From Balanoglossus misakiensis (lineage: Eukaryota; Animalia; Hemichordata), in NCBI GenBank assembly GCA_040954595.2, contig CM082582.2, positions 558,001 through 622,000 on the forward strand: a stretch of DNA of 64,000 nt, in the 5' to 3' direction. Of the stretch, positions 1 to 64,000 are shown in pieces. Made by a program: the position numbers and the translations under genes. The notes beneath the pieces were generated by a model that saw nothing but the letters and a program-made list of their open reading frames with translations, had not been told where the DNA came from and made no database searches. Numbering within the stretch: position 1 is the first letter of the stretch; the number at the start of each line of letters is the position of its first letter.

Positions 1-892
1 TGCATTTTTGGAGTGGTCGAAAGTTTTAACATACAATCAACATATCATATATGATCAGGGCACCAAATTCGAAGAACGAAGGTTTTTTTATTTTATTTTT
101 CTAAAAATGACATTTTCAAGGAAAATTTGGTAAAACGCAATTTTGTCTGCAGTGAGCCAAATTAGACGGTCTTTTGTGGAATTTGTATCGATATATATAT
201 ACGAAGAGCATTCTATACTCCATCAGATTTCCGAAAATGTAGAAAACAGGTATTTTTTGTAATTTTCAAAAATTTACTGTTTTGACCAAATTGTGGTTAA
301 AATTGTTATTTTCGTGTTGAATGCCGCCAGTGTCACTGCTTTTAAAAGTCATAAAAACTTTTAACATGCAAGCAATTGCTTATATATGATCAGGTCACCG
401 AATTAAAAAAATAAAGAATGTTTTGCCTAAAAATGACCTTTTTGGTGCAAAAACGAATAAAACGCAATTTTGTATTAAATCAGCTCATTCAGAGTGCATT
501 TTTTATAATCAGCACCATTTTTACATATATTGGAAATTTCATACATCATCAGATATCCAAATATGAAAAGATGATTTACATTTTAGATGATTGTCCAAAA
601 TTAGCTGATATCTGATAAATGTAGTATTTAACCGTTCTGTTCCCCCCCCCCCTACATTATATGCGGTACGCTGATGTCAGCTTACCCGGCAGTACTGCAG
701 GCCGTGCCCCCAACTAACGTCGGTGTTTGAAACGCCCTGGTTAAATTCGGGCTTTCTCTATAAATTGACAGGCAATAATGCAGTCCTACCGGAACAAATG
801 TCGAGTGTTGACCCGCTGTGACTTTCCCTGTTCGGTTTGCCCGACTTAGCCAACGTCTTTGTACTAGAGTGTCGGGTCTTTTGCAGAGCCAG

Positions 893-1725
893 GCCGAAGG
901 AAATCCGACTTGATCACCGTTGCTAACGAACGCTAGTGTCTGTCATGGTGTGCCGGGGTTTTAGTCGAGCCAGGCCGTAGGAGATCTGACTTGATCATCG
1001 TGGTCAATGTACGCGTGTTTCCGCTCTAAAGTGCCGGGGCTTCAGCTAAACCAGGCCGTAGGAAATCCGACGTAATCACCGTTGATAACTTACGCCAGTC
1101 TGTGTCATATAGAGCCGGTGCACCAGCCGAGTCACGCCGTAGGAAATCTGACTTGATCAACGTGGTCAATGTACGCCTGTTTCTGCTCTAGAGTGCCGGG
1201 GCTTCAGCTGAGCCAGGCCGTAGGAAACCCGACGTGATTACCGTTGTTAACTTACGCCAGTCTGTGTCCTATATATAGTGCCGGGGCATCAGCCGTGCCA
1301 GGCCGAAGGAAATGTGAGTAGATCAACGTGGTCTCTGTACGCGTGTTTCTGCTCTAGAGTGTCAGGGCTTTAGCAAAGCCATGCCGTAGGAAATCTGACT
1401 TGATCAACGTTGCTAACGAACGCTAGTGTCTGTCATAGTGTGCCGGGGTTTTAGTCGAGCCAAGTCGTAGGAGATCAGACTTGATCAACGTGGTCTCTGT
1501 ACGCGTGTTTCTGCTCTAGAGTGCCGGGGCTTTATCCAACCCATGCCGTTGAAAATCTGACTTGATCACCGTTGCTAACGTACGATAGTGTCTGTCATAT
1601 TGTGACGGAGATTTAGCCGAGCCAGGCCGTAGAAAAATCGACTTGTTCAACGTTACCAGTGTGCAACTGTTTCTGCTCTAAAGTCTCAGGGTTTTAGCCG
1701 ACTTATGCTGTAGGAAATCTGAGTT
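893..1725 (+). repeat. 81-bp monomer sub-array within the satellite unit (11 monomers, alternating A/B types = 162-bp dimer); present in every unit
   Basis: The GCCGTAGGAAATCTGACTTGATC anchor recurs at 893, 974, 1055, 1136, 1217, 1302, 1383, 1464, 1545, 1626 and 1707 (81-bp steps, one 85-bp step from an AT expansion). Type A carries gttgctaacgaacgctagtgtctgtc or gttgttaacttacgccagtctgtgtc; type B carries gtggtc..tgtacgc.tgtttctgctctagag. Confidence 0.93.
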
Positions 1726-1799
1726 GATGAACGGGAATTCAATGTTAGAAAACCCGTGTGGAAAGTATCTCTACCCGTTTGAAACTAAGAAAAGAATTA

Positions 1800-2680
1800 A
1801 TTCTTATTTATTTTGTAAAAAAGACAATTTTTCGAAAAAAAGTCGAAAATGGTAATTTTGTCTTGGGTGATTCAAATTATACCGCCTTTTCTGGAATTTG
1901 CAGCACTTTTTACAAGAGAACGACACTTCATGCTCCATAATATTTCCGAAAATGAAGAAAAGAGTTAATTTTTTATGATTTTTTAAAAATTTACCATTTT
2001 GGTCAAAATATGGCCAAAATGGCTATTTTTTCTTGAATTCCGTCAATATCTCTGCATTTTTGGAGTGGTCGAAAGTTTTAACATACAATCAACATGTCAT
2101 ATATGATCAGGGCACCACATTCGAAGATAAAAGGTTTTTTTATTTTTTTTTCTAAAAATGACATTTTCAAGGAAAATTTTGTAAAACGCAATTTTGTCTG
2201 CAGTGAGCCAAATTAGACGGTCTTTTGTGGAATTTGTATCGATATATACGTACGAAGAGCATTCTATACTCCATCAGATTTCCGAAAATGTAGAAAACAG
2301 GTATTTTTTGTAATTTTCAAAAATTTACCATTTTGACCAAATTGTGGCTAAAATTGTTATTTTCGTGTTGAATGCCGCCAGTGTCACTGCTTTTAAAAGT
2401 CATAAAAACTTTTAACATACAAGCAATTGTTTATATATGATCAGGTCACCGAATTAAAAAAATAAAGAATGTTTTGCCTAAAAATGACCTTTTTGGTGCA
2501 AAAACGAATAAAACGCAATTTTGCATTAAATCAGCTCATTCAGAGTGCATTTTTATAATCAGCACCATTTTTACATATAATGGAAATGTCATACATCATC
2601 AGATATCCAAATATGAAAAGATGATTTACATTTTAGATGATTGTCCAAAATTAGCTGATATCTGATAAATGTAGTATTTA
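1800..2680 (+). repeat. AT-rich block of the satellite unit built from diverged ~167-bp monomers arranged as a ~334-bp dimer
   Basis: ttttaacatacaa...atatgatcagg..caccaaatt recurs at 2076 and 2410 (334 bp), and tttccgaaaatg at 1943 and 2279. The related motif aaaaa(tg/tt)ac.tttt...aaaa...tttt starts at ~1817, 1985, 2154, 2319 and 2480. Confidence 0.75.
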
Positions 2681-5600
2681 ACCGTTCTGTCCCCCCCCCT
2701 ACATTATATGCGGTACGCTGATGTCAGCTTACCCGGCAGTACTGCAGGCCGTGCCCCCAACTAACGTCGGTGTTTGAAACGCCCTGGTTAAATTCGGGCT
2801 TTCTCTATAAATTGACAGGCAATAATGCAGTCCTACCGGAACAAATGTCGAGTGTTGACCCGCTGTGACTTTCCCTGTTCGGTTTGCCCGACTTAGCCAA
2901 CGTCTTTGTACTAGAGTGTCGGGTCTTTTACAGAGCCAGGCCGAAGGAAATCCGACTTGATCACCGTTGCTAACGAACGCTAGTGTCTGTCATGGTGTGC
3001 CGGGGTTTTAGTCGAACCAGGCCGTAGGAGATCTGACTTGATCATCGTGGTCAATGTACGCGTGTTTCCGCTCTAAAGTGCCGGGGCTTCAGCTAAACCA
3101 GGCCGTAGGAAATCCGACGTAATCACCGTTGATAACTTACGCCAGTCTGTGTCATATAGAGCCGGTGCACCAGCCGAGTCACGCCGTAGGAAATCTGACT
3201 TGATCAACGTGGTCAATGTACGCCTGTTTCTGCTCTAGAGTGCCGGGGCTTCAGCTGAGCCAGGCCGTAGGAAACCCGACGTGATTACCGTTGTTAACTT
3301 ACGCCAGTCTGTGTCCTATATATAGTGCCGGGGCATCAGCCGTGCCAGGCCGAAGGAAATGTGAGTTGATCAACGTGGTCTCTGTACGCGTGTTTCTGCT
3401 CTAGAGTGTCAGGGCTTTAGCAAAGCCATGCCGTAGGAAATCTGACTTGATCAACGTTGCTAACGAACGCTAGTGTCTGTCATTGTGTGCCGGGGTTTTA
3501 GTCGAGCCAAGCCGTAGGAGATCAGACTTGATCAACGTGGTCTCTGTACGCGTGTTTCTGCTCTAGAGTGCCGGGGCTTTATCCAACCCATGCCGTTGAA
3601 AATCTGACTTGATCACCGTTGCTAACGTACGATAGTGTCTGTCATATTGTGACGGAGATTTAGCCGAGCCAGGCCGTAGAAAAATCGACTTGTTCAACGT
3701 TACCAGTGTGCAACTGTTTCTGCTCTAAAGTCTCAGGGTTTTAGCCGACTAATGCTGTAGGAAATCTGAGTTGATGAACGGGAATTCAATGTTAGAAAAC
3801 CCGTGTGGAAAGTATCTCTACCCGTTTGAATCTAAGAAAAGAATTAATTCTTATTTATTTTGTAAAAAAGACAATTTTTCGAAAAAAAGTCGAAAATGGT
3901 AATTTTGTCTTGGGTGATTCAAATTATACCGCCTTTTCTGGAATTTGCAGCACTTTTTACAAGAGAACGACACTTCATGCTCCATAATATTTCCGAAAAT
4001 GAAGAAAAGAGTTAATTTTTTATGATTTTTTAAAAATTTACCATTTTTGTCAAAATATGGCCAAAATGGCTATTTTTTCTTGAATTCCGTCAATATCTCT
4101 GCATTTTTGGAGTGGTCGAAAGTTTTAACATACAATCAACATGTCATATATGATCAGGGCACCAAATTCGAAGATAAAAGGTTTTTTTATTTTTTTTTCT
4201 AAAAATGACATTTTCAAGGAAAATTTTGTAAAACGCAATTTTGTCTGCAGTGAGCCAAATTAGACGGTCTTTTGTGGAATTTGTATCGATATATACGTAC
4301 GAAGAGCATTCTATACTCCATCAGATTTCCGAAAATGTAGAAAACAGGTATTTTTTGTAATTTTCAAAAATTTACCATTTTGACCAAATTGTGGCTAAAA
4401 TTGTTATTTTCGTGTTGAATGCCGCCAGTGTCACTGCTTTTAAAAGTCATAAAAATTTTTAACATACAAGCAATTGTTTATATATGATCAGGTCACCGAA
4501 TTAAAAAAATAAAGAATGTTTTGCCTAAAAATGACCTTTTTGGTGCAAAAACGAATAAAACGCAATTTTGCATTAAATCAGCTCATTCAGAGTGCATTTT
4601 TATAATCAGCACCATTTTTACATATAATGGAAATGTCATACATCATCAGATATCCAAATATGAAAAGATGATTTACATTTTAGATGATTGTCCAAAATTA
4701 GCTGATATCTGATAAATGTAGTATTTAACCGTTCTGTCCCCCCCCCCCCCCTACATTATATGCGGTACGCTGATGTCAGCTTACCCGGCAGTACTGCAGG
4801 CCGTGCCCCCAACTAACGTCGGTGTTTGAAACGCCCTGGTTAAATTCGGGCTTTCTCTATAAATTGACAAGCAATAATGCAGTCCTACCGGAACAAATGT
4901 CGAGTGTTGACCCGCTGTGACTTTCCCTGTTCGGTTTGCCCGACTTAGCCAACGTCTTTGTACTAGAGTGTCGGGTCTTTTACAGAGCCAGGCCGAAGGA
5001 AATCCGACTTGATCACCGTTGCTAACGAACGCTAGTGTCTGTCATGGTGTGCCGGGGTTTTAGTCGAGCCAGGCCGTAGGAGATCTGACTTGATCATCGT
5101 GGTCAATGTACGCGTGTTTCCGCTCTAAAGTGCCGGGGCTTCAGCTAAACCAGGCCGTAGGAAATCCGACGTAATCACCGTTGATAACTTACGCCAGTCT
5201 GTGTCATATAGAGCCGGTGCACCAGCCGAGTCACGCCGTAGGAAATCTGACTTGATCAACGTGGTCAATGTACGCCTGTTTCTGCTCTAGAGTGCCGGGG
5301 CTTCAGCTGAGCCAGGCCGTAGGAAACCCGACGTGATTACCGTTGTTAACTTACGCCAGTCTGTGTCCTATATATAGTGCCGGGGCATCAGCCGTGCCAG
5401 GCCGAAGGAAATGTGAGTAGATCAACGTGGTCTCTGTACGCGTGTTTCTGCTCTAGAGTGTCAGGGCTTTAGCAAAGCCATGCCGTAGGAAATCTGACTT
5501 GATCAACGTTGCTAACGAACGCTAGTGTCTGTCATAGTGTGCCGGGGTTTTAGTCGAGCCAAGCCGTAGGAGATCAGACTTGATCAACGTGGTCTCTGTA

Positions 5601-7121
5601 CGCGTGTTTCTGCTCTAGAGTGCCGGGGCTTTATCCAACCCATGCCGTTGAAAATCTGACTTGATCACCGTTGCTAACGTAGGATAGTGTCTGTCATATT
5701 GTGACGGAGATTTAGCCGAGCCAGGCCGTAGAAAAATCGACTTGTTCAACGTTACCAGTGTGCAACTGTTTCTGCTCTAAAGTCTCAGGGTTTTAGCCGA
5801 CTTATGCTGTAGGAAATCTGAGTTGATGAACGGGAATTCAATGTTAGAAAACCCGTGTGGAAAGTATCTCTACCCGTTTGAAACTAAGAAAAGAATTAAT
5901 TCTTATTTATTTTGTAAAAAAGACAATTTTTCGAAAAAAAGTCGAAAATGGTAATTTTGTCTTGGGTGATTCAAATTATACCGCCTTTTCTGGAATTTGC
6001 AGCACTTTTTACAAGAGAACGACACTTCATGCTCCATAATATTTCCGAAAATGAAGAAAAGAGTTAATTTTTTATGATTTTTTAAAAATTTACCATTTTT
6101 GTCAAAATATGGCCAAAATGGCTATTTTTTCTTGAATTCCGTCAATATCTCTGCATTTTTGGAAAGTTTTAACATACAATCAACATGTCATATATGATCA
6201 GGGCACCAAATTCGAAGATAAAAGGTTTTTTTATTTTTTTTTTCTAAAAATGACATTTTCAAGGAAAATTTTGTAAAACGCAATTTTGTCTGCAGTGAGC
6301 CAAATTAGACGGTCTTTTGTGGAATTTGTATCGATATATACATACGAAGAGCATTCTATACTCCATCAGATTTCCGAAAATGTAGAAAACAGGTATTTTT
6401 TGTAATTTTCAAAAATTTACCATTTTGACCAAATTGTGGCTAAAATTGTTATTTTCGTGTTGAATGCCGCCAGTGTCACTGCTTTTAAAAGTCATAAAAA
6501 CTTTTAACATACAAGCAATTGTTTATATATGATCAGGTCACCGAATTAAAAAAATAAAGAATGTTTTGCCTAAAAATGACCTTTTTGGTGCAAAAACGAA
6601 TAAAACGCAATTTTGCATGAAATCAGCTCATTCAGAGTGCATTTTTATAATCAGCACCATTTTTACATATAATGGAAATGTCATACATCATCAGATATCC
6701 AAATATGAAAAGATGATTTACATTTTAGATGATTGTCCAAAATTAGCTGATATCTGATAAATGTAGTATTTAACCGTTCTGTTCCCCCCCCCCTACATTA
6801 TATGCGGTACGCTGATGTCAGCTTACCCGGCAGTACTGCAGGCCGTGCCCCCAACTAACGTCGGTGTTTGAAACGCCCTGGTTAAATTTGGGCTTTCTCT
6901 ATAAATTGACAGGCAATAATGCAGTCCTACCGGAACAAATGTCGAGTGTTGACCCGCTGTGACTTTTTTTTTTTTTTTTTTTTTAATACTTTTTATTGGG
7001 AACACAAACAGTCATTTTGATACATAAGTAGATTTAAAAAAAAAAAAAAAAAATTGACAATTATTTTTTGGAAGCATAACTTAATGGAAAGAAGAGAAAA
7101 AAAAAAAACAATCTGGTATTC

Positions 7122-10100
7122 TCAGTTTTTTATATACCTCATAAGTGATGACCATTTTTTAAGATGAAAATACATTTTATGATTTGCAGTTGCAATCTTA
7201 AGTTCAATTTCATGTATGTTTTTGAGCTGAACAATAAACCCAGTGATATTCGGAATTCGATTATTTAATTTACAGTAGTAAATGTACATTCTAACTTGCA
7301 TTGCTATAAAATTGACTATAAAAGTCTCGTTTGGGTCACCCAAAACCATACATAACACTGATGGTGGTTTTTTCAATTTAAGAGGGATACCCAACGTAAA
7401 CAGTAGGTCCCTCCAGAGAGCAGTAGTACAATTGCAACTATGAAATAAATGGTCGATGGACTCTGTTTCCACTTTACATAAATCACAAAGAGCAGTTGGA
7501 AATTTCTGTGGATTGTACCTGTTTAGCTGTTTGTTTGTATACAAAATATTGTGAAGTAATTTAAATTGAAAAGCTCTAGCCTTACAATGTATTGATAACT
7601 TGTAAGTGAAGTCATACATTTTTTCCCAGTTTAGATTAAATATATTCAACATTTTTTCCAGTGTTGCTTGACTTTTTGGAGTCTCTATAATACGGTCGTT
7701 CAAATTACATTTCAAACTCTTTTTCGTTAAAGTGTCTAAATTACAGATTGTGCCATTCAATGAAATACAAAGCTTATGTACACTATGTGCTTTGGTACAA
7801 TTTTTTAACTTGTTTGGAACAGAAAGTGTCAATCCTAACCACTTCAATTTCTGATTTAAATTCAGGCCTTTCTGCTCAAATACAGACCATGATACTCTAT
7901 TAAAACCTGTAAACATGTCAGGGATGAAATTAAAGCCAGCGTCAGAAAAAGCCTTATAAAATACCGACTTTCCTCCAACGAGGACGTTTCTGTTGTTCCA
8001 AATCACCTGGTCTGTAGTATTTGGAATTATGTTGATTTCTGACCATGTGACAAGACAATTATTTATAAAACTGGAAACTTGGACAGGCAAAAGATTGGTG
8101 CGGAAGTTACATTTAAAAAGTAATTTTCCACCGACTTTCTCTAAACTGTGTAAGACAATGTGTTTCCAAGGGTGTTTACATTCCTCATTCAACAGGCGTT
8201 TAATCAGTAATACTTGCTTTGTTTTTATCATCACATCTAAATTGGGCATTTTTAAGCCTCCTTGGCCCACCTCCCCTATCATTACATTCCTGCGAACCCG
8301 GTCTTGTCCATTCCAGAGAAAATTATAAATTAACTTATGAACCCGACCTATTACTTCATTAGGAAAAATTACATGTGTAAGCACATATGTTAATTTGGAA
8401 ATTGCCAATGACTTAATAACTTGAACTTTCCCAATGATGGTCAAATTCCTAGTTTTCCACATATTGAGGACCTTTTTTAGATTTTCGACTGGGGTAACAA
8501 TATTTTTTTCCTTGGCAATTTTTTCATTATAAGAAAAATGAATCCCCACAATCTTGATAGTAGGGGTGGGCCACTTTACCCCGAACGCCTCATCTTTTCG
8601 AAGTCTCCATTTCCCAAGCCAAACAGCTTCTGTCTTATCTTTGTTGACTTTCAAACCAGAAGCATTATAAAAGGAAGTTAACATTTCAAAAACAATTCTT
8701 ACAGAGTTTTCATTTGATAAAAAACAGGTCATATCGTCGGCGAACGCCGACTCCTTAATTTCAACACTGCCAATATTGATACCACTAATTTGCCGGTTAT
8801 TTCTTATTGAATGCAAGAGTGTTTCTAAAACCAGAATAAATAACATAGGTGACAAAGGGTCGCCTTGGCGCACTCCCTTCTCAAGCTTAAAATAGCCAGT
8901 CCCAAACCCATTGTTCATTACAGTGCTTTCAATGTTAAAATATAAGGCTTTAACCCAGTTGATGAAGGACACTCCAAAATTAAAGGATGACAATGAATGG
9001 TAGAGATAATCCCAACTTACAGTGTCAAAAGCTTTTTCGAAATCTATGGCTAATAAAATTGCTGGAATATCAGCATTACAGGTGTGATGAAAAATCTCAT
9101 CTATCAAACGGATATAATCACCAATGTTTCTCCCCCGGACAAAGGCCGCTTGGGAGTCACCAATTAAGCAGGGCAAAACTTTCTCAATACGTTTAACAAG
9201 GCATTTTGAAGCAAGCTTCATGTCAACATTCATAAGGGAGATTGGTCTCCAATTTTTCAGATAGAGTTGATCCTTCCCAGGTTTATCAATCAGAGTTATG
9301 ACACTCTGTTTCTGTGAATTTGAAAATTCCCCCGTTCTGTAACCATAATTGAGAGAATTCAAAACTAAATTCCCCACCTGTGGCCAAAACGCCACGTAAA
9401 ATTCTTTTGTAAGGCCATCATTGCCGGGGCTTTTGTTGTCTGGAAGGGAGAGAAGAACAGAGAAAACTTCCCCAGGGTCAAAGGACCCTCACACAAAACT
9501 TTATCATTCTCTGACAACATTGGTAAATTTGCATCCAGGAAATAATGCACATCGTTGGAGTTTGTGGCGCACCTTGAGTAAAGCTTGGCATAAAACTGCT
9601 TAATTTCACACAAAATATTCTTTGGGTTGTCTATAATTGTATACTCATCTTTCTTCAAATTGCTGATACTCGAGTTGCGTTTATTTACCTTTTCCAAACC
9701 TAAAAAGAACTTGTTACATTTTTCACCTTTCTCGTACCAATTAATCCTGGATCTTACGACCGCTCCTTCTGTAATATAATCATACACTTTCTCCAAATCA
9801 CTCTTTGCTGACTCGAGCATCTCGTAATTTTGCACTGTAGGATGATTAGAACAAAGACCCTCAAGAAAATTCACCGACAGTTCAAGATTCTGTAAATTCT
9901 GTCTACGTTTTTTCGCCACTGTTTTGCTGTAGTCAATCACAAAACCTCTAATCTTAAATTTTATGAAGTCCCAACGAACCCCATCATTTAACCTAGTGGA
10001 TTCACTAATCCACTCGTCAATATTATCGTGCAGAATGGTTTTGAAAGTACTGTCGTAAATTAAACTAGAATTAAACTTCCAGTAGCCAGGACCCCGCTCG

Positions 10101-10834
10101 TTTTGGCAAGATGTATACACCAAAGAGACAGCTGAATGGTCGGAATCCACTCCAGGAATAATCTGAACGCTACTGATTTGTTGCTGTAAATCGCTAGAAA
10201 TGAAAAAATAATCAAGTCTACTCTGAGTGATATAAGGCCTGCGCCTTCTCCAGGTAAAACCTCTCTTTTCTTCATGACGCACCCTCCATATATCAATCAA
10301 ATTGAAGACGTCAGATATCCTATCTAAAAGAGCAATGGACTTTCCCCATGGTTTAGGATTGCCTCCTGAGCGATCAAGGGCAATATTATAGGTGAAATTT
10401 AAATCCCCTCCTAAAATGACAATTGTGTTGGGATCGGTTACATATTTGACCAGCAAAAAATACATTTCTTCTAGAAAAATTACATGCTCTTTCTCTATAT
10501 TGGGTGCATATACATTAAGTAGTATACAAGGCGTATTGTCTAAATTTACATCAATAAGAATAAATCTACCCATATCGTCAGTTACAGAATTGTTAACTAT
10601 AATATTTGGGTTATTGATAATTGTTATTACACCTCTACTATTGTTTGTTCCATGCGAAAACCAACAGCGACCATTAAATTGAGTTGACCAAAAGTGAACA
10701 TCGTCTTTTACACTGTGGGTTTCTTGTAAGAAAGTAAATGTGGGGTTCTTACTATTTAACCAACATCCAAGTTTTTTCCTTTTTTTGAAACTACGGAGCC
10801 CTCTTGTATTAAACGTCAAAACTGAAAAATCCAT
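7122..10834 (-). pseudogene. ORF2 (APE endonuclease-reverse transcriptase-zinc finger), split by a 1-bp frameshift near 9475
   Basis: ORFs 9365..10834 (APE: FNTRGL, FLQETH, GGDLN, SRLDYF, SDH) and 7122..9395 (RT: WRPISL, DFEKAFD, GVRQGDPLSP, FADD; CxxC..H..C) join in the right copy. Here the sequence reads gaCCCtgggg versus gaCCCCtgggg in the right copy. Confidence 0.9.
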
Positions 10835-11295
10835 TTCAAATTGTCATGAAATGTGTTGTGTCGACTGCTTCCAAAAACATTTCTGAAAATTGACTGATGT
10901 GTCCCGCTTTGAAATAAACCCATCAAGAAACAACAAACAAACAAGACAAACACACCCTAAGGGCCGACAGAGGCGAGAGAAAAAAACCCAAAGGGCCAAA
11001 AAAAAGAGAAGACTGAGAAGAGACGAAACTCCCTTCCCCGGAGGAAAAAAACAAACAGGGAAAGGGGGCAAGACGAAAAGGAGAAGAAATACAAAAAGAA
11101 CAAAAAAGAAAGGCAAGAAAAATAAAACCTACTCTGCTCGAGTGCCACACCTTCTCTGTGTCGGAGGTGTATTGAGATCTTTAAAATCAATTGCCGACAA
11201 CGTTACCGTTATTCTATGAATACTGTGTTTGGTAATTCAAAGTCGTACGCTACTATCCAGTTTACATTTACAATTTTCATTTACATTTACAAATG

Positions 11296-11582
11296 TCATT
11301 TTTCTGGAATGTCATTTACCGTGAGTTCCTTTTTGACACCATTAGCGTACTTGATTACGAGTGTTGCCGGCACTTTCCAAGCTATGTAGCAGCTTTTCGT
11401 CGACGCTTCTCTCTTTATCTTGCTTGCATACTGTAGTAGCCTCTTCCGTTCCGCGTATACTTTCTTGCTTACATCGTCAGACACATAAATCTGGTTTCCT
11501 TTCAACTTGTTTCCTTTCAGGCATCCAGGGGCCGCAAATAAAATCTGTCTGGCTTCGTTGGCGTTACCGAAGACCACCATAA
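11296..11582 (-). pseudogene. C-terminal fragment of L1-type ORF1 protein (5'-truncated)
   Basis: VVF..ANEARQILFAA...LKGNQIYVSDDVSKKVYAERKRL resembles the L1 ORF1p C-terminal pattern (IVKF..K..IL..A..LKG..I.I.ED.S....RK.L). It begins right at the TSD. Confidence 0.75.
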
Positions 11583-14500
11583 TGACCCGCTGTGACTTTC
11601 CCTGTTCGGTTTGCCCGACTTAGCCAACGTCTTTGTACTAGAGTGTCGGGTCTTTTGCAGAGCCAGGCCGAAGGTAATCCGACTTGATCACCGTTGCTAA
11701 CGAACGCTAGTGTCTGTCATGGTGTGCCGGGGTTTTAGTCGAGCCAGGCCGTAGGAGATCTGACTTGATCATCGTGGTCAATGTACGCCTGTTTCCGCTC
11801 TAAAGTGCCGGGGCTTCAGCTAAACCAGGCCGTAGGAAATCCGACGTAATCACCGTTGATAACTTACGCCAGTCTGTGTCATATAGAGCCGGTGCACCAG
11901 CCGAGTCACGCCGTAGGAAATCTGACTTGATCAACGTGGTCAATGTACGCCTGTTTCTGCTCTAGAGCGCCGGGGCTTCAGCTGAGCCAGGCCGTAGGAA
12001 ACCCGACGTGATTACCGTTGTTAACTTACGCCAGTCTGTGTCCTATATATAGTGCCGGGGCATCAGCCGTGCCAGGTCGAAGGAAATGTGAGTAGATCAA
12101 CGTGGTTTTTGTACGCGTGTTTCTGCTCTAGAGTGCCAGGGCTTTAGCCAAGCCATGCCGTAGGAAATCTGACTTGATCAACGTTGCTAACGAACTCTAG
12201 TGTCTATCATAGTGTGCCGGGGTTTTAGTCGAGCCAAGCCGTAGGAGATCAGACTTGATCAACGTGGTCTCTGTACGCGTGTTTCTGCTCTAGAGTGCCG
12301 GGGCTTTATCCAAGCCATGCCGTAGAAAATCTGACTTGATCACCGTTGCTAACGTACGATAGTGTCTGTCATATTGTGACGAAGATTTAGCCGAGCCAGG
12401 CCGTAGAAAAATCGACTTGTTCAACGTTACCAGTGTGCAACTGTTTCTGCTCTAGAGTGTCAGGATTTTAGCCGACTTATGCTGTAGGAAATCTGAGTTG
12501 ATGAACGGGAATTCAATGTTAGAAAATCCGTGTGGAAAGTATCTCTACCCGTTTGAAACTAAGAAAAGAATTTATTTTTATTTATTTTGTAAAAAAGACA
12601 ATTTTTCGAAAAAAAAGTCGAAAATGGTAATTTTGTCTTGGGTGATTCAAATTATACCGCCTTTTCTGCAATTTGCAGCACTTTTTACAAGAGAACGACA
12701 CTTCATGCTCCATAATATTTCCGAAAATGAAGAAAAGAGTTAATTTTTTATGATTTTTTAAAAATGTACCTTTTTTGTCAAAATATGGCCAAAATGGCTA
12801 TTTTTTATTGAATTCCGTCAATATCTCTGCATTTTTGGAGTGGTCGAAAGTTTTAACATACAATCAACATGTCATATATTATCAGGGCACCAAATTCGAA
12901 GAACAAAGGTTTTTTTAGTTTTTTTTTCTAAAAATGACATTTTCAAGGAAAATTTGGTAAAAAGCAATTTTGTCTGCAGTGAGCCAAATTAGACGGTCTT
13001 TTGTGGAATTTGTATCGATATATACATACGAAGAGCATTCTATACTCCATCAGATTTCCGAAAATGTAGAAAACAGGTCTTTTTTGTAATTTTCAAAAAT
13101 TTACCATTTTGACCAAATTGTGGCTAAAATTGTTATTTTCGTGTTGAATGCCGCCAGTGTCACTGCTTTTAAAAGTCATAAAAACGTTTAACATACAAGC
13201 AATTGTTTATATATGATCAGGTCACCGAATTAAAAAAAATAAAGAATGTTTTGCCTAAAAATTACCTTTTTGGTGCAAAAACGCAATTTTGTATTAAATC
13301 AGCTCATTCAGAGTGCATTTTTTATAATCAGCACCATTTTTACATAAAATGGAAATTTCATACATCATCAGATATCCAAATATGAAAAAATGATTTAGAT
13401 TTTAGATGATTGTCCAAAATTAGCTGATATCTAATAAATGTAGTATTGAACCGTTCTGTCCCCCCCCCCCCCTACATTATATGCGGTACGCCGATGTAAG
13501 CTTACCCGGCAGTACTGCAGGCCGTGCCCCCAACTAACGTCGGTGTTTGAAACGCCCTGGTTAAATTCGGGCTTTCTCTATAAATTGACAGGCAATAATG
13601 CAGTCCTACCCGAACAAATGTCGAGTGTTGACCCGCTGTGACATTCCCTCTTTGGTTTGCCCGACTTAGCCAACGTCTTTGTACTAGAGTGTCGGGTCTT
13701 TTGCAGAGCCAGGCCGAAGGAAATCCGACTTGATCACCGTTGCTAACGAACGCTAGTGTCTGTCATGGTGTGCCGGGGTTTTAGTCGAGCCAGGCCGTAG
13801 GAAATCTGACTTGATCAACGTGGTCAATGTACGCCTGTTTCTGCTCTAGAGTGCCGGGGCTTCAGCTGAGCCAGGCCGTAGGAAACCCGACGTGATTACC
13901 GTTGTTAACTTACGCCAGTCTGTGTCATATATATAGTGCCGGGGCATCAGCCGTGCCAGGCCGAAGGAAATGTGAGTAGATTAACGTGGTCTCTGTACGC
14001 GTGTTTCTGCTCTAGAGTGCCAGGGTTTTAGCCAAGCCAAGCCGTAGGAAATCTGACTTGATCAACGTTGCTAACGAACGCTAGTGTCTGTCATAGTGTG
14101 CCGGGGTTTTAGTCGAGCCAAGCCGTAGGAGATCAGACTTGATCAACGTGGTCTCTGTACGCGTGTTTCTGCTCTAGAGTGCCGGGGCTTCAGCTGAGCC
14201 AGGCCGTAGGAAACCCGACGTGATTTCCGTTGTTAACTTACGCCAGTCTGTGTCCTATATATAGTGCCGGGGCATCAGCCGTGCCAGGCCGAAGGAAATG
14301 TGAGTAGATCAACGTGGTCTCTGTACGCGTGTTTCTGCTCTAGAGTGCCAGGGCTTTAGCCAAGCCATGCCGTAGGAAATCTCACTTGATCACCGTTGCT
14401 AACGTACGCTAGTGTCTGTCATATTGTGACGGAGATTTAGCCGAGCCAGGCCGTAGAAAAATCGACTTGTTCAACGTTTCCAGTGTGCAACTGTTTCTGC

Positions 14501-17500
14501 TCTAGAGTGTCAGGGTTTTAGCCGACTTATGCTGTAGGAAATCTGAGTTGATGAACGGGAAGTCAATGTTAGGAAACCCGTGTGTAAAGTATCTCTACCC
14601 GTTTGAAACTAAGAAAAGAATTTATTCTTATTTATTTTGTAAAAAAGACAATTTTTCGAAAAAAAGTCGAAAATGGTAATTTTGTCTTGGGTGATTCAAA
14701 TTATACCGCCTTTTCTGGAATTTGCAGCACTTTTTACAAGAGAACGACACTTCATGCGCCATAATATTTCCGAAAATGAAGAAAAGAGTTAATTTTTTAT
14801 GATTTTTTAAAAATTTACCATTTTTGTTAAAATATGGCCAAAATGGCTATTTTTTCTTGAATTCCGTCAATATCTCTGCATTTTTAGAGTGGTCGAAAGT
14901 TTTAACATACAATCAACATGTCATATATGATCAGGGCACCAAATTCGAAGAACAAAGGTTTTTTTATTTGTTTTTCTAAAAATGACATTTTCAAGGAAAA
15001 TTTGGTAAAACGCAATTTTGTCTGCAGTGAGCCAAATTAGACGGTCTTTTGTGGAATTTGTATCGATATATACATACGAAGACCATTCTATACTCCATCA
15101 GATTTCCGAAAATGTACAAAACAGGTATTTTTTGTAATTTTCAAAAATTTACCATTTTGACCAAATTGTGGCTAAAATTGTTATTTTCGTGTTGAATGCC
15201 GCCAGTGTCACTGCTTTTAAAAGTCATAAAAACTTTTAACATACAAGCAATTGTTTATATATGATCAGGTCACCGAATTAAAAAAATAAAGAATGTTTTG
15301 CCTAAAAATGACCTTTTTGGTGCAAAAACGAATAAAACGCAATTTTGTATTAAATCAGCTCATTCAGAGTGCATTTTTTATAATCAGCACCATTTTTACA
15401 TACAATGGAAATTTCCTACATCATCAGATATCCAAATATGAAAAAATGATTTAGATTTTAGATGATTGTCCAAAATTAGCTGATATCTAATAAATGTAGT
15501 ATTGAACCGTTCCGTTCCCCCCCCCCCACCCCCCCCCCTTACATTATATGCGGTACGCCGATGTCAGCTTACCCGGCAGTACTGCAGGCCGTGCCCCCAA
15601 CTAACATCGGTGTTGGAAACGCCCTGGTTAAATTCGGGCTTCCTCTATAAATTGACAGGCAATAATGCAGTCCTACCCAAACAAATGTCGAGTGTTGACC
15701 CGCTGTGACTTTCCCTCTTCGGTTTGCCCGACTTAGCCAACGTCTTTGTACTAGAGTGTCGGGTCTTTTACAGAGCCAGGCCGAAGGAAATCCGACTTGA
15801 TCACCGTTGCTAACGAACGCTAGTGTCTGTCATGGTGTGCCGGGGTTTTAGTCGAGCCAGGCCGTAGGAGATCTGACTTGATCAACGTGGTCAATGTACG
15901 CCTGTTTCTGCTCTAGAGCACCGGGGATTCAGCTGAGCCAGGCCGCAGGAAACCCGACGTGATTACCGTTGTTAACTTACGCCAGTCTGTGTCCTATATA
16001 TAGTGCCGGGGCATCAGCCGTGCCAGGCCGAAGGAAATGTGAGTAGATCAACGTGGTTTTTGTACGCGTGTTTCCGCTCTAAAGTGCCGGGGCTTCAGCT
16101 AAACCAGGCCGTAGGAAATCCGACGTAATCACCGTTGATAACTTACGCCTGTCTGTGTCATATAGAGCCGGTGCACCAGCCGAGTCACGCCGTAGGAAAT
16201 CTGACTTGATCAACGTGGTCAATGTACGCCTGTTTCTGCTCTAGAGTGCCGGGGCTTCAGCTGAGCCAGGCCGTAGGAAACCCGACGTGATTACCGTTGT
16301 TAACTTACGCCAGTCTGTGTCCTATATATAGTGCCGGGGCATCAGCCGTGCCAGGCCGAAGGAAATGTGAGTAGATCAACGTGGTCTCTGTACGCGTGTT
16401 TCTGCTCTAGAGTGCCAGGGCTTTAGCCAAGCCATGCCGTAGGAAATCTGACATGATCAACGTTGCTAACGAACGCTAGTGTCTGTCATAGTGTGCCGGG
16501 GTTTTAGTCGAGCCAAGCCGTAGGAGATCAGACTTGATCAACGTGGTCTCTGTACGCGTGTTTCTGCTCTAGAGTGCCGGGGCTTCAGCTGAGCCAGGCC
16601 GTAGGAAACCCGACGTGATTACCGTTGTTAACTTACGCCAGTCTGTGTCCTATATATAGTGCCGGGGCATCAGCCGTGCCAGGCCGAAGGAAATGTGAGT
16701 AGATCAACGTGGTCTCTGTACGCGTGTTTCTGCTCTAGAGTGCCAGGGCTTTAGCCAAGCCATGCCGTAGGAAATCTCACTTGATCACCGTTGCTAACGT
16801 ACGCTAGTGTCTGTCATTTTGTGACGGAGATTTAGCCGAGCCAGGCCGTAGAAAAATCGACTTGTTCAACGTTACCAGTGTGCAACTGTTTCTGCTCTAG
16901 AGTGTCAGGGTTTTAGCCGACTTATGCTGTAGGAAATCTGAGTTGATGAACGGGAATTCAATGTTAGAAAACCCGTGTGGAAAGTATCTCTACCCGTTTG
17001 AAACTAAGAAAAGAATTTATTCTTATTTATTTTGTAAAAAAGACAATTTTTCGAAAAAAAGTTGAAAATGGTAATTTTGTCTTGGGTGATTCAAATTATA
17101 CCGCCTTTTCTGGAATTTGCAGCACTTTTTGCAAGAGAACGACACCTTATGCTCCATCATATTTCCGAAAATGAAGAAAAGAGTTAATTTTTTATGATTT
17201 TTTAAAAATTTACCATTTTTGTCAAAATATGGCCAAAATGGCTATTTTTTCTTTAATTCCGTCAATATATCTGCATTTTTGGAGTGGTCGAAAGTTTTAA
17301 CATACAATCAACATGTCATATATGATCAGGGCACCAAATTCGAAGAACAAAGGTTTTTTTTATTTTTTTTTCTTCTAAAAATGACATTTTCAAGGAAAAT
17401 TTGGTAAAACGCAATTTTGTCTGCAGTGAGCCAAATTTTTTATGATTTTTTAAAAATTTACCATTTTTGTCAAAATATGGCCAAAATGGCTTTTAATGAC

Positions 17501-20500
17501 TTTTAAAAGCAGTGACACTGGCGGCATTCATCACGAAAATAACAATTTTAGCCACAATTTAGTCAAAATGGTAAATTTTTAAAATTTACAAAAAATACCT
17601 GTTTTCTACATTTTCGGAAATCTGATGGAGTATAGAATGCTCTTCGTATGTATATATCGATACAAATTCCACAAAAGACCGTCTAATTTGGCTCACTGCA
17701 GACAAAATTGCGTTTTACCAAATTTTCCTTGAAAATGTCATTTTTAGAAGAAAAAAAAATAAAAAAAACCTTTGTTCTTCGAATTTGGTGCCCTGATCAT
17801 ATATGACATGTTGATTGTATGTTAAAACTTTCGACCACTCCAAAAATGCAGATATATTGACGGAATTAAAGAAAAAATAGCCATTTTGGCCATATTTTGA
17901 CAAAAATGGTAAATTTTTAAAAAATCATAAAAAATTAACTCTTTTCTTCATTTTCGGAAATATGATGGAGCATAAGGTGTCGTTCTCTTGCAAAAAGTGC
18001 TGCAAATTCCAGAAAAGGCGGTATAATTTGAATCACCCAAGACAAAATTACCATTTTCGACTTTTTTTCGAAAAATTGTCTTTTTTACAAAATAAATAAG
18101 AATAAATTCTTTTCTTAGTTTCAAACGGGTAGAGATACTTTACACACGGGTTTCCTAACATTGACTTCCCGTTCATCAACTCAGATTTCCTACAGCATAA
18201 GTCGGCTAAAACCCTGACACTCTAGAGCAGAAACAGTTGCACACTGGAAACGTTGAACAAGTCGATTTTTCTACGGCCTGGCTCGGCTAAATCTCCGTCA
18301 CAATATGACAGACACTAGCGTACGTTAGCAACGGTGATCAAGTGAGATTTCCTACGGCATGGCTTGGCTAAAGCCCTGGCACTCTAGAGCAGAAACACGC
18401 GTACAGAGACCACGTTGATCTACTCACATTTCCTTCGGCCTGGCACGGCTGATGCCCCGGCACTATATATAGGACACAGACTGGCGTAAGTTAACAACGG
18501 AAATCACGTCGGGTTTCCTACGGCCTGGCTCAGCTGAAGCCCCGGCACTCTAGAGCAGAAACACGCGTACAGAGACCACGTTGATCAAGTCTGATCTCCT
18601 ACGGCTTGGCTCGACTAAAACCCCGGCACACTATGACAGACACTAGCGTTCGTTAGCAACGTTGATCAAGTCAGATTTCCTACGGCTTGGCTTGGCTAAA
18701 ACCCTGGCACTCTAGAGCAGAAACACGCGTACAGAGACCACGTTAATCTACTCACATTTCCTTCGGCCTGGCACGGCTGATGCCCCGGCACTATATATAT
18801 GACACAGACTGGCGTAAGTTAACAACGGTAATCACGTCGGGTTTCCTACGGCCTGGCTCAGCTGAAGCCCCGGCACTCTAGAGCAGAAACAGGCGTACAT
18901 TGACCACGTTGATCAAGTCAGATTTCCTACGGCCTGGCTCGACTAAAACCCCGGCACACCATGACAGACACTAGCGTTCGTTAGCAACGGTGATCAAGTC
19001 GGATTTCCTTCGGCCTGGCTCTGCAAAAGACCCGACACTCTAGTACAAAGACGTTGGCTAAGTCGGGCAAACCAAAGAGGGAATGTCACAGCGGGTCAAC
19101 ACTCGACATTTGTTCGGGTAGGACTGCATTATTGCCTGTCAATTTATAGAGAAAGCCCGAATTTAACCAGGGCGTTTCAAACACCGACGTTAGTTGGGGG
19201 CACGGCCTGCAGTACTGCCGGGTAAGCTTACATCGGCGTACCGCATATAATGTAGGGGGGGGGGGGGACAGAACGGTTCAATACTACATTTATTAGATAT
19301 CAGCTAATTTTGGACAATCATCTAAAATCTAAATCATTTTTTCATATTTGGATATCTGATGATGTATGAAATTTCCATTTTATGTAAAAATGGTGCTGAT
19401 TATAAAAAATGCACTCTGAATGAGCTGATTTAATACAAAATTGCGTTTTTGCACCAAAAAGGTAATTTTTAGGCAAAACATTCTTTATTTTTTTTAATTC
19501 GGTGACCTGATCATATATAAACAATTGCTTGTATGTTAAACGTTTTTATGACTTTTAAAAGCAGTGACACTGGCGGCATTCAACACGAAAATAACAATTT
19601 TAGCCACAATTTGGTCAAAATGGTAAATTTTTGAAAATTACAAAAAAGACCTGTTTTCTACATTTTCGGAAATCTGATGGAGTATAGAATGCTCTTCGTA
19701 TGTATATATCGATACAAATTCCACAAAAGACCGTCTAATTTGGCTCACTGCAGACAAAATTGCTTTTTACCAAATTTTCCTTGAAAATGTCATTTTTAGA
19801 AAAAAAAACTAAAAAAACCTTTGTTCTTCGAATTTGGTGCCCTGATAATATATGACATGTTGATTGTATGTTAAAACTTTCGACCACTCCAAAAATGCAG
19901 AGATATTGACGGAATTCAAGAAAAAATAGCCATTTTGGCCATATTTTGACAAAAAAGGTAAATTTTTAAAAAATCATAAAAAATTAACTCTTTTCTTCAT
20001 TTTCGGAAATATTATGGAGCATGAAGTGTCGTTCTCTTGTAAAAAGTGCTGCAAATTGCAGAAAAGGCGGTATAATTTGAATCACCCAAGACAAAATTAC
20101 CATTTTCGACTTTTTTTTCGAAAAATTGTCTTTTTTACAAAATAAATAAAAATAAATTCTTTTCTTAGTTTCAAACGGGTAGAGATACTTTCCACACGGA
20201 TTTTCTAACATTGAATTCCCGTTCATCAACTCAGATTTCCTACAGCATAAGTCGGCTAAAATCCTGACACTCTAGAGCAGAAACAGTTGCACACTGGTAA
20301 CGTTGAACAAGTCGATTTTTCTACGGCCTGGCTCGGCTAAATCTTCGTCACAATATGACAGACACTATCGTACGTTAGCAACGGTGATCAAGTCAGATTT
20401 TCTACGGCATGGCTTGGATAAAGCCCCGGCACTCTAGAGCAGAAACACGCGTACAGAGACCACGTTGATCAAGTCTGATCTCCTACGGCTTGGCTCGACT

Positions 20501-21146
20501 AAAACCCCGGCACACTATGATAGACACTAGAGTTCGTTAGCAACGTTGATCAAGTCAGATTTCCTACGGCATGGCTTGGCTAAAGCCCTGGCACTCTAGA
20601 GCAGAAACACGCGTACAAAAACCACGTTGATCTACTCACATTTCCTTCGACCTGGCACGGCTGATGCCCCGGCACTATATATAGGACACAGACTGGCGTA
20701 AGTTAACAACGGTAATCACGTCGGGTTTCCTACGGCCTGGCTCAGCTGAAGCCCCGGCGCTCTAGAGCAGAAACAGGCGTACATTGACCACGTTGATCAA
20801 GTCAGATTTCCTACGGCGTGACTCGGCTGGTGCACCGGCTCTATATGACACAGACTGGCGTAAGTTATCAACGGTGATTACGTCGGATTTCCTACGGCCT
20901 GGTTTAGCTGAAGCCCCGGCACTTTAGAGCGGAAACACGCGTACATTGACCACGATGATCAAGTCAGATCTCCTACGGCCTGGCTCGACTAAAACCCCGG
21001 CACACCATGACAGACACTAGCGTTCGTTAGCAACGGTGATCAAGTCGGATTACCTTCGGCCTGGCTCTGCAAAAGACCCGACACTCTAGTACAAAGACGT
21101 TGGCTAAGTCGGGCAAACCGAACAGGGAAAGTCACAGCGGGTCATT

Positions 21147-21431
21147 ATGGTGGTCTTCGGTAACGCCAACGAAGCCAGACAGATTTTATTTGCGGCCCCT
21201 GGATGCCTGAAAGGAAACAAGTTGAAAGGAAACCAGATTTATGTGTCTGACGATGTAAGCAAGAAAGTATACGCGGAACGGAAGAGGCTACTACAGTATG
21301 CAAGCAAGATAAAGAGAGAAGCGTCGACGAAAAGCTGCTACATAGCTTGGAAAGTGCCGGCAACACTCGTAATCAAGTACGCTAATGGTGTCAAAAAGGA
21401 ACTCACGGTAAATGACATTCCAGAAAAATGA
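21147..21431 (+). pseudogene. C-terminal fragment of L1-type ORF1 protein
   Basis: Mirror image of 11296..11580, with identical translation. Confidence 0.75.
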
Positions 21432-21892
21432 CATTTGTAAATGTAAATGAAAATTGTAAATGTAAACTGGATAGTAGCGTACGACTTTGAATTACCAAAC
21501 ACAGTATTCATAGAATAACGGTAACGTTGTCGGCAATTGATTTTAAAGATCTCAATACACCTCCGACACAGAGAAGGTGTGGCACTCGAGCAGAGTAGGT
21601 TTTATTTTTCTTGCCTTTCTTTTTTGTTCTTTTTGTATTTCTTCTCCTTTTCGTCTTGCCCCCTTTCCCTGTTTGTTTTTTTCCTCCGGGGAAGGGAGTT
21701 TCGTCTCTTCTCAGTCTTCTCTTTTTTTTGGCCCTTTGGGTTTTTTTCTCTCGCCTCTGTCGGCCCTTAGGGTGTGTTTGTCTTGTTTGTTTGTTGTTTC
21801 TTGATGGGTTTATTTCAAAGCGGGACACATCAGTCAATTTTCAGAAATGTTTTTGGAAGCAGTCGACACAACACATTTCATGACAATTTGAA

Positions 21893-24800
21893 ATGGATTT
21901 TTCAGTTTTGACGTTTAATACAAGAGGGCTCCGTAGTTTCAAAAAAAGGAAAAAACTTGGATGTTGGTTAAATAGTAAGAACCCCACATTTACTTTCTTA
22001 CAAGAAACCCACAGTGTAAAAGACGATGTTCACTTTTGGTCAACTCAATTTAATGGTCGCTGTTGGTTTTCGCATGGAACAAACAATAGTAGAGGTGTAA
22101 TAACAATTATCAATAACCCAAATATTATAGTTAACAATTCTGTAACTGACGATATGGGTAGATTTATTCTTATTGATGTAAATTTAGACAATACGCCTTG
22201 TATACTACTTAATGTATATGCACCCAATATAGAGAAAGAGCATGTAATTTTTCTAGAAGAAATGTATTTTTTGCTGGTCAAATATGTAACCGATCCCAAC
22301 ACAATTGTCATTTTAGGAGGGGATTTAAATTTCACCTATAATATTGCCCTTGATCGCTCAGGAGGCAATCCTAAACCATGGGGAAAGTCCATTGCTCTTT
22401 TAGATAGGATATCTGACGTCTTCAATTTGATTGATATATGGAGGGTGCGTCATGAAGAAAAGAGAGGTTTTACCTGGAGAAGGCGCAGGCCTTATATCAC
22501 TCAGAGTAGACTTGATTATTTTTTCATTTCTAGCGATTTACAGCAACAAATCAGTAGCGTTCAGATTATTCCTGGAGTGGATTCCGACCATTCAGCTGTC
22601 TCTTTGGTGTATAAATCTTGCCAAAACGAGCGGGGTCCTGGCTACTGGAAGTTTAATTCTAGTTTAATTTACGACAGTACTTTCAAAACCATTCTGCACG
22701 ATAATATTGACGAGTGGATTAGTGAATCCACTAGGTTAAATGATGGGGTTCGTTGGGACTTCATAAAATTTAAGATTAGAGGTTTTGTGATTGACTACAG
22801 CAAAACAGTGGCGAAAAAACGTAGACAGAATTTACAGAATCTTGAACTGTCGGTGAATTTTCTTGAGGGTCTTTGTTCTAATCATCCTACAGTGCAAAAT
22901 TACGAGATGCTCGAGTCAGCAAAGAGTGATTTGGAGAAAGTTTATGATTATATTACAGAAGGAGCGGTCGTAAGATCCAGGATTAATTGGTACGAGAAAG
23001 GTGAAAAATGTAACAAGTTCTTTTTAGGTTTGGAAAAGGTAAATAAACGCAACTCGAGTATCAGCAATTTGAAGAAAGATGAGTATACAATTATAGACAA
23101 CCCAAAGAATATTTTGTGTGAAATTAAGCAGTTTTATGCCAAGCTTTACTCAAGGTGCGCCACAAACTCCAACGATGTGCATTATTTCCTGGATGCAAAT
23201 TTACCAATGTTGTCAGAGAATGATAAAGTTTTGTGTGAGGGTCCTTTGACCCCTGGGGAAGTTTTCTCTGTTCTTCTCTCCCTTCCAGACAACAAAAGCC
23301 CCGGCAATGATGGCCTTACAAAAGAATTTTACGTGGCGTTTTGGCCACAGGTGGGGAATTTAGTTTTGAATTCTCTCAATTATGGTTACAGAACGGGGGA
23401 ATTTTCAAATTCACAGAAACAGAGTGTCATAACTCTGATTGATAAACCTGGGAAGGATCAACTCTATCTGAAAAATTGGAGACCAATCTCGCTTATGAAT
23501 GTTGACATGAAGCTTGCTTCAAAATGCCTTGTTAAACGTATTGAGAAAGTTTTGCCCTGCTTAATTGGTGACTCCCAAGCGGCCTTTGTCCGGGGGAGAA
23601 ACATTGGTGATTATATCCGTTTGATAGATGAGATTTTTCATCACACCTGTAATGCTGATATTCCAGCAATTTTATTAGCCATAGATTTCGAAAAAGCTTT
23701 TGACACTGTAAGTTGGGATTATCTCTACAATACATTGTCATCCTTTAATTTTGGAGTGTCCTTCATCAACTGGGTTAAAGCCTTATATTTTAACATTGAA
23801 AGCACTGTAATGAACAATGGGTTTGGGACTGGCTATTTTAAGCTTGAGAAGGGAGTGCGCCAAGGCGACCCTTTGTCACCTATGTTATTTATTCTGGTTT
23901 TAGAAACACTCTTGCATTCAATAAGAAATAACCGGCAAATTAGTGGTATCAATATTGGCAGTGTTGAAATTAAGGAGTCGGCGTTCGCCGACGATATGAC
24001 CTGTTTTTTATCAAATGAAAACTCTGTAAGAATTGTTTTTGAAATGTTAACTTCCTTTTATAATGCTTCTGGTTTGAAAGTCAACAAAGATAAGACAGAA
24101 GCTGTTTGGCTTGGGAAATGGAGACTTCGAAAAGATGAGGCGTTCGGGGTAAAGTGGCCCACCCCTACTATCAAGATTGTGGGGATTCATCTTTCTTATA
24201 ATGAAAAAATTGCCCAGGAAAAAAATATTGTTACCCCAGTCGAAAATCTAAAAAAGGTCCTCAATATGTGGAAAACTAGGAATTTGACCATCATTGGGAA
24301 AGTTCAAGTTATTAAGTCATTGGCAATTTCCAAATTAACATATGTGCTTACACATGTAATTTTTCCTAATGAAGTAATAGGTCGGGTTCATAAGTTAATT
24401 TATAATTTTCTCTGGAATGGACAAGACCGGGTTCGCAGGAATGTAATGATAGGGGAGGTGGGCCAAGGAGGCTTAAAAATGCCCAATTTAGATGTGATGA
24501 TAAAAACAAAGCAAGTATTACTGATTAAACGCCTGTTGAATGAGGAATGTAAACACCCTTGGAAACACATTGTCTTACACAGTTTAGAGAAAGTCGGTGG
24601 AAAATTACTTTTTAAATGTAACTTCCGCACCAATCTTTTGCCTGTCCAAGTTTCCAGTTTTATAAATAATTGTCTTGTCACATGGTCAGAAATCAACATA
24701 ATTCCAAATACTACAGACCAGGTGATTTGGAACAACAGAAACGTCCTCGTTGGAGGAAAGTCGGTATTTTATAAGGCTTTTTGTGACGCTGGCTTTAATT

Positions 24801-25606
24801 TCATCCCTGACATGTTTACAGGTTTTAATAGAGTATCATGGTCTGTATTTGAGCAGAAAGGCCTGAATTTAAATCAGAAATTGAAGTGGTTAGGATTGAC
24901 ACTTTCTGTTCCAAACAAGTTAAAAAATTGTACCAAAGCACATAGTGTACATAAGCTTTGTATTTCATTGAATGGCACAATCTGTAATTTAGACACTTTA
25001 ACGAAAAAGAGTTTGAAATGTAATTTGAACGACCGTATTATAGAGACTCCAAAAAGTCAAGCAACACTGGAAAAAATGTTGAATATATTTAATCTAAACT
25101 GGGAAAAAATGTATGACTTCACTTACAAGTTATCAATACATTGTAAGGCTAGAGCTTTTCAATTTAAATTACTTCACAATATTTTGTATACAAACAAACA
25201 GCTAAACAGGTACAATCCACAGAAATTTCCAACTGCTCTTTGTGATTTATGTAAAGTGGAAACAGAGTCCATCGACCATTTATTTCATAGTTGCAATTGT
25301 ACTACTGCTCTCTGGAGGGACCTACTGTTTACGTTGGGTATCCCTCTTAAATTGAAAAAACCACCATCAGTGTTATGTATGGTTTTGGGTGACCCAAACG
25401 AGACTTTTATAGTCAATTTTATAGCAATGCAAGTTAGAATGTACATTTACTACTGTAAATTAAATAATCGAATTCCGAATATCACTGGGTTTATTGTTCA
25501 GCTCAAAAACATACATGAAATTGAACTTAAGATTGCAACTGCAAATCATAAAATGTATTTTCATCTTAAAAAATGGTCATCACTTATGAGGTATATAACA
25601 AACTGA
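21893..25606 (+). CDS. Intact ORF2: APE endonuclease + reverse transcriptase + C-terminal zf-RVT-type zinc finger (L1/Tx1 clade), 1237 aa
   Basis: Uninterrupted ORF with LTFNTRGL, LQETH, GGDLN, SRLDYFF, DSDH, GPGYWKFN, KSPGNDG, WRPISLMN, DFEKAFD, GVRQGDPLSP, FADD and CDLCKVETESIDHLFHSC. Confidence 0.96.
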   Translation: MDFSVLTFNTRGLRSFKKRKKLGCWLNSKNPTFTFLQETHSVKDDVHFWSTQFNGRCWFSHGTNNSRGVITIINNPNIIVNNSVTDDMGRFILIDVNLDNTPCILLNVYAPNIEKEHVIFLEEMYFLLVKYVTDPNTIVILGGDLNFTYNIALDRSGGNPKPWGKSIALLDRISDVFNLIDIWRVRHEEKRGFTWRRRRPYITQSRLDYFFISSDLQQQISSVQIIPGVDSDHSAVSLVYKSCQNERGPGYWKFNSSLIYDSTFKTILHDNIDEWISESTRLNDGVRWDFIKFKIRGFVIDYSKTVAKKRRQNLQNLELSVNFLEGLCSNHPTVQNYEMLESAKSDLEKVYDYITEGAVVRSRINWYEKGEKCNKFFLGLEKVNKRNSSISNLKKDEYTIIDNPKNILCEIKQFYAKLYSRCATNSNDVHYFLDANLPMLSENDKVLCEGPLTPGEVFSVLLSLPDNKSPGNDGLTKEFYVAFWPQVGNLVLNSLNYGYRTGEFSNSQKQSVITLIDKPGKDQLYLKNWRPISLMNVDMKLASKCLVKRIEKVLPCLIGDSQAAFVRGRNIGDYIRLIDEIFHHTCNADIPAILLAIDFEKAFDTVSWDYLYNTLSSFNFGVSFINWVKALYFNIESTVMNNGFGTGYFKLEKGVRQGDPLSPMLFILVLETLLHSIRNNRQISGINIGSVEIKESAFADDMTCFLSNENSVRIVFEMLTSFYNASGLKVNKDKTEAVWLGKWRLRKDEAFGVKWPTPTIKIVGIHLSYNEKIAQEKNIVTPVENLKKVLNMWKTRNLTIIGKVQVIKSLAISKLTYVLTHVIFPNEVIGRVHKLIYNFLWNGQDRVRRNVMIGEVGQGGLKMPNLDVMIKTKQVLLIKRLLNEECKHPWKHIVLHSLEKVGGKLLFKCNFRTNLLPVQVSSFINNCLVTWSEINIIPNTTDQVIWNNRNVLVGGKSVFYKAFCDAGFNFIPDMFTGFNRVSWSVFEQKGLNLNQKLKWLGLTLSVPNKLKNCTKAHSVHKLCISLNGTICNLDTLTKKSLKCNLNDRIIETPKSQATLEKMLNIFNLNWEKMYDFTYKLSIHCKARAFQFKLLHNILYTNKQLNRYNPQKFPTALCDLCKVETESIDHLFHSCNCTTALWRDLLFTLGIPLKLKKPPSVLCMVLGDPNETFIVNFIAMQVRMYIYYCKLNNRIPNITGFIVQLKNIHEIELKIATANHKMYFHLKKWSSLMRYITN

Positions 25607-28600
25607 GAATACCAGATTGTTTTTTTTTTTTTTCTCTTCTTTCCATTAAGTTATGCTTCCAAAAAATAATTGTCAATTTTTTTTTTTTTTTTTTTTTTAA
25701 ATCTACTTATGTATCAAAATGACTGTTTGTGTTCCCAATAAAAAGTATTAAAAAAAAAAAAAAAAAAAAAAAAGTCACAGCGGGTCAACACTCGACATTT
25801 GTTCCGGTAGGACTGCATTATTGCCTGTCAATTTATAGAGAAAGCCCAAATTTAACCAGGGCGTTTCAAACACCGACGTTAGTTGGGGGCACGGCCTGCA
25901 GTACTGCCGGGTAAGCTGACATCAGCGTACCGCATATAATGTAGGGGGGGGGGGAACAGAACGGTTAAATAATACATTTATCAGATATCAGCTAATTTTG
26001 GACAATCATCTAAAATGTAAATCATCTTTTCATATTTGGATATCTGATGATGTATGACATTTCCATTATATGTAAAAATGGTGCTGATTATAAAAATGCA
26101 CTCTGAATGAGCTGATTTAATGCAAAATTGCGTTTTATTCGTTTTTGCACCAAAAAGGTCATTTTTAGGCAAAACATTCTTTATTTTTTTAATTCGGTGA
26201 CCTGATCATATATAAACAATTGCTTGTATGTTAAAAGTTTTTATGACTTTTAAAAGCAGTGACACTGGCGGCATTCAACACGAAAATAACAATTTTAGCC
26301 ACAATTTGGTCAAAATGGTAAATTTTTGAAAATTACAAAAAATACCTGTTTTCTACATTTTCGGAAATCTGATGGAGTATAGAATGCTCTTCGTACGTAT
26401 ATATCGATACAAATTCCTCAAAAGACCGTCTAATTTGGCTCACTGCAGACAAAATTGCGTTTTACAAAATTTTCCTTGAAAATGTCATTTTTAGAAAAAA
26501 AAAATAAAAAAACCTTTTATCTTCGAATTTGGTGCCCTGATCATATATGACATGTTGATTGTATGTTAAAACTTTCGACCACTCCAAAAATGCAGAGATA
26601 TTGACGGAATTCAAGAAAAAATAGCCATTTTGGCCATATTTTGACAAAAATGGTAAATTTTTAAAAAATCATAAAAAATTAACTCTTTTCTTCATTTTCG
26701 GAAATATTATGGAGCATGAAGTGTCGTTCTCTTGTAAAAAGTGCTGCAAATTCCAGAAAAGGCGGTATAATTTGAATCACCCAAGACAAAATTACCATTT
26801 TCGACTTTTTTTCGAAAAATTGTCTTTTTTACAAAATAAATAAGAATAAATTCTTTTCTTAGTTTCAAACGGGTAGAGATACTTTCCACACGGGTTTTCT
26901 AACATTGAATTCCCGTTCATCAACTCAGATTTCCTACAGTATAAGTCGGCTAAAACCCTGAGACTTTAGAGCAGAAACAGTTGCACACTGGTAACGTTGA
27001 ACATGTCGATTTTTCTACGGCCTGGCTCGGCTAAATCTCCGTCACAATATGACAGACACTATCGTACGTTAGCAACGGTGATCAAGTCAGATTTTCAACG
27101 GCATGGGTTGGATAAAGCCCCGGCACTCTAGAGCAGAAACACGCGTACAGAGACCACGTTGATCAAGTCTGATCTCCTACGGCTTGGCTCGACCAAAACC
27201 CCGGCACACTATGACAGACACTAGCGTTCGTTAGCAACGTTGATCAAGTCAGATTTCCTACGGCATGGCTTTGCTAAAGCCCTGACACTCTAGAGCAGAA
27301 ACACGCGTACAGAGACCACGTTGATCTACTCACATTTCCTTCGGCCTGGCACGGCTGATGCCCCGGCACTATATATAGGACACAGACTGGCGTAAGTTAA
27401 CAACGGTAATCACGTCGGGTTTCCTACGGCCTGGCTCAGCTGAAGCCCCGGCACTCTAGAGCAGAAACAGGCGTACATTGACCACGTTGATGAAGTCAGA
27501 TTTCCTACGGCGTGACTCGGCTGGTGCACCGGCTCTATATGACACAGACTGGCGTAAGTTATCAACGGTGATTACGTCGGATTTCCTACGGCCTGGTTTA
27601 GCTGAAGCCCCGGCACTTTAGAGCGGAAACACGCGTACATTGACCACGATGATCAAGTCAGATCTCCTACGGCCTGGCTCGACTAAAACCCCGGCACACC
27701 ATGACAGACACTAGCGTTCGTTAGCAACGGTGATCAAGTCGGATTTCCTTCGGCCTGGCTCTGCAAAAGACCCGACACTCTAGTACAAAGACGTTGGCTA
27801 AGTCGGGCAAACCGAACAGGGAAAGTCACAGCGGGTCAACACTCGACATTTGTTCCGGTAGGACTGCATTATTGCCTGTCAATTTATAGAGAAAGCCCGA
27901 ATTTAACCAGGGCGTTTCAAACACCGACGTTAGTTGGGGGCACGGCCTGCAGTACTGCCGGGTAAGCTGACATCAGCGTACCGCATATAATGTAGGGGGG
28001 GGGGGGAACAGAACGGTTAAATACTACATTTATCAGATATCAGCTAATTTTGGACAATCATCGTAAATGTAAATCATCTTTTCATATTTGGATATCTGAT
28101 GATGTATGAAATTTCCAATATATGTAAAAATGGTGCTGATTATAAAAAATGCACTCTGAGTGAGCTGATTTAATACAAAATTGCGTTTTATTCGTTTTTG
28201 CACCAAAAAGGTCATTTTTAGGCAAAACATTCTTTATTTTTTTAATTCGGTGACCTGATCATAGATAAGCAATTGCTTGCATGTTAAAAGTTTTTATGAC
28301 TTTTAAAAGCAGTGACACTGGCGGCATTCAACACGAAAATAACAATTTTAACCACAATTTGGTCAAAATGGTAAATTTTTGAAAATTACAAAAAATACCT
28401 GTTTTCTACATTTTCGGAAATCGGATGGAGTATAGAATGCTCTTCGTATATATATATCGATACAAATTCCACAAAAGACCGTCTAATTTGGCTCACTGCA
28501 GACAAAATTGCGTTTTACCAAATTTTCCTTGAAAATGTCATTTTTAGAAAAATAAAATAAAAAAACCTTCGTTCTTCGAATTTGGTGCCCTGATCATATA

Positions 28601-31600
28601 TGATATGTTGATTGTATGTTAAAACTTTCGACCACTCCAAAAATGCAGAGATATTGACGGAATTCAAGAAAAAATAGCCATTTTGGCCATATTTTGACAA
28701 AATGGTACATTTTTAAAAAATCATAAAAAATAAACTCTTTTCTTCATTTTCGGAAATATTATGGAGCATGAAGTGTCGTTCTCTTGTAAAAAGTGCTGCA
28801 AATTCCAGAAAATGTGGTATAATTTGAATCACCCAAGACAAAATTACCATTTTCGACTTGTTTTCGAAAAATTGTCTTTTTTACAAAATAAATAAGAATA
28901 AATTCTTTTCTTAGTTTCAAACGGGTAGAGATACTTTCCACACGGGTTTTCTAACATTGAATTCCCGTTTATCAACTCAGATTTCCTACAGCATAAGTCG
29001 GCTAAAACCCTGACACTCTAGAGCAGAAACAGTTGCACACTGATAACGTTGAACAAGTCGATTTTACTACGGCCTGGCACGGCTAAATCTCGTCACAATA
29101 TGACAGACACTAGCGTACGTTTGCAACGGTGATCAAGTCAGATTTTCAACGGCATGGGTTGGATAAAGCCCCGGCACTCTAGAGCAGAAACACGCGTACA
29201 GAGACCACGTTGATCAAGTCTGATCTCCTACGGCTTGGCTCGACTAAAACCCCGGCACACTATGACAGACACTAGCGTTCGTTAGCAACGTTGATCAAGT
29301 CAGATTTCCTACGGCATGGCTCAGCTGAAGCCCCGGCACTCTAGAGCAGAAACAGGCGTACATTGACCACGTTGATCAAGTCAGATTTCCTACGGCGTGA
29401 CTCGGCTGGTGCACCGGCTCTATATGACACAGACTGGCGTAAGTTATCAACGGTGATTACGTCGGATTTCCTACGGCCTGGTTTAGCTGAAGCCCCGGCA
29501 CTTTAGAGCGGAAACACGCGTACATTGACCACGATGATCAAGTCAGATCTCCTACGGCCTGGCTCGACTAAAACCCCGGCACACCATGACAGACACTAGC
29601 GTTCGTTAGCAACGGTGATCAAGTCGGATTTCCTTCGGCCTGGCTCTGCAAAAGACCCGACACTCTAGTACAAAGACGTTGGCTAAGTCGGGCAAACCGA
29701 ACAGGGAAAGTCACAGCGGGTCAACACTCGACATTTGTTCCGGTAGGACTGCTTTATTGCCTGTCAATTTATAGAGAAAGCCCGAATTTAACCAGGGCGT
29801 TTCAAACACCGACGTTAGTTGGGGGCACGGCCTGCAGTACTGCCGGGTAAGCTGACATCAGCGTACCGCATATAATGTAGGGGGGGGGGAACAGAACGGT
29901 TAAATACTACATTTATCAGATATCAGCTAATTTTGGACAATCATCTAAAATGTAAATCATCTTTTCATATTTGGATATCTGATGATGTATGAAATTTCCA
30001 ATATATGTAAAAATGGTGCTGATTATAAAAAATGCACTCTGAATGAGCTGATTTAATACAAAATTGCGTTTTATTCGTTTTTGCACCAAAAAGGTCATTT
30101 TTAGGCAAAACATTCTTTATTTTTTTAATTCGGTGACCTGATCATATATAAGCAATTGCTTGCATGTTAAAAGTTTTTATGACTTTTAAAAGCAGTGACA
30201 CTGGCGGCATTCAACACGAAAATAACAATTTTAACCACAATTTGGTCAAAATGGTAAATTTTTGAAAATTACAAAAAATACCTGTTTTCTACATTTTCGG
30301 AAATCTGATGGAGTATAGAATGCTCTTCGTATATATATATCGATACAAATTCCACAAAAGACCGTCTAATTTGGCTCACTGCAGACAAAATTGCGTTTTA
30401 CCAAATTTTCCTTGAAAATGTCATTTTTAGAAAAATAAAATAAAAAAACCTTCGTTCTTCGAATTTGGTGCCCTGATCATATATGATATGTTGATTGTAT
30501 GTTAAAACTTTCGACCACTCCAAAAATGCAGAGATATTGACGGAATTCAAGAAAAAATAGCCATTTTGGCCATATTTTGACAAAATGGTACATTTTTAAA
30601 AAATCATAAAAAATAAACTCTTTTCTTCATTTTCGGAAATATTATGGAGCATGAAGTGTCGTTCTCTTGTAAAAAGTGCTGCAAATTCCAGAAAATGTGG
30701 TATAATTTGAATCACCCAAGACAAAATTACCATTTTCGACTTGTTTTCGAAAAATTGTCTTTTTTACAAAATAAATAAGAATAAATTCTTTTCTTAGTTT
30801 CAAACGGGTAGAGATACTTTCCACACGGGTTTTCTAACATTGAATTCCCGTTTATCAACTCAGATTTCCTACAGCATAAGTCGGCTAAAACCCTGACACT
30901 CTAGAGCAGAAACAGTTGCACACTGATAACGTTGAACAAGTCGATTTTTCTACGGCCTGGCACGGCTAAATCTCGTCACAATATGACAGACACTAGCGTA
31001 CGTTAGCAACGGTGATCAAGTCAGATTTTCAACGGCATGGGTTGGATAAAGCCCCGGCACTCTAGAGCAGAAACACGCGTACAGAGACCACGTTGATCAA
31101 GTCTGATCTCCTACGGCTTGGCTCGACTAAAACCCCGGCACACTATGACAGACACTAGCGTTCGTTAGCAACGTTGATCAAGTCAGATTTCCTACGGCAT
31201 GGCTTTGCTAAAGCCCTGACACTCTAGAGCAGAAACACGCGTACAGAGACCACGTTGATCTACTCACATTTCCTTCGGCCTGGCACGGCTGATGCCCCGG
31301 CACTATATATAGGACACAGACTGGCGTAAGTTAACAACGGTAATCACGTCGGGTTTCCTACGGCCTGGCTCAGCTGAAGCCCCGGCACTCTAGAGCAGAA
31401 ACAGGCGTACATTGACCACGTTGATCAAGTCAGATTTCCTACGGCGTGACTCGGCTGGTGCACCGGCTCTATATGACACAGACTGGCGTAAGTTATCAAC
31501 GGTGATTACGTCGGATTTCCTACGGCCTGGTTTAGCTGAAGCCCCGGCACTTTAGAGCGAAGAAAATGAAACTTCAGGCGACTACCAGGCCTAAATCTTC

Positions 31601-31648
31601 GAACACAATCATCGCATCGCATCTTTCATCAAGAAAAACAAATCGGAG

Positions 31649-34600
31649 ATGCGGACAACTACTACTAGTACTGGTAATGTAACGGGAAGCAGCCTCGGCA
31701 ACGCGACGCCTCGTAAAACAGTAACTCTACCGAAACTCCAGCTGCAAACTTTCTCAGGCAATGTAATAGAATGGTCGAGTTTCTTCGATGTATTCAAGTC
31801 TTCGATACATTCGGACACTAATTTGGACAACATTCAGAAGTTTACGTATTTGCGGAGTGTACTCAAAGATGAAGCAGCGAGAACAATCAACGGATTGCCA
31901 CTCACCGAATCAAACTACTCGCACGCGATTGACTTATTGACCGAAAGATACGGACAAACCCATCTCATAGTAGATGCTCATATGACCGCATTGTGGAATC
32001 TACAAAGCCCAACCGCCGACGTACAAAGTTTAAGGCATTTGTACGACTCGATTGAAAATCACGTTCGAGGTCTTCAGTTGCTGGGTAAGGAGGAAACCAC
32101 ATACGGCGAACTTTTGGTTCCAATAATACGGGAGAAATTACCTCCTAACATTCGAGAGCAGATAGCAAGAAAACATGGTAATGCTGCATGGACATTAGCA
32201 GATCTACGAAAAGCCATTCAACACGAGATAAACGCCCTTCAAGCCGGCAACCGGGTCGACGAGATAACAATGGCCACTACCAGAGAACCGGAAATAACCG
32301 CGTTTCACACGAAAACGCAGATGACAGGTAAACAGAAGTTTCGCGCCCCTGTCAAAACGTGCCCGTTCTGCAAAGGGTCACACTTCGCGTCAAATTGCAC
32401 TGTGGTAACTGATACGCGCGAGAGACTGGACATTGTGAAGAAGGACAGACTATGTTTTAATTGCTTTGGAAAACATAGAGTTGCGGAGTGTAAATCAAAA
32501 TACTCCTGCAGAAAGTGTAGGAAACGTCATCACTCTGCGCTACACTACGACGTTCCCACCGCTACAACGACGCCAACCGGAGAGTCGTCCTCGCCATCGC
32601 CATCATCAAGTACTTCTGATGTCAAAGTAACATTGACTAATACCGATACATTTACGGATAAGAAGATAAACACTGGGCCAGTGCTGCTGAAAACTGCGTT
32701 TGTACCACTGTCTGTCGGACGGGGAACCCCCATACATGCCGTCATCCTGTTTGATGAAGGAGCAAATAAGACATTCGTCACTGAGAGATTCGCCCGTCAG
32801 CTGTCCGCGAAAGCTACGCGGCACGAACACATAAAGTTATCGACCTTCGGTGGCAAGGATTCCAAAGTACGCACCATGGGATTCACCGAACTAACTGCTC
32901 ATGAACTGAACGGGAATACTTCAACTATTCACGCGATGATAATTCCAGAGATATCGTCGGACTTAACAAATCACATTTCTCAGGAAGTCCACAATATGAG
33001 CCACCTGAAAGGGCTACCATTCGCACATCCAGTTTCGAGTGATCAATCGTGGCCAATTGATGTTCTAATCGGAGCCGACCAATATTGGAATTTCGTGGGC
33101 TCACACGTTATTTCTGGCGCGTCCGGCCCCACTGCTGTGTCATCCAAATTTGGATACTTACTCTCCGGACCCCTCGGAACTCCCAAAGTGGATTCTAATG
33201 CGCATATCTTACACGTGATTTCTACTGCTGATACCAGTAACGTAGTTTCAGAGAACTCTATCAACGGACTGCATGGAGATCGCGCAACGGACATGTATAC
33301 ACAGATGGATAGTACTGCGATCGGCCGAGAACCACAGGTCCAAAATATGTGGGACCTTGAATTGATCGGTATTCAGGACAATCCAACAGTTGATGAACAG
33401 TTGACGTACGAGTCTTACAGAGACACGCACTTGAGAGTTGACCGAGGAAAATACGTAGCTAAACTACCGTGGAAGGAAGATCACCCTCCACTACCCACCA
33501 ACTACGATGTCGCCATGAAACGCACTCGTAATATGATACGCAGGTTACCCTCTGAACTCATCAAGAAATATGACGACATAATCAATGAACAGAGACGTCG
33601 CGACTTCATCGGAGAGGTTGACGAAGATGACGTGAATATCGGACACTATTTGCCACATCGTCCGGTGGTTAAGAATTCGACCACAACACCCATTCGCATC
33701 GTTTATGATTGCTCTTGTAAGAAGGATTCTAATTATCCAAGTTTGAATGATTGCTTGCAAACTGGACCGTCATTAATAAATGACCTGCCAGCGATTCTGC
33801 TGAGATACCGCGCCAATAACATTGCTTTCACAGCTGACATTGAGAAAGCATTCCTGAACATTCGGTTGGAAGAAGATGAGAGGAAATTCACGAAATTTCT
33901 GTGGCTGTCGGACATTAACGACCCAGAAAGTGACTTCATAACTTTGCAGTTTAAGTCTGTCTTGTTTGGAGCAGTCTGTTCCCCATTCATCCTCAATGCG
34001 GTTATCAAGACGCATTTAGAGAACAATAGTCAACTTCCCACCGCTGACAGATTGGGAAATAATATCTATGTTGATAATGTGATCGATGAAGTTGATACTG
34101 CAGAAAACGCCATGAAATACTACCATGAAGCCAATGAGTTGATGACATCAGGCGGATTCAAACTCAGAGCATGGTCTTCCAACTGTCAACAAATAAACGA
34201 ACTCGCTACATGTGACAATCTGAACGAACCCACCGAAGATGTATCCGTTTTGGGAATGCAGTGGTCAACAAAATCTGACGAATTGACTTACTCCAAAGTG
34301 GTTAATATGTCGTCGCGTGCCGAACTCGTGACCAAACGTGACATTGTCAGCTATGTGGCGTTGCTATTTGATCCGTTTGGATTTCTCGCCCCTGTAATGA
34401 TCAAAGCCAAATTGTTCATTCAGTTACTATGGAAACTGGAATTAGACTGGGATGAACCTATCAACGCAGATCTCTACACTCAATGGATGCACATCGCAGA
34501 AGATCTCAAAGACTCGCGAAACACGAAGATCGAACGACAATATTTTGATGAACTTGAAGGCGACAATGAATGCGAGCTACACGCCTTTGCAGACGCAAGC

Positions 34601-36901
34601 CAGAGAGCGTATGGGGCAGTAGTGTATTTGAAAAGAGGACAGCAAACGTCGTTTGTGATGGCGAAGACTAGAACCGCACCAGTGGCTGAAACTACACTCC
34701 CGCGACTGGAATTGATGGCTGCGTTAATAGCCACACGTCTCAGCAAGTACGCTAAAGAAGCCCTGTCCTCCAAATATGACATAGTTCGTTGTTATTTATG
34801 GAGTGACAGCCAAATTGTCCTTCACTGGCTGAACAGTGAGAAGAGACTTCCGGTGTTTGTGAAGAATCGAGTAGATGAAATTCGCGAATTTCAGGCAACA
34901 AAGAAATACTGCCCATCAGAACACAACCCAGCTGATCTTTTAACCAGAGGGGTAACCTACGAAATGATGGAACGCTCTGAACTATGGCGTAATGGACCAA
35001 CATGGCTAAAGACAAGCGATTGGCCTAGTTGCCCAGCATTTGATGTTAATGTGATGCATACCGCAATCGAACCAGATGAGACGGACAGATTGCCGCCGCG
35101 TTTCGGCAACGGAATCAACGATCAGTCTACCGAGAACGCAGAAATACTCGCTCCCCCCAAAGCCAGACGATGTACAGATCGCGAAAATCTGGAAATTACC
35201 AGTCCCAATGACTACGGAATTCAACACGTTGTTGACATTTCCAGATTCAACAACTTGGATAGGCTATTACGAGTGACAAGTTATGTCCTCAGATTCATCG
35301 CACGGATGAAAAAATCTACCGAGGTGAAACACGGGAGAATTACCCCTTATGAGCTGCACCGAGCGGAAAATATGTGGGTTAAACATATTCAACGGCACTT
35401 CTATGACGCCGAAATCCAGTCTGTGAAATTGAACTTGAGTAAATGTGCGCCCATTGTTCGACAACTGAACTTATTTGTTGACGAAGAAGACGTACTTCTC
35501 TGTGGGAGTAGAATCCATAACGCGCCGATCGATTTCGTCACAAGATTTCCCGCCTTGATACCCTCGCATCATAAATTGACAAATTTGATAATACGGAAAT
35601 CACACGAACTGAAGCTTCACCAGGGAGTCCAATCTACAGTGACACAGATAAGGCAAAGATATTGGATCCCCAAAATTCGGATTATTGTACGCGGTGTCTT
35701 ACGTGGTTGTGTCATTTGCAACAAAGTTACCGGGAAACCTTACGCGAATCCAGTGCAAGCGCCGCTACCAAGTTATCGAGTGAACATTGTCCCAGCATTT
35801 ACTGTAACAGGCGTGGATTTCACGGGTCATCTTTATACCAAGGCCAAAGATGGGACACGTGCCAAAGCCTATATCTGTTTATTCACCTGTGCGGTGACGC
35901 GTGCCATTCACCTAGAACTGGTTCCTGATATGTCAACCCAGACGTTCATGCACGCGTTCAGAAGATTCGCCGCGAGACGTTCTTTGCCGAGTAGGATGCT
36001 GTCAGACAACGCATCGACTTATTTATCGGCTGCCAATGAAATCAAAACACTGTTTGATACGCCAGAAGTAAATGACTTTCTCGCCGCACATCGTGTACAA
36101 TGGACGTTTATACCGAAGCGCGCGCCCTGGTTTGGTGGCTTCTGGGAGAGGCTGATTGCTTTGACAAAGAACGCTATTAGGAAAACTCTCGGTCGAGCTT
36201 ACCTAACCTTTGATGAACTCGCAACAGTTGTGACTGAAATTGAAGCCGTTTTAAACGACAGGCCGTTAACGTACGTGTCATCCAGTATAAACGACAACAT
36301 TGGATTGACCCCAAATCACTTGCTACATGGCAGGACACTGACCTCATTGCCGTACATCGAGATCACCGACGAAGAGGTGATTGACCCATCTTACTGTGAT
36401 AATCGTGAAATCAACAAAAGATATGAACATCTATCAAGATTACACGATCAATTTTGGCGAAGATGGTCGTCCGAGTATCTGACTGCCCTACGTGAACGAC
36501 ATCCCACCAAAGGAACTCGTGATAATGTCATCAAGGTCGGAGATGTCGTGATAATACACAGTGACACTGACAAACGTCCGAAATGGCATTTAGGAACTGT
36601 AACAAGGTTGATCTTCGGTAATGATAAACTGGTACGATCTGCGGAGTTGAGCACCGCAGGTGGTCCTACAAACCGACCTATCCATAAATTGTACCCATTG
36701 GAAGTTGTCTCCAAGGAGCTGTCAACTGTGTCTGGAGATAATACAGGTATTGGAGCAGATTCCAACACGAATACTGAAACAGTCGACACAGCTGGAGCCT
36801 CTGAAGATTCCTCGGTGAAGGCGGATGTTGTACCCCCGAGACGACCTGTCAGAGACTCTTCAGTTGCCGCTCGAGTACGAATAGCGGATCTCTCTATTTG
36901 A
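31649..36901 (+). CDS. BEL/Pao Gag-Pol polyprotein (DUF1759-type gag, three Cys/His knuckles, protease, RT, RNase H, integrase)
   Basis: LPKLQLQTFSG..EW..F; CPFCKGSHFASNC, CFNCFGKHRVAEC, CRKCRKRHHSALH; LFDEGA; DIEKAFL, YVDN; HAFADAS, PRLELMAA, WSDSQIVL, NPADLLTRG; H..H/CVIC; GVDFTG, SDNAS, GGFWERL; FWRRWSSEYL. The PR-RT-RH-IN order and motifs are typical of BEL/Pao. Confidence 0.96.
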   Translation: MRTTTTSTGNVTGSSLGNATPRKTVTLPKLQLQTFSGNVIEWSSFFDVFKSSIHSDTNLDNIQKFTYLRSVLKDEAARTINGLPLTESNYSHAIDLLTERYGQTHLIVDAHMTALWNLQSPTADVQSLRHLYDSIENHVRGLQLLGKEETTYGELLVPIIREKLPPNIREQIARKHGNAAWTLADLRKAIQHEINALQAGNRVDEITMATTREPEITAFHTKTQMTGKQKFRAPVKTCPFCKGSHFASNCTVVTDTRERLDIVKKDRLCFNCFGKHRVAECKSKYSCRKCRKRHHSALHYDVPTATTTPTGESSSPSPSSSTSDVKVTLTNTDTFTDKKINTGPVLLKTAFVPLSVGRGTPIHAVILFDEGANKTFVTERFARQLSAKATRHEHIKLSTFGGKDSKVRTMGFTELTAHELNGNTSTIHAMIIPEISSDLTNHISQEVHNMSHLKGLPFAHPVSSDQSWPIDVLIGADQYWNFVGSHVISGASGPTAVSSKFGYLLSGPLGTPKVDSNAHILHVISTADTSNVVSENSINGLHGDRATDMYTQMDSTAIGREPQVQNMWDLELIGIQDNPTVDEQLTYESYRDTHLRVDRGKYVAKLPWKEDHPPLPTNYDVAMKRTRNMIRRLPSELIKKYDDIINEQRRRDFIGEVDEDDVNIGHYLPHRPVVKNSTTTPIRIVYDCSCKKDSNYPSLNDCLQTGPSLINDLPAILLRYRANNIAFTADIEKAFLNIRLEEDERKFTKFLWLSDINDPESDFITLQFKSVLFGAVCSPFILNAVIKTHLENNSQLPTADRLGNNIYVDNVIDEVDTAENAMKYYHEANELMTSGGFKLRAWSSNCQQINELATCDNLNEPTEDVSVLGMQWSTKSDELTYSKVVNMSSRAELVTKRDIVSYVALLFDPFGFLAPVMIKAKLFIQLLWKLELDWDEPINADLYTQWMHIAEDLKDSRNTKIERQYFDELEGDNECELHAFADASQRAYGAVVYLKRGQQTSFVMAKTRTAPVAETTLPRLELMAALIATRLSKYAKEALSSKYDIVRCYLWSDSQIVLHWLNSEKRLPVFVKNRVDEIREFQATKKYCPSEHNPADLLTRGVTYEMMERSELWRNGPTWLKTSDWPSCPAFDVNVMHTAIEPDETDRLPPRFGNGINDQSTENAEILAPPKARRCTDRENLEITSPNDYGIQHVVDISRFNNLDRLLRVTSYVLRFIARMKKSTEVKHGRITPYELHRAENMWVKHIQRHFYDAEIQSVKLNLSKCAPIVRQLNLFVDEEDVLLCGSRIHNAPIDFVTRFPALIPSHHKLTNLIIRKSHELKLHQGVQSTVTQIRQRYWIPKIRIIVRGVLRGCVICNKVTGKPYANPVQAPLPSYRVNIVPAFTVTGVDFTGHLYTKAKDGTRAKAYICLFTCAVTRAIHLELVPDMSTQTFMHAFRRFAARRSLPSRMLSDNASTYLSAANEIKTLFDTPEVNDFLAAHRVQWTFIPKRAPWFGGFWERLIALTKNAIRKTLGRAYLTFDELATVVTEIEAVLNDRPLTYVSSSINDNIGLTPNHLLHGRTLTSLPYIEITDEEVIDPSYCDNREINKRYEHLSRLHDQFWRRWSSEYLTALRERHPTKGTRDNVIKVGDVVIIHSDTDKRPKWHLGTVTRLIFGNDKLVRSAELSTAGGPTNRPIHKLYPLEVVSKELSTVSGDNTGIGADSNTNTETVDTAGASEDSSVKADVVPPRRPVRDSSVAARVRIADLSI

Positions 36902-37073
36902 CTTTGAAATTGGAAAACAATTTCGATCGCATTGTGACTGTTATCATGTTTACTGACACAATGAACATTAGTTTATTATCCTTGAACACTTTAGGTGACT
37001 TTAATCATATTTCATGTTATTTGATGTTTTTTTTTCTGATGATTTTCGAGACTTTCCTTTGCGCGGGGGAGAA

Positions 37074-37401
37074 TATGGAGAAGTGAGAGATTTACTCCAG
37101 AAGGATCACGTGACGGAAACTCTTACCCTATCAGAGTTAACTTTGTTTCCCGCCAAACTTTATACTTGTAGCAGATTTATTGTAATTTTTGAGTGTTTGC
37201 TCCGGCGTTCGTGGGACTTATATATAACCCAGTTTTGGCGCTTTCGTGCAGCTTTTTGTAAGGAGCTCTGTGGTGTTACTTTGTTGTTGGATTCAGATGG
37301 TAATAAACCAGTGTTTTACCTAGCACTGAATCGTTCGCTTCTTTTCCGACGTCAGTATACTCGAACCCCCTCCCGGGAGTATTGATCACTGCCACGATAC
37401 T
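37074..37401 (+). repeat. 3' LTR of the BEL/Pao element
   Basis: Begins immediately after the PPT (TAT.. instead of canonical TGT..), contains TATATAA (~37219) and AATAAA (~37302), and ends ...gatac(t) before satellite sequence. The ends are approximate because no second LTR is available for comparison. Confidence 0.75.
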
Positions 37402-38751
37402 TCCCCACAATTTGGTCAAAATGGTAAATTTTTGAAAATTACAAAAAATACCCGTTTTCTACATTTTTGAAAATCTGAGTATAAAATGCTCTTCGTAACT
37501 ATGTATATATCGATACAAATTCCACAAAAGACAGTCTAATATGGCTCACTGCAGACAAAATTGCGTTTTACCAAATTTTCCTTGAAAATGTCATTTTTAG
37601 AAAAATAAATAAAAAAACCTTTGTTCTTCGAATTTGGTGCCCTGATCATATATGACATGTTGATTGTATGTTAAAACTTACGACCACTCCAAAAATGCAG
37701 AGATATTGTAACTCTTTTCTTCATTTTCGGAAATATTATGGAGCATGAAGTGTCGTTCTCTGTAAAAAGTGCTGCAAATTCCAGAAAAGGCGGTATAATT
37801 TGAATCACCCAAGACAAAATTACCATTTTCGACTTTTTTTCGGAAAATTGTCTTTTTTACGAAATAAATAAGAATAAATTCTTTTCTTAGTTTCAAATGG
37901 GTAGAGATACTTTCCACACGGGTTTTCTAACATTGAATTCCCGTTCATCAACTCAGATTTCCTACAGCATAAGTCGGCTAAAACCCTGACACTCTAGAGC
38001 AGAAACAGTTGCACACTGGTAACTTTGAACAAGTCGATTTTTCTACGGCCTGGCTCGGCTAAATCTCCGTCACAACATGACAGACACTAGCGTACGTTAG
38101 CAATGGTGATCAAGTCAGATTTTCTACGGCATGGCTTGGATAAAGCCCAGGCACTCTAGAGCAGAAACACGCGTACAGAGACCACGTTGATCAAGTCTGA
38201 TCTCCTACGGCTTGGCTCGACTAAAACCCAGGCACACTATGACAGACACTAGCGTTCGTTAGCAACGTTGATCAAGTCAGATTTCCTACGGCATGGCTTG
38301 GCTAAAGCCCTGGCACTCTAGAGCAGAAACACGCGTACAGAGACCACGTTGATCTACTCACATTTCCTTCGGCCAGGCACGGCTGATGCCCCGGCACTAT
38401 ATATAGGACACAGACTGGCGTAAGTTAACAACGGTAATCACGTCGGGTTTCCTACGGCCTGGCTCAGCTGAAGCCCCGGCACTCTAGAGCAGAAACAGGC
38501 GTACATTGACCACGTTGATCAAGTCAGATTTCCTACGGCGTGACTCCGCTGGTGCACCGGCTCTATATGACACAGACTGGCGTAAGTTATCAACGGTGAT
38601 TACGTCGGATTTCATACGGCCTGGTTTAGCTGAAGCCCCGGCACTTTAGAGCGGAAAGACGCGTACATTGACCACGATGATCAAGTCAGATCTCCTACGG
38701 CCTGGCTCGACTAAAACTCCGGCACACCATGACAGACACTAGCGTTTGTTA

Positions 38752-39713
38752 CAACACTACATGTGACCAGACTCTTTGTTCTCTTGGGACATTATCTATG
38801 ATAATGCACTGGTACCAGTGCAATATCTGGATATTGCACTGCACCTGGCATAATAAGATTCACTACAACAAACAAGATAGCTTTGACAGGAAGTGCTGCC
38901 TCCGGCGGGAAGAACTGCTTCCAGGTGCACACACTTGGTTCGTCCATCTTTCTTTGTCGTGATCTCTGCGCTGCAGGGCTCAACCTTTGGTTGGGGGTTC
39001 GTTTCTACCTCACACACGGATTCACCTGAAAGCTTGATTTTTTTCGACGTACCAAAACTTCCCTGAAGTGCCTACGCTGACGTACAATCGAACATTCCTG
39101 ATCAATATAAAACTACAAATTTACAAGTTCCGAGGAAAATGACAGAAAAATGGTACTTACAGACTGAGGATGTGCGCAATGGCGGCTGCAGGCCAGGAGA
39201 AAGGCACCCTTGATTTTCTGCAGGACACTTTCCATGACCGATGGTTTATGTACATTCTCTTCAATGAAGCTACCAAAATCTTGGAAAATCCAGTCCATAT
39301 CGTAAAAGCTACGCCCTTCGCTTTCGCTTGGGTGTCGGAACGTGCTCCATGGGTAATGAAAAGCTCGTGCTCGACGCTACTTTCGGCCATGGTGTTTGTC
39401 TGTCGAAGGTTGAGTTCCGAATGATGATGGAAACGTGGCACCTCAATGACCACGTGACAAATGCCCTGGTTGACAAGTATCCAATCGAAATGAGTCATAC
39501 ACCAGGTGTATTTTGCGACGCTTGTGATTGGTTGATGTGGTTGAGAAGTTGTTTAGCATATATCAAGATCACAGATGTTGCGACGTATTGTAAGCCGGAT
39601 AATGTACTCGTGTCGTGCAATCGTTCAGATATTGAACGACACTCGGGCCTGCGGCCCTCGTGTCGTTCAATATCTGAACGATTGCACTCCACTCGTACAT
39701 TATCCTTTACTTA
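38752..39713 (-). mobile_element. Non-autonomous Crypton-like (CryptonV-type) DNA element fragment inserted in an 81-bp monomer
   Basis: Non-satellite ~960 bp flanked by TTA on both sides (ttgTTA|caac ... tacTTA|gcaacg). The minus-strand end reads TAAGTAAAGGATAATGTAC plus a long hairpin, like Crypton-type termini as I recall them. There is a short ORF start MAESSVEHELFITH and a GTAAGT donor at 39160, but no recombinase ORF. Confidence 0.6.
39597..39705. other. Terminal hairpin with a 28-bp perfect core, three tandem mismatches and a 3-nt loop
   Basis: 39615-39642 is the exact reverse complement of 39660-39687. The flanking stems GGATAATGTAC/GTACATTATCC, GTG/CAC and GGGCC/GGCCC are each separated by TC/TC mismatches; the loop is TGC. 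Confidence 0.95.
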
Positions 39714-42700
39714 GCAACGTTGATCAAGTCAGATTTCCTACGGCACGGTTCGACTAAAAACCCGGCACACCATGACAGACACTACCGTTCGTTAGCAACG
39801 GAGATCAAGTCGGATTTCCTTCGGCCTGGCTCTGCAAAAGACCCGACACTCTAGTACAAAGACGTTGGCTAAGTCGGGCAAACCGAAGAGGGAAAGTCAC
39901 AGCGGCTCAATCGTCGACATTTGTTCGGGTAGGACTGCATTATTGCCCGTCAATTTATTGAGAAAGCCCGAATTTAACCAGGGCGTTTCAAACACCGACG
40001 TTAGTTGGGGGCACGGCCTGCAGTACTGCCGGGTAAGCTGACATCGGCGTACCGCATATAATGTAGGGGGGGGGGGGGAACAGAACGGTTCAATACTACA
40101 TTTATTAGATATCAGCTAATTTTGGACAATCATCTAAAATCTAAATCATTTTTACATATTTGGATATCTGATGATGTATGAATTTTCCATTATATGTTTA
40201 AATGGTGCTGATTATAAAAAATGCACTCTGAATGAGCTGATTTAATACAAAATTGCGTTTTATTCGTTTTTGCACCAAAAAGGTCATTTTTAGGTAAAAC
40301 ATTCTTTATTTTATTAATTCGGTGACCTGATCATATATAAACAATTGCTTGTATGTTAACATTTTTTATGACTTTTAAAAGCAGTGACACTGGCGGCATT
40401 CAACACGAAAATAACAATTTTAGCCACAATTTGGTCAAAATGGTAATTGTTTGAAAATTACAAAAAATACCTGTTTTCTACATTTTCGGAAATCTGATGG
40501 AGTATAGAATGCTCTTCGTATGTATATATCGATACAAATTCCACAAAAGAGCGCCTAATTTGGCTCACTGCAGACAAAATTGCGATTTACCAAATTTTCC
40601 TTGAAAATGTCATTTTTAGAAAAAAAAAAAAAAAACCTTTGTTCTTCGAATTTGGTGCCCTGATCATATATTACATGTTGATTGTATGTTAAGACTTTCG
40701 ACCACTCCAAAAATGCAGAGATATTGACGGAATTCAAGAAAAAATAGCCATTTTGGCCATATTTTGACAAAAATGGTAAATTTTTAAAAACACATAAAAA
40801 ATTAACTCTTTTCTTCATTTTCGGAAATATTATGGAGCATGAAGTGTCATTCTCTTGTAAAAAGTGCTGCAAATTCCAGAAAAGGCGGTATAATTTGAAT
40901 CACCCAAGACAAAATTACCATTTTCGTCTTTTTTCGAAAAATTGTCTTTTTCACAAAATAAATAAGAATAAATTCTTTTCTTAGTTTCAAACGGGTAGAG
41001 ATACTTTCCACACGGGTTTTCTAACATTGAATTCCCGTTCATCAACTCAGATTTCCTACAGAATAAGTCGGATAAAACCCTGACACTCTAGAGCAGAAAC
41101 AGTTGCACACTGGTAACGTTGAACAAGTCGATTTTTCTACGGCCTGGCTCGGCTAAATCTCCGTCACAATATGACAGACACTAGCGTACGTTAGCAACGG
41201 TGATCATGTCAGATTTTCAACGACATGGCTTGGATAAAGCCCCGGCACTCTAGAGCAGAAACACGCGTACAGAGACCACGTTGATCTACTCACATTTCCT
41301 TCGGCCTGGCACGGCTGATGCCCCGGCACTATATATAGGACACAGACTGGCGTAAGTTAACAACGGTAATCACGTCGGGTTTCCTTCGGCCTGGCTCAGC
41401 TGAAGCCCCGGCACTCTAGAGCAGAAACAGGCGTACATTGACCACGTTGATCAAGTCAGATTTCCTACGGCGTGACTCGGCTGGTGCACCGGCTCTATAT
41501 GACACAGACTGGCGTAAGTTATCAACGGTGATTACGTCGGATTTCCTACGGCCTGGTTTAGCTGAAGCCCCGGCACTTTAGAGCGGAAACACGCGTACAT
41601 TGACCACGATGATCAAGTCAGATCTCCTACGGCCTGGCTCGACTAAAACCCCGGCACACCATGACAGACACTAGCGTTCGTTAGCAACGGTGATCAAGTT
41701 GGATTTCCTTCGGCCTGGCTCTGCAAAAGACCCGACACATTAGTACAAAGACGTTGGCTAAGTCGGGCAAACCGAAGACGGAAAGTCACAGCGGGTCAAC
41801 ACTCAACATTTGTTCGGGTAGGACTGCATTATTGCCTGTCAATTTATAGAGAAAGCTCGAATTTAACCAGGGCGTTTCAAACACCGAAGTTAGTTGGGGG
41901 CACGGCCTGCAGTACTGCCGGGTAAGCTGACATCGGCGTACCGCATGTAATGTAGGGGGGGGGGGGACAGAACGGTTCAATACTACATTTATCAGATATC
42001 AGCTAATTTTGGACAATCATCTTAAATATATCTAATTCATTTTTTCATATTTGGATATCTGATGATGTATGAAATTTCCATTATATGTAAAAATGGTGCT
42101 GATTATAAAAATGCACTCTGAATGAGCTGATTTAATACAAAATTGCGTTTTATTCGTTTTTGCACCAAAAAGGTCATTTTTAGGCAAAACATTCTTTATT
42201 TTTTTAATTCGGTGACCTGATCATATATAAACAACATGCTTGTATGTTAAAAGTTTTTATGACTTTTAAAAGCAGTGACACTGGCGGCATTCAACACGAA
42301 AATAACAATTTTAGCCACAATTTGGTCAAAATGGTAAATTTTTGAAAATTACAAAAAATACCTGTTTTCTACATTTTCGGAAATCTGATTGAGTATAGAA
42401 TGGTCTTCGTATGTATATATCGATACAAATTCCACAAAATACCGTCTAATTTGGCTCACTGCAGACAAAATTGCGTTTTACCAAATTTTCCTTGAAAATG
42501 TCATTTTTAGAAAAAAAAAAAAAAAACCTTTGTTCTTCGATTTTGGTGCCCTGATCATATATGACATGTTGATTGTATGTTAAAACTTTCGACCACTCCA
42601 AAAATGCAGAGATATTGACGGAATTCAAGAAAAAATAGCCATTTTTGCCATATTTTGACAAAAATGGTAAATTTTAAAAAAATCTTAAAAAATTAACTCT

Positions 42701-43617
42701 TTTCTTCATTTTCGGAAATATTATGGAGCATGAAGTGTCGTTCTCTTGTAAAAAGTGCTGCAAATTCCAGAAAAAGCGGTATAATTTGAATCACCCAAGA
42801 CAAAATTACCATTTTCGACATTTTTCGAAAAATTGTCTTTTTTACAAAATAAATAAGAATAAATTCTTTTCTTAGTTTCAAACGGGTAGAGATACTTTCC
42901 ACACGTGTTTTCTAACATTGAATTCCCGTTCATCAACTCAGATTTCCTACAGCATAAGTCGGCTAAAACCCTGACACTCTAGAGCAGAAACAGTTGCACA
43001 CTGGTAACGTTGAACAAGTCGATTTTTCTACGGCCTGGCTCGGCTAAATCTCCGTCACAATATGACAGACACTAGCGTACGTTAGCAACGGTGATCAAGT
43101 CAGATTTTCTACGGCATGGCTTGGATAAAGCCCCGGCACTCTAGAGCAGAAACACGCGTACAGAGACCACGTTGATCAAGTCTGATCTCCTACGGCTTGG
43201 CTCGACTAAAACCCCGGCACACTATGACAGACACTAGCGTTCGTTAGCAACGAACACGATTGGGAATATTTTGGGATAATTGGATTTGGTACAGTTTGCC
43301 AAAAATGATGGAAAAATATGTTACCAGACTGTAATTTTCACTACAGGCTGAGTTAAATTGCTTAATTTAAACCACTCTGCTGTGCAATTAAATTTCTTTC
43401 ATTTTTTTTCATATTATCCAGCCAAACGTAACACTTTTATAAATGTCAAAGAATATATATATAATGAAAAATTGAAAAGCTTCCACTATCATAGAATAAT
43501 GTCTACATGTATGAAATTACATTTTTTTCATCATTTACCTATTTTTAATTTTTGAGTGTTGTCAAGTTGCAACAGCATGTGTAAATGGCCTTATTCTAAC
43601 TTATATTGAATAAATAC

Positions 43618-46600
43618 CTCTGGAACGGTTTTCCACATGGCAGTATGCCGGTTGAACGTAGCAGTTTTTTTCCTTCTTGAGAACTCCCAGAACGTCACTG
43701 ATCTGCATAACATCACAAATTATTGCAATATTATACATCTTCTTTTGTGAATCACAGTTGACAGCTTTTATCATGACGACCAATCGGTTGATATCATCAA
43801 CAGACCATTCCTACAAGAAAAAATACGTTGAGTGTCATTAATAAAACTGTCATTGTGTAGTTGTACTCACAATGATAACTGTATATACAGTCAGTGTTGA
43901 CAAGAATGACACTGGCAGTTTCAACAAGATAGAAATAGCTGTTGTTCATACAGCGCAGTTAATGCCGGTCCCATATCATTTTTGTTATTAACCATGAACA
44001 CAAGTTGTAGACTGAGTGATATTCAGATATCAGTGAATACAATCACAGTTATATAGTTTTTAATGAGCTTTTAATCAAATTGATGGATTCATACCAGTGG
44101 AAGTACACGGGTGTAAGGTCATGAAGAGGTCATGGAAACGGCTAATTGGTTGCAAACATGTATGTGACAAGAGTAGAATTTTGAAATAAAAATAACTTAC
44201 CTTAGGCATATCAATCAATGTTAAGTCAATGCCAGAAAACCCTGGGCAGTGTTCCTTTAGGAGAACTGTATTTAAATTTTGGACAGCCTCTGAGATCGTA
44301 AAAGCATATGTCCCATTTTGGGAATATGCTGCAGCCTTTTTCGTGTTATCTTTGTACTTCTCCAACAGAAGCAACCGCTGACAGTAGTTGACAAATCCGT
44401 CTGGAATTCCTCTGGAGAAGGACAGCTTGGTAAATTCCTCCAGTCTCTCACGTTTTGCTTCTTTCGGAAATCGTTCAGTCGCTTCTTTCCACCCACCATC
44501 CAAACAGTTTGTCTGTTGACAAAAGCTCCTCTGTATAATGTCTAACTTTTTCAGAGTCGATGCCTCCTTACACATTTCAGCATATGACATAGTGCTGTCA
44601 ATTACATTTTCCAACAGCAGGCGCTGATCCTCAGTGTCTATACAGAAAAAGTCTTGGAGTTTGCTGTAGGGTAGAACAGGTCGATTCTTATACTCTTCTC
44701 CTTTTAACTTCTGGTCTTTGGTTGCCCCATCTTCATACATCTCTATAACAGACATCATCAGCTCAAAGTTTTCAACCATGGATGAAATCCCATAAATAGT
44801 TTGCATCATGGCACTGTTGACTCTCTGTAAAATGAAAAAAAAAATGATTACAAAATTGTTTTCATACAAGTATAGTCATAAAATCATACTACTTAGACCG
44901 ATTTCACACATATTTATAAGTAACTATAAATCAGTGGAATCCAAAAAAAAAAATCATTGAGGAATATTTGCCAATTTGTGTGAGGTGTTTATGTATTGGT
45001 TGTTTCGTCTGTTATTGTCAAATACTATACCTTGTCAAATTGATTTTCATAGAAAGCTAAAGCTCTATATACACAATGTCATTCATAATATTTTCTAAAT
45101 CATATTGGGACATCAATCAGGAGAGTTTTTGTACATGGTAAAAAAGCATTGAAAGCTCGAAGGAATTAGAGACATAAGATATCTATGGAGTAATTTTCCT
45201 TCAGGACAACATCGGGTCTGACTACAATCAATATAAGAAATATTAAAAACCACTGAAAACATGGTAAAGCTGCACAAATATAAATACATGTACTTGCCTC
45301 TTTTTCCCAATTCGCTTTGTCGTCCTCATTTCTTGTTCTTTCATAGAGTTCTCTACACACTTTGACCTAAAAACACAAGAATAGATTACAGCCATTATTA
45401 GTCAATACTGTGTGTACTAACATTTCATATTAATTAGTATCCCAGCAATTAATTGCTCCTGAATGCAAAGTGAGATGAAATGCAGAAGAATACCAGTTTT
45501 TTGTGTTAAAACAAACAAGCTCCAATGATAATCATTTTTGATATTGTGAACATGTCAGCCGATGGAACATCAGTGATCTCACAAAAAATCATATTTGTGC
45601 ATAAATAAAAAACTAAAGCTATATGAATTTTCTCCATCATTCAACTTCTGTCAGTGTTGTTTCAACTTTTTTTAAGAGTTTTTTTTTTTGGGGGGGGGGG
45701 GTGCAGATATGAAGTAGCTAAAAAGCATACCAGCTAAAAGATGTGTTTCAGAGTACAATCTTGTTGTTAAATTCAGGACAATAGTGACTAGGACAGAAGC
45801 CAATAACACTGCAATGTAATGTTTCTTACAATTCCTAAAACTTTATTTCCCAACATTGTCTTATCTGTGTTGAATTAGGATTTGATTTGTAATTGTCATG
45901 ATCATTATAACACTCATTCACATCACACACATTACCTTATCTTTAAAGCTCATCTTGCTGTGCTGTTGCATTGTGATGTTGTGTTGGTTGCCTAACCACA
46001 GTCTCTGCTCCTCATTCAAGTCAGCATACACCACAGCATATCTGGACTGCAGCTCTTCCCTATCGGGGTATTTTTCAGCCAGATTCTTTACAGCAAGATA
46101 CGAGTGTTGGTCTCCAATCACTTCGTAAGTGTAACCATTGACCTAAAATTTGCAATTAATATATACATTAAAATTAACATGGGTTATGAATCTAATTTTC
46201 AAATCAATCCAACCAGCAGTTTTCAAGATTTATACTGATCACTCTCATGTTTGTTTCAGCTAATATGATGGTAGTGTCAAACAAAATCTCAATCCAGTGT
46301 GCAACTAGAAAAATAATAAAAGATGATCCATCCATTGTTTCCAAAATATTTGTAGAGGAAACTATTATGTCATATACATGTACGCAAATGTACATTTTCC
46401 AGCCAATAGGAACTTAGCTTGCCATACATATCCCAAATAGGAGCAAAGAATATTATGGCATAACATATAAACCTGTCCAAATAAATCAGACTGATCATGC
46501 AAATGAACAATAAAACCACTGTCCTTGTTAGCCTTAGAAATAAGAAATAAATTGTATTACAGTAATATACATTTTTTGCACTTACATTGCTGTCTCTGAA

Positions 46601-49599
46601 GTTTAGCTTGGTTTCTCCCTTCAAAACGACAGCAAGTGGCTGATATGCTTCGTTGTAGAACTCCTCCATATACTCCTGAAGGTGCCTTACCCAATCTTCA
46701 TTTACTTCACGGATTTGTTTTCCAACTTCCATTGATTTGATGCTTATAAGATATGTTCCTATGAAATGGTGAAATATCAAATACCATTGTCAATTATATT
46801 CACAAAGATTACTCATAAAAACAGACAATCTTTTTCTGTATTGATATTGTTACTGTAAGTTACTGTTACAAGTTTATTGCTAAAATGCACACAATATTGC
46901 TTCAGCCGTGCACGTATTACAATATGGGACTTTCTAGCTGAATTTAGTTACCACCGTATAAAACAAGTCTTTCTAGAAAGATACAAGCTGCCACTTCTAG
47001 TGTCTAAGCTTGATTCACGTTTACATACCAATATGACAACTTCTGATACTTTTCTTCATCGCTTCGGTTTCTTTGTCAATTTCAGCAACCTTTTCGTGTA
47101 TTTTCTTTCGCTTTTGTAGAGATGGTATGGCCAGTGCTCTGGCTTGATCACACAGCCTTTTCCTCTTCCTTGATTTTTTTTTCCTTGGAGTTTGAGTTCT
47201 GGATAAAAGAAAAAATACACAGAATTACTTCTTTTTGTGAAGAAGCAAATTTTTAGATAAGTAGGAAAGAAACGTAGTTTCACGCATCTCAGACATCATG
47301 CATCATTCTTAAACACATTTTGAGTTCATCATTGTCATAAAAGTCTAGTGAGAGACTTATCAAGCAATATGTCCCTGATTATGTTGCAATTTCAAAGATG
47401 AAATGAACTCATGGTTTTAATCTAGAAAGAAAACATGACACATTTTGCATCTTTCATGACATGTCCATTGCCAGATATTTATCTGCTGTGTTCTGCTAGA
47501 AATTTACCTGTAGAAAATGTTAAAGCCAAAAATCATGTTGGACTCTCACAGGAATTTCAAGTCGTTCAAAAAATGTTTATAGGGATAAACTGTGTTTACA
47601 CCATCTTGGAAATTTGCAGTGCATTATGGGTCAATTGAGTTCCGGTTAGGGGGGAGTAGCGTCTACAACCTATCCAATTTTCCAGCGATTTTGTCAGATT
47701 TTCTTCAAGTAACGTTAGTAGTTGTAGTTACATGAAGAAAATTTGACTAAACCGCTGAAAAATTGGATAGGTTGTAGACGCTACTCCCCCCAAACCGGAA
47801 CTCAATTGACCCATAATGCACTGCAAATTTCCAAGATGGCGTAAACACAGTTTATCCCTATAGGGTAGGTTTGGTTACTTTAAACTGACAATATATTTGT
47901 GAGCCTCAACACTTACCCTGCGGTATTTGGTTCTGAACTAGGGTTATTTTCCTCTACACTTGGGCAATCTTCCTCTTCATCCATGTCATCTTCATCAGAC
48001 AATTCCACACTTGACACAGACATAGTACTGCACGGTGATGAACTTGTCTCCCCATCTTGATTTTTTTCCAATTCCAGCAGCCTATTGAACTCTTCTGCGA
48101 AGTCAACTGGAGTCTGATAATCTCGTAATTTCCGAGAAAATTCACTCTTGTTCCAGGTGAACGATGAACGAGAGAGCTTGAAGGGATTTTCAACTGGAAG
48201 GCTGAATACAATCTAGTATGAGAAATAACAGTTTGTTAGTGAACTATAGTTTCAAAAGTTACTACATCAAGCACAGCACCAACATAAATCTACACAGCTT
48301 AGCTTGAATGGTCTGGTAGTCTATGCACCAAAATAAACATGTTTTGCTTGCAAAGATGTTGCTGCAGTTGCCTTAGGGTTTGAGCGATGCTGTTATGACA
48401 TATGGGCAAATCCATCTTGAAAATCCCACAGCATTACGATATGATTATAAACTTAATCTGAACTCTGAATGATGGTTCTGTGGGAGAAAGATTGAAAATA
48501 GCGTTGTTTCTTGGTGCAACATCTACAATATGGCTCCAGTGACATGCCTCCCAGTTTACCCCTCCGATTGCCCCATAATGTTTTGCGATTTTTTAAAAGA
48601 ACCCTTATCATAGTCTTGGTTACCCAGACTCCTCTTTTTCTCCCTTTGGGCACTCCAGAAAGAAGGTCTAGGGGAAATACCAAGACTAAGCTTTTCACTG
48701 AGCCAATGGCCGGCCACGGCAAATAAGAAATTCACATGAACATACATGTATGGCATAGTCAGCAGCACAGTGGATTCCCAACAATACAAAACTGGTCAGT
48801 TTTTTTTTTCAATCTGTGGCATGTTATTGAATGTGGTTTATTGAATGTGGTCAGGTGCACAAGAAAAGCTAGAACTGATTTGAAAAACTGATTGGCCCAT
48901 GTATAACGCCCCTGCTTTAGCTGGGTATGTAGAGAACTACGCGAGGCCCTAGTGTTTTCTGGTTTCCAATTTTCAAAGACAATGTTACGCCAATGTTGTA
49001 CCTTTTTCGGGTCCCAAACACGTTCGACGACGTCACGTCGTCAGGTTAAAAGTCATTTCAAAGCCCGGGAACTCACATACCTACACAACGCAGGGCTAAG
49101 GCTATGACGTCATGATGCAAAACCCATACTTTTCATTAGCTTTGTGTACACGATCAACGCCGCTGGTTTGGGAAACGCGATCGTTGATCGAGTATTGCAT
49201 AGCCACATACGATTCAATGAATTTGAGTGGCCTGGAGCACAGTCGCCTGGGAGTTGGGTCGTAAACACTGCGCCGTGTATACGATCCAACTCCCAGTCGA
49301 CTGTGCCTAGTCTAGGGATACCACAAGCATTTGTAATGGCGCCCATTTTTGAAGTTGGCTAAATAAACGGATCACGACCGGAACTGAAGCAAGATAAGAC
49401 CTTAAATACTTACCTTGACAAAGTCATCGTTTTTTTCGGCATGGGCACCACTATCATAGGCTACAACTGTCCTTACTGCGCTGTATGGAGTGCTTTTCTT
49501 TTTCGGATGAAGTTTTGAGGGGCCACTGTCCTTGTAGTCGAAATATACAAACACGGCATCGTTTTCCCGTTCGAACCACCAACGGCGCGCTCTAGGCAT
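43618..49599 (-). pseudogene. Spliced gene encoding a ParB/Sulfiredoxin-like domain protein with a possible degenerate methyltransferase-like C-terminal region; 3' end lost in or beyond the satellite
   Basis: GT-AG exons at about 49599-49414, 48212-47917 (frameshifted), 47198-47029, 46758-46586, 46142-45936, 45366-~45296, 44824-44201 and 43810-43618. The joined peptide QIREVNEDWVRHL..QPLAVV..YEVIGDQHSYLAV..AVVYADLNEEQRLWLGNQHN..KMSFKDKV follows the ParB N-domain pattern. A later segment reads GIDLTLIDMP. Confidence 0.7.
47578..47862. mobile_element. Fold-back MITE (~285 bp, ~133-bp arms) in an intron of the ParB-like gene
   Basis: TATAGGGATAAACTGTGTTTAC...GTAAACACAGTTTATCCCTATA; the arms pair almost throughout with a ~15-nt loop. 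TA/TATA flanks. Confidence 0.88.
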
Positions 49600-50245
49600 T
49601 TTGGACAGGCAATCACTGAGCTCTCGTCGTGTTCTGAATTCATACTGTACAAGTTCAAGTTTATATACACCAACAAGAAGCCCATGTCGCCGACGAGGCT
49701 GGCGACGCTTTGCATAATTAAGTCAATCCGCATTGACATTTCACCTCCCAGGGAATATTTGCATTTTAAAGGTCATGGGGTCAGCCGTGGCACACACCCG
49801 TACACGTACATAGGATCTGGGAGTACATGTATTTGTGACTGCAAAAGTACTAATAATCGATATAGGCCTATACATTAAATAAATGTTTTAGATGTGTTGG
49901 ACAATATTTGCTGGTGTAATTAACACTCCTCCACTCTTCAACGGGGAAATCAGTAAATCAAAATGTATGCAACTGCATGATGCACCATATAGGGTATGAC
50001 CGTAATTGTGAACCCGAACATAGAAAGACAAGTCTCTTTATACAGTGTGGCAACAGCTACGTGCCCTCACCGTCCCTCCGAACGCCGGCCGAAGCCTATA
50101 CTAGTACTTAGTAAACTCTTTTTATTTCAACAGAAGGAGTTTGTTTTCCGTAGGTTCGTGTTGCGAAAAATAGGCCAAAGGCAGCCTTGCTGGCGAGAAT
50201 GAGAAATAAATGTGTTCCCGGTCACCCTAAAACTGTTTTTCTTGG

Positions 50246-50606
50246 GAGTTAGCTCTGCGTACAGGTCTGTGTGTTCCCGGCGTTACACGGTTACCGGTTG
50301 AGATAGACATATTGCATACAGGCTTAGGCCCAGGCCTACAGCGAGTTTATTTCCATGGGTAGGCCTAAACACAAAGGTTTTAGAAAGCGAGCGATTCGGA
50401 CGTTATAAGAAGTAAATCACATCATATTTGGACTTGTTTAGGTGTTAGAAGTAGACAGGGAAAGGATTTTCCCCCCGCAAACATCGAATTTCGGCTGAAA
50501 AGCTGCGGCCCGGACGCACCAGTTTTGTCTATGGAGCCGTGCAGGGCCGTGGTGGAGGCCGTGTAACGCCGGGAGCACACACACAGACCTGTACGCAGGG
50601 TAACTC
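50246..50606. repeat. ~45-bp imperfect inverted repeat separated by ~270 bp (degenerate MITE or regulatory structure)
   Basis: gagttagctctgcgtacaggtctgtgtgttcccggcgttacacgg (50246-50290) versus ccgtgtaacgccgggagcacacacacagacctgtacgcagggtaactc (50559-50606). Confidence 0.75.
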
Positions 50607-52456
50607 GGGAGTGAACTTTAATAAATGGGGTGAAAATCGGGTGTGATTTCAGATTGAGATCCAGGTTTAATGACACTTGTTTTTAATCGTTTATTTCTCC
50701 TTATATTTCATGTTTTCCCCCGACACAATATATATTTTCTGTTAGCTTTATAGGCCTACTTAATTTTCGGTTCTCTTTCTGTTTTGCGAAAATGCACAAT
50801 TTTCAGTATGTTTATTCAAAGAATTGTAAATAAAAAGACAGTGCCTCCAGGTGATCGACACCTGGATATATTGGAGAAAATAACTTACCATGGAATTTTG
50901 ATATTCACTTATTCACTTTTGTTTTCGAACAATGAGACTTTTGAATTGCCAACTGTCAATTTTTTGCATAAAAACGATCATAAATAGTACTTACTCACTG
51001 TGTTGTTATGTTTTAATGAAGTAGTATAATACTTGAGACTTGAGAACAAGCCATTTTAATCTAGAACGTTGTGCACGTTCATAAATCGGGGGAGAATCGG
51101 GGAAAACGACACCATTACTGACAGAGTACAATATTGATTTGTTATACAGCAAACACGGGGCTGTTAATCCCCGACACTGATAACTTCTCGAAATGACACT
51201 AATCCCGTTAAGTACACACTTAGCCCGTTAAGTACTAGTGTACACTTCTGAAAACCCATTTTTATCTTATTTTCTCACTCCTACAGTAACATGTTTTAGT
51301 AATTGTACATTTGGGGGTGTTTCATTGCTCTGTGCCCGGTAAATTAGTCTATGCCACGGAGCATGATGATCGGGTCCTGATGGAAGCCATAGTTGACAAT
51401 CATGCTGGAAGTCGCTTGACAAAGTATGCCTGTCAAACTTCCTGTTTTTGCTGCTAGCCTAACTTTCGAAAACTCAGATTTGCATATCTTGAAGTTATCC
51501 CCTGGGCTCCTGTGAATTGGTTACCAAACTTCAACACTAATCCGGTGACAATTAATCAGAAACGTTGGCTTCTCCAGATTTCTGGTAGGAAGCTACGGGG
51601 ATGACAGTAGGAATAGTTTTGGTTTTAGTCCCAGCTTAGCTACTCGCTTCAGAGGGATGAAATGGTTCGATATGAACGGCACTGTCCGCAGACAAAGCAG
51701 CGAAATGGGTTTTTCGAGCTTGACACTTTTATTTATACCACACTGTAATACGGAATGATCTGCAAGAAGTTTAAATGAAATGTTAGAATACAGAATACAC
51801 GATAGGGAAAGTACGGTACAAAAAACAGACTCTTACTTAGGCCTACCCCCACCCCCCTCAGGAGTTTACCACTCCAGTACCACGCATAACCAGCTGGTAC
51901 GCGCATGGTGTGAATAGGTGTGAATATTGGGACCAGGGTACCCCCCTGGCCTCATCATGTACTGGAGGTGTGAATCGGGACCCCTCGAAATAAACAGTTT
52001 GTATATAGTCTCGGTCCCAGGTGTTTCTAGACTAAACCTCACAGGCACCTCCAGGACTAAACCAATGATGGTTATCTCAGGTGTTTGGAGCGAGTGTGCC
52101 TATACGTATAAATGACAAATTTGTACAATTATTTGCCCATTCTTTAACTCGTTTGATGGTTTCATTTAGTTCGTTACTCATAGGAAAGTGATATTATTCA
52201 CTAGATCTTTAGAATGAGACGTACATATACATTTGGGTTGCCGATTGGCTACACCTACCCCCCCCCCCCCCCACACACACACACATCTGGAACGGTCGAA
52301 TCAGCTTCCGGTGGAAGGAAGCGAAATCTGTCTTTGCTGAAGGCGAAGGTTACTCCCGGCTGTTCACGTTCATACGTCAACATCGCTACGCAAACGCTCA
52401 CGCTCGCCATCGTTTACGATCGCATTTAACAGATATTTCTTGCATACCTACTTTTA

Positions 52457-53259
52457 GGCTGCATTCACAAACACCTCTGGAGGGGGGGGGGCGGGAGAAT
52501 TCAATTTCTTTTACCGCTAATTTTCACATGCCCCCCTTCCAAACTGCCAATATTTTCAAATCCCCCCTTTCCGAACTGCCAAAATTTTGAAATCCCCCCC
52601 CCATTTTCTTTCACAGAGCAAAACACATCACCTATCTATCTTGTAAAAAGAAAAACAGCACTCCCATGAAAAGAATTTGAAACTGATATTTCCCCTCATC
52701 AGTGGGTATTAAAACTGAACATTGTTTTTATTTTTTAAGTACATATATTTGTATTCTGTGTTTGGAGACATTGTAAACCGATAATTGAAGGGGGTGGGTT
52801 TGGGAGGGGGTGTTTACCTCCCACGTAAGAAATTTTCTAAAATACAGAGCTCAAAGCTGCATTTTAATGAACCCGGCAAAAGCAAATTAACTCCAACTAC
52901 CGGTATGTTGGGGAGGACAAATGTAACCGTCGCCGCTCAAAGTTATCATGGGGTGGGGGCAAGTCCCCTGACCTGGGACACTAGATAAACCAGTCAATGA
53001 TTGAAAGGTGTTGATGAATGGAGGGGGTGGGTGTGGGAGGGGGTGTCCCCCTCCCACATTAGAAAATTTTGTAAAATAAAGGGCGCGAAACTGCATTTTT
53101 GTGGACTCAAAATAAATATTTAGTCGTTAAAGTTTTCAAGTCCCCCCCTTTCAGTCCCTAAATTATTTCAAATCCCCCCCTTACATACCCTTAATTTTTT
53201 CAAATCCCCCCCTCAATTCTCCTGCCCCCCCCCCTCCAGAGGTGTTTGTGAATGCAGCC
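52457..53259. mobile_element. PIF/Harbinger-type MITE (~800 bp)
   Basis: TIR GGCTGCATTCACAAACACCTCTGGAGGGGGGG...CCCCCCTCCAGAGGTGTTTGTGAATGCAGCC; TTA TSD at 52454-52456 and 53260-53262; subterminal TTTTCAAATCCCCCC repeats. Confidence 0.88.
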
Positions 53260-56200
53260 TTAGTTCTTGTCTATCGTATTAATCGTCGTCGTTCGTCTGT
53301 CATCGTTTTTCTAGAAGGTTTTTGAGAGTTTTTTAAAGGCCAAAGACTTCGGAGCACTGCAGTGAAGGAGGTGAGTTGAGTTTTCAGTGTGTACACAATG
53401 TTTGTTACTTTCGCTCGGGCGAACCAGTTCTAACTCTTGTGTATGTCTGAATTTGCCATGTTTCTGTAAGTGAGACCAGATCAGAGTACACCCGAACAAG
53501 ATGGATTCAGTTATTTTGTCGATGATTTTGTTTTCTTTTCTTTTTAGTCACTTGTCTAATAACTCTTTTCACTTTCAGCGTCCAGTTTTCACACTTGACT
53601 GAAAGTAGGGAGTTCAGAATCCAATATGGCGGCTACACGAACTGCCGTACACAGTAAAATATTCCGTAGTTCTAAAATGACAATTTCTCGCTCTGACAAC
53701 TTGGCAAATTAGCTCATTGAAGTTATTTTCTATAAGCTGAGTAATTTTATTCACGTAATATATAGCATGCTGTGTTTTGTCTCCCTCGGGGAAACTTCCA
53801 CTTGGGCCGACTGCACACAATCGTGGACGAGAGCCAATAGGTACTAAGCTTTGAAAGTAGTTTCAAATGATAGCCAATGAGATTAGCTGTAATATGATAT
53901 TTTGAGCAATATTGACAGTTTTTGACCAAAATTCCATTAAAATTAGCGTATGCAGATGTGGATATCTGGAGAAGTAGTTGGCCGATTTGGATTTTTTTTT
54001 ACTTCTTTAATGAAGATGCAAAAAAATATTTCATGAAAAAAATGAGCTATCATACAGATAAAATTTTCACTGTACTCCCAACTGAAACACACCCCCTTCC
54101 AAATCCCCATGCGAACCAACTTGCTAATTGTTGTGACTTTTTTTGTAATTGTGCAAAGTTGCTGATTTGTCAACATTTTCGTTCTTTCCTTCTCGTGAAA
54201 AACTAAGTTAAACAACACCAAGTCCCTCTTTTGAAAGCTTGGATGTGAACTTTAAAAGCACAGGTTCGCACTTTCTTTTTATTTGTGTGCGACACTTATT
54301 AGCATAACAAACAGCAGGATGAGTATCACTTGTACTTGTAGTAGTTGTGTATGAAAGTCATATGCAAATTATGCTGGCACTTTCTCAAATTGTCTCCACA
54401 ATTCAGAAACAAAAATGATTAAGACTTTGGCACGAAGGTGTTATGAAAGGGGGCGTGGCGCATCTGTAACATGGGCTTGTTTCTGTGTTCTAATAGTCTA
54501 GTTTACAATTTCTCAGTCTAAGTTTACTACTCTCAAATTATAGTTTCATAGCCTAACTTGTTTACTACTCTCAAATTATTTAAAGTAGCTGATAAAGTGT
54601 CATGTTATATTTTTTCTTTCTTTCAGTGTATTTCCTGAGCTGTAGTTTCCAGTGGAAAGGGTTTGGTTAAACGTTTGGCCGACTTGTCTTTTATATTTAT
54701 AATCAGTGCAATTTTTATGTTTGTCAGTTTGTAATTCTACAAATTTTTGAGATACATATATTGTTTCCTCAACATCCCACAATACTTTTGTAAAAGTCAT
54801 TTACTCTGTCAGTGTTTTAGTCTTCTCTATTGTGTTTTCTTAATATTGATGTAATAGTGGTATCACTAACTTTTAATCTGTGACTATATATACTGACATC
54901 AGTTAAGTCTAACTGTTATTAATTGAATATTAATATTTTATCCTAATTTTGCTTGGACTAATACATTGTTTACACTTTTTATAATCCTAACCAGAGATTG
55001 TGTTTTTATTTTTTATAAACCTAATCTTAGATAATTATTTTTTGTGCTTTTCCATAATAAAAGTGTTGCTTTTTTTCCTGATATGGATAATTCTGATAAT
55101 CTAACTGTTGATCATTTCATGGAATGCACATTTACAGAGCAGGAGAAATTTCTAGGCCACAGAGGGATACGAGCAGATGATAAACAGGAGCAGCTGGCTG
55201 AAAACGAAGAAAAATGTACAGATGAAGAGTCAGACGTCAGAACAGACTGTTGGAGTTCCACGAGCGATTGCGGAACTGGTACCAGCATAGCCAGTTTTTG
55301 CCCAGGTCACCAAAACATTGTCAACTCGGACAGCATTCCTGAATGCTCCCGTCCTGCCTCCTTGGTCGCAGCCACTCTTTCTACTGCAAGCAGTTACACA
55401 ACAACAACAATAGCAACACATGCATTCTCAAGTGATGAGCCTGGCGAGCACAGTTCTGCAGATGGTGTCGTTGCCGAGAAGATGGAAAAAGACAGTGACG
55501 TGTCGCCTCCAAGAAAAAGATATCGTCGTTGCAGTCGCCGAATTTCCCAGCCATTGCGCAATTATACAACTGTTTACAATATTCGTTGTTGTGACTCGAA
55601 ATGCCTTCACTCATTCTCACCAAGCGAGCTGCGTGAAGAGGAGATGATGTTTAAAGACCTTGGCAATGAGTCGAGACAAAAACAGTTTATTATTGACACT
55701 CTCCGCCAGTTTTCTTCATTCACCTACTCAAAGAACAGAAGAAAGGCCATTGTCACGGACCTCAAAGTGCTTGGTAAGAAAACATGTGAACAAGCATGGC
55801 GTGAAATCTATAATGTTAGTGAGAAAAGATAAGAAGATTGTGTCAGACTTTTCCGTGACGGCAAGGTGAACATTGTACATGGCAACACACATATGAAAAG
55901 GTCAGCAGCCAAAACTGAGAGAGCCTTGTCGTGGATGCGGTTTTTATTTGAGCGAATCGGTGATTGGATGCCTCATAAGACTCAGGTAGGTTATTTCAAA
56001 TCCTTATTTTAATTGAAGTTTCAAAGCTTCAACTCATGTCTGACAAACTTTGCACCAGTAACAAGGTGTGTCACATCTTTTTGAAAGTGTGAATGATCTG
56101 TGTAATACAGATGGAATACAGAAATAATCTTTACCAGATATAATCAACCGATTGAATTGACCAATTTAGCTGTGATTTGAGAATTGTAGGGCCTTTGTGA

Positions 56201-59200
56201 TCAGTTTAGGACCAACATCTGCGGTACTGTTTGTTTGTGTGCGAGTCCCTTCACTACAAAAACATGAGAACCACCTCATGTGTCAAGTCATGTTGTATTC
56301 ATAGGGTGATGCGTCCTGGACTTGCCCTTGATATCATCCTCTGCTCATGAACACATTTTGTGTTTATAAACAACGAGTTTGTAACTTATGTTTGTACTGT
56401 ACATGTTATCATTTATCTAGGTACATTTGCCAACATCATCTTCAAAGAAACTATTCCATAAAAGAATGCTGAAAGAGTTTGAGGAAGACTTGGGTATCAA
56501 GAAGGACGACAACATTAAATATGAGTATTTCACAGAAATATGGCAGAAACACCTGCCAGAATTTGTCATTCCAAAGGTTAGTAGGAAACATTTGGAGGAA
56601 ATTTGTCATCAGTTGCATATGTGTCAGGACTAATTTTCAGATGATGCTTTTTAAAAGTTCTTTCTGATTGAAGCTAGTCGATAGTTCAAGAGGGCATCAA
56701 CAGATGCTGACCAGAGGGGGGGGGGGGGGGTGTTTAGGGCAACTTTTGTCATTTTCAACCTAAAACATGCAACCACCAATTGGGCATACTTTCTGCTATA
56801 TAGTACTTAAATTGCTTTGCTGTCCTATTTTAGAGGTAATTAGATCAGCAGTAGACCATATGTATCAAAGAAAGTTAACATTCTTGATTGTATCAATGAA
56901 TAGATCAAGTGTAAATAATGTATCATTGATGTGATTTTTTTTCTGATTTTACAGCGTCAAGAATTTGTGAAATGTAGCATATGTGTTCAGCTGAAGGAGG
57001 ACCTTGCTCGGGCAAGAACGGCAACGGAAAGAGAGAAGATAATGAATTTGATTGACACACATGTGCAGCAGGTTGAGTAAGTATACAGTTTGGGGAACTA
57101 AAAAAAACTAGATTGTGTATGAAAATGTAATCGGACAAGCTTGACAAATGTCTTTAGAAATATTTTTTATTCAGTTTTAATTGAGAAGTACCGGTATGCT
57201 TTCATGACGATTTGATAGAATGGACTATAATTAACCCCTGAACATCTCTTTAATGTTACAGACCAGCTCATGAGTTTTTCTGAAATAGTCACTTTTACTA
57301 AAATGGACTGTTTTCATTACCGTAGGGTGTAAATGCAGGTTTAACTCAATGAAAAATATGTATGTTGTGTACACAATTATATTTTCATTGTTTCTTTACA
57401 GGATTGAAAGACGGGTGTACCACAATACACGAGAACAAGCTAGAAAAAGAGGCAGATGAAGTAATGTGTATAATCCAAGATGGCATGGACCAAGCAAAAA
57501 CCTGTATTCCCCATCTTGTTGAGAATGACAAGTTGACTGCATGTCTTGCTCGTATAAGACTTCATCTTACTGGTAAGATAAGATTTTAGAAGGGTTGGTT
57601 GGCCATGGCATCTGTATGTTTTCTTTGGTTATGTGTACGTCAGTCAAATGACACATCATGAGGTTTTGTTGTGCAAATGTACCCCACTGTGTTACACATG
57701 AATTATTGTCAGTCAATTATCTTTTGCTCCGTTTGTTTTTTACTGAACACCTACACATTCATATTTTTACATTTTAGGAAATATCATTCACACAAATGTA
57801 CCAGGGGGCAAGATAGTGCCAGCGTATTTGGATGTACTGAACTTTCCACATGACAGCAATCTGTCGATGAACCTCCTTTTGCAGACTTTAGTAGACAACA
57901 AAGTCAGACTATCAAGGAGATTGTTTGCCCAGATGGACAATTGTTACCGGGAGAACAAGAATAGATACATGCTGTCTCTTGGACATCTTCTGGTTGAGTT
58001 GAACATATTTGACCAGGTAATAATTTATTTACTTCATGTACAGTTGCATGCAAACTGTACCATTACTATATTGTTGGTCAATTACATTGCATATCGTTTG
58101 TCCCCATTGTTTAATTTCTGTCCATTTGGGTATGAGGAATTGCCACAGGTTGTTCACTGAGGTCAGTCATCAGGTGATTCTGCATGATTCAGTATAGTTA
58201 TTTAGACAAACAGGTCACAATGTGTAACATGAATAGAGTAAACTTATTTTCAAAAGTTAGAGCTGCTATCCTTTTAAACTTGATGTAAACTGGACTCGGG
58301 GTTTGTTCATGACAGATCAAATCCTTTCAAATGAACAAAAGGGTACTCTCACACCCCTGTTACAGTCAAAGGCTCTGGCAGTTGTCACTTCTTTGATTTT
58401 TAACTTTATGTTAGTGGGTCCATCAGACCAGACAAAAAAAATCTCTGTGGTTTAACCTTGCATAAATATTAGTCCCAGACCTTAGACCAATGAATTTGCT
58501 CACCCCTGTGAACAGCTGATGTGTGTAGGAGCCCTTTTCTTACAATTGCAAAATGTTAATCATTCTTATCAGTGTATAAATTTTAATGATAGAATTTAGT
58601 TTAATATCTCATGCAGTTCGTCAAGTATATGCTGATCATGTTTTTTTGAAATCAGTAGAAATGTACGTTTCTTTCAAGTCAGATATTGTCACTTCATGAT
58701 TTTGAACATGACATTGTTTATGCTACACTATGCATTGAATGTATATATATATTTGACATGTGTCGACCCTGCGCATAACTGTCAATCTTATGCTCCATCG
58801 ATGTTGAAGTGTATTGAATACATAGTTTTGATAGATACGTAAACATACCCCTTAAAACTGATTGAATGAGTTCTTTTGTGTTCTCTTGCAGGTTGACTTC
58901 CACTTCCTACCAGTTGGACACACACATGAAGATATTGATCAACTGTTCTCATGCATTAGTAAACTACTCCGGAAGACAAATGTGTATACTATGGCAGGTG
59001 AGACAGTTGTCATCAACTTTCGATTAAGATTGTATGATTATCACTTTTTGACTGATAAAATCAGCTACTTTATAGTTCATATTCTAAATCTGCAAAAATA
59101 TGCAATTAAGTAAAAAAAAACGTGTAAAAATGGTCAAAAATAAAATCTCACTACTAGGCAAATTGGTGAACAGGTACCTAAGGTTGAGACTTCATATACT

Positions 59201-59974
59201 TTTCTTAATTTTGTATCTTGGCAATTTTCTTCACATATGGTAAAGAATCCACTCTGAATTGGCTTGCCAAATTGCTTTGAAATTTGGATGACAGACATAT
59301 TTGTCTATAATTGGTTAAAAAACTACAATCACAAAACAGGAAGTGTTGTGTTCTGAATATAACTCTGGTGTTCTCAGCACAGTATGACAGACAAGTAATC
59401 ATTTTAGTGTCATTAGAACTCTCATTCTAAGCGTGTAGAATCTGAGATACAGTAGGGCCAATATCTACACAATCATCATTCAGGTCAGTGTTCAAAAGTA
59501 AAATAAAAGGTTAGATCTAGAGAATAGGAGATATGTAATAATGATATAGAGAATAGGAGATATGTTATAATGATATCACGGGCTGTTTGGTGATATGAAG
59601 GAACTGGCTTATAGTTTGGATGCCTTCAAAGCATGGAAGACCACAGGAGAAAAAAATCCAATTAAAGTCATTCTGATATGCCTGATGCACTTGTGTAAAG
59701 CATGTTATTGTAACTGCACAATTTTACTGTTGTCCTCAAGGTAATATAATGGTACAGCCTGATCTGAAACCAGGAATATTATTACCTATTAAACACCCCT
59801 GTGATTTTTTTTTGTCTGCAGATATGGAGCGGATTATCACTGGCTGTTATAATGTACCTGTCTTCGTGAAACATGTAATAATAAATAATAATAATAATTT
59901 ATTTGTATAGCGTCAGTATCCACAAAAAAATGTGATCAATGACGCTTAAAGCAAAAGTACAATACAACAAATGG

Positions 59975-61740
59975 CTAAAAAACAGATTTAAAAAGTAAAG
60001 TTTTAACATTTGATTTAAAAACAGATAAGTCTGGTGCCTGGCGAATGGTGAGTGGAAGATTATTCCAAAGAATTGGAGCAGCAACAGTAAAAGCACGATC
60101 ACCATAACTCTTGGTGCGTGATCGAACAGGGCAGAGTTTGAACTGATCAGCTGACCTTAAATTGCGACATGGAACATATAGATTAGTCATGCTAGAAAGA
60201 TAGATTGGACCAAGTTTATGAATGGATTTAAAAATGAGAACTACATCTTAAAAACAATACGCTCTGTAACAGGTAGCCAGTGCAACTGATACAAAATTGG
60301 AGTGATGTGACAGGTGATTTTAGAACGAGTTACAATTCTAGCAGCAATATTCTGAACGCGTTGGATACGGTTGATTGAATACTTCGGGAGCCCAAATAAA
60401 AGTGAATTACATGAATCAATTCGAGACGTAGTGAATGCATGAACTAATTGCTCTGTAGCTGAATGAGATAAATATTTGCGGATAAGCGCAATGCGACGTA
60501 AATGAAAAGTGGCAGAGCGGCAGATCAGTCCAATATGTGGCTTCATTGTCAGACAAGAGTCAAGGATCACTCCAAGGCTCTTAGCCTGACAATGGACGGG
60601 AATCAGAGAATCGCCAACACGAATTTCTGAAATCCCTCTAGCAGACAGATCACCCAAAATACCAGAGAAAATAACAAATTCAGTCTTATCATCGTTTAAG
60701 CACAAGAAGTTTTCAGACATCCAAAACCTAACATCAGAAATACAAAGTTCAAGATTTGAAACAGTTCTTGCTGCGTTGTCTTTACTAAAAGACATATAAA
60801 GTGAAGAGTCATCTGCATAAAAACTATAAAGACAACCATGACTTTGAACTAATTCACCTAATGGAGACGTGTACATATTGAAAAGTATGGGACCAAGAAC
60901 TGATCCCTGTGGTACCCCAGTGTCGAGCGGATAAAAAGGTGATTGGGTGGAATTTACAAGTACACACTGACTACGATTGGAAAGGTATGACTTAAACCAC
61001 ATGAGAACAGTATCTGAGAGACCGAAGCAGTCTCTTAAGCGATTGAGTAAAATGGTATGGTTCACAGTGTCAAATGCTGCGGAAAGATCGAGTAATACCA
61101 AGAAAACATCTCTTTTTTCATCAAGAGCAAGCAAAATGTCATTTGTTACTTTGAGGAGAGCAGTCTCAGTACTGTGTCCTGGCTTGTAAGCAGATTGCAA
61201 AGGCTCGTCCAATGAATGGTTGACAATGTGAGAAGTCAGTCTCTTGGCAAAAATACGTTCCAGGATCTTCGACAAAAACGGCAGGTTGGATACAGGACGG
61301 AAATTTTTGAGAACTTCATGATCAAGAGATGGCTTTTTAAGTAGAGGTTTAACGATGGCTTCCTTGAAATGAGGAGGTACAGCACCATACTGCAGAGAGT
61401 TATTGAAGATTTCTGTGATATGTGGTAACAAAACTTGTAAAATGTCAGAATGTTTGAAGATCTTGGTAGGAATCGGATCAAGGCGACAAGTAGATGAAGG
61501 CGATGCACGAATAACCTTGTCAATTTCATCAGCTGTTGTAGGCTCAAAGGCATTAAGGCGACAATCGGATTTCAATTCAGTTTGTGGTTGTGAATGATGT
61601 CGAATGGAATTGCCCATATTTATAGTTAGTGATTTTACGCGATTAATGAAGAATTTTGCAAAACGATTTGCTAATTCCAGAGAATCATCATGTTTTGGTA
61701 GTACAGTGGATGTGTTATTGTGACCAAGCAGTCCCTTTAC
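59975..61740 (-). pseudogene. L2-type reverse transcriptase, frameshifted near 60241
   Basis: LDPIP, KPLLKKPSLD, FRPVSNLPFLSKILE, HSTETAL, LDLSAAFDTV, GVPQGSVLGP, YADD. The C-terminus YGDRAF..AAP.LWN.LP continues in ORF 59975..60190. Confidence 0.92.
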
Positions 61741-61789
61741 GACCTTGAATAATTGTTTTTGGTTACCTGAGCACTCGTCAACAAGGCCG

Positions 61790-62273
61790 ACATGTCATGA
61801 TATTTCCGGGCATTTGGGCAGTTCAGATTGTCAATATGAAAATTGAAGTCGCCAGTGATGACAAGAGGGGCGTTGTTGGTGAGATGAGAAGACAAGAAGT
61901 CAGTGAAGTCATTAACGAAGTCATCAACAGTGAAACCATTTGTTTTATTCGGAGGAGGACGGTAAACCGTGGCTAGTGTGATATGCGACGATGGAGTTTT
62001 TATACGTACCTCCATTAATTCAAACGACTTGATTGAGGTAGAAGGTGGACATTGTGACACTGACAGTGAAGATTTAAAAATCGTAGCGATGCCTCCCCCA
62101 CGACCTTTACGCGGAACACTGATGATGCTATAGCCTGGTGGCAGATTTTCATTGATGAGGGATGAATCACTGTCATCGTCACGAAGCCACGTTTCAGCAA
62201 GCATTAAAACATCCAAATGACAGTCTTGCAGGAATTCGTTGATAGCTGTGGATTTATTGCACAATGATCGACA
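61790..62273 (-). pseudogene. APE endonuclease N-terminal part of the L2-type LINE
   Basis: CRSLCNKS, LAETWL, RKGRGGGIA, VYRPP, ITGDFNFH. It breaks off near 61790 and joins directly to the pre-RT region, which indicates an internal deletion. Confidence 0.88.
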
Positions 62274-64000
62274 GTAACTCATGTGTTTGATATTAAAAAG
62301 TGGTTGGTCCCACACATGAGCAAATATTTCAGAGGACAGTCGAAACCATTGTGTTTTCAGTTCAAGAAAGTAGATGGGCAGACCAGAATGCGTTATCGGC
62401 ACTACTCTACATCTGTCTGGAGGCCAACAGTCCAGTATCAGCAGGGAACCACCACACCAATTGATGAAAGTTTGGGGCTAAAGTGCTTACAGGTATTTAT
62501 ATTATATGATTTATATGCATCAATATAGAAGTTTGCAGTGCCCTGAAGACGTAACATGAAAAGGGGGACCATGCAATATTAGTACTGAGCTGATTTGACA
62601 TTTTTAAACTTATTTTAATGAGATCGACTTCAGTCATATCATGAGAGCAATTGGGCAATTTTGAATCAAAATATTTCCACCAGTTACAATTTACAAAAAT
62701 CCTTTTGCCTGAACTGAAAATATTTTAAAATTGTAGTACTGATCAATGTACATGCTGTTTATCTCATAGAGTGTGCCAGATATCAATGACGTTCCAGATT
62801 TTGTACAGCCATGCATAGAAAAAATGGACCCTGTGAAGCTAAAGAAGGATATCCCAGACAGTTATGAATGGAGAATACCCAGGGATGCTGACAGAGAGTG
62901 CCTGAGGGACTTTGTGGAAAATGTTGAAATATATGAATAGGTGTGTTATACTTCAGACATAAAAGGCATACTGGATATGACAGTTATTTTCAGAACACAT
63001 ATTGCAGAGAAAGAACATGCAATATAACATTCCTTTTGAAAAGCATAATTCCTTTGAGTGGTGAATTAACTATAAACTCACAATTTTTCTTAGTCTTTGC
63101 GGACAGCGTCAGGGGGACTGGGCTCTGTCCAGTCCTGGGGGAGGGGGGTATGGTCAATCTGCCCATCTATCTGTCAGTTCATGTGTCCGCCGCAAAGAAC
63201 ATGATAAATTTGAAGACATGGCTTGTTGCAGATAAGCGTTTTCCTAACTGCTCGAGTTTTTCTTTCGTGGATAATTATATATTATGCACTCTGATTCACT
63301 TGTAGGTTCCACCAAACAGACCAACAACATGGTTTTTCCATGATCTGATTGAAGCAGCAGACCAAAGAAGGCAAATGGAAACAGAACAGACACTACCAAG
63401 CCACCTTGAAGTGATCAGGACAAGAATTGAAAGAGAGTGTGATGATGTAAGTAGCATTTTAATTGTAACTATCACTGGTTCAAGACAGAATTACACTAAT
63501 GATAAATAGTGTTCTGAAAATGTACATGTGGATATATAGTGAATCAACATTCAACCACACACAACTTCCATCCCACTTGCAGAAACACACAAGTGAAAAA
63601 TTCAAAAATTCAACTTGCGAAAATAAAATGTTTTACTTATGTTTTAATCCCTTTAATGTGGGCAGCACGTACTTAGTATATTGGCAAAGTAAAATTATTC
63701 CTGTCGACGGCAAAGGAGTAGATGTCTGTACATGCCAAAATTAGGCTCAGCTAGACTGAACTTGCCCTGGGTTTGGAGTTTGCCTGAAAAAAATTCAATT
63801 CTCTTTTAGACTATCAGCCATTTCAACTAGAAAAGCTAAATTAAAGGGTAACTTCACCTTTAAAGGGGACTATTTTTCATGACAGGCTTGATCATGATTT
63901 TTTTCTTTATTGTTAATAGCAAAGTCATTTTGGAAAGAAAAATTATGAAAAGTGAAAACTCAATGTGATAAATAAAGTGTTAAATCTTATCAATCTTATA

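What the first reader, a model, noticed from the sequence alone, without database searches (positions are those of the whole stretch)
43618..63446. Divergent ParB-like gene + DUF7869/Sola-like transposase: candidate two-gene giant DNA transposon
Seen: two intron-rich genes arranged head-to-head ~5.5 kb apart, both decayed (stops, frameshifts, TE insertions), which suggests they were inactivated together as one unit. Known: DGMDQ / DNC..ENKN / GHTHEDID is an RNase H-like acidic triad of Sola-like DUF7869 proteins, and ParB N-domains are CTP-binding DNA clamps in prokaryotes. Inference: these are the transposase and an accessory gene of a large (>20 kb) animal DNA transposon carrying a ParB-fold protein. 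I know of no characterisation of this pairing.
Basis: partly seen in the sequence, partly recalled or inferred. Interest (0 to 1): 0.85.

Follow-up and report, generated by a model that had tools for sequence, protein, structure and literature searches.

The report
Decayed animal transposon carrying ParB-pseudomethylase
This is a broken copy of a likely two-gene jumping element of acorn-worm-like animals, pairing a transposase-like gene with a gene whose relatives are predicted to fold like a bacterial DNA clamp fused to a likely inactive DNA methylase, a design described in a brown alga but not found in print for animals.

Summary
Both genes are real and head-to-head (start codons 5.5 kb apart). 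The plus gene is a DUF7869 protein (Pfam E 5e-22) with a conserved D-D-D triad, killed by two stops, a frameshift and a LINE. The minus gene is not decayed as claimed: 639 codons splice open with no stop. It is cut off by a 2-kb satellite array and has G>D in a motif that is GG in 29 of 29 relatives. In Ptychodera flava, 6 of 10 transposase loci have such a gene within five accession numbers on a contig of the same length, and the two genes diverge in step. So this is very likely one mobile unit. Element ends and the RNase H fold were not shown. The pairing is published for Ectocarpus Sola1-1_Ec32; my searches found no animal report. This scan noted the design before in other genomes and as an intact 18.5-kb element in this genome.

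The parts
43618..49599 (-). ParB/Srx-fold + helical region + amino-methyltransferase-like accessory gene, 8 exons (49599-49414, 48212-47917, 47198-47029, 46758-46586, 46142-45936, 45366-45298 with GC donor, 44824-44201, 43810-43618), 639 open codons, 3' exons missing from the window
45936..46758 (-). ParB/Srx-like core (exons 4-5); motif reads IGDQH at about 46118-46104 where relatives have (I/L)GG(Q/C)H
   Evidence: Atlas features ParB_N 0.89, DUF6551 0.90, a lead only; fold of relative P0164; 29 of 29 GG
44201..44212 (-). Position of amino-methyltransferase motif IV, reading DMPK instead of (D/N/S)PP(Y/F/W)
   Evidence: relative's domain folds like CcrM
55083..63446 (+). DUF7869 Sola-like transposase pseudogene, exons 55083-55985, 56421-56576, 56955-57076, 57402-57572, 57778-58016, 58892-58997, 59822-59878 + 62278-62492, 62770-62940, 63306-63446; C-terminal ~120 aa not found in the window; start codon is a best guess
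57479..58939 (+). Predicted catalytic D-D-D triad: DGMDQ 57479, DNCYRENKN 57936, GHTHEDID 58916
59879..62277 (-). 5'-truncated LINE (reverse transcriptase ORF 60241-61794, endonuclease remnant, AT-rich tail) inserted into a transposase exon
49600..55082 (.). Divergent intergenic region, CpG-rich relative to both gene bodies, with two high-copy inverted-repeat insertions (50246-50606, 52456-53260); no palindrome array found
47578..47862 (.). Foldback element (92% self-complementary, high read depth) in intron 2 of the accessory gene
1..43252 (.). 2.05-kb satellite array with 81-bp sub-repeats that cuts off the accessory gene; no sequence similarity to the element

Best explanation
This is likely a dead, partly overwritten copy of a large two-gene Sola-like cut-and-paste DNA transposon of acorn worms, whose second gene encodes a protein predicted to fold as ParB plus a DNA methylase that likely cannot methylate and so would act by binding the element's own DNA. 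Shown: two divergent spliced genes; a DUF7869 protein with three conserved aspartates; repeated pairing of the two gene families in a relative; loss of the canonical methylase catalytic motif across the family. Inferred: the DUF7869 protein is a DDD transposase; in intact copies the ParB domain loads (nucleotide-dependently, as a clamp or dimer) on repeated sites of the element, likely near its ends, and the methylase fold serves as a DNA-gripping or base-reading module that helps pair the distant ends or keeps the shared divergent promoter active. This copy has lost its transposase (stops, frameshift, LINE) and probably its accessory protein (truncation, G>D), and neither end lies in the window.
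For: DUF7869 E 5e-22 and 4e-13. Against 8 long metagenome relatives at 22-37% identity, the first D is kept in 7 of 8, DNC in 8 of 8, and GHTH..D in the 7 that span it. P. flava holds 10 transposase loci among the 11 models retrieved, mostly fragments, on 10 different contig lengths. 6 of 10 have a ParB-methylase family protein within 1-5 RefSeq accession numbers on a contig of the same length: XP_070548894/895, 550572/573, 580909/910, 550668/670, 561780/784, 555382/387; rough chance 1e-12 overall, 3e-7 using chromosome-scale contigs only (3 of 6). Co-divergence: the two pairs closest to the window are closest for both genes (transposase 84-87%, accessory 75-76% identity), the other four pairs are more distant for both (59-73%, 44-49%). 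AlphaFold model of the full-length Saccoglossus relative P0164 (29% identical over 654 columns; pLDDT 67, pTM 0.41): residues 531-753 match CcrM Z 18.9, rmsd 3.3, 210 aligned; residues 199-326 match ParB-like PadC Z 10.7, rmsd 3.0, 97 aligned; KorB-CTP Z 8.9, sulfiredoxin Z 8.7; Foldseek CcrM E 1.3e-9, Myxococcus ParB E 8.9e-7. Motif IV: 0 of 82 relatives that cover it (of 182 searched) read (D/N/S)PP(Y/F/W) or have an aromatic at position 4. Same design in Ectocarpus Sola1-1_Ec32, 21.5 kb, 4-bp TSD.
Against: No terminal inverted repeats or target-site duplication could be examined, since both ends lie outside the window or are lost. RNase H fold not shown: the model failed (pLDDT 38) and no sequence match to a solved transposase was found. 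4 of 10 P. flava transposase loci had no accessory gene near them among the 18 retrieved, and 12 of 18 accessory proteins had no transposase within five numbers (the transposase search was narrow). Linkage rests on accession order and contig length, not on DNA; orientation and distance at those loci are unknown, and three of the six pairs are on small scaffolds that may be alternate haplotypes. No palindrome array was found in 43253-64000, so no binding site supports the binding step. The SAM-binding motif I is intact in several relatives, which fits retained catalysis as well. The fold evidence is for a relative, not for the window's own protein.
Confidence: 0.68

Rival explanations
1. Same two-gene transposon, but the accessory protein of intact copies is an active, atypical N4C/N6A DNA methylase (DxPxxW motif) guided by ParB to mark its own element, as proposed for Ectocarpus.
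For: Whole beta-class fold is kept (Z 18.9); motif I D..GxG is intact in 6 of the 27 relatives displayed; D is the commonest first residue (42 of 82) and P the commonest third (59 of 82), and W follows two residues later in 23 of the 49 rows with a residue there; proposal in PMC12477816.
Against: 0 of 82 have the aromatic residue that (established knowledge, recalled) stacks the flipped base; 40 of 82 lack D at position 1, many also lacking N or S; motif I is degenerate in other relatives (P0052, P0097).
Confidence: 0.17
2. The accessory gene at this locus outlived its transposase and is still expressed (domesticated or supplying help in trans), with its last exons lying beyond the satellite array as a giant intron.
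For: 639 open codons with intact splice sites against three point-type disablements in 760 codons of the transposase; CpG-depleted gene body next to a CpG-rich upstream region; reads carry the 21 nt missing from the window.
Against: Zero disablements is not significant at the transposase's rate (expected 2.5, chance of none about 0.08, my arithmetic); G>D at a 29-of-29 invariant glycine is also in the reads; the intron would exceed 43 kb of satellite.
Confidence: 0.1
3. The two genes are independent: a host or separately mobile ParB-methylase gene that happens to lie beside a dead transposase.
For: No shared ends seen; 4 of 10 relative loci unpaired; different state of decay.
Against: 6 of 10 loci paired, matching subfamilies paired with each other; the same design in an alga.
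Confidence: 0.05

Closest known systems
Sola1-1_Ec32 of Ectocarpus (PMC12477816; passages and supplement rows read, figure and sequences not seen)
   Same: Large Sola-type DNA transposon (21.5 kb) with an opposite-strand gene for a ParB-like domain plus N4C/N6A DNA methyltransferase domain.
   Different: Here an animal, intron-rich, at least 20 kb without its ends; the methylase catalytic motif is non-canonical in all 82 relatives tested (state in the alga not seen); I could not compare sequences directly or see whether the algal genes are divergent or convergent.
Plavaka (EnSpm-type) elements of Bostrychia with PAG2/PAG3 (bioRxiv 10.1101/2025.02.11.637652; one passage read)
   Same: Giant DNA transposon with a ParB-domain accessory gene proposed to bind its own sequence.
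   Different: Different transposase; ParB fused to a 2OG oxygenase, methylase on a separate gene; inverted-repeat arrays beside the gene, none found here.
Beta-class amino-DNA methyltransferases (CcrM, M.RsrI, M.PvuII, rotifer N4CMT) and ParB/Srx CTPases (ParB, PadC, KorB)
   Same: Predicted folds of the two domains, motif IV before motif I.
   Different: DPPY replaced by DxPxxW-like sequence; ParB nucleotide motif is sulfiredoxin-like GG(Q/C)H rather than the arginine-rich ParB motif (latter recalled).
Inactive methyltransferase domains of DIRS1 retrotransposons (PMC4738411; passages read)
   Same: A transposon-borne adenine-methylase fold judged catalytically inactive.
   Different: Different methylase group, retrotransposon, no ParB domain.

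Membership tests
DUF7869 (PF25273) | Profile match above the curated cut-off | tested here: met
   78.8 and 49.8 bits against cut-off 26
Sola DNA transposons | Conserved DDD triad in the transposase | tested here: met
   three aspartates conserved in distant relatives; that the motifs are Sola-like is recalled, no Sola reference sequence was aligned
Sola DNA transposons | RNase H fold | tested here: inconclusive
   model failed, pLDDT 38; no PDB sequence match; one Atlas structural neighbour cluster has 11% DDE_Tnp_ISAZ013, a lead only
Sola DNA transposons | Terminal inverted repeats and 4-bp (AWWT for Sola1) target-site duplication | not testable with these tools
   ends not in the window, no genome held; definition from PMC3845634 passages
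Sola DNA transposons | Dispersed multiple copies | tested here: met
   10 loci in P. flava; diverged (85-90%) copies in the two runs laid
Sola + ParB-methylase two-gene elements (Sola1-1_Ec32 type) | Opposite-strand ParB + amino-methyltransferase gene linked to the transposase | tested here: met
   window anatomy, fold of relative, 6 of 10 paired loci by accession
ParB/Srx superfamily | ParB/Srx fold | tested here: met
   on relative P0164: PadC Z 10.7, rmsd 3.0, 97 aligned; ParB E 8.9e-7; no Pfam ParB hit for the window exons
ParB CTPases | CTP binding, clamp closure, parS-type site | not testable with these tools
   no assay; no palindrome array in the part held; this copy has G>D in the motif
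Beta-class N4C/N6A DNA methyltransferases | Fold and motif order IV before I | tested here: met
   relative: CcrM Z 18.9, Pfam N6_N4_Mtase E 6.6e-14
Beta-class N4C/N6A DNA methyltransferases | Catalytic motif IV (D/N/S)PP(Y/F/W) | tested here: not met
   DMPK in the window; 0 of 82 relatives canonical
Beta-class N4C/N6A DNA methyltransferases | SAM-binding motif I | tested here: inconclusive
   exons absent from the window; intact in some relatives, degenerate in others

The most novel reading that the evidence does not exclude
Animals from sponges to acorn worms and sea cucumbers carry a lineage of giant Sola-like transposons whose obligate partner is a nucleotide-gated ParB clamp fused to a catalytically dead DNA methylase: a bacterial partition-type protein reused to bring the far-apart ends of a 20-40 kb element together or to shield it from silencing, co-evolving with its transposase.
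Probability: 0.3. Interest if true: 0.75.

Novelty: new variant of a known kind. Interest (0 to 1): 0.5.

Why it matters
It extends to animals a transposon design so far described in algae, and suggests the methylase has become a non-catalytic module there, which changes the proposed function from self-methylation to binding. ParB clamps are thought of as prokaryotic; a eukaryotic, intron-containing, transposon-borne one would give a testable answer to how very long cut-and-paste elements pair their ends. This particular copy is a ruin without ends, so it serves as evidence for the family rather than as the object to study.

Tried and rejected
Own-genome search: no genome held. Word-indexed homolog search with the 208-aa exon: 0 of 810 candidates; the full HMMER search then found 175. 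AlphaFold of the transposase alignment failed (pLDDT 38), so no fold search was run on it; PDB sequence searches with two transposase profiles gave nothing relevant; NCBIfam no hit for 4 transposase queries. Metagenome scan: 25 transposase loci of 1-10 kb, 0 of 25 with an accessory-gene match, too short to test linkage. Palindrome and k-mer scan of 43253-64000 with repeats masked: no clustered motif; counts only, no shuffle control. Satellite as part of the element: rejected, best match to the right part was 20 nt, E 0.15. Rfam and tRNA scans of the window: 0. No RNA holder listed. Read depth is flat over both genes and about four times that of a diverged copy in run X1, but contig depth is no copy number, so it was not used. 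Loose ends at 43253 and 43285 show a 33-nt piece shared with other loci and did not reveal an array-free allele. Paper searches: 'DUF7869' 0 papers; ParB+Sola+transposase 7, only Ectocarpus relevant; ParB+DNA transposon+accessory+metazoan+methyltransferase 2, both algal; ParB+transposon+methyltransferase+eukaryotes+expansion 2; Ptychodera flava+Sola+transposon 1, unrelated by listing. Iyer et al. 2011, Bao et al. 2009 and Repbase were not seen and may describe animal members.

Full report
Setting. The window is eukaryotic (no genome held). Its closest named relatives are proteins of the acorn worm Ptychodera flava, then Saccoglossus, Holothuria and the sponge Halichondria, so the host is likely an acorn worm. 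Bases 1-43252 are a 2.05-kb satellite array with inserted retroelements; the finding occupies the rest.

Plus-strand gene. Nine exons from 55083 to 63446 give about 760 residues with four breaks: TAA at 55830, a frameshift near 57445, a 5'-truncated LINE at 59879-62277 that splits one exon, and TAG at 62938. In an alignment with 8 long metagenome relatives at 22-37% identity the first aspartate is kept in 7 of 8, DNC in 8 of 8 and GHTH..D in the 7 that span it, which fits a catalytic triad. The RNase H fold was not shown: the model failed and PDB sequence searches were blank. That these motifs are Sola-like is recalled, not tested against a Sola reference. A relative continues about 120 residues further (P0160), and those exons are not in the window. 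A 4-kb contig of run X1 spans the first stop without a listed difference there.

Minus-strand gene. Eight exons splice in phase with no stop; relatives begin at the same WW motif, placing the ATG at 49599 and giving 639 codons. Its faults are different. The array begins at 43252, 366 bp into the next intron, and the last 110-125 residues are not in the window; one contig of X2 reaches 29 letters into the array side. An in-frame 21-nt piece at 45300 is present in both runs (one sample) and in relatives but absent from the window. The ParB motif reads GDQH where 29 of 29 relatives have GG.

What the protein is. A full HMMER search with the largest exon found 175 relatives. Full-length ones end in Pfam N6_N4_Mtase (E 6.6e-14 for P0164). 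The AlphaFold model of P0164 (29% identical to the window protein; pLDDT 67) matches beta-class amino-methyltransferases in its last 230 residues (CcrM Z 18.9, rmsd 3.3, 210 aligned) and the ParB/Srx fold at 199-326 (PadC Z 10.7, rmsd 3.0, 97 aligned; KorB, sulfiredoxin). The window's exon 5 alone draws ParB-clan neighbours in the Atlas at 0.89-0.90, a lead. Motif IV is DMPK in the window, and 0 of the 82 relatives that cover it (of 182 searched) have the canonical (D/N/S)PP(Y/F/W). Motif I is intact in some relatives and worn in others. A pseudo-methylase is the simplest reading; an atypical active enzyme is not excluded.

Are the genes one unit? No DNA of relatives could be fetched, so I used RefSeq accession order and contig length as a proxy for neighbourhood (an inference about how accessions are assigned). 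Of 10 P. flava transposase loci, 6 have an accessory-family protein within 1-5 accession numbers on a contig of the same length; 4 do not. Three of the six are on different chromosome-scale contigs. Rough chance is 1e-12 overall, 3e-7 for chromosome-scale contigs and 3e-4 within the small-scaffold range. The pairs also match by subfamily: the two closest to the window in the transposase (84-87%) are closest in the accessory gene (75-76%), and the other four are further in both (59-73%; 44-49%). Most models are fragments, as expected of decaying transposon copies. Diverged copies of the accessory gene also appear in the runs laid. Against: 12 of 18 accessory proteins had no transposase neighbour among those retrieved, orientation at the paired loci is unknown, and no termini were seen.

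Mechanism. Shown: anatomy, pairing, folds of a relative, loss of DPPY. Inferred: in intact copies the DDD transposase cuts at terminal inverted repeats; the ParB domain loads on repeated sites of the element and the dead methylase fold grips DNA, helping to pair ends 20 kb or more apart or to keep the shared CpG-rich promoter (observed/expected about 0.8-1.1 in much of 49-54 kb against mostly 0.1-0.6 in the gene bodies) open. No palindrome array was found in the part held, so the binding step has no direct support here.

Known work. [quoted passage not shown] The Bostrychia preprint describes ParB-oxygenase genes beside inverted-repeat arrays in Plavaka elements (one passage; supplements closed). 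PMC4738411 notes ParB-HTH methylase fusions in chlorophytes and chytrids and inactive methylase domains in DIRS1 (passages). Five searches found no animal report; Iyer 2011, Bao 2009 and Repbase were not seen. Earlier notes of this scan report the same design in other animals and plants and an intact 18.5-kb element elsewhere in this genome, also read as a pseudo-methylase; they are unchecked notes, and my motif count was made on my own hits.

Verdict. A real, decayed member of a two-gene Sola-like family; the design is known from an alga, while the animal lineage and family-wide loss of the catalytic motif are not in print as far as I could search. New variant of a known kind, interest 0.5.

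Noticed in passing
window 1-43252: Array of a 2.05-kb unit (about 1.15 kb unique plus 9-11 copies of an 81-bp sub-repeat), very deep in both runs, whose orientation flips near 17460; no Rfam or tRNA match.
   Followed up: partly
window 7093-14975 and 17752-25635: About 7.9-kb near-perfect inverted duplication that includes a LINE: a 1240-aa ORF at 21884-25606 is intact, its mirror copy at 7122-10843 is frameshifted. Recent foldback event or assembly artefact.
   Followed up: no
window 31595-36901: Intact 1768-aa ORF resembling a BEL/Pao LTR retrotransposon polyprotein (by eye) inserted in the satellite array.
   Followed up: no
window 38755-39717: About 1 kb of non-array sequence between two array units, with short ORFs at 39157-39714.
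   Followed up: no
window 49237-49306: 70-nt imperfect palindrome (89%) in intron 1 of the accessory gene, low read depth; could be a single binding or regulatory site.
   Followed up: no
window 45297-45298: GC-AG intron donor in the accessory gene, supported by alignment to relatives.
   Followed up: yes
P0160 / P0003, residues beyond the window match: The relative's transposase ends in a Tudor/SH3-like stretch (by eye; weak MBT hit E 0.003 in L006), possibly a chromatin reader.
   Followed up: no
window 63519-63587: Very high-copy short repeat just after the last transposase exon held.
   Followed up: no
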